DNA from: Torpedo marmorata
Lineage: Eukaryota
Reading direction: 5' to 3'
NCBI GenBank assembly: GCA_977017645.1
Contig: OZ360222.1
Span: forward strand, 211,296,001 to 211,360,000
Length of the DNA stretch: 64,000 nt
Part shown: positions 1-64,000 of the stretch, in pieces
Position numbering within the stretch: position 1 is the first letter of the stretch
Layout: each line of letters opens with the position of its first letter
Program-made: the position numbers and the translations under genes
Notes under the pieces: generated by a model
The model's input: the letters and a program-made list of their open reading frames with translations, nothing else
Databases searched by the model: none
Told to the model about the DNA's origin: nothing

Positions 1-2940
1 ACTCTTTAAAAAAAAATTATTCTAAATTAATTATATAAATCGGAGTCTTTGCAAGATGATAGTAAAATTGATGGATATTTATTACAGATAAATTTACCAA
101 GATTAAATATGCAAGAGCAGCTAGAATTGAGTACCCAGTTTACACAGAAAGAAGTGAAAGATGCAATGAGCTCATTGGAAAGTAATAAAGCACCGGGAGA
201 AGATGGTTTTACACCAGAGTTTTATAAAGAGTTTAAAATACTATTATTTCCTGTCTTTATGGATATGTTACAACAGTGTAACAGAGTGTAATTCATACAC
301 TCCCGGAATCCTTCTCAACAGCAATAATTACAGTAATACCAAAGAAAGATAGAGATCCATTGAAACCTTCGTCTTATAGACCAATTTCATTATTAAATGC
401 AGACTGTAAAATTGTAGCTAAAATTTTGGCTAATAGGATAACTAAATTGTTACCTAAATTAGTAAACATGGATCAGACAGGTTTTATTAAAAAAAAGACA
501 AGCAGCTGACAATGTAGCAAGATTACTTAGTATTATTCATTTAACTCAAAAAAGAAAAGTACTAAGTGTTGCGGTGACATTAGATGCAGAAAAAGCATTT
601 GATAGATTGGAATGGGATTTTTTGTTTAAAATACTGGAGAAATTTGGATTTGGACAGACTTATATAAACTGGATTAAAGCATTATATAATGCTCCAAAAA
701 CTAAAGTAGTGACTAATGGTCAAATATCAACTCCGTTCTGTTTGACAAGGTCTAGTAGACAAGGATGCCCATTGTCACCAGCTTTATTTATATTAGCTAT
801 ATAACCACTTGCAGAGGCAATTAGAAGTGATTCGGAAATTAAGGGATTTAGAGTTGGCAAAGAACAACTATTTGCGGATGATGTTTTAATATATTTGACA
901 GAGCTATGAGACCTCTTTACAAAGATTACATTTTAGATTGGAAGAATATTGAAAAATCTCAGGTTATAAAATAAACTGGGACAAAAGTGAAATTATGCCC
1001 CATACAGAAGGAGACTATACTATATGTAAAAGAAATACTCAGTTTAAATGGCCGCATAATGGGATAAAATATTTAGGAATTCGAACAGATAATAATTTTT
1101 AAAATCTATATAAATGGAATTATTTACCATTACTTAAAAAGGTTAAAGAAGATTTGGAAAAATGGATGAATTTACCTATAACACTGATAGGAAGAGATAT
1201 TGTATTTAAATAAATATATTTCCAAGAATACAATATCTGTATCAAACCATACCTATTTTATTACCACAGGGTTTTTTTCAAGAGTTTAATAAACAAGTGA
1301 GAAAATTCCTTTGGAGAGGTAAAATGTCAAGAGTTTCTATAGAACGTTTAACATGGAAATATGAGTTAGGAGGTTTACAACTCCCTAACTTTAAAAATTA
1401 TTAGCGAGTGGGGAAAAACCTGCATGGGTTAAAATAGAGTTAGGAAAAATGGGAGAGAAAGTAGCTGAAGAATTTATATATAAATGGAACTCAAAAATTA
1501 TTGGTAGGAGTTAAAGAAACACCATTATTAAAACACTTGATTAATGCCTGGAACAAGATTAATGATGAGATAGGGACAAAAGTGACTATATCACCTAAAA
1601 CGCCATTGATACAGAACAATCTTATACTTTTTACAAAAGATAATCAATTTCTAAATATATGGTTACAGAAAGGAATCAAGAAGATAGAAGATTGTTATGA
1701 AGGAGGTCAATTGATGTTGTTTGCACAGTTAAGAAATAAATATGGAATACCGAATAATACTCTTTTTTGTTATTTTCAATTAAAAGGATATTTAAGGGAA
1801 AAACTAGGTTCAGATATGCCGATACAAAATTGTAGTGAAGTGGAAACTCTTATTAGGAAAGGAAATACTAGAAAATGTACTTCTATAATATACTCCTTGT
1901 TACAAAGAGGAGCACTTAAACAAGGACTTCATAAATCTAGACAGAGATGGGAACAGGATCTTAATGTAACAATTGTTGAAAAAAGATGGTCAGATTTATG
2001 TCAAGATAGCATGACCAACACTATTAATGTAAGATATGGATTAGTACAGTACAATCTTTTACACCAATTATATCTTACACCGCAAAAATTGAATAAAATG
2101 AAATCTGCATTATCAAATAAGTGTTTTAGATGTGGTGAAGTAGTGGGAACTTTTTTACATTCAACTTAGTTATGCTCCAAGGTAAGACCCTTCTGGGTAG
2201 AATGAGGGAATTTGTTAAAACAAATTACGGGTGTTACACTCCCACAAAACCCTGATTTATTTTTATTAGGGAATGTTGAAGGAACTAGACCAAAATTGAA
2301 GTTATCAATATATCAATTGAAATTTGTTAAAATTGCTTTAGCGGTAGCGAGGAAGTGTATAGCAGTAACTTGGAAATCAGATACAAATTTAGGTATGGAA
2401 AGATGGAATACAGAGATGCAGAGTTGTATTCCATTGGAAAAAATAAAATATAATATGAGAAATAAATATGGGGTATTTTTGCAAATTTGGCATCCATATA
2501 TTCAGACATTAGGTATAAATATGTAAATGTGTTATTCCATATCCTAGGTCTTTCTGACTCTCTCAAACTTAAATAATAAAAATACTGTTGAAAACCTTGC
2601 GTCGAACTGTGAATGCCCGGGCGATCCATTTGGATGTCTTTTATAAGTAATATTATATTACTTTCTTTTTCCTTCTTTCTTTTTTAGTTTTTAGGAAGGG
2701 GAGGGAATTTAAGGGGAGGGAATGGGTGGAGGGTGGGATTAGAAATATTAAGTAATAATTTTAATTTGAAATGTTTGAAAAATGTTATAAGGGTTTGGTG
2801 GGGTTAAGGGAAGGGGTAGATACACTATGTAATACAATATAACTATAAAAGATATTTCAGAAGTTAACAATGTATATTATTCATGTATATATTACTGTGT
2901 GAAAACTTAAAATTTAAAATAAAATATTCACAAAAAAAAA
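1..2940 (+). mobile_element. L1-clade LINE, degraded ORF2 plus 3' UTR and poly(A); 5' part lies outside the window; inserted in a Gypsy pol gene
   Basis: Fragmented ORFs with KAPGEDGF, LDAEKAFDR, RQGCPLSP, FADD and C-terminal CFRC..H; G-rich 3' UTR; AATAAA then an A-run ending 2940, after which Gypsy integrase sequence starts. Confidence 0.95.
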
Positions 2941-3438
2941 GAGCTGAGTGTTGTCAATGGGCTTCTACTCAGACAGAGCAGAATTATCATTCCTCAATCA
3001 CTGCAACAAGAGATGCTGAAAAGGTTGCATGAGGGGCACCTTGGATTGGAAAAATGCAAGAGGAGGGCCAGAACTGCTGTTTATTGGCCAGGGATAAATG
3101 CTGACATTGACAGGATGGTTCCAAGCTGTAAGACCTGTTTGAAACATCACGCAAAGCAGACAAAGGAACCCATGATCATAACTGACTACCAGCAGAACCA
3201 TGGCAGAAAGTTGGGACTCATCTGTTCCACAGGGATGGAAAGAATTACTTGCTGGTTATTCACTATCTATCGAACTATCCGAATCAGAATAAGAATTTAT
3301 TGTCATGAACAAGTCATGAAATTCGGTGCTTTGCGGCTACATCATAGTGCAATTAACTTTCACATTATAACCAGCTTACAACATTACTATAAAAAATTAT
3401 AAATAATAGTGCACGAAAAGTAAGGCAGTGTCTTTGGT

Positions 3439-4704
3439 TCATTGATTATTCAGGAATCTGATGGCAGCGGGGAAGAAGCTGTCCTTGTGCCGTTGAGCGC
3501 TCGTCTTTAGGCTCCTGTACCTTTTTCCCGATGGTAGCAGAGTGAAGAGGGCATGGCCTGGGTGGTGGGGGTCTTTGAGGATAGAGGCTGCTTTTTTAAG
3601 ACACCGCCTCATGTTGATGTCCTCGATGGAGTGACGTTTGGTGCCTGTGATGTCACAGGCCGAGTTAACAACCATCTGGAGTTTATTCTTGTCCTGAGAG
3701 TTGGCGCCTCCATACCAGGCAGTGATGCAACCAGCCAGAATGCTCTCCACGGTACACCTATAGACGTTTACGAGAGTCTTCGGTGATATACCGAATCTCC
3801 TCAGACACCTCACAAAGTATAGCCGCTGGCGAGCCTTCTTTATGATTGCATCAACGTGGAGGCTCCAGGACAGATCCTCGGAGATGTTGACACCCAGGAA
3901 TTTGAAGTTCTTGACCCTCTCCACTACTGAGCCCTCGATGAGGACTGGGTCGTGTTCCCCTGACTTCCTCCTGAAGTCCACAATCATCTCCTTGGTTTTG
4001 CTGACGTTGAGCTCAAGGTTGTTGTCGTTACACCATTCAATGAGCTGATCTATTTCCCTCCTGTACGCTTCCTCATTGCCGTTTGTGATTCTGCCGACAA
4101 CTGTGGTGTCATCGGCAAACTTGTCGATGGCATTGGAATTGTGCCTGGCCACACAGTCATGGGTGTATAACGAGTAGAGCAGTGGACTAAGCACGCATCC
4201 TTGGGGTGCGCATGTGTTGATAATCAGTGAGGAGGAGACGTTGTTTCCAATTCGTACTGACTGTGGTCTTCCGATGAGAAAGTCAAGGATCCATTTGCAG
4301 AGTGGGGTACAGAGGCCTAGAGTTTGTAGCTTCTTGACCAGCACTGAGGGAATAATGGTATAGAAGGCCGAGTTGTAGTCGATGAAGAGCAGCTGTATGT
4401 ATGAAATGCTGTTTTCGAGGTGATCCAGAGCTGAGTGGGGAGCCAGCGATATTGCATCTGCTGTGGAGCGATTGTGACGATAGGCGAATTGCAGTGGGTC
4501 CAGATCTTTGCTTAGGTCCATGTTAATTCTGGCCATGACCAGCCTCTGAAAGCATTTCATCACAGTAGAAGTTAGTGCTACTGGGCGGTAGTCGTTGAGG
4601 CAGCCCACACTACTCTTTTTGGGTACCGGGATGATTGATGCCCTTTTGAAGCAGGTGGGAACCTCTGACTGCCGCAATGAGAGGTTGAAAATGTCCGTGA
4701 ACAC
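3439..4704 (-). CDS. Rex1-type reverse transcriptase, open fragment
   Basis: 421-aa ORF with [25 protein letters not shown] and C-terminal [13 protein letters not shown]. Confidence 0.85.
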
Positions 4705-5536
4705 TCCGGCTAGTTGGTTGGCGCAGATTTTCAGTACCCTGCCAGTACGCCGTCAGGGCCTGACGCCTTGCGAGGGTTCACCCTCTTGAATGATGTTCTG
4801 ACGTCGCCCTCAGAGACATATATCATAGACATCTATAGTGTTTGCCCTCACTTTGTAGGCTGTAATGGCCTGCACTCCCTGCCATAGCTGGCGTGTATCT
4901 ATCTCTGTCTCTACCTTCCTCCAGAATTGCCACTTTGCTTCAGATATGGCCTTCCGCAGGTCGTGCCTGGACTTCTTGTAAAGATCCCAGTCCCCGGCCT
5001 TAAACGCCCTTGTTCTCGTCCTTAGCAGGTTGCGAATTCTCTGATTCATCCAGGGCTTCCGGTTGGGGAACACCCGGTATTTGCGCGTGGGCACACACTC
5101 ATCCACGCTGGTCTTGATGAAGTCGGTGACAGCTGTTGCATATTCATTCAGGTCTATGGATGAGTTCTTGAATATGTTCCAGTCCACCGATTCAAAGCAG
5201 TCCTGCAGACGCTCCTCCGCCCCCCTCGACCATACTTTCACCGTCCTCACCACTGATGCTGTGGTCTTCGTCTCTGCTTGTACGCCAGGAGTAGAAGTAC
5301 AGCCAGGTGATCAGACTTGCCGAAGTGCGGTCGTGGTATGGCTCGGTATGCGTTCTTCACGGTGGTGTAGTAGTGGTCGAGTGTGTTGGTTCCCCTGGTC
5401 TCGCATGTGATGTGTTGATGGTAGTTTGTCAGTGAATTCTTCAAATTGACCTGATTGAAGTCTCCCGCAATGATCGGGAAGGCATCAGGATGTGCGGTCT
5501 CATGGCTGTTTATCACAGTGCTCAGTCCCTCCAGTG

Positions 5537-5570
5537 CCTGAGTTTCTCCAGCATTTGTGTTTTTTACTTT
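5537..5570 (+). mobile_element. 34-bp Penelope terminal-repeat fragment inserted in the Rex1 endonuclease
   Basis: 5538-5569 is identical to 28073-28104; removing it restores VYIPPQANVRL-ALEGL. Confidence 0.8.
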
Positions 5571-6360
5571 CCAGCCTGACGTTAGCCTGGGGTGGAATGT
5601 ACACTGCGACTAGGATGATGGCGGTGAACTCCCTCGGCAGTTAGAATTGGCGACACTTGATCGCCAGATGTTCCAGGTCGGGGGAGCAGGACTGGGACAT
5701 GACCGTCACTTCTGTGCACCACGATGAATTGATGATGGCACAAACGCCGCCTCCCCTGGTTTTTCTAGACACCGGTCTTCGTTCAGCGCGATGGAGGGTG
5801 TATATGTCCGGAATGTCCGCGTTTAGCCACGTTTCTGTAAAGCACATCACGCAGCACTCCCTGATGACTCTCTGATGTTGAAGTCTGGCTTGGAGTTCAT
5901 CAAGTTTGTTCTCCAAGGATTGTACATTGGCCAGGAGGATGGTAGGGAGCGGAAGCTGCAGGTCCCCGCGTCTCAGCTTGACCTGTAGCCCCCCTCTACG
6001 TCCACGTGGTCGGGTCTTCTTTACCTGGCGCGTGGGTCCGCTGCTGGTAGTTACCGCTGTTTTTAAATGGTCCGTGCGCTGTCCCTTTAAATCCTTTGCG
6101 ATGTGTAAGTGTGCTGAGTGCCTGCGACTCCCGCGAAGTTTAAATGGCCCGTTCTCTTGCTGTTTAAAAGTCCCGCGGTGTTGTTGTTATACTTGCGTGA
6201 GCTGTTTAATGGTCCTGCGGCCCGACGGACACTGCCAATTCTGCCGATTCCAAGGTCTGCCAGAGATCTTTGTTCATCCACGTTGTCGGGTAAGTTTGAT
6301 TTTATGTTTCTTGTTTTTTGTTTGATTTTTAGAAGTTCTGAACGGGAATATTTGATTATT

Positions 6361-7146
6361 CCTGAGATGGCGCTGGTTCCTAACATGTCTGCTGCTTGTG
6401 TGATCATATATATGAAATCGATCTTTGCAATACATGGGATTCCTCAAATCGTCTACAGTGACAATGGACCATGCTACAGTTGTAGAGAATTCCAGAACTT
6501 TGCAGAAGAGTATGATTTTCGACATGTGACTTCAAGTCCTCTGCATTCCCATTCAAACAGTAAAGCAGAGAAAGGAGTTCACATAGTTAAACAGCTGCTC
6601 AAGAAAGCACAAGACAGTGGCTCAGATCCTTATTTAGCTCTGTTGAGTTACCGAGCTTCACCACTTGAACATGGCATGTCACCCGCTGAGCTCCTGATGG
6701 GATGTAGAATATGCACAACACTTCCCTACTCTGCAGACCCAAACAAGAACAGAGATGTCGAATGGAAACAAAAGTGTCTGCAAAGGAGACAAAAAGCAAA
6801 CTATGACAAGTCAGCAAGAAGCTTAGAGCCACTGGCACAACATGACACAGTGAGACTCAGAGATTCCAACACCTGGGACAAGAAGGCCACTGTTCTGGAG
6901 GAAGTAAATCCAAGATCCTACACTCTCAGAACAGAGGATGGTCAAATACTGAGACGGAATCGAAAGAGCCTGCTGAAAACGCAAGAGACACTGCAAGAAC
7001 AGACAAATGCAGAAGGTCCAGCCTGCACAGCAACAGAGGAAACACCACCAGTGCTAGACAGTAGTGGACCAGCAGAGCTGACACATGCACCTGCGTTGAG
7101 AAGATCCACACGCGTTATCAAAGCACCTGACAGGCTGAATCTGTAA
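6361..7146 (+). pseudogene. Gypsy integrase catalytic core and C-terminus
   Basis: HGIPQIVYSDNGPCY, HVTSSPLH, LALLSYRASP, SPAELLMG, PRSY, LRRNR, ending LRRSTRVIKAPDRLNL. Confidence 0.92.
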
Positions 7147-7278
7147 AAGAAAAAGAACTGCACACTTAAAAGATTGTGCTGCAGATGTTTGTGTTTATGT
7201 TTGTGTTTAGCTTTAAATTGAAATGAACACTGTATTAGTGTGTCATGTTGCTAGATTGAATATCTTAAGGAAAGGGGA

Positions 7279-7451
7279 TGTGGTGATAGAGTGCTAGTGA
7301 TACTCCTGACCACTAGAGGGAGTCAGAGATTAATGTTGCAGTTCAGGTTAGATGAAGAACATGGCTGCACCACGAGGTTGTGAGTTGTTAATAAAATATT
7401 GTTAATACCAAAAGAACCCAAGTTTCTTTATTACTTAAAAGAAACATCACA
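7279..7451 (+). repeat. Gypsy 3' LTR (173 bp)
   Basis: TGTGGTG...CATCACA termini directly after the PPT; AATAAA at 7390. Confidence 0.8.
7310..7322 (+). promoter_or_regulatory. CTCF-like motif in LTR
   Basis: CCACTAGAGGGAG resembles the CTCF core CCASYAGRKGGC. Confidence 0.45.
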
Positions 7452-7522
7452 GTAGGTGAGTTGAAATGGTTAGCCACTGGGAGTTCTAACTTGGACCACA
7501 GACAGAGCACAGGTGCTTGGCG
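7452..7522 (-). mobile_element. Penelope-like GIY-YIG fragment, probable Gypsy insertion target
   Basis: Reverse strand reads FAKHLCSV..ELPVANHFNS with a frameshift. Confidence 0.6.
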
Positions 7523-8819
7523 ATGAATCCTGACATAGACCGGCAGAATAATGCTTCCATTCATGTATATATTGTGCAGCAGTCAAATAACTATTAAATG
7601 AAACATGTAAGGCAATAGGGTTTGGTATTATAGTCTCAGCTTTATTGTTGATGTTTCAAATAAAAATTTTAAATGCAGATATTCCAGTCAACAAGAAAAT
7701 AAAGCAGCAGAGAATTTAAACAGTATGAAGAGAAATGTAAACAGATTAAACATCAGCTCCCTGAATCATCAGAAGTGAAAGCAATGGATATTACAAGCCA
7801 ATATCTCTGACACACAAGCAAGTTTGATCTGCAGGATTTAAATAATGCTATTGCCAAGCACTTACTGGTAGCAATTTCTCTCAAGGTCATTCAGGTCCCT
7901 ACTTGCTTCCCCATTAGTTCATGCAGGGATATAAGGTGTCTGAAAATGCAAGCATATGAATAACTGGGTGAAGTACTAAAAATGGATTATTGTAGATTTG
8001 ATGGTGTAGCTGAGTCAATTCAAGAGGAATTCTGTTTAACAAAAGTGAGGACCCTGTTACCTTTTACCAGAGTTCAGACAAAAAGATAATTATGAATGAG
8101 GAAAGCTGTTTCACCCTTGTTAATATGTCAATCTAGAATGACTCAATTATTTCCTGGTCTATTCTTGGGTTATTGACACCACCTCTCAATCAAGAGATTT
8201 ATTTATAGCGTTAATCATCACACATTGCTTGAAAGTAGGAGTATGGAGGAAGGCAGAATGTTTTGAAATTTATTTTTGAATGTTTCATGAAAACTTTTCT
8301 TTCAAAAGTTTGGGAAGACAAGGAAACAAAAAAGATATTCCATTGAGGATTAAAACGTACCATTAAATATTGTGTAAATGCCAGTAACCTGCTGCTGAAA
8401 TCATTATGGACAGAGAGAGACTTCCACCTAACATTAAAGGAACTAACCAGAATTATGGCAAAAGAAGCAACTTGAGGTTCTACTCACAAACCTCAGGAAG
8501 CCATCATGCAGGGTTTCCACTCGTCCAATCACAGGCCAGTTCAAATTTACAGAAATAGTTGAGGAATGGTAAATGATTCAATGACACACATTCCTGAACT
8601 AAGGATTCTGAGGAACAGGATTTACAGCTTCTAACAGATAACAATATGAAGCAGAAATTCCAATTATTATCCCTAGCAAGATCAGAACCAGTCATACAGG
8701 CATAATAAGAGAAACAATTATGGTAGTAGTGAAGGGAATCAGAGAGATTATAAACAAAAGATTGCTTAAAAGTCAATGAAGCGAAAATGATCACACTTCG
8801 AATACAATGTTGTGACCTT

Positions 8820-9168
8820 GAAAGGGTGGATATTCAAGTATGTTTCTTCTTGTGGGAGAATCTAGAATTAGGGGTCTACATTGAAAAATAAGTAGTTGCC
8901 CATTTAAGACAAATAAGGGGAAATTCTTTCTCTCATAAGGTTGTAAATTTGGGATTCACTTCCTTAAAGATGGTGCAAGAAAACACCTTGAATATGTTTT
9001 TAATAGAGAGGTCAATAGGCTCTCAGTAAGCAAAGAGGTGAACCGTCACTGAGGATAGATGGCTACAATCAGACTAGCCTTATTAAATGGTGGAGCAGGT
9101 TTAGAGCCATAGACCGACAGAAAAATTGCAGCACAGAAACACTGTGCGGTAATGTTCTATGTTCTATG
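8820..9168 (+). mobile_element. Old CR1-type LINE 3' remnants
   Basis: GGAGAATCTAGAATTAGGGG...CCATTTAAGAC...TTAAATGGTGGAGCAGG and a TTCTATG repeat tail. Confidence 0.55.
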
Positions 9169-9498
9169 ACATTAATGGAATGGGTTCCATTCTATTTAAG
9201 CAGCTACCTTGAAGATAGTGGGCCAGAATATTCTTAAGGGTATAAAACGAAGATGGAGCAGGACTTCTGCTCACTGTTGATCTTGTCATTGACACCACAG
9301 TAAATTGCAGTTAGCCCAGTGTTGCTGTTCTGGATGGAAGCCTGTGACACTTCATTCACAAAAGGAGTGAGGGAAGTAATTCAGCTTCTGAATTTTGAAG
9401 GAGCACTTGTGTACCCAAAGACTTGGGTAATGGCTCCAAGTTTTAGAAATCCTTCATCTGACATTAGTTTCTCAATGGACTCAGTACAAATGTGATGT

Positions 9499-9825
9499 TG
9501 TAGTGCGCTGCGGCTGCGTTGAAAGGATCACACACACACACACACACACACGAGGTGAGTACAAGTGAGTCTGGTTTATTAGGGCTCTGGCTCTGCCTTA
9601 TATAGGGCCAGCCGGCCCGGAGAAACCCGCCTCTTCCGGCAGAGATGACGTCACCGACGGGCCGGCTGCTGATTGGTTGGTTTTCCCGCCGGTGCTCGTC
9701 GTTCCCTGCCGGTCGACTGGAGCTGCTGCAAGAAAGGCCATTTAGTCCATGTGGCCCTGGCGCGATCACCGAGTTCGACCGCCATTTTGTGCGGCGGGTC
9801 GCCGTTCAGTTCGCAAGCCGCTGCA
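9499..9825 (-). repeat. Gypsy 3' LTR (327 bp)
   Basis: Direct repeat of 15806-16122; G-rich PPT adjacent at 9826-9845; longer (CA)n tract. Confidence 0.93.
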
Positions 9826-11175
9826 TGACTCCCCCCCCACAGAACCGGCGATCGTGGCAGTGTCCTGTGCTTTCGGCGGCCTGCCTCTGCGCCGTGGGGC
9901 TGGTGCGTCTGTACCTTGGACGTCTGGCAGTGTGTGCAGGTTCTTGCCCACTGGCTGACTTGTTTCTGGTGACTGTGCCACACGAACCTGTGGCTACCAT
10001 CCTGACCGTGGTCCTGATGGACGGGTGCGCCAGGTTATGCACCGTGTCGAACGCTGGGCGTCTCCATGACGATGGGGCGGGGTTTACCTGTTGACATGTC
10101 GCAGAGTAGTGTCTGGTTGCCGAGCCCGATGGCGATGTCTTCCAGTTTAAGTGCTGTCACCGCCGCTCTGTACGCGGGGATCTCAGGGTCCTGCAGCTGT
10201 GCTTGGGCCAACGCTGTGAAGTCGACCCCTTGGGACAGTGCCTGTATCACCTGGATTGTAGGGCGTGATAAAGGGTCAGCCTCTACCTTAGTCTTTCCGG
10301 CGATATGCTGAATATCCGTGGTAAACTCAGATATATAGAACAGGTGCCTTTGTTGCCTGGCCGACCACGGGTCCAACACCTTGTTGAAGGCGAAGGTCAG
10401 TGGTTTGTGATCGGTGAAAATCGTGAACTGCCTACCCTCTAGGAAGTATCGGAAGTGTCGTACCGCTAGGTACAGGGCGAGCAGTTCCCGGTCGAAAGCA
10501 CTGTACTTGAGCTCGGGTGCCCGCAGATGCCTGCTGGAGAAAGCTAAAGGCTGCCATTGCCCGTCCACCTGTTGCTCAAGTACTCCCGCGACTGCTGTGT
10601 TGGAGGCATCTGTCGTGAGGGCGGTCGGGACGACTGTCCGCGGGTGCACCAGAAGCGTGGCATTGGCCCTCTGGAATGCTTCCGATGCTTCATTGTCCCA
10701 CTCCACCTCTTTTTTCTTGCCAGCCATCAAGGCGAATAGCGGGCGCATGAAACGGGCTGCCACCAGTATGAAACGGCGGTAAAAGTTGATAATACCGGCG
10801 AACTCCTGGAGGCCCTTCACCGTGTGTGGCTTGGTGAACCGCCTGACAGCCTCTACCTTCTCAGGTAGCGGTGTTGCCCCGTGTCTGTTAATCCTGTGGC
10901 CCAGGAAGTCGATAGTTTCTAGCCCGAATTGGCACTTGGCCAGGTTGATGGTCAGGCCGAAGTCTCTGAGGCGGGAGCACAGCTGCCGTATGTGCACCAT
11001 ATGTTCTTCGCGATTGCGGCTAGCCACCAGTATGTCATCGAGGTAGATGAAATTGAGGACCTGGCCCACCCTGTCCATCAACCTCTGGAACGTTTGAGCC
11101 GCGTTTTTTAGCCCAAAAGACATCCTTAGGAACTCAAACAAACCAAAGGGGATTATGATGGTGGTTTTAGCCACG

Positions 11176-12652
11176 GAAAGCTGCCGGGCCAGATAACATT
11201 CCAGGCAGAGTGCTCAGGGGATGTGTGGCCCAGCTGGCTGATGTTCTCACCGACATCTTTAACATCTCCCTGACCAGTGCCGTGGTTCCAACGTGCTTCA
11301 AAGCTGCTACCATCATCACCGTGCCAAAGAAGTCGACGGTGTCCTGCCTCAATGACTACCGCCCTGTCGCACTCACATCCACCGTCATGAAGTGCTTCGA
11401 GAGGCTCGCCATGAGGCACATCAAGCTTCTGCTGCCCCCCTCGCTGGACCCCCTGCAGTTCGCATATAGATCAAACCGCTCCACAGATGATGCCATCATT
11501 AACACCCTCCACCTAGCCCTTACCCACCTGGAAAATAAGGACGCGTATGTTCGAATGCTGTTTATTGATTTCAGCTCGGCATTCAACACGATCATACCTC
11601 AGTACCTGATAGGGAAGTTGAGGGGGCTGGGCCTAAACTACACCCTCTGTAATTGGATCCTAGACTTCCTGACGGGAAGACCTCAGGCAGTCCGGTTGGA
11701 AACAGCACTTCTAAGGTCATTACATTGAGCACGGGGGCTCTCCAGGGCTGTGTGCTTAGCCCATTGTTGTTCACCCTGCTGACTCATGACTGTGCAGCAA
11801 AACACAGCTCGAATCACATCATTAAGTTCGCTGATGATACGACTGTGGTGGGCCTTATCAGCAAGAACGATGAGTCAGCATACAGAGACGAGGTGCAGTC
11901 GCAAATGGAATGGTGCGGAACCAACAACCTGCATCTGAATGTAAACAAAACAAAAGAGTTGGTTGTAGACTTCAGAAGGGCCCAGGGGGATCATTCTCCA
12001 TTGACCATGGACGGCTCTTCCGTTGAGGTCGTAAAGAGTACCAAGTTTCTTGGAGTGCACTTGGCGGAGAGTCTCAGCTGGTCCCTCAACACCAGTTCCA
12101 TAGTCAAGAAAGCCCAGCAGCGTCTTTACTTCCTGCGAAGGCTGAGGAAAGTTCATCTCCCACCCACTATCCTTACTACATTCTACAGGGGATGCATTGA
12201 GAGTATTCTGAGCAATTGCATCACCGCTTGGTTTGGTAACTGTACCACCTCGGACCGAAAGACCCTGCAGAGGATAGTGGGGTCAGCGGAGAAAATTATT
12301 GGAGTCTCTCTCCCCACCATGACGGACATCTATCTACAACACACGATGCATGAGGAAGGCTAAAAACTTTGTGAAGGACTTATCACACCCCTTTGATAAA
12401 CTGTTGTCCCTTTTGCCATCTGGAAGGAGGTACCGAAGCACTCGGGCTCGTACGTCCAGACTATGCAACAGTTTTTTCCCCCAAGCCATCAGGCTCCTCA
12501 ATTCCTAGATATATATGTGTATTAGTATGTTATAGTTTTTCTATTGTATTATGATATTTATGTACCTCTGCCCATGGTCCTGGAGAAACGCTATCTCGCC
12601 TTACTGTGTATATGGTAATGAACGACAAATAAAGGTGACTTGACTTGACTTG
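11176..12652 (+). mobile_element. Rex1/Babar LINE subfamily B, 5'-truncated, in Gypsy RT
   Basis: RT motifs with frameshifts; AATAAAGGT(GACTT)n tail; Gypsy HPEDV|AKTTII rejoins across an ACG overlap. Confidence 0.93.
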
Positions 12653-13020
12653 ACGTCCTCGGGGTGGACCGGGATCTGGTGGTAGCCTCTGATGAGGTCA
12701 ACTTTGGAGAAGACCCGTGCCCCCTGTAAGTTTGCGGTGAAGTCCTGTATGTGGGGCACGGGGTATTGGTCTGGTGTGGTTGCCTCGTTCAGGCGCCGGT
12801 AGTCCCCGCACGGTCTCCACCCCCCTGCCACTTTCGGCACCATGTGTATGGGGGATGCCCAGGGGCTGTCAGACCTGCACATGATCCCCAGTTCCTCCAT
12901 CTTCTTCAACTCCTCTTTCGCTAAGCTCAGCTTTTCGGGGGGGAAGCGGCGTGCCCTAGGCTGGAGGGGAGGGCACTCGGTAAGGATGTGGTGTTGCACC
13001 CCGTGTTTGGGCCCGGCAGG

Positions 13021-14613
13021 GCCTAATAGAATCCCTGAAAAGGCTGAGGACCCTGTGATATCTGTCTCTGAGGGCGACGTCAGAACATCATTCAAGAGGG
13101 TGAACCCTCGCAAGGCGACAGGCCCTGACGGCGTACCTGGCAGGGTATTGAAAATCTGCGCCAACCAACTAGCCGGAGTGTTCACGGACATTTTCAACCT
13201 CTCATTGCGGCAGTCAGAGGTTCCCACCTGCTTCAAAAGGGCATCAATCAACCCGGTACCCAAGAAGAGTAGTGTGAGCTGCCTCAACGACTACCGCCCA
13301 GTAGCACTAACTTCTACTGTGATGAAATGCTTTGAGAGGCTGGTCATGGCCAGAATTAACACATACCTAAGCAAAGATCTGGACCCACTGCAATTCGCCT
13401 ATCGCCACAATCGCTCCACAGCAGATGCAATATCGCTGGCTCTCCACTCAGCTCTGGATCACCTCGAAAACAGCAATTCATACATATGGTTGCTCTTCAT
13501 CGACTACAGCTCGGCCTTCAATACCATTATTCCCTCAGTGCTGGTCAAGAATCTACAAACTCTAGGCCTCTGTACCCCCCTCTGCAACTGGATCCTTGAC
13601 TTTCTCATCGGAAGACCACAGTCAGTACGAATTGGAAACAACGTCTCCTCCTCACTGATTATCAACACAGGCGCACCCCAAGAATGCGTGCTTAGTCCAC
13701 TGCTCTACTCGTTATACACTCATGACTGTGTGGCCAGGCACAATTCCAATGCCATATACAAGTTTGCCGATGACACCACAGTTGTCGGCAGAATCACAAA
13801 CGGCAATGAGGAAGCATACAGGAGGGAGATAGATCAGCTCGTTGAATGGTGTAATGGCAACAACCTTGAGCTCAACGTCAGCAAAACCAAGGAGATGATT
13901 ATGGACTTCCGGAGGAAGTCAGGGGAACACGACCCAGTCCTCATCGAGGGCTCATTCATGGAGAGGGTCAAGAACTTCAAATTCCTGGGTGTCAACATCT
14001 CTGAGGATCTGTCCTGGAGCATCCACGTGGATGCAATCACAAAGAAGGCTCGTCAGCGGCTATACTTTGTGAGGTGTTTGCGGAGATTCGGTATGTCACC
14101 AAAGACTCTCGTAAACTTCTACAGGTGTACCGTGGAGAGCATTCTGGCTGGTTGCATCACTGCCTGGTATGGTGGCGCCAACTCCCAGGACAAGAGTAAA
14201 CTCCAGAAGGTTGTTAACTCGGCCTGTGACATCACAGGCACCAAACTTCACTCCATCGAGGACATCTACATGAGGCGATGTCTTAAAAAAGTAGCCTCTA
14301 TCCTCAAGGACCCCCACCACCCAGGCCATGCCCTCTTCACTCTGCTTCCATCGGGAAAAAGGTACAGGAGCCTAAAGACGAGCACTCAACGGCACAAGGA
14401 CAGCTTCTTCCCCGCTGCCATCAGATTCCTGAATAATCAATGAACCAAAGACACTGCCTTACTTTTCGTGCACTATTGTTTATAATTTTTTATAGTAATG
14501 TCGTTAGATGGTTAATATGAATGTTAATTGCACTATGATGCTGCCGCAAAACACCGAATTTCATGACTTGTTCATGACAATAAATTCTGATTCTGATTCT
14601 TATTCTGATTCTG
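13021..14613 (+). mobile_element. Rex1/Babar LINE subfamily A, 5'-truncated, RT frame open to 14443
   Basis: Collinear with 50039-51618; (ATTCTG)n tail; interrupts the Gypsy protease-RT linker. Confidence 0.94.
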
Positions 14614-15791
14614 AAGTGTGGTACCACGATGGATGGGAATTTGGCGAGGATCCGCGAGAACTCGTTGCGGTCGGCGGTGACGGAATGAAGGTGGGGGGGC
14701 GGGTAACTCGGCTTTCCCCAGGGGGAAAGACTGGAAGGTTTTAGCGTGGACCAGCCTTTGCCCTTTGAGATCCACCAGCAGGCAATGTGCCCTGAGGAAA
14801 TCTGCCCCCAGGAGTGATTGTTCCACTGCAGAAAGTGTAAATGTCCAGGTGAATCGGCTGTCGCCGAAACGGAGCGGCACGGTATGCATGCTGAACGTCC
14901 TTATGGTGGTGTAGTTTGCTGCTCTCAACGATGGGCCTGGCTGCTTGTTGCGGATGTTGTGTGCCAAGGGCGGGAGGACGCTGACTTCGGCTCCAGTGTC
15001 GACCAAGAACCGCCGTCCTGACAGTGAATCCCACACGTGGAGCAGTCTGTCTCCTTGGCCAACTGCCGCAGCCATTAACGACGGCCGGCCGTGGCGTTTC
15101 CCGGAAACGCGCAGGGTTGGCGGGATCGGCGGGCCTCCGCACCCCATTGCTGATGGTGGTAACAGCACTGCTCACCCGTGGGGTCCGTTTGCCTGTCGCG
15201 TGTGGCCGGCGGCCTTGTCGCTCACTGTATGCGGGGCTTGGTGATGTGCTCCACCACGACATCGGAGTACCTCTTCGATCTCCAGAGCACGTCTGCCTGG
15301 GCTGCCACCTTCCTCGGGTCGCTGAAATCCTCGTCGGCCAGCAGCAATCGGATATCCTCCGGCAATAGCTCCAAGAATATCTGCTCGAAGAGCAGGCATG
15401 TTTATGGCCGTCGGCGAGCGCTAACATCTCGCCCATGAGGACGGATGGGGCCCTGTCCCCCAACCCGTCCATGTGCAACAATCGGGCTGTGCGCTCGCAC
15501 TTCGAGAGCCTAAACGTGCGGGTCAATAGCTCTTTTACGGCCTCATTCTTCCCTTGCTCTGGTGGGTGCCGGAGGAAATCGACGATTCTGGCCGCTGTGT
15601 CTTGATCCAGTGAGCTCACCACGTAGTAGTACCGCGTGGCATCGGAGGAGATCTGTCGGATCTGGAATTGAGCCTCGGCTTGCTCGAACCAGACCTGTGG
15701 CTGTGTTGTCCAGAAGGTCAGTAGCTTCAGGGCGACCGCGTGGATGCTTGCCTGTCAGTCATCGTTGGGTCCAAAAACGCCATTCAGTCCC

Positions 15792-15804
15792 GTCGGGGTC
15801 ACCA
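15792..15804 (-). promoter_or_regulatory. Primer-binding site for tRNA-Trp
   Basis: TGGTGACCCCGAC is complementary to the tRNA-Trp 3' end GTCGGGGTCACCA. Confidence 0.85.
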
Positions 15805-15805
15805 A

Positions 15806-16122
15806 TGTAGCGCACTGCGGCTGCGTTGAAAGGATCACACACACACACGAGGTGAGTACAAGTGAGTCTGGTTTATTAGGGCTCTGGCTCTGCCTTATAT
15901 AGGGCCAGCCGGTCCGGAGAAACCCGCCTCTTCCAGCGGAGATGACGACACCGACGGGCCGGCCACTGATTGGTCGGTTTTCCCGCCGGTGCTCGTCGTT
16001 TCCTGCCGCTCGACTGGAGCTGCTGCAAGAAAGGCCATTTAGTCCATGTGGCCCTGGCGCGATCGCCGAGTTCAACCGCCATTTTGTGCAGCGGGTCGCC
16101 GGTTGGTTCGCGGGCTGCTACA
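15806..16122 (-). repeat. Gypsy 5' LTR (317 bp) with promoter motifs
   Basis: TG...CA termini; minus strand carries AAAATGGCGG (YY1-like), CCAAT, TATATAA, AATAAA; about 21 substitutions versus the 3' LTR by eye, mostly transitions. Confidence 0.93.
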
Positions 16123-17805
16123 ATGTCCTGCATTGGGCCACAGAGTACTAACAGTTCAGTTGTAAGACTCTGAAAGGCTGCTCTTCACATGTCAGCTTGT
16201 TTCCTGCTTCCTTACCTGCACAGAAGTCAGGTACACACTGAATGTCAGAAACTCGGGCCATAATTTCCAACTATGAGGATTCCAATGGATCGAACATGGT
16301 CATTACATTCCTCAATTTCACTTTATTAAGGATTGATATTTAACTTTTAGTTTCAACAAGAAGTAATGGACAATATTTTAACATTCTTTGTGTGACATTG
16401 TTCCACCAACATGACAGTGGCTGTTAGCATGCAAGACAAATTTTAATTGAAATTAATCTGGAACATCAACACCAAATGAGAAATACACATATTTTCAGAT
16501 ACTATTGATTATATTTTACATGTTTTGGGTTATTATTAAGTTAAAGTGCTGATTGAAATTGGTCCGTTTCAATTTATGGATTAACCTTTTAATCATTAAT
16601 TTATAATTTGTAGCTTTATTCCTTGTTTTTATTGTGATACAATTACTCAATTTATTTACCAGTCCAAATTATAACCTTGCATTGATCTTGCTATTTGATT
16701 CCACAATACAATCTATCGTATATTTCATTGTTGTTGCATAAATCATACAGTTAATTGTGATATGATCAATTTGATTATAGATCTTAAAACAATGTCAGAG
16801 TTAACATTGACTAAATTTTATAATAAAGGAAAATGCCATACATAAATACAAAAGGAGTTTTAAATTTTTCAGGACAAATTGACAGCAATAAAGGACATTC
16901 AATTAAAAAAGGGACAAACCTTCTTTCATTCCATCATAGCTTGATATTTCAATTAAAGACATTGTTGCTTGTTTGAATTAAAAACTGCCAAAGTTTAGTG
17001 TATGGATGTCTACAATTCATTCCCAGTTGGGACGCTCTCCTGGTAAATAATAGCAGCTGCATATCTTATCCAGCACAACTCAGAAGCAGAGTATATCGTA
17101 CATCCATTACTAGTATGTTTAGCACCAAAGGTGAGGAATGAATTTCTAGGCACAAATTCTGTTGCAATATTTTAAGCAGATGTGTCTAACCGCCCCTGTT
17201 TAACAGGACTGGGTGGTTGTAGAGTGCAGACAGTGACTGGGTCGCAGTTTCTGAAATTGACCACAAGTGTTGTACCCCAGTGTTCACTGAGAGAATCAAG
17301 AATCTGTGAATGTATGAGATGCATGAACAGAGAGGCAGAGAGACACAATGTTGGTTTTAGTATTTGGTTTCTTCTCTGACTCCAACTCTGGCTTACCATA
17401 TTCACAAAACTGCCATAAGCTCAATACCCCAAGTCTAAAATTCTACCTTTACTCTTTAGAAGTTAAAGATTTTTGATTCAAGTGAAAACACCCAGCTTGT
17501 AAAAACGTCATGACAGTTTGCACTTTGCTTTGAACAGAGAGGTGCAAAGTTCATTGTTAAACAAAGGGGAAGCTTCAATTTAGGATCAGCAAGTTTTTAT
17601 CTTAAAAATAAATTCACTCAGCCACAAAAATATTGCAGTCATGAAGAGCGCTTGGTCCATCATACGCCACATTGAATCACTGACAAGACAGGCTCTGGAT
17701 TTCCTGATTATGTGCAAATTTCAGCTTGGAACATGAAGCGGTAGAGAGGATAGGAAGTGCATCCTACTGTCAGCTGGTACTTAAGATTACTCTGATTACT
17801 CAATT

Positions 17806-18340
17806 AAAGAACATGAAAATAGAAGCAGGAGTAGGCCATTCGGCCCATCAAAGCTGCCATCATTCAATCTGATCATGGTTGATCTACTGCAGATCTCAAC
17901 TTCTCCTCTGTACCAGACTCCCATTGCCTCAATCACCCTATTACTTCAAAAATCTATCCTCCTCCACTTTAAGTACTTCTAATGAATCAGCCCCACCACT
18001 CTCAGGGGAAGTGAATTCACTACCTTGTGTGAGAAGAAATTCCAATAAACCTCAGTTTTAAATCACCAGCCCTTTATCCTGAAACTACATCCCCCAATTT
18101 AAGAGTCTCCCAATCATGAAAGTATCTCAACATCCACCCGGTCATGTCCCATTGGATTCTGTTTCAATAAGGTCAACACTAATTCATGTAAACAAATAAT
18201 AGGCACCCTCTCTTGATAGGACAATCCTTTCAACCCAGCAACTAGCCTAGCCAACTTTTTTTGGACTGTCTTCAGTGCTACCATATCCTTTCTTAGGTAA
18301 GGTGACCAAAATTGTGCATCGTCCTCCAGGTGTAGCCACA
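17806..18340 (-). mobile_element. CR1-type LINE 3' fragment
   Basis: QFWSPYLRKD..VQKK..GLKGLSYQER and a typical CR1 3' UTR. Confidence 0.75.
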
Positions 18341-18909
18341 TTAAGATATGTCACCATTGAATAAAGATTTTTTTGGCATTTACTGGAACTCCGTCGGGAC
18401 TTGAGCAGAACTAGTGGTAATTGTACAACAGTGAACATTAGGAAGCTGGGAAAGACTACAGTCATTCAGTTCCTCAAAAAAAACTTTCATAGAACTTTCA
18501 GGAAAACCCTAACAGTATGAATTTATCATCTGCAAGGAAAGGGGAGTTTTGTCCCTAACGTTCGGTAGTTATACTTTCCTGTGCACTTGTTGGTCAAATT
18601 GCATCTTTGAGCCCAATCCAGGTTATTGAAGTTGATGCTCATTAAAGGGTACTTTCAAAGTGAAATAGAAGACACTGATGGTCACATTTTGCATGCCGAC
18701 TTCATGAAAGCTCTCATACAGATCAGGGGGCTAAAGGACATTCCAGAATGGAATTTAAGAAGGTTGAGGGATTAATTTTCCCCATCACTGTGTCTGAACA
18801 AGCATACAAGGATGGCTGTCTGTCCAAATCTCGAAGTTTTGGTGAGCTTGATTATATTAGATTGTATTTTCTGTTGATGGAAACAACAGGAAAAGCATCT
18901 GTTGGCCTT

Positions 18910-21448
18910 TTTTTTTTTTTTTTTTTTTTTATAAATTTTTATTTAATTTTTAAAATCACAAAATACATAGTCAAAAATAATATATTATTCAAAATACATG
19001 TGATATTTTTACCATCCCCCCTTCCCTCCCTCCCCTCCCCAGCCCTCCCACACTATTCTAATAAAGAGAAAAAAAAAAGAATATATAGAAATGTTAGTTA
19101 AAAGGAAAGAAATAGAATAAGAAATAAAGTTAAGAGAGTTAGTATGAGGAGAAAACTATTTCAGACTAACTCTATTTGTATATGGAGGATACTTTTGTCA
19201 GCGGTACTAACTTTTAGAGAATTAATTCATACCCATAATTCTCATATATGGGCTCCAAATTTTCAAAAAGAAATGATATTTGTCTCGTAAATTATACGTA
19301 ATTTTTTCCAGTGGTATACAAGAACGTAACTCTGCATGTAATCTATCTAAATTCAAATCTAAATCTGATTTCCAAGTAATAGCAATACATTTTTTTGAAA
19401 TAGCTAACACAATTCGTAAAAATTCTATTTGGTACATATTTAATCTATTTCTAATACTAATTTTTTTTATATCTCCAAATAAAAATATCATAGGATCCAT
19501 TGGAATCATAATATTAAAAATTCTATCTAAAAAATCTTTGACTTTAGACCAAAAATTTTTAATTTTCAAACATGACCATGTACAATGTACAAAAGAACCT
19601 ATTTCATCTTTACATCTAAAACACATATCTGACAATGCCGGATTGAATTTCTTTAATTTTTTGGGTGTTATATATAATTGATGAAAAAAATTATACTGTA
19701 CTAATCTATATCTAACATTAATAATCTTAGTCATACTCAATTTACACAATTCTTTCCAGTGTTGTTCATCTATATTAGTATTTAGATCTGATTCCCAATT
19801 TAATCTAGATTTATGCAATCCTACTTTAGGTATCTTTTTCTGAAATAATTTATACATTTGCGATATAAATTTATTAACATTTCCATTAGTAATTAGTAAC
19901 TCTAACCCATCCTGTCTAGGAGATATTAATTGATTCCCTAATTTCTCAACTAAAAATCCTTTAACTTGATAATAAGCCAAAATTGTATTATCCATTATTC
20001 CAAATTTTTCTTTCAATCTGGAAAAAGTAACAAATCTTCCTGCCTCAAAACAATCTTTAATCTTCTTAATTCCTTTTTGATACCATAATTTTAAAAATTG
20101 ATTATCCATAGAAAATGGTAATAATAAATTCTGATATAATGGCATATTTAAAGAGATTGATCCTTTTCGCCCTATTTCATTATCTAATTGATTCCAAATC
20201 TCTAATAAATGTCTAATAATCGGTGACTTTTTCTTTTTAATCAATAATAATTTAGAATTCCATTTATAAATAATATCTTCCTTATTTCTTTCTCCTATAT
20301 TACTTAATTCTATATTAATCCATGCCGTGTTTTTAGTTAAATCAAATAATTCATTTATAAATTTTAATTGTGCTGCCTTATAATAATATTGAAAATTAGG
20401 AAGTTGTAATCCACCCATTTCATATTCCCAAGTTAATTTATCCATACTTACTCTTGCCAGTTTTCCTTTCCATAAAAACTTTCTAATAATACTTTTTAAA
20501 TCTTTAAAAAAATTTTGGGGAATACCAAAAGGTATAGATTGAAAAAGATATTGAACTCTTGGAAAAATATTCATTTTAATACAGTTCACTCTTCCTATTA
20601 AAGTTATAGGTAAATCTTTCCAATTATCCAAATCCTTCTTTATTTTCTGAAATAAAGGTATGTAATTTAATTTATATAAATTTTCTAACTTTGTATCCAC
20701 TTTAACTCCTAAATATTTAATAGCTTCTTTAGCCCATTTAAATTTTGTAACTTCTTTACATTTAGTATAATCTCCTTGAGATAAAGCCATTATCTCACTT
20801 TTATCCGAATTTATTTTATATCCAGATATTTCACCATAATCCCTCAATATTTTATCTAATTGTTGAAGTGATTCAATAGACTTTGTCATATATATTAATA
20901 CATCATCTGCAAACAAACTAATTTTATGCTCTTCTGCACCTACTTTTATCCCTTTTATATTCATATCTTTCCTGATCAATTCCGCCAACGGTTCTATTGC
21001 CAATACAAATAAGGCAGGTGACAATGGACATCCTTGTCTTGTTGACCGTGTCAAAGAAAATTTAGATGATATTTGACCATTTGTAATTACTTTAGCTGTA
21101 GGTTCCTTATATATAGTTTTAATCCAATTTATAAACGTATTTCCAAATCCATATTTCTCTAAAACCTTAAATAAAAACTTCCACTCTAACCTATCAAATG
21201 CTTTTTCTGCATCTAATGCTATCACTAACGGTAAATCCTGTTTCTTCTTTTGTAAATTAATCAAACTTATTAATCTTGCTATATTATCCTTTGAATATCT
21301 ATTTTTAATAAATCCTGCTTGATCTGGATGTATTAAAAATGGTAAAAACTTAGCTAGTCTATTTGTCAAGATTTTCGCCATTAATTTATAATCTACATTT
21401 AACAATGATATAGGTCTATACGATTCAGTTTTCAATACATCTCTATCC
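18910..21448 (-). mobile_element. L1-clade LINE, 5'-truncated, young, 16-bp TSD
   Basis: TSD AGCATCTGTTGGCCTT at 18894-18909 and 21449-21464; poly(T) to 18930; uninterrupted RT and C-terminal frame 19222-21448 (YRPISL, QGCPLSP, FADD, CFRC..H..C). Confidence 0.96.
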
Positions 21449-21499
21449 AGCATCTGTTGGCCTTGAAGGATTTCGAAAGCTGCTGTAAAATGACTGAAG

Positions 21500-21730
21500 T
21501 GAAACAAGAAAGTCTGCAGACGCTTCATGTCCACCTATGGCCTCATGGCTTTGGCCTGTGCTCCTCCCCCTGACCTTCTTCCCACCTCCCCCTCCCTTTT
21601 TATACAGGCACCTGCCTGCTTTTTGCTCATACCTTGATGAAGGGCTCAGGTCCAAAACGTTAGTAATATACCTTTGCCTCCTATGGATGCTGCGGGACCT
21701 GCTGATTTTCTCCAGCTTTTTTGTATTCTT
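21500..21730 (+). mobile_element. Penelope-like pseudo-LTR with short inverted 5' piece and degenerate hammerhead motif
   Basis: TTGATGAAGGGCTCAGGTCCAAAACGT at 21634-21660; CTGCTGATTTTCTCCAGC end; 21500-21523 resembles the reverse complement of the tail at 28112-28137. Confidence 0.75.
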
Positions 21731-22399
21731 ACGTTTTTTGGAAAATGACTGAGAATCTTCAAGAGATAATCTCAAACTCTCCCTGAACTTTTGAAGTTCT
21801 ACTTTATTGTTATGGTGTGCAACCTTGGAATTTAGATGTGAACCGATATAACAACTAAAAGGATTTTTCTTAAATGCTGTGAAATTTCGCATTTAGCCTT
21901 CCCCCCCAGAATCGGAGAAAAAATCATATTTATGCTTCACATATTACAAGATCATTTCTGCTGGTCGTCTCGTTGTTCAAACACTGATATAGTATCACCA
22001 GTGGACACTGCAGATTGGAATATAATTGCAACCAGAATCAATAGTTGTTTTTGGCTAGTTTTCAGTTAATGAGGCTAATTAAGAACATCAATGGGTTAGA
22101 AGTGCAGCATTCTCCTGAATTTTAATTACAACTTCAGCCATTGGCTGAACTCACTGTGAAATGAAAATCAAATCATGCAACTGGCCACTGCTGGAGAGTG
22201 TTTAGAGTGAGCAACATTGTCACCTGCTGCAAAATAAGTTTGCTGTCTTCATTATTAACGTAAAATATAAAATTATAGCATAACATAAAAGAGCACTATT
22301 GCCATCCCAAACATGACAATTAAAGCTGTAAAGAAATTGAAACACGTTAATTGCAACACAATTGTGCTTTTAATTGCACACATTTCAAGACAATGTGGT

Positions 22400-22890
22400 A
22401 TAGGCAACATGTAAGTGTGGGGGAGGAGAGGTGATGGAGCTGGGAAGGAGCAAGTAAGGGAAAAGTATGGTGAGAGAATGGGAGTGGGGGAAGAGACGAC
22501 TATAGTAGACAAGGAGAGAGAGAGGGAAAATGGGGAAAGGAAGAGATGGGGGAATGAAAAGAGGAAAGGGAGTGAGGATGAGAGAAAGATTGGGAATGGA
22601 GGAGAGACTGGGAATGAAGGAGAAAGGAGGATGGGGAGAGGAAGGTGAGAAAATAATGGTAAAACAGAGTGGTGAGCCAAGATATTGCCCGAATCGTGAG
22701 GTTGGACCTGTACATCTCCTCCTCCCTTCATAAATCTCTCTCTCTCTCCCACTCACACTTTCCCTTTATCCCCATTTCCCATTCTCTTTTTCTGCCTCTC
22801 CTGCCTTGTATTTCTCTCCCATACTCTCCCACCTACTTTACCATCGCACACACACACACGCGCACGCGCACACGCACACACACACATATA
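22400..22890. repeat. Low-complexity purine tract, pyrimidine tract and (CA/CG)n microsatellite
   Basis: GA-rich 22400-22660, CT-rich 22715-22845, CACA/CGCA run 22847-22886. Confidence 0.75.
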
Positions 22891-23699
22891 TTTCCCCACC
22901 CCCCAACAAACATATCCCCATTGGAAGGATGGGAAGGGTACCAGTGATTTGGAGTAGAGATGTGGCAGAGAAAGTTGCTGTTGGTGAGGAGAGTAGAATA
23001 CACTGGAATTAATAAAACGTATGGTTAATCTTATGGACTATTTTCTCTGTGTGCACATACTCATTGTTCCCAGGATGAGGCCTTACACTCCAGGACATCC
23101 GATATGCACTCTTTCTTTAATAAATGTGGATTTCCCCTTACAGTCTTGGGTAAACTCTTACCCATATCTCCTCTATTTTTCATGTTTCTGCACGTATCCC
23201 ACCTCCCTTGAAATAGAACATAGAAATCTACAGCACAGTATAGGCCCTTTGTCCCAAGCGTTGTGCCTACTCCACCAACTGCCTAGAATTTCCCTACTGC
23301 GTCACCCTCCATTTTTCTCAGTTCCTACACCTAAACCTTTTTTCCTCTCTCTAACTCCCCCTCCCCGCCACACCCACCTTTCAGGTGGTCTCTCCTACCT
23401 TTCTCTCCAGCTCTCCCACCTATTCTCTACCCTATCACCTCTCTGAGCCCCTTCCGCAGCTTCTTTCCCCTTTTGTACATGATTGTGCAGAAATACTAAC
23501 TAGGAATTGAATAACTAACAAAAAGATCATGCTTCCTCTTCTGTGGTGAAATATCTTTTCTTGGAATTGAAGTCATCGAGTCACGGAGAAGTAGGACATG
23601 GAGAAGGGCCTTTCAGCACAACTTGTCCATATCTACCAAGTTGCCCATCTAAGCAAGCCCCATTAATGTAGGTGAAATTAGCACTCTTCCTACAGATTT

Positions 23700-24450
23700 C
23701 AGGCAGATAAAAATACTGAGTAATCAGGCAAATAATCTCGTGGGCAGTCTTGAGGATAGGAACAGAAGCAAAAACAAAACAATGAAAGCCAGATGTGCAG
23801 CAGACGTGGACGACAAGGTGAATCTACAAAATTGAGCTGCGTACTGATAAAATCACGGATTATTGGGCAAAGACATGCAAATCAGAAGTGAGAACATGCA
23901 GCAAAATGGAGGAGCAAGAGTAGGAAAAGTAAGTCAATAGAACAGACATCTCACAAAAGATGACAGAACATTTGAGGATATATCAGAAGAATACTTGTTT
24001 GGAGGAACTAGATTTGGCAGATATCAAGAAGAAAAGTCCACACAGATGCCCAGATCCAAAACTAAAACTAGATTCAGGAGGCAAAGTAACGTTACACTGC
24101 TCCATTTATGCCTAAGTATCTTTCCTGAAAACCTGAAAGAGGACAGATAAACAAACAAAGTAACAAACAATGCTTCATTCACAGCACATGAAGAAGGAAA
24201 AATTTCACAACTTGGAATAATTCAATTTAGAGACACATGCAAAGGGAAAGAATATTATCTGATGTTCTATACCACTAAAATGGAAAGATTCCTGAGTTTG
24301 AGAGGTTGTGAAGCATTGTAAGTTATGAGATGGGAGGAGACAACAATGTAAATTGAAATTCTCATGCCAATTGAGAAGTTTCCTCCAAGTAAAACAGACC
24401 TAAGCCGAGAATACTCATTAGCAAAGGTTAATGTTGAACCCATTACAGAC
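23700..24450 (+). pseudogene. Possible ancient Gypsy gag-protease remnant
   Basis: A-rich decayed coding sequence with YWAKTCKS (knuckle-like) and KLKLDSGG (aspartyl-protease-like); many stops. Confidence 0.4.
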
Positions 24451-24454
24451 TGTG

Positions 24455-26150
24455 AAAGTCAAGTCAAGTTTATTGTCATCTGATTATAAAAGTACAACCC
24501 GATGAAACAGCGTTCTCCTGTCCTCGGTGCAAAATATGCAGACATACAACCAGACATAACACACATACAGACAAACAATACATATGCAGGACAAGTATTC
24601 ATCTATACAAATAAATAAACAAATATTGTTTCATGAATATGAGAGTCTCGGATGGTTAGTGTGAGCAGTTCCTTTGGTCATTCAGCGTTCTCACTGCTCG
24701 TGTGAAGAAGCTGTTCCTCACCCTGGTGGTGCTGGCTCTGATACTTCTGTATCTCTTCCTCGACAGGAGCCACTGCAAAATGCTGTGTGCAGGGTGGAAG
24801 GGGTCCTCAATGATTTTGTGCACCCTCTTCAGACAACGATCCTGGTAGATCAATGGGGGAGGGGGAGTGGGGGGGAGTGAGACTCCAGTGATGGGGGGAA
24901 GTGAGACTCCAGTGATCCTCCCTCCCACTCTTATGGTCCTGTGGATTGACCTCTGATTCATTTCTCTGCAGCAAACGTACCACACTGTGATGCAGCTGAC
25001 CAGGACGCTCTCGATAGAGCTCCTGTAGAAGGTTGACATTATGGTGGCCGGTAGCCTTGCCCGCTTCAGTCTTCTCAGGAAGTGCAGTCACTGATGCACC
25101 TTCCTGACAAGTGAGGAGATGTTGTGTGTCCACGATAGGTCACTGGTTAAGTGAACTCCAAGGAACTTGGAGCTCTCCACTCTCTCTACTACAGAGTTGT
25201 TGATGTGTAGTGGAGGATGGTCGTTCCTGATCCTCCTGAAGTTCACAATCATATCATTCATCTTGTCCACGTTGAGACTCAGATTGTTACTATTGCAAGA
25301 TTTTCCATCTCTTCTCTGTAGTGCGACTCATCGTTGTTGCTGATGAGGCCAACTACTGTTGTGTCATCTACAAACCTGATGACACTGTTGGAGCTGGATC
25401 TGACATTGTTGTCATGGGTCAGTAACTTGAACAGGAGAGGGCTGAGCACACAGCCCTGAGGTGCTCCAGTGCTCAGCGTGACGGTGCTCGGCGTTCTGCT
25501 ACCGACCCGGACAGACTGTCGTCTTTCCATTAGGAAGTACAAAATTCAGTTACAGAGAGGGGTGTTGAGTCCCCGCAAGGACAGCTTCTCCACCAGCCTC
25601 TGGGGAATGATCGTATTAAAGGCCAAACTGAAGTCAATGAATAGCAGCCTAGCGTATGAGGCATCGTACTCCAGGTGGGTCAGGACGGAGTGAAGGGACA
25701 AGGCTATATCATTGTCTATGGAACAGTTTCTTCTATAGGCGAATTGAAATGGGTCCAACATCTCTGGCAGGTGTGCTTTGATGCGTTCCATCACCAGATG
25801 CTTGAAGCTTTTCATAATGGTGGAGGTCAGTGGTAGTCATTGAGGCCTGTTATTGTCGCCCTCTGTGGGAACGATGGACTGCTACAGTGAGGTGTTGAAG
25901 ATGACCTTGACGACCTCCTTCAATTGGTCTGCACAGTCCTTCAGTACCCGACCAGGTATGTTATCCAGTCCCTCCGCCTTGTGTGGGTTCACCTTAGATA
26001 GGGTTCTCCTCAGCTTGGCCGTGGCTATGCAGGGGGCCTTGTGTCGCCGGTTTCACACAGCTGTCTGTGGATATTTTGTGTGTACCCCCGCTTTGCCTTC
26101 CGGATTGCACAGGAGAGTTCAGACCTGGTTGATCTTAGTGCCAACCTATC
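24455..26150 (-). mobile_element. Rex1/Babar LINE subfamily C, 5'-truncated and decayed
   Basis: [30 protein letters not shown]; AATAAA(CTTGA)n tail. Confidence 0.9.
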
Positions 26151-26780
26151 CGCTGCCTGAGCCCTGCTGCCTGAACCCCGCTGCCTGACAGCCCCCCGCT
26201 CCGCTGCCTGAGATCCGCTGCCTGAACCCCGCTGCCTGACAGCCCCCCGCTCCGCTGCCTGACAGCCCCGCCACTCCGCTCCCTTCCTCCTCCATTCCCC
26301 TCCCTCCCCACCCCCTCCCTCTCCCTTCCATTCCCCCTTCCTCTTGCCCCATCTCCCCACTATCAGCCCCACACTGATCCCACCGCCCCGCTCCATCCCG
26401 ACAGCCCCGTCACCCCGGCATGAGGGAGCCCTGTCGCCCCGGCGTGAGGGAACAGGGCGGGGGAGCGGGCGGCATGATGGAGCAGGCGGCATGAGGGAGC
26501 AGGGCGGGGTGAGGGAGCGGGCGACGTGAGGGAACGGGCGGCGTGAGGGAGCAGAGCAGGCTGCGTGAGGGAGTGGGCGGCATGAGGGAGCGGGCGGTGT
26601 GAGGGAGCAGGGCGGAGGAGCGGGCGGCTTGAGGGAGCAGGGCGGGGGAGTGGTCGGCGTGAGGGAGCGGGAGGTGTGAGGGAGCGGGCGGTGTGAGGGA
26701 GTGGGCGGTGTGAGGGAGCGGGCGGTGTGAGGGAGCGGGCGGCGTGAGGGAGCGGGCAGTGTGAGGGAGCGTGAGGGAAC
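26150..26780. repeat. GC-rich minisatellites
   Basis: CCGCTGCCTGA units at 26150-26270; ~18-bp GTGAGGGAGCGGGCGG(T/C) units at ~26440-26780. Confidence 0.85.
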
Positions 26781-27569
26781 TCAGATCATTAAATATTCCG
26801 ATTGTAAATAATGATCTGACACGATGCACTTTCAAAAAATGTGTAAAACTTAGGGTCTATTAAAGTGAAATAATGGAATAATTTTGTGTCATTTAAACAA
26901 TGATTGCAAAACACCTATGTTTAATAAAAAACTTGTCAGGCATCTCCATTTAAAAAGCACTCCGAGTTAAACATTGTAATATAATATTCCAAAATCTCTA
27001 ATCTCATACCGGCTGGCCGCGCTCTGACAGCTGTGAAATGTTACTGTGCAGTCAGCTGAGCTGTCAGAGCGCTGTACGTTATACATCACTCGTGACGTCA
27101 CCGCTGGAGGCGGGACCCAAATTAAAATCCCGAGTTGCCGAATTACCTGCAGATAATGGCGCAGTGTGAAAGGCTCCCGAGTGTAGCATGCCCTGCAATT
27201 TTTCTCACTTCCTAGGAGGGTTGGCAGTGTGAAAGGGATTGCAGGGATTGTTGTAAGAGTGAAACACTATGGCCCCAGTTGCTCACAATCTCCAGAAAGG
27301 AAAATAAATCCTAAAAGGGCTTTAAAAGATGAACATAAACCCTGGATTCAAAACAGAAAGAAGTCAGTTAAATTATAATGCTCAGTTACATGATCCAGAA
27401 TTAGAGCTGAACTCACTCTATCCAGCACACAAATGGTTTTGCTGGCAACATTATCACACTGACTGATAACTACATTCAGATCAGTTTTCTTGCTTCACCT
27501 TTGCTAATGGACATGTTTATTGGTCTCTTCACCCTTTTTATGGAAGTTATTCATTCAGCAGACAATGCC

Positions 27570-30500
27570 ACTGATGTCCAGTTCGAAGGTGGCCCCGTTG
27601 TTCCGGACGACTCGGAAGGGGCCTTTGTAGGGCTTCTGTAGCGGTGGACGGTGTGGCCCTCTGCGTACGAACACATACTCACAGTCTTGGAGGTCTTTAG
27701 GGATGTTGAAGTTGGCTTGCCCATGTCTGGAGGGTGGGATCGGAGCCAGGTTACCGACCTTTTCCAGCAGCCTGTCCAGGAAGGTGGTTGTATCCTCCTG
27801 TTGACCTCTGGCCGGTGGGACGAAATCCCCGGGTACCATGAGTGGTGCTCCGTAGACGAGCTCGGTGGAGGATGTGTGGAGGTCTTCCTTCGGGGCTGTA
27901 CGAATCCCCAGCAGTGCCCATGGTAGTACCTATCATCTCCTGCCTTTGCCACCCCCTCACTCTTTTGTTCGAACGCCTGCCGGCATTTTCTCATACTTTG
28001 ATGAGGGGCTCAAGCCCAAAACGTCGGTTATGTATTTCTACCTTTGCTACATAAAAGACACTGTTTGACCTGCTGAGTTTCTCCAGCATTTGTGTTTTTT
28101 ACTTCAACCACAGTGTCTACAGATTGTCGTGTTTTACTTGCCCATGGCAGTTCATCAACCCAGTTGGGACCCTTGAGTCTGGTCATAAGGGCGGCCTTGA
28201 GGTGCCTGTGGAAGCGCTCAACCAGCCCGTTAGACTGCGGGTGGTATGCTGTTGTATGGTGTAGCTGAGTGCCCCACAGGTTGGCAACTTCGGACCACAG
28301 ACTGGAGGTAAATTGTGCGCCTCTGTCGGAGGTTATGTGGCGTGGTAGCCCGAACCTTGCTACCCAGGACAAGACGAGTGCCTTGGTGCAGGACCTGGTG
28401 GATGTGTCGGCCAGGGGGATTGCTTCTGGCCACCAGGTGAAAAGGTCGACCACCAGGAACAGGTAGCGGAAACCCTGTGAGACTGGTAAGGGTCCCACTA
28501 TGTCCATGTGAATGTGGTCAAACCTTCGCTCCGTTGGCTCAAAAGGCTGCGAGGGGACCTTGGTGTGCTGCTGTACCTTGGCTATTTGGCACTGTGTGCA
28601 TGTCTTGGCCCACCCGCTGACTTATTTCCGCAATCCATGCCACGCGTACTAGCTGGCCACCAACCGGACCGTGGTCCTGATTGATGGATGTGCCAGCCCG
28701 TGGATGGAGTCGAAAACTCGTCGCCTCCATTCCATTGGGACGATAGGTCGAACCTGCCCGGTGGCCACGTCGCACAGGAGGGTAGTGTTACCTGTGTCGA
28801 CTGGGATGTCCTGAAGCTGCAGCCCAGTGACGGCGGTCCTGTACTGAGGCATCTCGTCGTCCTGCTGCTGTACCTCCGCTAATGCCATGAAATCCAGTCC
28901 GTTAGCCAGAGAGTGGATGCTCTGTCTCGACAAGGCGTCCGCGACCACGTTGTCTTTTCCCGAGATGTGCCTTACATCGGTGGTGTACTCCAAGACGTAA
29001 GACAAGTGTCTCTGCTGGTGGGCTGACCAGGGATCGGAGATCTTGGCCAGGGCAAACGACAGTGGCTTGTGGTCCGTGAAAGCCCTTCCCTCTAGGAAGT
29101 ACCGGAAGTGGCGGATGGCTAAGTACAGCGCCAGTAGCTCTCTGTCGAAAGCACTGTACTTTAGCTCAGGGGGCCGCAGATGTTTGCTGAAGAAAGCTAG
29201 TGGATGCCAATTTACTTCTATCTGCTGCTCCAGAACTCCACCAAACGCCGTTCCTGAGGCATCGACCGTGAGGGCTGTGGGTGCGTCTGACCTGGGGTGG
29301 GCCAGGAGTGCGGCATTAGCCAGGGCTTCTTTCGCTTCCACGAACGCTCATGCGGAGTGAGCGCATGGATCGAGCAGCTGCGGGGATGAATCTGCGATAA
29401 AAGTTGACCATCCCCACAAACTCCTGCAGTCCTTTGTCGTACTGGGCCTCGGGAAGTTGCGGATAGCCTCCACCTTGCTGGGTAGTGGCATGGCCCCGCA
29501 TTTGGTAATCCTGTGGCCCAGGAAGTCAATCGTGCTCAGCCCGAACTGGCATTTAGCCAGGGTGATAGTAAGGCTGAACTCACGTAGGTGACTGTAGAGG
29601 CTTCGGAGGTGTTGTAGATGTTCCTGCTGGGTTCTGCTCGCCACCAGGATATTGTCTAAGTAGACGAAGGTGCCGTCTAGGTCTCGGCCCACCGCGTCCA
29701 TCAGTCGCTGGAAGGTCTGTACCGCGTTCTTGAGCCCAAATGGCATCCTCAGGAACTCGAACAGCCCGAATGGAGTGATGATAGCTGTCTTGGGGATGTC
29801 GTCAGGGTGCACCACGATTTGGTGGTACCCTCGCACCAAGTCCACTTTGGAGAAGATCGTCGCTCCGTGCAGGTTTGCCGTAAAGTCTTGGATATGCGGC
29901 ACGGGGTAACGATCTGGAGTGGTGGCCTCGTTAAGCCAGCGGTAGTCGCCACACGGTCTCCAGTCCCCAGATGCTTTGGGCACAATGTGCAGGGGAGAAG
30001 CCCATGGACTGTCCAACCGCCAAACGATGCCTAACTCCTCGAGCTTGCGGAACTCCTCCTTGGCCAGTTGTAGCTACTCCGGGGGAAGTCGTCTTGCCCT
30101 TGCGTGGAGAGATGGACCCTTGGTAAGGATGTGGTGCCTGACGCCGTGTCGGGGAACCTCCACAATGAACTGAGGGGAAAGGATTGCCGGGAACTTGGCC
30201 AGCGCTTTGGAGAACTCATCGTCCAAGCTGTGGACGGAGACCAGGTGCAGTGTCGGGAGCCCAGCGCCCCTCAGTGCGAAGGTTTGGAACCTTTCCGCGT
30301 GCATGAGTCTCTTGCCCTTGAGGTCCACTAGGAGGCTGTGGGCCCGCAGGAAGTCCGCTCCAAGGAGTGGCTGTTCCACTGCGGCCAGCATGATCTCCCA
30401 CGAGAAGTGACTGCCTCCGAACTGCAGCTCGGCCCTACGCTTGCCATAGGTCTGTATGCTGCTGTTGTTGGCAGCCCTCAACATGGGTCCCGCTTGCCTG

Positions 30501-31726
30501 CATCTAGTGTCCAAACCTGTCGGGGGCAGCACGCTGACCTCCGCTCCTGTATCCACCAAGAATCGTCTACCGGAAAGGCGATCCCATATGTACAGGAGGC
30601 TCTCTCGATGGCCAGCCGCCGTGGCCATCAGTGACAGCTGGCCTTGTCGTTTCCCTGGAACTCGCAGGGCGACTGGCATTGGCGGGCCTCGGAGCCCCAT
30701 CTTTGGCGGTAGAAGCACCATCTCTCCTTGGACTCATCCCTGCTCCTTTCCTGATCCTGCCTTGGTCTGGTTGCGAGACTTCGTGACGAGCCCCACGGTA
30801 GCCGAGCACTTCTGTTTCTGCTTCCACAGAATATCTGCCTGTGCTGCGACTTTTCGGGGGTCGCTGAAATCCGCGTCAGCCAGGAGTAGTTGGACGTCCT
30901 TGGGCAGCTGCTCCAAGAACTCCTGCTCGAACATGACACAGGGCTCGTGGTCTCCCAGGAGGGCTAGCATCTCATTCACGAGCGCTGATGGGGATCTGTC
31001 CCCTAGCCCACCCAGGTGGAGCAGCCGTGCCCCTCTCTCTCACCGCGAGAGCCCGAAGGTCTCAGTCAATAGCTCTTTGAAGGCAGTGTAAGTGCCTTCT
31101 GATGGTGGCCTCTGGACGAAGTTGGCCACCCTGTCTGCAGTTTCTGGATCCAGGGCGCTGACCACATGGTAGTACCATGTGGTCTCAGCAGTGATGCCCC
31201 AAATTTGGAACTGAGCCTCAGCCTGGTCGAACCACACGCCGGGTCGAACTGTCCAGAAGGTCGGGAGCTTGAGGCCGACTGAGCTGATTGCTGCTTCGCT
31301 ATCCATCGCTGTGTTTAGATGCTGTCTAAACCGTCGGGGTCACCAATTGTAGCCGACTGCTATGAAGAAACACACACACGCAGTGTGGAAGGTTAAGGTC
31401 TCTCTTTTATTGAGGCTGGAAATGCTTCTTTTATACAGCTGGAGTTCCCGCCGTTTGGTTGATTGGTTGTCATCAGCCGCATGAATAACAATAGCGGGCA
31501 GGAACGTTCTTGCATATGAATACCCTTCTTCCCCAGCCTGGTATTGATCTGTTAGCTGGGCAGCTTGGCCAGCGCCATTTTAGGGCTCCTGGTCTTGTAC
31601 TGCTCCAGCTTTCAACCGCGCCGTTCGCTATGCTAAGAGTCGCGTTACAGTGTGTTATGCCGCTGTTTACTACCGCACACGCCACGCGATGTGCTGGCTC
31701 GATCTCCGCGGTGGCGGGCCGCCATA
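27570..31726 (-). mobile_element. Ty3/Gypsy LTR retrotransposon with 5' LTR, tRNA-Trp PBS and frameshifted gag-pol; 3' end missing
   Basis: LTR 31348-31726; PBS TGGTGACCCCGAC 31333-31345; gag LKLPTFW, protease DTGA, RT, RNase H, integrase (DIVGPLP, ITSDRGAQF, SNGLVERFH, PYKGPF); breaks off at ~27570. Confidence 0.94.
27928..28138 (+). mobile_element. Penelope-like pseudo-LTR inserted in Gypsy integrase, 13-bp TSD
   Basis: TSD TGCCCATGG(T/C)AGT at 27915-27927 and 28139-28151; hammerhead-like motif 27992-28032. Confidence 0.85.
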
Positions 31727-31894
31727 ATAGATTATAATAATGATCTAATATTGGGGAGCATTTATGTAACAGTAATAACACGTTTATTAAGCTCAGTTCT
31801 AGGTTTCTAAAAATAAATAACATTTGCCAAGTTTAATACACAAAAGTGCTGGAGAAACTCAGCAGGTCATGCAGTCTTCTTTATGCTAAAGATA

Positions 31895-31935
31895 CATAAC
31901 CAATGTTTCGGGCCTGAGCCCTTCGTCAAGGTATG
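31895..31935 (-). ncRNA. Minimal type I hammerhead ribozyme-like motif (variant core)
   Basis: CATACC-TTGACGA-A-GGGC-TCAG-GCCC-GAAA-CA-TT-GGTTATG; Penelope terminal repeats are known to carry minimal hammerheads. Confidence 0.55.
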
Positions 31936-32140
31936 AGCAAAAAGCAGGCTGGCGTTTGAATAAAGCAGTGGGGGGAGGGGCAGGGGAGGAGCACAGTCAC
32001 ACAGACAAGAGGTCATAGGTGAATATTGGTGGGAGGGCAGAAGAGAAGCAAGTTGGGAGGTGATAGCAGGAGGGGATAGCTCTCTGAATGGAGAGGGAAG
32101 TGGGTGGGAAGCTGGAGGAAAGGAGAGAGAGGGATAGAGA

Positions 32141-32793
32141 TATAATTACAGTGACTTCGATCCACCAATAGTCACCTGGAGGCTAAGTGTGGTCCTTGTC
32201 TTTGACGCGTTTTAATTAATTTACTAACAAAGTCCAATATGTTCAAAACCTTTATTTACATAAGTGACTTGCAGTAATCTTCAATGACTTTAATATAAAC
32301 AGTTCTTGTAAACGATGTATGATGAGTTCCTTTAAATAATTCTTTAAACAATTCCAAAACGATATGAAACACTGTAGAACGATGTAAAAGTTATAAAACG
32401 ATATAAAACGGTCAATAAAGATGTGGAGACCTCACTCACCCTCCAAACATCTTATTCCTTTCCTTTTCTCTCTCTCTCTCTCTCCTTGATTTGCGCATGC
32501 CCATTAGCTCCTAAACCAATGCGCATCCTACCCCGCGCATACTACATTTCCCAGACCGCAACGCGCACAATGACGTCACTCCACACTGCGCATGCGCCCG
32601 TCGGCACTCCCGCGCATGCGCAGATCAAAGAACGGGCCGACGACGGCCCACAGAACAACGCGAGCGCTCCATGGCCCGACGTGGCCTAGGAGCGCTCCGA
32701 GGACGGCCTACAGAACTACGCGAGCGCTCCAAGGCCCGACGAGACATCGGAGCACCGCAACAACGGTAAGTTAATGAGCCTACGGCTCTTACA
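32141..32793 (-). mobile_element. Solo LTR related to the BEL/Pao LTRs at 44489 and 62426
   Basis: Starts TGTAAGAGCCGTA; shares TAAAGTCATTGAAGATT, CTCCAGGTGACTATT and GAAGTCACT; GAGA on both flanks; no internal sequence. Confidence 0.85.
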
Positions 32794-33529
32794 GAGAGGC
32801 CTAACAGACACCAGAGAAGTCGATGTTAATGCTATCCAGTTGAAGAGTGCCTAGGCAGAATATTAAGTGCTCTTCCTCCATTTTGCAGCTGGCCTCAGTT
32901 TGCCAGTGTATAAGGCCATTCACAGACATGTCGGAGTGAGAGTGGGGCGCAAAAATGAAGTGGTTGGACCCTGAGATCTCCCTGCTTTGTTGCAGAAAGA
33001 GCAAAGATGCTCAACGAAACTATCTCAAACATTTGCTAAGATAGGATATATCATAATAGAGAAGAAATTATAGAAACAAACTGATCAAAACTGTTATATG
33101 GCAAAATTACTAATGAACTTTAGGATGTGTTTAAACAAAATTCCTGAAGATAAAATCATACCAAATAAAATAAATTAACAAAGGAATGAGGAAAAATATA
33201 ACAGTAATGCATAGACTTATAAAACTGCAATGAATGATGAACATCCATGGGATCGGTTGAGATATATAAAGCATAAAAAACAAGCTACTAAAAGCTGAAA
33301 AAGAAAAAAAATCGGAACCATCAAAGTTTAACACAATTTTATTCAGGTATTTTGATGAAAAGGATAGTTTGAAGCATTACACAGTTTTTAGAAACACATA
33401 AGGTTGATACTGCAAATGAAAAGAAGAAAATAACATGTTGAATAATCACATTGAATTTGTGTTCTGAGTGAAGAAAGAAGATATTGTACCTAAAATTCCA
33501 GTGACCTTCTGAAAGAATCCCTGATCAAA

Positions 33530-34240
33530 ATTATAATAATGATAGAATAGCAAAAATAATGATACAAAAGACTGTTTTTTGTCCGCAAGGATCTTATAAA
33601 GAGTTCATGAGGAATTAACGAATGCTTTTGCCATCATTCTTCAAAGCTTCGTTAGATCAGGAATTGATTGAAGATTTTCAAAAGTAACTCCATTATTTTC
33701 AAAAGGTGACAGAAAGATACCAAATAATAATAGACCTGTTAGTCTAACATCTGTTGTGTGGAAGCTATTGGAATCTATAATTAAGGATAGAATGGTGGAA
33801 CTAATTAAAGAGAGACATCATGTGTTTATTAAAGATGTGAAACCCACCAAGCTTAATTGAACTTTAGTAGAAGTAACAGAAGTAACAAACAAATGTGAAT
33901 GGAGTTCATATGGACTTTTAGAAGGCATTTGATAAGGTTCCAAACGAAACACTTCCAGTTAAATTTAAAACTGATAGAATTGAAAGACAATTATCAAGCT
34001 AATTTGGACATTATTTTGGTGTTAGAAGATGGAGCAGGATAAAACTCATTATCCTTCCGCTGAAAGGAAATGGCTGGAACTTGACACAAGGATCTGTGCT
34101 CGCACTTTCCATGTTTAATATATTTATTGATGACTTACATGGCTCAATAGAGAGTCTATATTGCTGATGACCCAAAGAATGCTGGCATCATAAATACGAC
34201 CAAAGCATAAAATGACAAAGGGACACTGACAGATTCATTG
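33530..34240 (+). mobile_element. Old CR1 RT fragment
   Basis: RPVSLTSVVWKLLESIIKDR, KAFDKVP, QGSVL, FNIFIDDL, with stops and frameshifts. Confidence 0.8.
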
Positions 34241-36546
34241 CTAGATGTATTTCAACAGTAAATGAAAATCAGGGAATCTGAAAATAAAATGGTAGAAGCA
34301 CTCAGTAGGTCGGGCAGTTTCTGCTGATTGAGAAACAGTTCATGTTTCAGGTGTGGGATCAGTGTATTTTTAAAAGGGTAAAATGCCAAGAACTGTAAAG
34401 CTTACAATATAGTTAGAAGTGTATTTAAAAACAAGGTTAAAATAGTAAGCAAAAATAAAGTCTTCATTCTCTTTGCATTTTTTATGTCTTGATTTGAAAC
34501 AAATAATCAACCCTCATTTTTATTCCAAGAAGGAAAGGTATTAGAATCCCATACCTCTTCATTTCCACTTATCCACAGATTAAAGAAATTCCCTCTGAAG
34601 AGTTGCCAGATTCTTATCCCTTATTTGCTAAAATCATTGCAGTACTTTGAAAGTTATCTTTTTGAACTGATCTTGATTATGATCAACGTGAAACTTCAAT
34701 GAGCTGAATTTTGCAAGCATTATGACTGCAGTGAAACAGGCGAAGTGGAATTCGCTTGTAATTCTACATGCTCCGATGCAATGTATGGTGTTGGGTTGTG
34801 AACTGGATGGAATAAGATTTCAACCTCAGAATTACTTTATGTTCAATGAAGCAATCCTGGGAGATGTGATAAGGCAACCATTTTAAGAAGAAACAGAAGC
34901 AACGTTAAATAATAATGATGCGTAGCTCATGGAATTCTACCTGATATTCTCAACTATGCCAGAAACTGGAATGGTAGTGAAATGATGAATATTTGACATA
35001 GAGTTATCATGTCATACAGCATAGATCCTTCCACCCATTGAGTGCCCTTGCATACTCTTCCTATTTTACAGCACTTGGTCTGCAGCTCTTTGTCATTCAA
35101 GTTCTCATCGAGACACCTCACTTTGTGAGGCAAGGTGGAAAAGTGTTAATTGCTTCTTTCTTTGTCAGATGTCTTTCTTCTGGATTCAACTCATTTCTTT
35201 TGATGCATCCAAAGACATTTCTATTTTTGCAAGAATCTCTTCTGGAATTTCTGGTCACCTAACTTTGAAAGGAACCCTGCAGAAACCAAGAAGGAAATGG
35301 GGCGAGGGGATGGGATGGTGGGGTGTGTGACGAAGTTTCCATTTTGGGTCAGTCTACAAGAAAATTGTGCAACACTCTGCTTACAACTGCAGAAGAGATT
35401 AATTTAATCCTTTAAATATCGTTAAGTCTTTAAAACCTGGTTCTCCTGTCAGTAAACGTGAGTCATTATTCAGTAAAAATGTGGTTGCAGATCTCACCGA
35501 TGAACAATGCTGGGTACTGTACTACTGTTGACAATATCCACACAAGCTGGATGTCAGAAAAAGAGTGCTAGAGTACATGAAAATCTCAGAGCAAAAAGAT
35601 CATGTCCCATTAACGATGTGTTAACAGAATTATGCACGTTTATGAACATAATTCTCTTCTGCAAATTGTTTTTTTTTAAACTGTTACGTAGATGCATTTC
35701 CAAGCCTACGTTAAATATATTAAATGCAGCAAAGGCTGCAAAGGCAATTATTTCTAAAAAAAACTTGAAAGGAATGTATGTCCATGAAGATGCATAAAAT
35801 TTGACACATTCAAACTGTAAGAAAGTTCAGCAATACAAGAAACAAAAATGAATCGTGAAAAAGGAAAATTTTCCAGATAAATTATTGGAGACTTGTAATG
35901 TCTGAATTTGCTGAAGTCAATGTTGAGAATGATGTTCAGGTAGACTTGTTTGACATATATAATAAGATATAAAATTTCCCAGAGAGTGAGATGGGTCATA
36001 ATTGTCTTTTCCAGTAATACAACACAATACTGGAGAACATAAATTGCCCTTGAATTTGCTTTTGATCTCACTTTGAACAAAGAAAAGGGACCTGATTTGA
36101 ATACCGGGTCAGTTTTGGTTAGAGTCTAAATCTAACACACTCAAACCATGAATAAACATGAGAATTTAAACCACAAGCCCTCTTTATAAACTCCTTGATG
36201 GGTATCCCACCAAGTTGTTTCCCATGTAAAATTTGTTATCCACTCGTATCCTGTATCTTCTTGCTGGTTTGCTGAGGTGAACAGGGAGTAGGGACTTCGA
36301 GGTCCAAGCAATGAGAAGCAAGTGGGTTGCCCCAAGGACGATACTCAGTGTTTTTTCAATTCAATTATAGAAACTTGGTGTTATTGGCAGGACACAGGGC
36401 CGGATTAACGTAGTAGCAAAAGTAGCATATGCTACGGGTCCTGCATTTTCAAGGGCCCCGCGCTAAACGATTGCTGACTTGCTTTATGTACTATGAATTA
36501 TGAACGACTGACTGGGTGTTTAACTTAAAAATTTTTGCTTTCATCT

Positions 36547-36663
36547 TTGTGCAGCGGCTATGAGATACCACACTCCCATAGTCTGTGTTAATAACCCCGA
36601 TTAAAGGTGATAATTGACTAAAATCAGACTATGGGAGTGTGGTATCTCATAGCCGCTGCACAA
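36547..36663. repeat. Perfect 39-bp inverted repeat with 39-nt spacer
   Basis: 36547-36585 is the exact reverse complement of 36625-36663. Confidence 0.93.
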
Positions 36664-36965
36664 TTTGCAACTTTTCAATTGTAGTTTTGTTACTTTTGAC
36701 ATTTGAAATTATTACCTACATGTAAGTAATACTATCAGTGTTATATAATTGCTGTTTGGGTTTGAGGGGGGGATTGGTGGGAAATATGAAAGCTTAAAGG
36801 GGTGGTAGCAAAAATTATTATAACCTTTCATCAAGGATGTAATCACTGAATATATAGTGATCTGAGAAAGCTAGCATCATTTTGTTAAGAATAATTAAGA
36901 CTATGTCAAACTTACCAAAACGGAGGACATGCAGGGTCAGCGTCAGAAACTCTCTCGGGGGGGGG

Positions 36966-37320
36966 GCCGCCGTCACACTTCCCCCTCATTGCGCATGCGC
37001 CAGCCGGCACCGTGCGCCGCCATCACACTTCCCCCTCACCGCGCATGCGCCAGCCGGCACTTCGTGCGCCACCGTCACACTCCCCCCTCATTGCGCATGC
37101 GCCAGCCGGCACTTCGTGCGCCGTCATCACACTTCCCCCTCACCGCGCATGCGCCAGCCGGCACTTCGTGCGCTGCCGTCACACTTCCCCCTCATTGGGC
37201 ATGCGCCAGCCGGCACTTCGTGCGCCGCCGTCACACTTCCCCCTCATTGCGCATGCGCCAGCCGGCACTTCGTGCACAGCCATCACACTTCCCCCTCACT
37301 GCGCATGCGCCAGCCAGCAC
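36966..37320. repeat. ~52-bp minisatellite, about 7 copies
   Basis: Unit GCCGCCGTCACACTTCCCCCTCATTGCGCATGCGCCAGCCGGCACTTCGTGC. Confidence 0.93.
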
Positions 37321-38082
37321 AATTTAGGGCCTCTTTATAATATATGCTACAGGCCCCACAATACCTTAATCCGGCCCTGGCAGGACAACATTTATTGTCC
37401 ATCCAGATTGTCCTTGAGAAGATGGCTGTGAAGTGCCCACTTGAACTGCTGCAGGACTTCCATTCAAGGTACTCTCACAATTTCAGTATAATGGCTGAAA
37501 GCATGAAGGTTTTCTGTTCAAGAATACATAGTGTAGTGATACAAGATGTAAACAAACTGCAGACATCTTTTTTGTGGCCATGGATTGGGCTCTCATAACA
37601 AGATTCCATGCAAGAATGCTTCAATGCGTTGGTGGAACCGCAAATATTTGAAGTGCAGACCTATGCGCCACCTAGGATGGGACAGACAGGTAGCTCAATT
37701 GAATTACAGTCTTCAAGGAGTCACCCTGACTTCTTGTGGATCCAGGGCACAGATGAGACCTTGCACCATGGGCGTGCAAAACCACATGTTCACTTCCTGA
37801 TGGGTGCTTGCACCTTTTACCCCAGATATTTCTCTCAATCAAGACACACAAGCTTCAGCTAGTTTGCATCTGAGGCACCTGAGGCAAGTTACCTCATAAG
37901 TTTATGGATAATCAGTCGCTGAATCTATTTAAGATTAACATAAACAGATTTTTGGAAACTTAGGGGACAAGGGAATATGATGATCAGATGGGAACGTGGA
38001 TTTAAGTCATAGGATTTCCCATTATCTTCCTGAATGGCAGAGAAAATTTGAGAGCCCCATTTGATTGTACTTCTATTCCTAT

Positions 38083-38965
38083 GAATCAGAATCAGAATCA
38101 GAATTTATTGTCATGAACAAGTCATGAAAATCGGTGTTTTGCGGCAGCATCATAGTACAATTAACATTCATATTAACCATCTTACGACATTACTATAAAA
38201 AATTATAAACAATAGTGCACAAAAAGTAAGGCAGTGTCTTTGGTTCATTGATTATTCAGGAATCTGATGGCAGCGGGGAAGAAGCTGTCCTTGTGCCGTT
38301 GAGTGCTCGTCTTTAGGCTCCTGTACCTTTTTCCCGATGGTAGCAGAGTGAAGAGGGCATGGCTTGGGTGGTGGGGGTCTTTGAGGATAGAGGCTGCTTT
38401 TTTAAGACACCGCCTCATGTAGATGTCCTTGATGGAGTGAAGTTTGGTGCCTGTGATGTCACAGGCCGAGTTAACAACCGTCTGGAGTTTACTCTTGTCC
38501 TGGGAGTTGGCACCTCCATACCAGGCAGTGATGCAACCAGCCAGAATGCTCTCCACGGTACACCTGTAGAAGTTTACGAGAGTCTTTGGTGACATATTGA
38601 ATCTCCGCAGACACCTCATAAAGTATAGCCGCTGATGAGCCTTCTTTGTGATTGCATCAACGTGGATGCTCCAGGACAGATCCTCGGAGATGTTGACACC
38701 CAGGAATTTGAAGTTCTTGACCCTCTCCACTACTGAGCCCTCGATGAGGACTGGGTCATGTTCCCCTGACTTTCTCCTGAAGTCCACAATCATCTCCTTG
38801 GTTTTGCTGATGTTGAGCTCAAGGTTGTTGCCATTACACCATTCAACGAGCTGATCTATCTCCCTCCTGTACGCTTCCTCATTGCCGTTTGTGATACTGC
38901 CGACAACTGTGGTGTCATCGGCAAACTTGTAGATGGCATTGGAATTGTGCCTGGCCACACAGTCA
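38083..38965 (-). mobile_element. Rex1/Babar LINE subfamily A, 5'-truncated
   Basis: KFADD to AIRFLNNQ frame open; (CAGAAT)n tail abuts an older CR1 3' end at ~37900-38082. Confidence 0.94.
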
Positions 38966-39120
38966 CAGTCAGTTCTCACACTGCAAATTACTACAAAAAA
39001 CCTTTTCAGCCTCTCTGAGTTTCAAAACTACATATTCCCTTCAAAAAGTAAAAAATCCTATCCTTTAGAAAATGAAATGAAAAAACAGTCATTTTTTGTA
39101 AGATATTTGAGTGTCAAATT

Positions 39121-39826
39121 TCAGATTTTCAAATTTCAGATGTATTGCAGAGTACATACATGACATCACATACAACCCTGAGATTCTTTTTCCTGCAGGC
39201 AAGGCAGAATTACCACTTATTGGTAGTGCAAAAGAAAAACTGTACACAACGTAAACATGTAAACAAATAAAGAAATGTAAACAAACTGACTGTGCAATAC
39301 AGAGAGAAAAAAATCAATAAAGTGCAAAAGTAAGAGTTCTTAAATGAGTCCCTGATTGAGTTTGGAGGGGTAGCAGCTGTTCCTGAACCTGGTGGTGCGA
39401 GTCTTGTGGCACCTATACCTCTTTCCTGATGGTAGCAGTGAGAATACTGCGTGGTGCTGGGTGGTGTGGATCCTTGATGATTGCTGCTGCTCTCTGACGG
39501 CAGCGTTCCCTGTAGATATTCTTGATGGTGGGGAGGGTTTTGCCTGTGATGTCCTGGGCTGTGTCCACTACCTTTTGCAGGCTTTACGCTCAGGGGTATT
39601 GGTGTCCCCATATCTGACCATGATGCAGCCGGTCAGCACACTTTTCTCCACACATCTGAAGAAATTTGCCAGGGTTTACGATGTCATACCAAACCTCCGC
39701 AAACTCCTGAGGAAGTAGAGGCGCTGACGCGCTTTCTTCATGATGCCATTAGTGTGTTGGATCCAGGAAAGATCTTCTGAGATAGTGACTCCCAAGAAGT
39801 TAAATTTGCTCACCCTCTCCACCTCC
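39121..39826 (-). mobile_element. Rex1-like LINE subfamily D, 3' fragment
   Basis: [27 protein letters not shown] motifs; 3' UTR shared with 43455-43982. Confidence 0.85.
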
Positions 39827-40913
39827 CATTGAACCTTATCCTACTTCGATTTGTAAGAATATATTTAATGTATTTTTCAGTACTCTACTGAAGTATCATC
39901 ATGTTCTAAATGGTCAAATGTTGAAATGGAGCTTTTGTCTATAACTCAGGAACTAGACCACGACAATCCATCAAGTACAAGTGGTTCCAGAACAGTGTGT
40001 GTAAAAGCTTGGCAGCAAGGCATGAATTTGGCTTTTGAATGAGGATGAGGTAAGACCTGGCTTTGAAAGACATGATAATGCAATGCAAGAAAAATAAATA
40101 ACAGAAAAATCAACAGTGAAGTCCAAAAGTAGTGTGTGACAGAAGTGAAAGATGAAGCAATCTGTCTCTACACCATTCCCGAAAGTCTCAGCAGCACCTT
40201 CAATCAATTCTTATAGTCCTACCACAGAGGGGAAAGAATGACTAATTGTCCAGATACTTCAAAGAACAGTAGCAATGAAATCAAACCTTTTACTTACTAT
40301 TCCATAACTCCCTACTCACTCCCCCTTCCATCGCCACCCCTCCACCCACTCCACGCCCCCGCCCCTCCAAAGCTCCTTATGTTTGCAGGAACAACATAAG
40401 AGTTCCTTCTCTTTTCTAATTGTCAATTGCGCAGAGACATGTAGATTTGTTTCCCCCCCCCCATCTTGCTTTTATTGCCAAATAAAGATGAAGTCTTAAA
40501 GCAATTCACCATTGAGAAAATAGATGCTTTCAATCTTGACCCCAAGAGGAGCTTCATATCTGCCCAAGATTTCTGTTCCTGTCTCAGTGCCATGATGAAA
40601 TGTAACCTTTATTGTCACCAGACTGAAAAATTCCAAGGTTCTCCTGCTAGGTGCCCCACCTTTCACACTCTATCAACAGGAGTTGTACCATACCCACCTC
40701 AGCCTAAACCCTATTCACAAATCTCCCTTGTATTCAGCGATCCATGTTGGCCTCTACTCTAGCAACACCAGACTTACACAATTCTGCACCTCCTTTTCAA
40801 ATTCTGCAATGGCCTCAGCCTTCCTATTCCCTGTAATACCTTCCAGTTCTTCATCCCTCAAAAATATCCAGTTCTGCCCTCTTATGCAGCCCTGATTTTA
40901 ATCATTCTGATCT

Positions 40914-41168
40914 TTTGACAGCACCAACAGCCTGAATACGACTGGGATTGTCTGATCTCGGAAGCTAAGCAGGCACAGGACCGGTCAGTACTTGGAGGGG
41001 AGACTGCCTAGGAACACCAGATGCTGTAGGTTTCTATGAGGGGCGCTGGACAAAGTAGTGACCCTCTGTCTGCCTTATGGTAGACAAAAATTAAAGAATT
41101 TCATGTTACATTGTTACATTCTAAATGTAGTATTACGTGACAATAATGGAACCTTTACCTTTACCTTT
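40914..41168 (+). mobile_element. 5S rRNA-derived SINE (SINE3 type)
   Basis: 40914-41033 aligns to 5S rRNA (TCTGATCTCGGAAGCTAAGCAGG, AGTACTTGGA.GGGAGAC, GCTGTAGG), followed by a unique body, GAATTTCATG...TGACAATAA and an (ACCTTT)3 tail. Confidence 0.8.
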
Positions 41169-43454
41169 CTCCAACTTTACAGACTTTATGCTATAGAATT
41201 TCTTTGATAAAACCTTCCACATCTCTGCCCTTTGGCTTATCTTTCATCTTTTAGGTGAATCCTTCAAATCTATCTCCCTGACTGATCACATGTCCTAACA
41301 TCTCCTTATGTGATTTAATTAAGTTCAATGTATTAGCAATCTTGTGAAGCATCTTGCACATCTTATAGCTTAAAAGCACAATATAAACACAGCACCCAGA
41401 ACAATATTATTGACGAAGATAACTCCAGGTTTGGTTTTTAACCATCTTAGATTATTAATGGAAGAGACTATAAGATTTTTTTTAAGTTGAAGGATGAGAA
41501 GAGTGATCAAAGTTTAAAAAATTAGAGTCTATGAGAATGAGACAGGAGAGGACATATTCTGGAGAGAAAATTGACAAGGATGTAGATAATCAGAGACATG
41601 GAGGATTCATCACTGACTGCAGTGATCCAACTCCCTGTTCAAAGAATGACTCTTACCTTAGGTCCTCCTCTATACCATCTGTTATATCCATGCATAAATA
41701 ACACCAAAGACAGCAAAATAATGATGTTATGCTGTCACTGGAAGAAAATAGGCTCAACCCTCAATAATGCCAACATTTTATCTATCTTGGAGTCTGCACT
41801 ATATTCCCCACACAGCCACAGATGGAAACAAAATTAATTCACTGAACAGGAATTGGATCATAGCCACAATGCTATAAACACCTATTATATCATAGAAGAG
41901 AACTTTGCCCAAGAAAGAGAAACTTACTTTAAATTTCACAAAAACATTTGAGGCTTATACAGCTGTTCCTTGGCTAACAGTTTTTCATTCAGTACATAGC
42001 TATCAGAGCCTAATAACAAACCATTATGGCTTTCCACTTGAGTTGACTCATGGTTTCACTAACATTGAGCCTTCATCATTGTCATATTCTATGTGATATT
42101 TCCATGCTATTTTTCCACATTTATTTCTCTTATTTGATATCTTTTTTAAATCAATAATGTTTATGATTTTACATAGTCCATATATCTCAGTATATATCTA
42201 TACCTGTGATCCACATCTTTCAGTTGTCAAGTTAAATTGACAGCTGCTGTTAACTCAGATCTTGCAGCACCCTTTCACCTAATAACTCTGAGTGAGATCT
42301 TCAAGGGTTAGAACTGTTCAAGGATTGAAGTGAAGGGAGACACAAAACATACTGATATCTAAAAATATCAAATTAAATGGACTTCATGATTCACCCTTAT
42401 GCTGATTTATTTCTCAGGCAGCTTGGTAACTCTGAAGGTCAAGGACTTCCCTCCCGATGAGACTGTTTTACTGATTTCCATTCAAAGACTGCCTTTCTCG
42501 CTAATCTGCTTGCACTGGTCAAACAAGTTATTTAACCAAGCCTCAAATCTCTGTCTTCAATCCTTCAGGTTGGAAGAGAAATTAAACAACGTCATACGCT
42601 GATACTTCTCAGAAGCATCCTGCTGCCAGCCTGTTTCACAATGATATCTCATTGAGGACTAGGCTACCAGACCACACCCAGATGCATTGACAGGTGAAAA
42701 CTGTGGGTGAGGCATGATCTCTCTGATATTTGTTTCTAGTTAACTCTTTCATCTTTCACAAGTTTTCCAAATTTCACCTTTCTCTTTCCTTCTCTGAATG
42801 AAATGTTACTTGACATGCACTCTGGACAGGTTCTCTGTTCCCCTGAAACGTTGATGATTAAATCCTCACATTTACCTTCAAATCTCTCAGTGGTCTTACC
42901 GTACCCTCTCTTCTCTACTTCCCCTCCGCTAACCAATTCACACCCTTCATTTCTGGCTTCATTGTACTTTCTTTGATTTGGTTGTGGTTTATTTGGTCGC
43001 ACATTCACCCCTGAATTATGAAGGCCCCAGCTTCAAGTACCACTCCAGAAAATTAAGCACAAAATCTAGGCTGACATTTCATCTCAGCAACAAGCGAGTG
43101 CTGTACTGTGAGGTATGCCATTGTTTGTTGAGACATTAAAGTCCTTCTGCAAACATATATAAAGAATTCTAGGGCACTGTTCCAAAAAGGATCAGGTGAG
43201 TTGTTCCCAATGTCCTGATAAATTAGTATGCATAAAATAGATGAAGTGCTCATTATCATATTGCTGTTGATGAAGCTTGCTGCATACAAATTTGGTGCCA
43301 CCTTTCATAGTTTATGTAGCTCAGAAAGTATTTTATTGGAAGTAAACTGTGTTGGTCATTGTGAAAGGGAAAGACAGCATAACATAGAACAGCCATTCTC
43401 AATGAGGATCCTACGGCCCCCCTAAAGGCCACAGCACATTTAAGTAAAAGGCTT

Positions 43455-43982
43455 ATATGACTTTGAAAACCTTGGCAAATTTCTACAGATGTGTAGTGAA
43501 TACATCTCAGGACATCACAGGCAAAACACTCCCCATCATCGAGAAAATCTACATGGAATGCTGCCGTCGGCGAGCAGCAGCAACCATCAAGGATCCACAC
43601 CACCCAGCACATGCTCTGTTCTTTCTGCTGCCATCAGGAAAGGGGTACAGGTGCCACAAGATTCGAACCACCAGGTTCAGGAACAGTTGCTACCCCTCCA
43701 CCATTAGACTCCTAAATAACAAACTCAATCAGAGACTCATTGAAGGACTCTTACTTTGCACATTATTTATTTTTGACTATTTATTTTCTGTACTGCACAG
43801 TTTGTTTGCACTTCCTTCGTGTTTACATTTCTCTCTTTTGTACACGTATTTTTTCTTTAGTACATTTTTTTTTTGCACTACCGATAAGTAGAAATTCTGC
43901 CTGGCCTGCAGGAAAAAGAATCTCAGGGATGTATATAATGTCATGTATATACTCTGACAATAAATCTGAACTTTGAACTTTG
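43455..43982 (+). mobile_element. Rex1-like LINE subfamily D, 3' fragment with internal deletion
   Basis: KTLANFYRCV, KDPHHPAH, LPSGKGYR; AATAAATCTGAACTTTGAACTTTG tail. Confidence 0.85.
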
Positions 43983-44488
43983 TTTTCTTTTCACCTCATG
44001 CAACATTAATATTTTTAATGTTTTTTATATAGTCGGTAGGAGAGAAGTACGGAAGAAACCAAAACGACTGCTTCAAGGGGAAGGAGGCCCATAAACATTG
44101 AGCAAAGTGCTAAGGGGGCCATAGCCAAAAAAAAAGGTTGAGAATATCTGACATAGAACATAGAACATTACAGCACAGGAACAAGCCCTTCAGATCAACT
44201 ATCTGCATTGACTATGATGCCAAATTAACCTAATCCCTGCACATGGTCTGTATCCCTCTACTTTGTTCATATGCCTAACTCAAGTTTTTCTTCTGTGCAC
44301 TTTGTGACAGATCCCAGATTCTCCTCTGCAAATCTTTCCTCTAGTATTTCATTTTACTTTAAAGCATCCTCAGCCTTTCAAATTAATCTTTCTGAAACTC
44401 TTCTAATATGGATCTTTGCTCCATGAGCAACAATATAAAGATGCCCCATCATATTGATGCCCTTCTGCAGCTTTGCTATTAACATTCC

Positions 44489-45081
44489 TGTAAGAGCCGT
44501 AAACTTAATTACCTACCTTGGCCGCGGCGCTCCGATGGTCTCGGCGGGTTACGGAGGAGTCGCGGTGTTTGGTGGGCCATGCTAGGACTATTTTGTGTTC
44601 TGCGCGTGCGTGGGAGTGCCGATGGGTGCATGCGGAGTTGGGAAGTTACGGTAGTATGGGCGGTGGAGTGTGTGCGGTGGAGTATGCGCGGTGTGGTATG
44701 CGCGGTGGAATGTGTGCGGTGGGCATGCGCGAATTGGGGTAAAAAGAATAGGAAAAGATGGCGACGGAGGAGGGTGAGTGAGATCGCCATATCTTTCATT
44801 CACCTTTTAAACTCGTTTCATTTATGGTTTAAAGTCGTTACATTGAACATTTAAATACAGTCAAAGGAATCGTTTAAAGGAATTCATTAAACATCGTTAT
44901 CAAGAACTGTTTCTATTTTGTTTAAAGAAGATATTTAAGTCATTGAAGATTGCTGCAAGTCACGTGTGTAAATAAAGTTTTTTTAACATATCGGACTTTG
45001 TTAGTAAATTAATTGAAACGCGTCAAAAACAAGTATCTCACCTAGCCTCCAAGTGACTATTGTTGGATTGAAGTCACTATA
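44489..45081 (+). repeat. BEL 5' LTR (593 bp)
   Basis: TGTAAGAGCC...GTCACTATA; direct repeat of 62426-62990 with two extra 14-bp units. Confidence 0.92.
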
Positions 45082-45530
45082 TAATTAGTCAATAAAAGTG
45101 ATTGTTTGGAACAGAAAATTGAAGGAAATAAGATAGAATAATCTCTCTGTGCTTTGGACTGATATTTAAAATAAAATGGTGGCCATCTTGGAGATGCCTC
45201 GAGTTGGGGGCAGTTTGTAATCCACATCCATCTGCCATGAGTAACAGCCAGAGAGGGATTTAAAGCTTCAAATCTTATAGTAAAGTGTTCTATAAATACG
45301 TTGGAAAAAACATTTTTGGAAAATCAGCGATATTATTGACGGATGTTGTGGTTGAAACTCATTTGTGAATAGCAGCACATTACAGTCATCTGAAGTGGTA
45401 GGCATAAGTCTGTGGACTCCTTCTGTGTATCTTTGGCAAGTTAGAACACAGATTGGATTTGCTGCCGCTGGTCCATTGGGGACTGTTGATTTGGCTGGTG
45501 TTGTGTATGCTTGAAGGACAGTGGAACAAG

Positions 45531-47901
45531 ATGAGTAAAATGGCCGCAGCAGCCTCTGATACAGCAGCCACTGATATATCAGCAGCTGACGCAGCAACCG
45601 CTGATGTTGCTGTTAAGGACCAACGTATTGAAGACATGAAGGTTGCGGATATTAAAAAAAAATTGAAGAGACTGAAACAAGATATAAGTGAAAATAAAAA
45701 GGTTCTCATCGCAAGATTGAAGCTGGCAAAGGAAGAAGAAGCAGCTTTGTTAGATGAACAAGAAGATAACGTGCAAATGGCTGAAATTGTGTCACCAAAT
45801 GAAGAGGATGAAGAAAATGAAGAGGATGAAGAAAATGAAGAGTGTGAAGAAAATGAAGAGGTTGAAGAGGATGAAGAAAAAGAAGAGGATGAAGATGCAA
45901 AGGATGTACAATTCGAATTGGAGATGGAGGTAAGTATGAAGACAACATATGACCTGCAGGACGAAATACAAGCAAGTGACAGTGTCTCAAATGCTGAAAG
46001 CAGGAGAAGCAAACAAAGTTCTGGTTTGAGCTCCAGAGTTTCTCGTACTTCAAGTTCTACATTGTCACGTACGAAGATTGATGTTAACTTGGCCGCTCTT
46101 CTTGCACAACAAAAAACACTTAAGGATAAACATATTTTAGAACAAAAGGAGGAGCAGCTAAGACAAAAGGAGGAGCAGCTAAAGGAGCAGATAAGACAAA
46201 ATGAGGAGCAGCTGAAGGAGCAGATAAGGCAAGAGAAGGAGCAGCTAAGACAGAGAAAAGAAGAGCAGGAGCTGGAAGCAAACATTACTATTGCAAAAGC
46301 AAAAAAGAAAGCAATAGAAGGCTCAATGGTATCTGGTGCTAGAAGTAAATTATCTAAAGTGTCTGATAATAAAAGGTCATATTTAAAAAAAGAGTCGCAG
46401 GAAAAGAAACCAACCAAAAGGGTAGATATTTTAGAACCAGAGGTACAAGAATTGCAAATACAAGGACAAATCCTTCAAGAGCATATTGGTATCGAGTCAC
46501 ATGTACCAGTGGTAACATCTGAAGACAAAGCTGCCGCTTGGATTTGGTTGGACGATGCAGCTCCCTTGTTATTTGAGTCAAGCATCAAAAATATGGAAAA
46601 AACTACACCAATGAGGTTTCCAGATACATTACCTGTAACAAGAGGCGGTGAACAGAACAATGTATTGTCATCAAAAGGAAGACAAAATGAAATTGCTGCA
46701 TCATTGATTTAGTTACAGTCTCTCTCTTCTTTACCCAAGAAAGAGATACAAACTTTTGATGGTGATCCACTTCAGTACCAATCATTTATGAGATCTTTCA
46801 AACGCAATATTGAAAATAAATGCCAAGATCGTGATGAATGTCTTTATTATTTGGAAATGTTCATAAAGGGACATCCAAAAGAACTTGTAAAGAGTTGTCA
46901 ACATATGTCTTCAGAAAGAGGATTAGACAGAGCAAAGGCTTTACTAGAACAACATTTTGGCAACATGCATCGAATTGCTTTAGCTTATATGGATAAAGAT
47001 CTTAAATGGACATCAATAAAACAAAATGATGTAAAGGCTCTACAAGAATATACTCTATATTTAAGAGGATGTTGTAATGCCATGGAAGATATCGATAATA
47101 TTCGTGAGCTTGAAGTGCCTGGTAATATGCGAATCATCTTAGAAAGATTACCTTACAAGTTGTGGGATAGATTGAGAAATTTGGCTTGTGGTACACAAGA
47201 AAATTATAGTCGAAGAGCTACCTTAAAGGATTTTGTAAATTTTCTTGAACGACAGGTGTACATTGAAACAGATCCAATATATGGAAATATTAGAGACAAT
47301 TCAATAGGGAACAAAGATGTAAGGAGGTCTAACTCACAGCCTAGTCTGAAATTGAAAAGGAGTACTTTTGCTACTAATGTGTCAGTTATAAATAAAGAAA
47401 AGGACAAAGTAAATAAGGAAAAGGAAAGTTGCCTGATGAAAAGAGTTGTTTGTTCTGTAAAGGTGGACATGCTTTGGAAATGTGTTTACAGTTGGAAAAG
47501 AAGGAACATAATGAGAAGATCGCTTTCTTAAAGGAAAATGGAATATGTTTTAGCTGTCTGTGTAAAGGGCACGTCAGTAAAAACTGCGAGAAGCGAATTA
47601 ATTGTAACATATGTAAGTTGAAACATCCTAGAATTTTGCATATCCAACAAAGAAACAAGGAATTGGAAAAGGAGCAAACAGAAACAAAGGAAAGAACAGA
47701 AAACAATGTTATAATCTCGGTTCAGACAAGTGGTCTTACTGGGGCCGGTGTGAATAATTGCAGACTTTCAATAGTGCCTGTACGTCAAGACCAAGAAAGG
47801 GGATGCAACAGTACATACATATGCATTTCTCGACCCAGGCAGTACTGCATCTTTTTGCACGGAAGGACTAATGAACAAACTTAATATTCAAGGAAGAAGA
47901 T
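45531..47901 (+). pseudogene. BEL/Pao Gag and protease N-terminus (SAP-like motif, acidic tract, coiled coil, DUF1759-type capsid region, three zinc knuckles)
   Basis: LPKKEIQTFDGDPLQY; CLFCKGGHALEMC, CFSCLCKGHVSKNC, CNICKLKHPRILH; TYAFLDPGSTASF; one in-frame TAG at 46710 and frameshifts near 47440 and 47780. Confidence 0.9.
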
Positions 47902-49238
47902 TAGTGTGAGCTGCCTCAACGACTACCGGCCAGTAGCACTAACTTCTACTGTGATGAAATGCTTTGAGAGGCTGGTCATGGCCAGAATTAACACATACCT
48001 AAGCAAAGATCTGGACCCACTGCAATTCGCCTATCGCCACAATCGCTCCACAGCAGATGCAATACCGCTGGCTCTCCACTCAGCTCTGGACCACCTCGAA
48101 AACAGCAATTCATACATACGGTTGCTCTTCATCGACTACAGCTCGACCTTCAATACCATTATTCCCTCAGTGCTGGTCAAGAAGCTACAAACTCTAGGCC
48201 TCTGTACCCCCCTCTGCAACTGGATCCTTGACTTTCTCATCGGAAGACCTCAGTCAGTACGAATTGGAAACAACGTCTCCTCCTCACTGATTATCAACAC
48301 AGGTGCACCCCAAGGATGCGTGCTTAGTCCACTGCTCTACTCGTTATACACTCATGACTGTGTGGCCAGGCACAATTCCAATGCCATACACAAGTTTGCC
48401 GATGACACCACAGTTGTCAGCAGAATCACAAACGGCAATGAGGAAGCGTACAGGAGGGAGATAGATTAGCTCGTTGAATGGTGTAATGGCAACAACCTTG
48501 AGATCAACATCAGCAAAACCAAGGAGATGATTATGGACTTCAGGAGGAAGTCAGGGGAACACGACCCAGTCCTCATCGAGGGCTCAGCAGTGGAGAGGGT
48601 CAAGAACTTCAAATTCCTGGGTGTCAACATCTCCGAGGATCTGTCCTGGAGCATCCACGTAGATGCAATCACAAAGAACGCTCGTCAGCGGCTATACTTT
48701 ATGAGGTGTTTGCGGAGATTCGGTATGTCACCAAAGACTCTCGTAAACTTCTACAGGTGTACCGTGGAGAGCATTCTGGCTGGTTGCATCACTGCCTGGT
48801 ATGGAGGCGCCAACTCCCAGGACAAGAGTATACTCCAGAAGGTTGTTAACTCGGCCTGTGACATCACAGGCACCAAACTTCACTCCATCGAGGACATCTA
48901 CATGAGGCGGTGTCTTAAAAAAGCAGCCTCTATCCTCAAGGACCCCCACCACCCAGGTCATGCCCTCTTCACTCTGCTTCCATCGGGAAAAAGGTACAGG
49001 AGCCTAAAGACGAGCACTCAACGGCACAAGGACAGCTTCTTCCCCGCTGCCATCAGATCCTGAATAATCAATGAACCAAAGACACTGCCTTACTTTTCGT
49101 GCACTATTGTTTATAATTTTTTATAGTAATGTCATTAGATGGTTAATATGAATGTTAATTGCACTATGATGCTGCTGCAAAACACCGAATTTCATGACTT
49201 GTTCATGACAATAAATTCTGATTCTGATTCTGATTCTG
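47902..49238 (+). mobile_element. Rex1/Babar LINE subfamily A, 5'-truncated, in BEL protease
   Basis: RT motifs, stop at ~48467, (ATTCTG)n tail; BEL resumes IILKTMGQ. Confidence 0.94.
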
Positions 49239-49414
49239 AATTATATTGAAAACTATGGGACAAGAAAAGGTCGTTGAAACCAGCATTGTTAAAGGCTTAG
49301 AGGTTGCTGGATTGGATGACAAAAAATTTTGTGATCTTCCAATGTTATATACTCAGAAGACTATGCCTATGCATGAAGGAAACATTCCTCATCAAAATGA
49401 TGTACATCATTTAT
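49239..49414 (+). pseudogene. BEL protease segment between two Rex1 insertions
   Basis: LKTMGQEKVVETSIVKGLEVAGLDDKKFCDLPMLYTQKTMP is collinear BEL protease-region sequence. Confidence 0.8.
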
Positions 49415-51618
49415 CTCGACCACTGCTACATCACCGTGAAGAACGCATACCGAGCCATACCACGACTGCACTTCGGCAAGTCTGATCACCTGGCTGTACT
49501 TCTACTCCTGGCGTACAAGCAGAGACTGAAGACCACAGCACCAGTGGTGAGGACGGCGAAAGTATGGTCGAGGGGGGCAGAGGAGCGTCTGCAGGACTGC
49601 TATGAATCGGTGGATTGGAACATATTCAAGCAATCAGCCATAGACCTAAATGAATATGCAACAGGTGTCACTGACTTCATCAAGACCTGCGTGGATGAGT
49701 GTGTGCCCACGCGCAAACACAGGGTGTTCCCCAACCAGAAGCCCTGGATGAATCAGAGAATTCGCAACCTGCTGAGGATGAGAACAAGGGCGTTTAAGGC
49801 CAGGAACCGGGATCTTTACAAGAAGTCCAGGCACGACCTGCGGAAGGCCATCTCTGAAGCAAAGTGGCAATTCCGGAGGAAGCTAGAGACAGAGACAGAT
49901 ACACGCCAGCTATGGCAGGGAGTGCAGGCCATTACAGCCTACAAAGCGAGGGTGAACACTATAGATGGCGATGATGCTTCACTAACCGATGAGCTGAACA
50001 CCTTCTATGCCCGCTTTGAGAAGGAGAACAAAACAGTGCCTACTAGAATCCCTGAAAAAGGCTGAGGACCCTGTGATATCTGTCTCTGAGGGCGACGTCA
50101 GAACATCATTCAAGAGGGTGAACCCTCGCAAGGCGTCAGGCCCTAACGGCGTACCTGGCAGGGTACTGAAAATCTGCGCAACCAACTAGCTGGAGTGTTC
50201 ACGGACGTTCTCAACCTCTCATTGCGGAAGTTAGAGGTTCCCACCTGATTCAAAAGGGCATCAATCATCCCGGTACCCAAGATGAGTAGTGTGGGCTGCC
50301 TCAACGACTACCGCCCAGTAGCACTCACTTCTACTGTGATGAAATGCTTTAAGAGGCTGGTCATGGCCAGAATTAACACATACCTAAGCAAAGTTCTAGA
50401 CCCACAGCAATTCGCCTATCGCCACAATCGCTCCACAGCAGATGCAATACCGCTGGCTCTCCACTCAGTTCTGGACCACCTTGAAAACAGCAATTCATAC
50501 ATACGGTTGCTCTTCATCGACTACAGATCGGCCTTCAATACCATTATTCCCTCAGTGCTGGTCAAGAAGCTACAAACTCTAGGCCTCTGTACCCCACTCT
50601 ACAACTGGATCCTTGACTTTCTCATCGGAAGACCACAGTCAGTACGAATTGGAAACAACGTCTCCTCCTCACTGATTATCAACACAGGCGCACCTCAAGG
50701 ATGCGTGCTTAGTCCACTGCTCTACTCGTTATACACTCATGACAGTGTGGCCAGGCACAATTCCAATGCCATATACAAGTTTGCCGATGACACCATATTT
50801 GTTGGCAGAATCACAAACGGCAATGAGGAAGCGTACAGGAGGGAGATAGATCAGCTCGTTGAATGGTGTAATGGCAATAACCTTGAGCTCAACATCAGCA
50901 AAACCAAGGAGATGATTATGGACTTCAGGAGGAAGTCAGGGGAACACGACCCAGTCCTCATCGAGGGCTCAGTAGTGGAGAGGATTAAGAACTTCAAATT
51001 CCTGGGTGTCAACATCTCTGAGGATCTGTCCTGGAGCATCCACGTGGATGCAATCACAAAGAACGCTCGTCAGCGGCTATACTTTGTGAGGTGTTTGCGG
51101 AGATTCGGTATGTCACCAAAGACTCTCGTAAACTTCTACAGGTGTACCGTGGAGAGCATTCTGGCTGATTGCATCACTGCCTGGTATGGAGGCGCCAACT
51201 CCCAGGACAAGAGTAAACTCCAGAAGGTTGTTAACTCGGCCTGTGACATCACAGGCACCAAACTTCACTCCATCGAGGACATCTACATGAGGCGGTGTCT
51301 TAAAAAAGCAGCCTCTATCCTCAAGGACCCCCATCACTCAGGCCATGCCCTCTTCACTCTGCTTCCATCGGGAAAAAGGTACAGGAGCCTAAAGACGAGC
51401 ACTCAACGGCACAAGGACAGCTTCTTCCCCGCTGCCATCAGATCCTGAATAATCAATGAACCAAAGACACTGCCTTACTTTTCGTGCACTATTGTTTATA
51501 ATTTTTTATAGTAATGTAATTAGATGGTTAATATGAATGTTAATTGCACTATGATGCTGCCGCAAAACACCGAATTTCATGACTTGTTCATGACAATAAA
51601 TTCTGATTCTGATTCTGA
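49415..51618 (+). mobile_element. Rex1/Babar LINE subfamily A, 5'-truncated within the endonuclease
   Basis: HFGKSDH, KPWMN, RT ORF 50282-51448, (ATTCTG)n tail; TTATCT on both flanks (49411-49416, 51621-51626). Confidence 0.94.
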
Positions 51619-51621
51619 TCT

Positions 51622-52278
51622 TATCTGTGGAATGTTTATTTACCTGAAATTAACTCTGAGATAGAAATGCTGATTGGTTCAGATGTGCCAAAGGTTTTGG
51701 AACCACTAGAATTAATACAGAGTAGAAGGAATGGACCTTACGCTATTAGAACCAGGCTTGGTTGGACAATCAATGGATCATTGGAAAAAAATAATGATAT
51801 TGCTCAGGAACAGTTAGCGATAAATATTGACAGGATTTCGGTTGTGAAAGTTGATGAATTAAGGGAAGAGCAAAAGACTGTGAATAAGAAAATCACTTTT
51901 GAAGAAAAGATAACAGATCAATGTGAAAATAAATCAAAGGTATTTAAAACAACATTGAAAGAGTTATTTTCATCAGAAATGAATGAAAATGAAGTATTAG
52001 ATATTGCAAATAATACTATTGATTATTCATGTGTAATTGAATCAGATACAGGAATAAAACAAGTGACTGAGAACAAATCTGAATGTAGATTTTGTAGTTC
52101 AGAGGTTACATCAGACAAAGTTAATGAAGAAATATTGCAATGTGATGTAAAACTGGAGAACACAAGAAATTGTGCTGATGGAATAAAGAAGAATGTGAAT
52201 GATAATTTAATGCAATTGAATTCAGAGAACAAAATGTTGAAAAGGGAAAAGGAATTGGAAATATTAGATAATCATGAA
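51622..52278 (+). pseudogene. BEL protease C-terminal region fused in frame to non-BEL coiled-coil sequence
   Basis: [34 protein letters not shown] is BEL-typical; after ~51870 the frame stays open but has no RT motifs. Confidence 0.8.
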
Positions 52279-53716
52279 CGTCCCGGACGCCGCCATTCAG
52301 CTGGATGGGCTCGCTTTATTTAGGGCTGACAGAGATGCTGCTCTCTGTGGAAAAGTCCGTGGCGGTGGCTTGTGTGTTTACATCCACAGCGTTGGTGGAA
52401 TTTGTGACTGTCAGATGTAGACCATTTTATCTACCACGGGAATTTACCACGGTCCTTACAGTTGGAGTGTACATCCCCCACAGCGCTAATGCCAAGGAGG
52501 CGATCTGGGAACTGTGTAGGGCTATAAGCGAACTGCAGACCGCACACCCTGATGGACTGCTGATTATCACTGGCGACTTCAACCAGGCGAACCTCAAGAC
52601 AGGGCTACCAAAATTCCATCAGTATGTGGACTTTGCTACGAGAGGGGCGAACGCGTTGGATCTTGTGTTCACGAACATTTCCGGCGCGTATCGGTCAGAG
52701 CCCCGCCCCCACCTCGGATACTCAGACCATATCTCAGTAATGCTAACCCCAGCATACAGACCGTTCGCCAGACGCTCCAGACCAGTTTGGAAGCAGGTTA
52801 AAACCTGGCCAGCAGGTGCCATCCATGCACTTCAGGACTGCTTTGAGCGTACTGATTGGCACATGTTCAGGGAAGCAGCAACCGATGGTGACTGCATCAA
52901 TCTGGAGGAGTATACGGCATCGGTGACTAGCTACATTAGTAAGTGTACTGACGAAGTCAATGTGCCCAAGAACATCATTACTCACTCTAATCAGAAGCCA
53001 TGGATGACTGCGGAGGTGCGTGTGCTGCTGAGGAGCCGAAACTCTGCCTTCAGTGCGGGCGACAAGGTAAGCCTAGCTATCGCAAGAGCCAAGCTGTCTA
53101 AGGCCATCAGGGAGGCAAAGCGTGCACATGCCCAGCGAATTCAGAGTCACTTTCAGGACAGCAAGGACACGCGACGCATGTGGAAGGGCATTCAAGATAT
53201 CGCTAACCACAAGACTACACCATCTGACTGTGCTGGTGATGCCTCCCTCCCAGATGCACAGAACAACTTCTACGTGCATTTTGAGGCAAAAAAATGATGT
53301 AGTGGCAAAGAAGACAACCCCTCCTCCAAATGATCAGGTGCTGTGTTTCACAGTGGCTGATGTGAGGAGAATGTTAAGCAAGGTTAACCCACAGAAAGCT
53401 GCTGGGCCAGATAACATTCCCGGCAGAGTGCTCAAGGGATGTGCGGCCCAGCTGACTGATGTTCTCATCGACATCTTTTTAAAAAAAATATTTTATTTAA
53501 AATTTTTAAATCACACAATACACAGTTTAAAACGCAAATTTCTCAAATTACATGTGATACATTTTCACCCCCCCCTCCCTCCCTCCCTCCCTCCCCTCCC
53601 TAACCCTCCCGAAAAGAAAGAAAGAAGAAGAATAGGATAAAGTAAGGAGAATGTCAATCTAAAAAGAACAACTATAAACTGATCTTATTGTGGAGGATAG
53701 GCTCGCCAGCCAGATC

Positions 53717-56700
53717 CGATGTCCAGAGATCTTCAAATCCTTAAACCCACAATTTTTATATATATGGGCTCCATACTTCCAAAAAGAAATAATACTTATC
53801 ACGTAAATTATATGTAATTTTTTCGAGTGGTATGCATGAACGCAATTCTGCGTGCCATCTTTCCAAACCCAAATCTACATCCGACTTCCATGTTGTGGCA
53901 ATACATTTCTTAGAAACGGCTAAAGCAATACGTAAAAACTCTGTCTGGTACATATTTAATTTCACTTTAACACTGGTTCCTTCAATATCTCCAAACAAAA
54001 ATATCATAGGATCCATTGGAAGTGTAGTTCCTAATACTTTATCTAAAAAATTTTTAACTTTCAACCAAAAATCATAAACTTTTGGACAAAACCATGTAGA
54101 ATGTACAAAAGAACCTTCCTCTTTATTACATCTAAAGCATAAACCAGATAATGTCGGATTAAATTTCTTTAATTTTTTAGGTGTTAAATATAGTTGATGA
54201 AAAAAATTATATTGCACCAATCTATATCTAACATTAATAATCTTCGTCATACTTTGTTTACATAATTTTTTCCAGTGTTCTTCATCTATTGTTACATTCA
54301 AATCTTTTTCCCAATTTAATCTTGATTTATGAATTCCTGTTTTAGGAAGTTTCCTCTGTAGCAATCTGTACATTTGAGAAATAAATTTAGGCACACCTCC
54401 ATTAGTAACTAATAATTCCAATTCAGTCTGTCTTGGTAAGGTCAAACCGCGGCCCAACCTTTCCCCTAAAAACGCCCTAATTTGATAATAAGCAAAGATT
54501 GTATTATTTGCTACACGAAATGTATCTTTCATTCTCTGAAACGTAATAAATTTACCAGCTTCAAAACAGTCATTTATTTCCTTAATTCCCTTTTGGTACC
54601 AAATTTTAAATAGTTGATTATCGACAGTAAATGGAATAAGATCATTTTGATATAGAGGCATTCTTCGAGAAATTGATCCTTTCGCTCCTATTTCTCTATC
54701 CACTCTATTCCATATTTCTAACAAGTGCCTAAAAATAGGAGAATTTTTCCCTCTTGTTAATAATAGTTTAGAATGAATTTAAATATGTATCAAATTGAGT
54801 TTTTGAGAATTGCTTTAGCGGTTGCTAAGAAATGTATCGCTATCACTTGGAAATCTGATGTAGATTTAGGTTTAGAAAGGTGGCACGCAGAACTTCGTTC
54901 TTGTATACCACTTGAAAAAATTACTTATAATTTATGTAACAAATATCATTTCTTTTCGAAAATATGGAGCCCATATATAAAATTGGTCGGCTTAAAAATA
55001 ACAATTTGAAGATCTCTGAACATTGGATCAGGCTGGTAACCTAATTTCCACTAAAATTTTAGTTTATAGTTATTTTTTAGTCTAGATTGACATTCTCCTT
55101 AGTTTTTCTTTTCTTTTCTTTACTTTATTTTATTTTATTTTATAGATTAGTAGGGGTGGGAGGGTTAGGGAGGGGTGGGGGGGTTAGGGTGGGGAGGGTG
55201 GTTGGGAGGGAGAAAATATATCACATGTATTTTGATAATTTTGCGATTTATATAATGTATTTTGTGATTTAAAATTTTAAATAAAATATTCAAAAAAAAA
55301 AAAAAAAGAATTAATAATAGTTTAGAATTCCATTTATAAATGACTTCTTCTTTCAAATCCTCTCCTATATTATTTAATTCTATTCTCATCCAAGCAGAGA
55401 GCTTCCCTCAATCAAACAATTCGTTAATAAATTTTAGTTTGGCTGCTTTATAATAATATTGAAAATTAGGAAGCTTTAGACCGCCCATTTCGTAGTTCCA
55501 GGTTAATTTCTCCAATCCTACTCTCGCCAACTTTCCTTTCCACAAAAATGTCCTAATAATTAAATTTAAATCCTTAAAAAACTTCTGAAGGATTTCATAA
55601 GGAATTGATTGAAAAAGATACTGAATTCTCGGAAAAACGTTCATTTTAATACAATTTACCCTTCCCACTAAAGTTATAGGCAAATCCTTCCATCTCTCCA
55701 AATCCTTTTTTATATTCACAAATAATGGTAAATAATTTAATTTATACAAATTGGATAATTTTGTATCAATCTTTATTCCCAAATATTTAATTCCTCCCTT
55801 TGCCCATTTAAATTGTGTAATTTCTTTACAATCGCTATAGTCCCCTTGTGTTAAAGGCATAATTTCACTTTTATCCAAGTTAATCTTGTAACCAGATATT
55901 CCCCAAAATTCTTTCAATAAAACAGACAATTGTGTTAGAGAATTAATAGGTTTTGTCATATATATCAATTCGTCATCTGCAAACAAACTAATTTTGTGTT
56001 CTTCCTTACCAACTTTAATACCTGCAATCTTACTATCTTGTCTAATTAATTCGGCTAAAGGTTCTATTGCTAAAATAAACAATGCTGGCGATAAAGGACA
56101 ACCTTGTCTAGTAGACCTGGTTAAGGAAAATTTTGAAGATATTTGACCATTTGTGACCACTCTAGCAGATGGTTCTTTATATATAGTTTTAATCCAATTA
56201 ATAAATGTATTTCCAAAACCAAATTTTCCCAGTACCTTAAATAAATAATTCCACTCTAATCTATCAAAAGCCTTTTCGGCATCTAATGTTAATACGAATG
56301 ACAGTTCTTCTCTTTTTTGTGCCACGTTTATTAGACTAATTAATCTAGCGATATTATCTTTTGAATATCTGTTTCTAATAAAGCCTGCCTGATCTCCATG
56401 GACTAAGTCTGGTAAGAACTTAGCCACTCTGTTTGCTAAAATTTTCGCCATTATTTTATAATCCACATTTAACAACGATATTGGTCTATATGATTCTGTT
56501 CTCAACAAGTCTCTATCTTTTTTCGGTATAACTGTTATTAATGCATTGGTGAAGGATTCCGGTAGAGAATGGGTTTCCGTTATTTGTTTTAACACCTCCA
56601 TATAAGGAGGAATCAATATGTCCTTAAATTGCTTATAAAACTCTGATGGGAAACCATCCTCCCCCGGAGATTTCCCACTTGTCAAAGAACTAAGAACCCC

Positions 56701-58077
56701 ATCGACTTCCCTCATCGTAAATGGTGAATCTAAAGATTCTTTACTAAGTGTATCTAACCTGGGCATCTTAATTTTGGATAAAAATTTGTTAATTTTAGAA
56801 TCATCTTTATCGGCTTGAGATGTATATAAATTCAAATAAAAATCTTTGAAAGAATCATTTATTTCTCGCGGTTTATAAGTTATTTTCTTAGAATTCTTTT
56901 TTATAGCCGTTATAGTTCTAGAGGTTTGTTCCTTCTTTAATTGCCAGGCTAAAACTTTATGAGCTCTTTCTCCCAGTTCATAATACCTTTGCTTAGTCCT
57001 TTCAATGAGTTTTTCCAATTTATATGTTTGTAACGTATTATAATATAACTTTTTCCCAATTAAATCTTTCTTCTTTTCTTCTGATCTCTTTTTTTGTAGA
57101 TCCTTCTCCAAAAATTCAATCTCCTTCTCCAAATTATCCAATTCCTGAATATTTTCCTTCTTAACTTTTGCTGAGTAACTTATTATCTGACCTCTTAAAT
57201 AGGCTTTCAAAGCATCCCAAATAATAAATTTGTTTTCCACGGAATCCGTGTTAATCTGTAAAAATTCTTGGATTTCTCTTCTTATATATTTACAAAAATC
57301 CACTCTCTTTAGTAAAGAAGAGTTAAACCTCCATTTATATATAATTTTTTCTTTTTCTGGAATTATGCACGACATTAATAAAGGCGAGTGGTCAGAAATT
57401 AATCTAGCCTTATATTGTACTTGAGTCACCCTATCCTGTAATTGTGATGACAGCAAAAACATGTCTATTCTAGAATAAGAATCATGTCTAGAGGAATAAA
57501 AGGAGTAATCTTTTTCTCTCGGATTCAACTTCCTCCAAATATCAATTAGATTCAGGTCTTCCATCATCGTTAGAATTCTCTTAGCAGTTTTAGTTCTAAT
57601 AATTGATTTGGATGTTTTATCCATTACTGGGTCCAGACAACAATTAAAATCTCCACCAATTAAAATATTATCGTATGCCTCTGACAGATGCATAAAGGAA
57701 TCTTGAATAAATTGATCATCTTGCGTATTCGGCACATATATATTCATAAGAGTCCACATTTCTGAGTATAACTGACAGTTTATTAAGACGTATCTTCCTG
57801 ACCCATCAGTAACCACTGAATGTATTTTAAGGGGTAGCTTCTTATTAATTAGAATAGCGACCCCTTTAGCCTTGGAATTAAATGAAGACGCCACCACTTG
57901 ACCAACCCAATCTCTTTTCAACTTCTGATGTTCTAAATCAGTCAGATGCGTCTCCTGTAATAAAGCTATGTCTACATTCAATTTTTTGATGTGCGCTAAA
58001 GTTTTCTTCCTTTTAATAGGGTTATTGAGCCCATTTATATTAATACTAACTACATTTATTAATTTACAGTCCACCAT
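53717..58077 (-). pseudogene. L1 ORF2 (APE endonuclease, RT, Cys-rich C-terminus), interrupted
   Basis: NINGLN, LQETH, GDFN, SRID, SDH, QGCPLSP, FADD in the 889-aa ORF; C-terminal part 53756-54724; end coordinate approximate. Confidence 0.93.
54775..55310 (+). mobile_element. Short 5'-truncated L1 inserted antisense into the full-length L1, 18-bp TSD
   Basis: TSD TTAATAATAGTTTAGAAT at 54757-54774 and 55311-55328; poly(A) 55292-55307. Confidence 0.93.
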
Positions 58078-58463
58078 TGCTGATGTACAATAACTTTCTC
58101 TCCCTCGGATCCGCTGGCTCCCCCCCCCCCCTCATCTGTAAACTATTTGACATCTCCTTAGAAGAAAAAAGAGAAAAGGATATAAAAAGAGAATAGAGAA
58201 CTAGAGAACCCCCTATATATAATACTGGTAAATTCACACCAGTACTACCCCCCTCCATTGCTCGGGAAGTGGCCCTCGCCACTAAAATGATGCGCGACTA
58301 GGTCGAGGAAGACCAGAAGTCCACCTCCCCCATACAGATTCCGAACAAATTATGTTATCGTCTCTTCGTCAAACAACTCCAAGATTCCTATTAACTTAAT
58401 CTTCATCAGTTACTACCCCATTGACATGTTCCAAAACTCTTGACGAGAGCAATTTTAAGCCAA

Positions 58464-59823
58464 TCAGATGATTTGGTGACGCTCCGTAAAACCTTGACCT
58501 TTCTTTGAGTCCGGAAGCATATTTGCATGATGTAAAGCTTCTTGGGGATCAGTAAAGAACATTGATTGGTTCTCTGCAGACTGAACTCTCAATGTCGCAG
58601 GATACCTAAAAGAAAATTTATAACCTTTTCCCCACAAAACCGCTTTTGCCGGATTAAATTCCTTCCGTTTCTTTATGATTACCGAACTCAAATCCGCGTA
58701 GAAAAATACCCTGCTCTTATCGATTCTCAACGGGCCCTGCTGAATTCTTGCCTTTTGAATAGCCAATTTCAATATTTTTTCCTTATCCTGATATCTTAGG
58801 CATCTAATTAGAATTGAGCGTGGCCTTTGATCAGGATACGGTTTCCTCCTGCTATCCCTGTGGGCTCTGTCCAGTTCAAGTCCATTCAGAAAGTGATCCT
58901 TTCCTAAGGTCTGCGGGATCCAGTCTTGAAAAAAAGTAGTTGGATTGGTTCCTTCAAAATCCTCGGGTAGTCCCACAATTTTAATATTATTTCTTCGGCT
59001 TTGATTTTCTAATACATCTAATTTTTGTAAAAGTTTGTTCTTTTGCAGCTCCCAACCCGTGAACGAATCTTCCACTTTGTCCACTCTGTCTTTGTAGTCC
59101 ACCAAATCTTCGTCGTGTTCCTCAACCTTTTCTTCAATTTTCTTAACCCTCCATGATACTTTATCCACAATGATAGAATGCTTCTTCATATCCTCTTTAA
59201 CAGCTTTTATTTCTTCCCTAATTGCTTTAAATCCATGTTGCATACGTTGATTCAGTGATGCAACTTCTTTTGTTAATCTGTCCATTGCTTCTATAAGTGA
59301 CTTTGCTAACTCTTGCCCACCTAAAAGCATTGGAGCCTCCTCTTCATCACTTTCTTCTTCCTCCCCCTCTCCCTCCATCTCTTGTAATCCTCCTTCCCAT
59401 TCATGTTCTTCTTATTCCTCTCTTCTTCTTTCCCCTGGATCTGCCGACGTTAATATATCCTGCTCAGCTTCACAGCTGAGCGTTAACGTTTATCTGTCAC
59501 TGTCAGCTGTGGCTGACAGTTCTCGAGCGATTTTGCGCATGCGCGTCGTTTCGCGCATGCGCGGCGGGTCCGCCGGAAGTTGTACGACCGGAAGTTGTAG
59601 TTCTTTACAACTCCGGGCCCCAGCGCCATTTTCCACAGTTCCCCGGGAGGACGGCGTTGGTGCTCCAGGTACCTTCGCCGTCTTCTTCTGTGTCTTCCGC
59701 GGGGGGAGAGGAGCTTGTTCCCGAGGCTCCAACACCAAGGTAGGCCGATTATTTTCCTGACCTAAACTTTCCCTAAACACTGATTTCTTTAATTTCCCTT
59801 CCTTCATTCTCTTACTGGACATC
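58464..59823 (-). pseudogene. L1 ORF1 (coiled coil, RRM, CTD)
   Basis: ENQSRRNNIKIVGLPE, LDRAHR, FRYPATL; upstream ORF 59490-59843 is in the same frame, separated by two TAA stops. Confidence 0.9.
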
Positions 59824-61324
59824 CCTGAACCTTTCTTCCACACTTTAACTTTATCTTAGTAACTCTAACTTTCTTTTAGTCTATTTTTAATTAAATCCGA
59901 TGGGAGAGGTGTAATAACCCGTCTCCACCTCACGTCATCACGTGACACCCCCCCCTCATCGACATCTTTAACATTTCCCTGAGCAGTGCCGTGGTTCAAA
60001 TGTGCTTCAAAGCTGCTACCATCATCCCCGTGCTGAAGAAGTTGACGGTGTCCTGCCTCAATGACTACCGCCCTGTCGCACTCACATCTACCGTCATGAA
60101 GTGCTTCGAGAGGCTCGTCATTAGGCACATCAAGCTTCTGCTGCCCACCTCACTGGACCCCCTGCAGTTCGCATATAGATCAAACCGCTCCACAGATGAT
60201 GCCATCATTACCACCCTCCACCTAGCACTCACCCACCTGGAAAATAAGGACGCGTATGTTCGAATGCTGTTTATTGACTTCAGCTCGGCATTCAACACGA
60301 TAGGGAAGTTGACGGGGCTGGGCCTAAACTATACCCTCTGTAATTGGATTCTAGACTTCCTGACGGGGAGACCTCAGGCAGTCCGGATTGGAAACAGCAC
60401 TTCCAAGGTCATTACATTGAGCACGGGGGCTCCCCAGGGCTGTGTGCTTAGTCCATTGCTGTTCACCCTGCTGACTCATGACTGTGCAGCAAAACACAGC
60501 TCGAATCACATCATAAAGTTTGCTGATAATACAACCGTCGTGGGCCTTATGAGTAAGAATGATGAGTCAGCATATAGAGATGAGGTGCAGTCGGTAATGG
60601 AATGGTGCGGAAACAACAACCTGCAGCTGAACAAAAGAGTTGGTTGTTGACTTCAGAAGGGCCCGGGGGGATCATTCTCCTTTGACCATGGACGGCTCTA
60701 CCGTTGAGGTCGTAAAGAGTATCAAGTTTCTTGGAGTGCACTTGGCGGAGAGTCTCAGCTGGTCCCTCAACACCAGTTCCATAGTCAAGAAAGCCCAGCA
60801 GCGTATTTACTTCCTGTGAAGACTGAGGAAAGTTCATGTCCCACCCCCTATCCTTACTACATTCTACAGGGGATGTATTGAGAGTATTCTGAGCAATTGC
60901 ATCACCGCTTGGTTTGGAAACTGTACCACCTCGGACCGAAAGACCCTGCAGAGGATAGTGAGGGCAGTGGAGAAAATTATTGGAGTCTCTCTCCCCACCA
61001 TGACAGACATTTACAAATGAGGAAGGCTAAAAACATTATGAAAGACTTCTCACACCCCTTTGGTAAACTGTTTTCCCCTTTGCCATCTGGAAGGAGGTAC
61101 CGAAGCACTCGGGCTCGTTCGTCCAGACTGTGCAACAGTTTTTTTCCCCCAAGCCATCAGGCTCCTCAATTTCTAGATATATATGCGTATTAGCATGTTA
61201 TAGTTTTTCTATTGTATTATGATATTTATGTACATCTGCTGATGGTCCTGGAGAAACACTATCTCGTCTTACTGTGTATATGGTAATGAATGACAAATAA
61301 AGGTGACTTGACTTGACTTGACTT

Positions 61325-61891
61325 GAAAACAATAAACAGAAAGATTTAATTGTAAGTAAAATTCGCAAAGTCAGAAAGCGGAAGAAAAGAATAACTGCTG
61401 AAGAAATGAATACAGTTATTGAGGAAAGAGATTCAGCATTATCAAAATGTAAAAGGTTGGAGGAAGAGATTAATATTTTGAAAGAGAACAAGTTATTGGT
61501 TAATAACACAAAACAGTTGACTATAGAAAACAATCAAGAATGTAAATTGAATGTTCAGCTACTAACAATGCAGAAAGAAAGTGATATTGCATTGCAGAAA
61601 TGTAACAAGCAAGATGAAGAAATAAAAAAATTTCAAGTTTACCTCAGTAGGGTTGACAATAGAAATATCAATGTATCACATGATATTTTCACTTCAGATC
61701 AAGTTATTAATTTCTCGGAAAGAACTGAGACTGAATTGAAAGTCGCAAAATTGGATTTGGAATTGCAGGAAAAGGCAATAGATACCAGAGTGGTTAAAGA
61801 GACTCATTTATTAAAATTGAGAGGATCAGATAAATATTCAAATTCTAGTTCTAAGAGTTTAAATTCTTCACATGAGAAGTGGAATACTTAA
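61325..61891 (+). pseudogene. MIPOL1: Coiled-coil coding segment inside the BEL element with a MIPOL1-like region (captured fragment, not the host locus)
   Basis: RITAEEMNTVIEERDSALSKCKRLEEE...NN..LT.ENNQE..L...LL.MQ...EEI....VY versus human MIPOL1 recalled as RITAEEMSALIEERDAALSKCKRLEQE...NNMRHLTAENNQERALKAKLLSMQ...EEIQTLRVY. Confidence 0.8.
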
Positions 61892-62035
61892 GAAAGATAT
61901 AAAGTGAAACGACATGCTGAAGAAGTGCCTCGTGTTAAATTCAAAAGAAAAGCTGTATCTATTTTGTCTGAGGAAGATTTGAGGTTTACTGGTCGACGTC
62001 TTAACTCAAAGATTCTGGAGATAAAAAAACTTTGA

Positions 62036-62218
62036 GGAGACTTTGTAATTATTATGGATATTTCAACTCCAAGAAACTCCTGGTTACTTGGAAAAATTAT
62101 TGAGACTATTCAGGACAAAACGGGACTTGTGCGTCAAGTTCGAATTAAAACTAAGACTGGCTTTCTAAATAGTCCTATTGACAAGGTCTGCCTTCTGTTG
62201 AAGACGGAGGAACTTTGA
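62036..62218 (+). pseudogene. BEL integrase C-terminal domain (DUF5641 type)
   Basis: GDFVIIMDISTPRNSWLLGKIIETIQDKTGLVRQVRIKTKTGFLNSPIDKVCLLL; not in the ORF track, translated by hand. Confidence 0.88.
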
Positions 62219-62425
62219 TAAATACAAACTGACTTTATTTGTTGTTGTATACTTCACAGGTTACAGACTTTTGTTGATTCAGAGTTATGGTAAACTCTGG
62301 TCTTATGAAGAAAGAAGAAAGAAGATTTGTATATTATTTAAATGTTATATGGTTATTGTTATTTATAATTGATTGTGTAATTATTATTTAAGACATTGTG
62401 TCTAATTATAATAATTAGGGGCCGG

Positions 62426-62990
62426 TGTAAGAGCCGTAAACTTAATTACTTACCTTGGCCGCGGCGCTCCGATGGTCTCGGCGGGTTACGGAGGAGTCGC
62501 GGTGTTTGGTGGGCCGTGCTAGGCCTATTTTGTGCTCTGCGCATGCGTGGGAGTGCCGACGGGCACATGCGCAGTTGGGAAGTTACGGTAGTATATGCGG
62601 TGGAGTGTGCGCGGTGGAATCTGCGCAGTGGGCATGCGCGAATCGGTGTAGAAAGAATAGGAAAAGATGGCGATGGAGGAGGGTGAGTGAGATCGCCATA
62701 TCTTTCATTGACCATTTAAACTCGTTTCATTTATGGTTTAAAGTCGTTACATTGAACATTTAAATACAGTCAAAGGAATCGTTTAAAGGAATTCATTAAA
62801 CATCGTTATCAAGAACTGTTTCTATTTTGTTTAAAGAAGATATTTAAGTCATTGAAGATTGCTGCAAGTCACGTGTGTAAATAAAGTTTTTTTAACATAT
62901 CGGACTTTGTTAGTAAATTAATTGAAACGCGTCAAAAACAAGTATCTCACCTAGCGTCCAAGTGACTATTGTTGGATTGAAGTCATTATA
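62426..62990 (+). repeat. BEL 3' LTR (565 bp)
   Basis: TGTAAGAGCC...GTCATTATA followed by the TSD. Confidence 0.92.
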
Positions 62991-63129
62991 ATTCCTTCCC
63001 TGTTTATCTCCAGAATATTTTCTTGTCATTCGTACCTCCCCACCATTTTAACCTACCTTCAGAGGTCATTATTCAACATTCACCATTTTGGTTAAATGCT
63101 TTATTTTTTTTAAATAAAGCTGTCTCTAC

Positions 63130-63987
63130 TTGCACTAAGCCCGTGACTGTGTGGCTAAGCACAATTCAAATGCCATCTACAAATTTGCCGATGATACCAC
63201 AGTCATCAGCAGAATCACAGACGGCAATGAGGAAGCGTACTGGAGTGAGAAGATCAGCTCGTTGAGTGGTGTCATAACAAGAACATTGCACTCAACATTA
63301 GCAAAACTAAGGAACTGATTGTGGACTTCAGGAGGGGGAAATCAGGAGAACACAAACCAGTCCTCATCGAGGGGTCAGCAGTGGAAAGGGTTAAGAACTT
63401 CAAATTCCTGGGTGTCAACATCCCTGAAGATCTATCCTGGGGCCTCCATATCGATTCAATCACGAAGAAGGTTCACCAGCAGCTATACCATGAGGAGCTT
63501 GAGGAGATTTGATATATCACCAAAGACTCTTGAAAATTTCTATAGGTGTACCAAGGAGAGCATTCTGACTAGTTGCATCACTGTCTGGTAGGGAGGTGCC
63601 AATGCACAAGTCAGGAAATGACTATAGAGTGTTTTGAACTCAGCCAGCGCCTTCATGGGCACCAGCCTTCACTCCATTAAGGACATCCACAAGAAGCCGT
63701 GTCTCAAGAAAGCAACCTTTATCCTCAAGGACCCTCACCACCCAGGCCATGCCCTCTTCTCACTGCTGCCATCAGGAAGACAAACACCCAACGGTACAGA
63801 AACAGCTTCTTCTCCTCTGCCATCAGTTCTCTGAATGGACAATGAACCAAAGACTATCTCACTTTCTCTTCTTTTGCACTAATTTATTTATTTTTTAAAA
63901 AATGTAATTTATAGCAATTTTGCACCTGTAATGCTGCCACAAACAAAATGAATTTCATGACATGTTCATGACAATAAATTCTGATTC
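63130..63987 (+). mobile_element. Older Rex1 subfamily A-like LINE, 5'-truncated
   Basis: [22 protein letters not shown], with frameshifts; TGACAATAAATTCTGATTC tail. Confidence 0.9.
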
Positions 63988-64000
63988 TTTTTCTTCCTCT

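Follow-up and report, generated by a model that had tools for sequence, protein, structure and literature searches.

The window, a 64,000-nucleotide stretch of Torpedo marmorata DNA, contains one copy, decayed and broken up by three nested insertions, of a non-autonomous BEL/Pao LTR family whose elements are ~5.9 kb long. Its parts, all on the + strand, are as follows:

44484–44488 (+): 5' target-site duplication ATTCC, matching 62991–62995
44489–45081 (+): 5' LTR, ends TG...TA; compared with the 3' LTR
45507–47780 (+): gag, with a SAP-like N-terminus, acidic and coiled-coil repeats, DUF1759 core and CCHC region (domain matches)
47781–47901 (+): protease, first piece, with an FLDPGS motif near 47832 and a frameshift near 47783
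47902–49238 (+): nested insertion 1, a LINE 3' portion with a terminal (GATTCT)n
49239–49414 (+): protease, second piece
49415–51618 (+): nested insertion 2, longer, of the same LINE family as insertion 1
51619–51868 (+): protease end and last pol-derived codons, 86–90% identical to pol-bearing BELs
51869–52278, resuming to about 61341 (+): captured BRCA1 (two spliced exons), split by the third insertion
52279–61324 (+): nested insertion 3, a LINE ending in (GACTT)n
61342–61647 (+): captured MIPOL1, three spliced downstream exons (by host C40 exons)
61647–61648 (+): back-splice-type junction in the MIPOL1 block (by host donor and acceptor positions)
61648–61792 (+): captured MIPOL1, two upstream exons (by host exons), with an 81-nt in-frame deletion
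61792–62013 (+): captured Elongin A (by host C41 exons), with a private stop at 61889
62014–62035 (+): final codons of the old pol frame and its family-wide stop (62033–62035)
62036–62218 (+): integrase C-terminal tail (DUF5641, E 4.6e-11), re-acquired behind the stop
62417–62425 (+): purine-rich tract ahead of the 3' LTR, from its position presumably the PPT
62426–62990 (+): 3' LTR; compared with the 5' LTR
62991–62995 (+): 3' target-site duplication ATTCC, matching 44484–44488

The LTR pair and target-site duplication named in the original prediction are both present: the LTRs are identical at 540 of 562 positions, with one 28-bp indel, and ATTCC stands at both ends, the arrangement of paired LTRs and 5-bp duplication found in BEL/Pao elements. 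LTR termini usually read TG...CA; those of the window element read TG...TA. A BEL-type gag (DUF1759 E 6e-6; SAP E 0.007) and the DUF5641 integrase tail are also present, and by these domains the element is a member of BEL/Pao. Gag is broken in this copy by stops at 46710 and 47331, found in 0 of 34 and 0 of 35 other copies, respectively, and by a frameshift near 47428, while candidate start codons are kept among copies (ATG 45507 in 26/29, ATG 45540 in 29/31). Insertion 1 was not found in the other copies compared, and target bases were lost at the first insertion of the window copy; insertion 3, labelled Rex1-B in the original prediction and a LINE by its EN and RT matches, is itself interrupted by minus-strand L1-like DNA.

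Host exons in place of pol

Removal of insertion 3 had been predicted to join ...ILDNHE (52278) to NNKQKDL (61328) in one frame, and these halves are adjacent and uninterrupted in 40 of the 40 other copies fetched, which rules out junctions unique to this locus. Uninterrupted two-LTR copies are ~5.7–6.0 kb long, in agreement with the predicted ~5.9 kb, and among 21 two-LTR copies the 5-bp target-site duplication is exact in 13 and has one mismatch in 4 more; the exact duplications bear out the proposal that a non-autonomous BEL transposed in its present form. In the pol-bearing relative L121 (2134 aa), the window element has counterparts to residues 1–1011 and 2075–2126 alone; residues 1050–2050 of L121, which hold RT, RNase H and the integrase core, are matched by 0–1 of 40 copy loci. 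These enzymes, in frame with Gag in an autonomous element, are thus missing as predicted, and the family is a non-autonomous derivative. Relatives at 86–90% nt identity carry Peptidase_A17, RT and integrase. The helper BEL lineage anticipated in the same genome has likely candidates in such pol-bearing elements, since 10 of 18 sampled are 86–90% identical over gag-protease. Both gag-protease and the 3' end of the family track pol-bearing BELs of this genome, and the window family's gag-protease was swapped in from a different helper lineage than that of its sister subfamily.

From its alignment to the genome, the cargo between protease and tail almost certainly consists of spliced host exons of BRCA1, MIPOL1 and Elongin A in their native frames. 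The host exons were found with GT/AG ends and the introns exactly removed in the element (four exons of BRCA1, seven of MIPOL1 and five of Elongin A); sister copies are 90–100% identical in nucleotides to them, whereas the dominant subfamilies are only 72–91% identical. In the window copy the BRCA1 exons correspond to host C61:25497366-230 (72% nt) and 25488548-270 (77% nt), the host gene having been located via family membership, and the piece matches skate BRCA1 with E 8.6e-50. The MIPOL1 block consists of downstream exons (aa ~451–553; 91, 84 and 86% nt to host C40) followed by upstream exons (aa 295–~370; 77 and 89% nt), and the Elongin A piece covers aa ~424–468 and 510–533 (81 and 90% nt to host C41). 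A Pfam search found no recognised family in window-type cargo; an Atlas look-up pointed to MIPOL1, as a lead only.

At the switch points, short words are shared between the joined sequences: ~9 nt at pol/BRCA1, ~2 nt at BRCA1/MIPOL1, 5 nt at MIPOL1/integrase (in copy L145) and 6 nt at Elongin A/integrase, all as raw lengths. MIPOL1 and Elongin A are separated by a 19-nt linker. Intron-free host exons between discontinuous arms, with short words at the switch points, are the marks of an LTR-mediated retrocopy.

The reading frame and what may maintain it

The original prediction had one frame running from Gag through the cargo into the integrase tail, interrupted by only two point stops, each one C-to-T change away from CAA or CGA. 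The stop at 61889 is indeed nearly private (1 of 35 other copies), but that at 62033 is present in 35 of 35 copies, so it is not decay and the integrase tail lies outside the frame of the window subfamily; the additional gag stops and frameshifts had been missed. The 62033 stop is the pol terminator that the element inherited, and the tail was added after it; of 150 tail matches, 129 lie in an open frame whose length is exactly 60 aa. A frame open into DUF5641 is true only of the early copy L145. The part from Gag through the cargo survives: the consensus of copies has no majority stop across 1324 codons, although the whole frame is open in none of the copies fetched (the longest run 720 and 752 aa). 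Genome-wide there are 4,348 copies with the tail and 3,394 without, and in about 3,394 the frame ends at pol's own stop; these counts overturn our earlier impression, from 2 copies in a hand-picked sample, that the tail form is rare.

We are highly confident that the reading frame has been under selection, a conclusion drawn from comparison of copies, and the predicted selection is in that respect upheld. Across three samples, each of the 12 cargo deletions shared among copies has a length divisible by three, for which the chance is ~2e-6 if one third of deletions keep frame and 2e-4 if one half do; on the other side, single-copy deletions are multiples of three in 8/20 to 12/23 cases, above one third. 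This tally excludes deletions lying more than ~700 nt beyond the junction since copies are not homologous there, and an apparent shared 8-nt deletion proved to be two separate events. Between cargo and host, net dS is 0.25 and dN 0.15, and 3.9% of changes would create a stop, so that about 4–7 cargo stops are expected; none is fixed, despite 12–20% divergence.

Do the amino acids themselves matter? The dN/dS of the cargo is 0.62 (0.42–0.95) against host and 0.73 (0.50–1.20) against the sister, and the per-gene intervals all include 1; the cargo amino acids thus appear weakly constrained, and some protein constraint is possible because the cargo-versus-host value is slightly below 1. For gag-protease, the values of 0.39 and 0.25 against the sister were withdrawn as evidence of selection since the region was swapped from a different helper lineage; against near helpers they are 0.35 (0.15–0.79) and 0.52 (0.26–1.03), mixed with the helper's own branch, and the tail value of 0.08 likewise reflects helper divergence. 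The suggested packaging of a cargo protein in Gag particles is not favoured, because constraint on its amino acids is weak and the cargo has gone on losing sequence.

The cargo protein could nonetheless be what is selected, a reading we regard as possible but doubtful: after cleavage, the MIPOL1 coiled coil, basic stretches or the sister's Elongin A BC-box/cullin-box would be of use to the element. They might, for instance, turn an Elongin BC-cullin ligase on a host restriction factor, in the manner of HIV Vif. The native frames of all three pieces and the 0.95 upper bound on dN/dS against host speak for it, as do the persistence of MIPOL1 aa ~451–553, untouched by any shared deletion, and the sister's 291-nt deletion, which stops just before the BC-box region (the Elongin A piece matches PF06881 with E 6.7e-16). 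That region is kept in the sister subfamily, but it is missing from the window subfamily and from the dominant subfamilies (99 of the first 100 junction matches listed), and the repeated deletion of cargo and the per-gene intervals including 1 also weigh against such a role.

We lean slightly toward read-through or RNA stability as the reason for frame keeping. A long untranslated tail after a stop invites nonsense-mediated decay, and a stop just past protease would leave such a tail here; the trait selected may then be that translation begun at Gag gets close to the 3' end, not the cargo amino acids, and Gag made in cis would package the element RNA with helper Gag-Pol. This is the least certain step of our proposal. 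A frameshift common to copies L127, L129 and L133 lies ~25 codons short of the end, and the sister's Elongin A exits out of frame with integrase and ends ~30 codons later; both would fit a rule of reaching the 3' end, not one of strict frame.

Origin of the permuted MIPOL1 block

In the MIPOL1 block, donor C40:64385712 is joined exactly to acceptor C40:64591881, 206 kb upstream, both in phase 2. The donor pattern occurs nowhere else in the genome, that of the acceptor matches once on the host contig, and electric-ray MIPOL1 isoforms have exon boundaries at the same two residues. This junction occurs at at least 8,802 genomic places, and the family has moved in its present form thousands of times. 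A splice donor joined precisely, out of genomic order, to an acceptor upstream of it is the mark of a circular-RNA retrocopy, as is the confinement of element copies to MIPOL1 aa 295–553, inside the circle and without poly(A). Copy L145, known from its internal sequence, carries aa 445–553 and then 295–~426, that is ~241 of 259 codons or ~93% of one turn, with nothing from outside the circle, and its MIPOL1 runs in frame into the DUF5641 tail. Of 33 sites at which its sisters depart from the host sequence, L145 has the host state at 9, in keeping with an early branch. The MIPOL1 template was thus very probably a circular RNA; a literature search found no report of "circMIPOL1".

A linear RNA in which exons were repeated (by trans-splicing or a lost tandem duplication), or two switches on linear mRNA, is an unlikely source of the permuted order. 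Non-colinear junctions can arise by other routes (PMC4897178), so that the back-splice junction alone cannot discriminate, and L145 could have arisen later, by recombination with linear MIPOL1 mRNA; against this, the junction is exact at both splice sites whereas other template switches in the cargo fall mid-exon, and all captured MIPOL1 lies within the donor–acceptor span, short of one turn. The host exons are single copy, which rules out a host tandem duplication of them in this assembly.

We consider it likely, taking the explanation as a whole, that this is a helper-dependent BEL/Pao element built by serial template switching. RT inside particles would have switched onto co-packaged host RNAs at short shared words, a MIPOL1 circular RNA would have been one template, copied for nearly one turn, and RT and integrase would be supplied by a helper. 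A bolder account, which we offer only tentatively, has the circular host RNA reverse-transcribed in the particle and fused in frame, with BRCA1 and Elongin A, to Gag-protease, the product becoming a large repeat family whose cassette persisted beyond its first helper by acquiring the gag-protease and 3' ends of newer ones; in its boldest form the cargo, once released, would work for the element, and the sister's Elongin A BC-box would be a captured ubiquitin-ligase adaptor.

It is quite improbable that the host sequence is camouflage, such that small-RNA silencing of the element would also strike BRCA1 and Elongin A: two of the three donors are core genes and sister copies are 90–100% identical to host exons, but the most numerous subfamilies are less so, and frame keeping would be left unexplained. 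Least probable, and already disfavoured, is a passenger cargo with a frame open by luck or ascertainment, spread by LTRs and a packaging signal alone; near-neutral amino-acid change, the late shared frameshift and first samples picked for likeness to the window copy would suit it, but the in-frame shared deletions, the lack of a fixed stop and three in-frame capture junctions do not.

Relation to known systems

In defective transducing retroviruses (gag-onc), spliced host coding sequence replaces pol, is fused to Gag and is replicated by a helper, as proposed here; the window family differs in that it lacks env, has spread through the germline and draws on three donors, and nothing indicates that its cargo amino acids matter. 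Maize Bs1, as described in PMC5131818 and PMC13317346, is likewise an LTR element with three host-gene pieces, a chimeric frame and switch points common to its copies, but it has 1–5 copies and one piece out of frame (PMC5131818), whereas the window family is a BEL element of a vertebrate host with at least 8,802 copies and three native-frame pieces, one of them back-spliced. The LTR retrocopies of Tan et al. 2016 (PMC5131818) also have spliced exons between discontinuous arms and short words at switch points, and the cases described there include multi-gene ones (among them a copy joining four genes in mouse) and, in mosquito, one BEL example; however, they are described as single or few-copy, the older ones mostly with loss-of-function changes, and the term "circRNA" is absent from the paper's main text. 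Mouse circRFWD2 (Dong et al. 2016, PMC4897178) shares the non-colinear junction, in-circle exons only, absence of poly(A) and association with LTRs, but its 33–42 copies are called pseudogenes, LTRs are only enriched nearby and the mechanism is termed "mysterious"; in the window family the circle lies inside the element's frame, both switch points are readable and copies are >200-fold more numerous. A search of the literature (as distinct from Repbase and Dfam) found no report of this family.

PMC4897178 left open the route by which circular RNAs come to be copied into genomic DNA. The window family shows both switch points, a back-splice junction exact to the base and almost a full turn of the circle within one LTR element, a pattern that points to template switching in the particle. 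The family is also a natural experiment: its dated copies number in the thousands, its deletion subfamilies are nested, and it allows selection on frame to be told apart from selection on amino acids where the element is non-autonomous. Its at least 8,802 copies of host exon pieces and back-splice DNA will confound gene annotation, the mapping of reads and the calling of circRNAs, both in this genome and in those of its relatives.

Element structure and genomic copies

The window element is flanked at both ends by the target-site duplication (TSD) ATTCC and is broken up by three LINE insertions, the third of which splits the cargo, the host-derived sequence standing in place of pol's catalytic domains, between 52278 (...ILDNHE) and 61328 (NNKQKDL). 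Features of the element and of insertion 3 are:

44489-45081: 5' LTR, identical to the 3' LTR at 540/562 positions
62426-62990: 3' LTR
53390-59900: L1-like DNA nested in insertion 3
55408-58131, minus strand: L1-like ORF2 (EN + RT, 907 aa)
58464-59411: L1-like ORF1-like frame, within insertion 3
53756-53970 and 54768-54982: inverted repeat in the L1-like DNA

LTRs of nearly all family copies end in TATA, not CA (45078-45081 and 62987-62990 in the window).

DNA searches of the animal's own genome (6.22 Gb) with the two cargo halves gave at least 40 scored matches each at 94–97% identity, and 40 matched copies, selected for likeness to the window copy, were fetched. The halves are adjacent in 40/40, as predicted. 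Transposition with paired LTRs and a TSD also held up: among 21 two-LTR copies, again picked by likeness to the window, the LTR pairs are 92.7–96.9% identical and the 5-bp TSD is exact in 13, has one mismatch in 4 and fails in 4. RT, RNase H and integrase core are absent: these domains, taken from a pol-bearing relative, have no counterpart in the window element and match 0–1 of the 40 loci. The genome contains 8,802 occurrences of a 27-nt pattern that crosses the MIPOL1 back-splice junction (below; control, 0), a lower bound on copy number. Contigs of four runs from four organisms cover the cargo region in all 30 bins. Short contigs from three further organisms (X2–X4) lie over 30/30 bins of L029:1700-3950, and one X4 contig bridges its back-splice place.

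Host exons and the MIPOL1 back-splice junction

Atlas pointed to MIPOL1 for the cargo, and the cargo of a natural copy matches electric-ray MIPOL1 in two blocks of reversed order (E 1.7e-37). A genome search with that protein led to the host gene and to a less diverged sister subfamily (L061–L078), whose copies carry Elongin A as their downstream cargo (PF06881, E 6.7e-16; best match E 7.1e-71). The upstream cargo is BRCA1, with three matches among 1.84 billion proteins, all BRCA1-named (best E 8.6e-50).

Host-gene exons in sister copies (90–100% identity, introns exactly removed) and retained in the window copy (72–91%)
BRCA1, contig C61: 4 in sister copies, 2 in window
MIPOL1, contig C40: 6 in sister copies, 5 in window
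Elongin A, contig C41: 5 in sister copies, 2 in window

In sister copies, Elongin A extends to ~aa 620 and takes in the beginning of PF06881. The sister subfamily is rare (1 of the first 100 junction matches listed).

Element copies join, base for base, the GT donor of the host MIPOL1 exon ending at aa 553 (C40:64385712; donor pattern matched once in the genome) to the acceptor of the exon starting at aa 295 (C40:64591881; three genome matches, one on the host contig), which lies 206 kb upstream. It is at precisely these two positions that electric-ray MIPOL1 isoforms diverge from one another. Because donor and acceptor share phase 2, the reading frame continues across the junction. The host span (G000:C40:64591881-64385712, minus strand; 259 codons by the electric-ray protein) has phase 2 at both ends, and a circle of it would therefore have an endless open frame. 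Sister copy L075:919-1880 (G000:C42 near 9563886) holds tandem repeats, 100% identical, of a 405-nt unit that includes the junction, with an open frame of 459 aa.

Reading frame and selection

When stops were tallied per alignment column across copies, a single frame without a majority stop ran through the cargo from 45405 to 62033 (1324 codons), in agreement with the original prediction. Window stops 46710 and 47331 occur in 0/34 and 0/35 other copies, respectively, and stop 61889, thought to be a point lesion, in 1/35. Stop 62033, explained in the same way, is not one: 35/35 copies have it. In many relatives the same last codons run straight into the pol terminator without the integrase tail (DUF5641, 62036-62218); with at most one mismatch, the genome holds 3,394 pol-terminator endings and 4,348 stop-plus-tail endings (reversed controls, 0). 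Because the tail aligns with helper integrase starting right behind stop 62033, and tail-less relatives end at the pol terminator, the tail appears to have been re-acquired outside the frame, and the predicted Gag-to-tail polyprotein is wrong for the window subfamily.

Shared cargo deletions of 285/282, 24, 87, 54, 120, 81, 300, 195, 282, 291, 30 and 111 nt are multiples of three in 12/12 cases (65 copies aligned to 4 references, taking the length from most references since private indels of a reference shift lengths; one reference only gave 285, but the frames of long-form copies remain open there). Among single-copy deletions, 8/20 to 12/23 have a length divisible by three. With 3.9% of changes creating a stop, the element's branch should have gained about 4–7; none is fixed. 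Computed without transition correction, net cargo versus host over 302 codons gives dS 0.249, dN 0.154 and a ratio of 0.62 [0.42–0.95], sister cargo versus host dS 0.050 and dN 0.037, and window family versus sister dN/dS 0.73 [0.50–1.20], against a within-family baseline of 0.85–1.01. A frameshift common to three copies about 25 codons ahead of the frame end, and the sister's ending out of frame with integrase, count against a strict frame.

Translation to near the 3' end, for which RNA stability and cis packaging are proposed benefits, is with modest confidence our candidate for the selected trait. Selection for a protein role of the cargo seems rather doubtful, because the cargo shrinks and drifts and its BC-box region is lost in dominant subfamilies.

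Origin of the family

The element is a host-gene chimera, spliced and back-spliced in origin, that has transposed and has close pol-bearing relatives. RT would have template-switched onto RNAs packaged alongside the element's own, including a circular one, with a helper (a pol-bearing BEL of the same genome) supplying RT and integrase.

One copy resembles an early stage:

G000:C59:59655034-59658065 (L145): BRCA1, an almost complete turn of the MIPOL1 circle, in-frame integrase tail

Its MIPOL1 runs from aa 445 to 553 and then 295 to ~426 (about 241/259 codons); a 5-nt shared word marks the switch to integrase, which follows in frame, and Elongin A is missing. The extra MIPOL1 part was found only in L145 and the host gene. 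Some 60 nt of pol, from about 640 nt further downstream, are kept ahead of BRCA1. Of 33 sites at which the majority of sisters depart from the host, L145 shares the sister state at 24 and the host state at 9, a split that fits an early branch; L145 could also be a later recombinant.

Nested junctions suggest that a BRCA1 + MIPOL1 circle with in-frame tail (the L145 form) came first, that Elongin A then took the place of the MIPOL1 end (sister form), and that deletions followed and the frame was rejoined to pol's last codons. Gag-protease may next have been swapped in from a newer helper lineage, since that of the window family is 86–90% identical to 10/18 sampled pol-bearing BELs and that of the sister only about 71–79%; the tail would have been regained behind the stop last. 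Among the pol-bearing BELs, L120, L121 and further listed ones are young (frames ~2,000–2,130 aa; LTR pairs up to 100% identical), with a Gag beginning with a SAP domain (E 1.3e-8), and L112 and L117 have the closest LTR match of the 18 (3' part 92–97% identical to the window family's).

Capture of several genes by LTR elements has precedents: maize Bs1 has three donor genes and 1–5 copies, and animal LTR-mediated retrocopies include one four-gene case and one BEL case (PMC5131818, PMC13317346). Circle-derived pseudogenes reach 42 copies near LTR DNA, their mechanism being left open (PMC4897178). In the open-access literature searched, no account turned up of this family or of any back-splice junction that had been amplified in an element's frame. 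The window family is a real LTR-mediated capture of a new form.

Follow-up and report, generated by a model that had tools for sequence, protein, structure and literature searches.

The window analysed here, a 64,000-nucleotide stretch of Torpedo marmorata DNA, carries a non-autonomous BEL/Pao retrotransposon in which the reverse transcriptase (RT)-RNase H-integrase core is swapped for intron-less pieces of three host genes, BRCA1, MIPOL1 and Elongin A. The element lies on the plus strand at 44489-62990 and is bounded by a pair of LTRs (44489-45081 and 62426-62990) that are identical at 543 of 565 ungapped positions (96%) and end in TGT...ATA as opposed to TG...CA. The 5-bp target-site duplication ATTCC stands on either side (44484-44488 and 62991-62995), the 5' LTR begins with TGTAAG, the type found in the subfamily termed II below, and a purine-rich tract (62415-62425) lies directly 5' of the 3' LTR. 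A Pfam profile search identified DUF1759 (PF03564, just above the cut-off) in gag, which has Cys-His knuckles and is followed by the start of protease (45408-47901), and DUF5641 (PF18701, E 4.6e-11) in the integrase C-terminal tail (62035-62221). Like the paired LTRs and short target-site duplication, a DUF1759 gag and DUF5641 tail are typical of BEL/Pao elements and place the window element in this group, so the first-pass annotation was right to describe a BEL element with LTRs around its MIPOL1 segment. RT, RNase H and the integrase core were absent from the window element and its copies, yet the core is present in a relative, L124 (Peptidase_A17, RVT_1, integrase and DUF5641), identifying the window element as a non-autonomous derivative.

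The window copy is dead. Its gag is broken by stops and a frameshift, and LINE-type insertions interrupt it at three places. An insertion from outside the family, missing from uninterrupted copies and repeated elsewhere in the window, occupies 47894-49237 and is followed by a protease piece (49238-49416), a second insertion (49415-51611) and the end of the protease region up to the switch to BRCA1 (51612-51872). Upstream of these, 45870-47901 is 90% identical to L124 and L127, two copies with a full pol and no host pieces. The captured BRCA1 (51869-52273) comprises parts of two spliced host exons, with four in fuller copies. It is separated from the remaining cassette by about 9 kb of nested LINE-type insertions (52279-61322, no strand assigned); position 52278 adjoins 61324 in eight of the nine other copies compared (L002-L005 and L007-L010), and in L006 too. 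Next come the 3' part of MIPOL1 exon Ed (61342-61447; 91% to host exon L056:2683-2513), exon Ee (61448-61552; 84% to L059:3599-3492) and exon Ef (61553-61647; 86% to L067:5806-5712), which ends at the host donor site. At 61647/61648, a back-splice-type junction joins the Ef donor to the proximal tandem acceptor of the upstream exon Ea, and exons Ea and Eb follow, joined via an 81-nt in-frame deletion (61648-61792). Captured Elongin A (61792-62013) consists of parts of two host exons, with five spliced together in fuller copies, and contains a stop at 61889-61891; the integrase tail lies behind a stop that ends the cassette frame. The BRCA1 and Elongin A pieces had been missed in the first-pass annotation.

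Elsewhere in the window, minus-strand pieces at 32144-32793 are 83-88% like the LTR of this family and are probably a solo LTR of a relative. Two further retroelements occupy the minus strand at 9464-16184 and 27551-31091, which from their ORFs we take to be Gypsy-like, besides many LINE-type copies.

Host origin of the captured pieces

The claim of MIPOL1 homology was based on two peptides, both contained in a 189-aa open frame at 61322-61891. A homologue search of proteins of 332-2000 aa gave 189 matches at E<=0.001 among 1471 candidates for this frame. Among the 120 matches listed, all share the same two precomputed Pfam families and all informative names are MIPOL1; the best match, P0001 of Narcine bancroftii (70% identity, E 1.1e-41), leaves the homology firmly established. 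Neither the MIPOL1 piece nor the long fusion frames matched any Pfam family, so their names rest on homologue matches. The first piece corresponds to P0001 aa 448-553 (61331-61648) and the second to aa 295-376 with a 27-aa gap (61649-61813); the second piece, previously placed at about 61748, is thus present and starts about 100 nt earlier, directly abutting the first. A generic coiled coil was ruled out by the match at E 1e-41 and by exon-level nucleotide matches, and an exon of the real MIPOL1 locus was ruled out by the location of the host gene on contig C40, with introns.

Copies that have diverged less (L013-L041, out of 68 candidates scored) reveal additional cargo. The stretch 5' of MIPOL1 is BRCA1, since all ten of its protein matches carry BRCT domains (402 candidates, best E 8e-72) and nine are named BRCA1, and the stretch 3' of MIPOL1 is Elongin A (PF06881; best homologue E 8e-71). 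The donor genes reside on three other contigs, with MIPOL1 at C40:64.32-64.64 Mb, BRCA1 at C61:25.487-25.505 Mb and ELOA at C41:38.99-39.02 Mb, and their exons are flanked by GT/AG introns and are 83-100% identical to Narcine proteins. Fuller copies match four BRCA1, six MIPOL1 and five Elongin A host exons at 90-100%, joined at splice sites with zero intron bases, indicating that the cargo is spliced RNA in sense orientation. Even the window copy crosses two forward MIPOL1 junctions and one BRCA1 junction without an intron, the outcome that the first-pass annotation had set as support for mRNA capture. Its proposal that a BEL element captured spliced host RNA therefore stands, with MIPOL1 as the middle of three captured genes and not the only one. 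As in LTR-mediated retrocopies, intron-less host sequence replaces internal ORFs between discontinuous element arms.

Most of the joins between element and host sequence carry short shared words: CAAAA at BEL-BRCA1 and AAGAA at MIPOL1-integrase in the copy L131, CAGGACA at the Elongin A-integrase return in subfamily I, and CAGCA at the BEL-BRCA1 join of subfamily II. The apparent microsimilarity amounts to 5-7 nt at four joins and 2 nt at BRCA1-MIPOL1, with an LTR-derived linker at MIPOL1-Elongin A. This linker (17-19 nt) is the start of the family's own LTR, from its first base, and nested integration followed by deletion could equally account for it. Neither poly(A) nor a duplication was found at the element-host joins.

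Several observations concern the donor genes themselves. At its 5' end the large BRCA1 exon of the host (L080, C61:25488548) lacks 9 nt that are represented in the element copies and also in the Narcine bancroftii protein, so the elements preserve the older state. In a public Narcine BRCA1 model (P0121), the N-terminus (aa 1-184) matches repeats flanking the BEL copy L127 (1053-1313 and 9285-9611), and is probably a retroelement exon drawn into the gene model. Introns of the host MIPOL1 gene (320 kb) contain four subfamily II copies (L056, L057, L065 and L076; G000:C40:64.34-64.50 Mb), more than expected from 6,442 copies genome-wide, which may mean that the family is larger than counted; the 100 kb retrieved around BRCA1 and ELOA contained none.

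The non-colinear MIPOL1 junction

In host MIPOL1 the exon order is Ea, Eb, Ec, Ec2, Ed, Ee, Ef, with each exon present once and the next exon following normally after Ef, and the element order is Ed-Ee-Ef-Ea-Eb. To the base, the end of Ef (AG/gtaagc) is joined to the start of Ea (aatag/CAG), using the first, proximal, of two tandem acceptors of an exon that lies about 206 kb upstream of Ef in the host. The same junction was found in 21 of 29 subfamily I loci and 7 of 10 subfamily II loci, namely those with an alignment starting at aa 295, and transcripts of the elements would share it. A non-colinear junction at splice sites is a hallmark of circRNA-derived pseudogenes. The seven exons total 780 nt, a multiple of three, so that the Ef-Ea join alone preserves the frame.

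L131 bears on the origin of this arrangement. It consists of a BEL RT piece, BRCA1, Ed from nt 48, Ee, Ef, Ea, Eb, Ec, part of Ec2 (25-28 nt), the integrase tail and an LTR, and has no Elongin A. Minus small private deletions, it covers about 724 of the 780 nt, or about 93% of one turn, with no repeat. A genome search with the part of Ec that other copies lack returned two candidates, the host gene and L131. For the exon before the putative circle, the one match among 150 scored candidates was the host gene, and for the exon after it the single candidate was again the host gene, with no element copy in either case; the captured exons are therefore only those within the putative circle, as in circRNA-derived pseudogenes. 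The near-full turn in L131 and the restriction of the flanking exons to the host are as predicted by copying of a circle. Across 320 kb of the host locus on C40 the MIPOL1 exons are single and colinear, and a host tandem duplication was not seen in this part of the present assembly. The pieces are out of host order, as the first-pass annotation had noticed; in place of the shuffling of linear mRNA that it suggested, the reversed order is very likely the back-splice of a circular RNA that would have served as template.

Copy number, subfamilies and reading frame

A 21-mer across the back-splice junction had 3185+3257 = 6,442 exact matches in the 6.2 Gb of genome counted and its reversed control had 0, answering the earlier suggestion that genomic copies be counted. 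We took copy number from this exact count and not from the 2070 candidates of the first search. The 21-mer is present exactly in 7 of 10, 16 of 29 and 1 of 4 known copies, and because it misses part of them the true number is likely above 10,000. Nearly all of the first 100 matches listed have subfamily II bases. The cassette's 30 bins were all covered by four contig sets from sequencing runs (three organism labels), with no piece spanning the whole stretch.

The two subfamilies differ in cargo and in the identity of their LTR pairs. Subfamily I, with 136 genomic matches to its linker pattern at one mismatch, has LTR pairs that are 87-91% identical and arms 74-81% identical to pol-bearing copies. 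Subfamily II, to which the window copy belongs, has a shorter cassette and a different LTR start, and its LTR pairs are mostly 94-96% identical (one at 89.5%). It lacks the part of Elongin A recognised by Pfam, of which positions 1-55 are retained in L040 despite an internal deletion, and has drifted to 72-91% nucleotide identity with host exons. Its 5' arms are 86-90% identical to L124 and L127, suggesting arm exchange with a younger helper lineage. Two copies, L020 and L028, have subfamily I-like cargo with an LTR starting TGTAAG and may bridge the subfamilies.

Other copies and relatives showed further features. A PF18701 search (150 of 23,994 candidates scored) revealed at least two BEL lineages in G000, with several copies containing open frames of about 2,000 aa. 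At G000:C42:9563886-9564965 the permuted MIPOL1 piece forms a tandem repeat (period 405 bp) within an open frame of 459 aa, and one copy has a 378-aa frame 3' of the MIPOL1 piece (L015:2111-3244, element orientation), which we presume to resemble a pogo/Tigger-type transposase.

Of nine subfamily II copies chosen by DNA identity, the window copy not counted, seven have all pieces in one frame; subfamily I loci were chosen by protein score and are thus biased to open frames. In L003/L090 the frame extends for 695-747 aa from gag through Elongin A. The frame survives as many as eight shared deletions or new joins, comprising three intra-exon events (-24, -3 and -3), four between pieces and the new BEL-BRCA1 join; of the 78 indels confined to one copy, only 18 have a length divisible by three. 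If each shared event had a one-third chance of being in frame, the probability that all are is 1.5e-4, although microhomology-guided deletions in coding sequence, occurring between short repeats, may favour in-frame lengths without selection. Per pair, BRCA1 and MIPOL1 had 0.00 shared stops and Elongin A had 0.64, compared with 5-7 expected over the cassette from private rates; counting the Elongin A tally as one stop weakens this test to P ~0.01-0.03 by hand arithmetic. A shared stop closes the cassette frame just 5' of the integrase tail.

The amino acids behaved differently from the frame. Pairs of subfamily II copies had about 87 nonsynonymous and 30 synonymous changes in common, for a pN/pS of 0.77, uncorrected for transition bias, which is close to the values for private changes (0.88 and 0.71) and gives no sign of protein constraint. 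By gene, pN/pS ranged from 0.55 to 0.89 in the cassette, and a small gag-protease control (3-4 copies) gave lower values, mostly 0.27-0.54 apart from a single 1.23 that rests on about 8 changes. The frame thus appears to have been kept and the protein not. On the strength of these sequence comparisons, we consider selection on the open frame probable. The likeliest reason, to which we give about an even chance, is that translation through the cassette would protect the RNA or aid its packaging, as may be expected from nonsense-mediated decay and cis-preference: a premature stop ahead of an extended untranslated stretch could make the RNA unstable or cost it cis-preferred packaging. Use of a host protein function is a less likely reason. 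The analogy to retroviral oncogene transduction drawn in the first-pass annotation fits as to mechanism, and a retained host function of the captured protein finds no support here.

Proposed history and comparison with known systems

We consider it likely that this non-autonomous family was built through stepwise RNA capture, and the order of steps proposed here is likewise a likely one. RT in a BEL particle would have switched among co-packaged RNAs, and the greater part of pol would have given way to spliced BRCA1 mRNA and almost a complete turn of a back-spliced, seven-exon MIPOL1 circRNA, a stage of which L131 would be a surviving copy. Spliced Elongin A would then have been added behind MIPOL1 via the 17-19 nt linker from the LTR start, giving subfamily I with a few hundred copies. 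Subfamily II would subsequently have arisen by deletions and by swapping both arms with those of a younger BEL lineage that bears pol, and would have reached thousands of copies using the RT and integrase of a helper, its cassette held open in frame with gag-protease while the amino acids drifted. Mobilisation by a helper is the step about which we are most confident.

Two alternatives bear on the templates. The non-colinear MIPOL1 junction might have come from a linear molecule, through trans-splicing or exon repetition, an ancestral tandem duplication, or an RT jump between linear mRNAs at a shared AG; both exon ends do finish in AG, a shared word of 2 nt, and non-colinear junctions can arise by other routes, as noted by Dong et al. 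(PMC4897178). This origin is nevertheless very unlikely given a join exactly on the donor and a tandem acceptor, a copy in L131 that stops short of repeating after most of one turn, the lack of circle-flanking exons in any copy found, and the absence of duplicated exons across the 320 kb of host locus sampled. It is only slightly less improbable that the pieces arrived via DNA intermediates, as LINE-made processed pseudogenes or nested insertions joined later by deletion. A linker starting at the exact first base of the LTR is what integration would leave, but no free-standing MIPOL1, BRCA1 or Elongin A retrocopy was found, uncaptured neighbouring parts match the host only or the host and L131, and the joins have shared words in place of poly(A) or duplications. 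Template switching onto a circular MIPOL1 RNA and two spliced mRNAs remains the preferred reading.

A different question is whether the cassette aided the spread of the family. Elongin A has a region that binds Elongin BC; this region or the MIPOL1 coiled coil, for example, could have supplied peptide decoys, or the host-like sequence could have blunted small-RNA silencing. In favour of such a role, the cassette persisted over at least three generations and survived the swapping of both arms, its frame was preserved, the Pfam Elongin_A positions in L040 outlived an internal deletion, and a silencing conflict has been proposed for maize gene capture (10.1101/777037). However, the largest burst, that of subfamily II, occurred in copies that had lost the Pfam Elongin_A part and drifted from the host exons with the by-gene pN/pS given above, making an active role unlikely. 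Equally unlikely is the fullest version of this scenario, in which a circRNA and two mRNAs were made into a translated Gag-protease-BRCA1-MIPOL1-Elongin A fusion whose cargo, as protein decoy or small-RNA cover, drove one of this genome's large element bursts and cross-regulates BRCA1. Under the passive reading that we favour, the frame would have been kept open while the protein drifted.

Comparison with published systems indicated that each ingredient has precedent. Among the LTR-mediated retrocopies of animals in Tan et al. 2016 (PMC5131818) are a mosquito BEL18_AG case and a mouse four-gene locus. In these retrocopies too, sense-oriented pieces of host mRNA, in some cases from several genes, stand in for the internal ORFs of an LTR element with discontinuous arms; their switch points show microsimilarity, to which the shared words seen here may correspond. 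They are single loci or few copies, in contrast to at least 6,442 here, and the family described here adds a back-spliced piece, surviving intermediates and a frame kept through many deletions; the word "circular" is missing from the main text of that paper. Maize Bs1, as described there, is also a non-autonomous LTR element with three unlinked genes that was re-amplified with switch points in common, but it is a copia-like plant element with 1-5 copies and one of three pieces out of frame, and a circular template goes unmentioned in that description. The mouse circRFWD2-derived pseudogenes (Dong et al. 2016, PMC4897178) share a non-colinear exon junction, the lack of poly(A) and an LTR association. 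They number 33 high-confidence copies, with about 200 times as many here, and their mechanism of formation was left open by those authors, whereas the present family has a defined BEL element, mapped switch points and an in-frame fusion with two genes and gag-protease. Crocodilian ERV4 elements with KIT-ligand or nectin3 (PMC4299795) are vertebrate LTR elements that replicate a captured host ORF. They are retroviral, with one gene each, 6-9 copies and purifying selection on the host protein, in contrast to the three fragments that the BEL element carries here with no clear constraint at the protein level.

Literature searches, with Repbase, Dfam, subscription journals and supplements outside their scope, turned up no account of this family; the first-pass annotation likewise knew of no described BEL-MIPOL1 chimera. 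The combination and scale are absent from the literature found, and what appears to be new is a capture of three genes, one of them probably as a circRNA, in a family of at least 6,442 copies that has kept its frame and of which an intermediate survives. The family provides a mapped, stepwise record of an LTR element packaging and copying host RNAs, including an apparent back-spliced circle, and for circRNA retrotransposition it brings switch points, intermediate and helper lineage together in one genome. It also means that a vertebrate contains thousands of partial look-alikes of BRCA1, MIPOL1 and Elongin A, making it testable whether silencing directed at the elements extends to the donor genes, and for what reason the frame of a passenger is kept open. 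Finally, the element copies will interfere with gene annotation, with read mapping and with circRNA calling in the electric-ray lineage.
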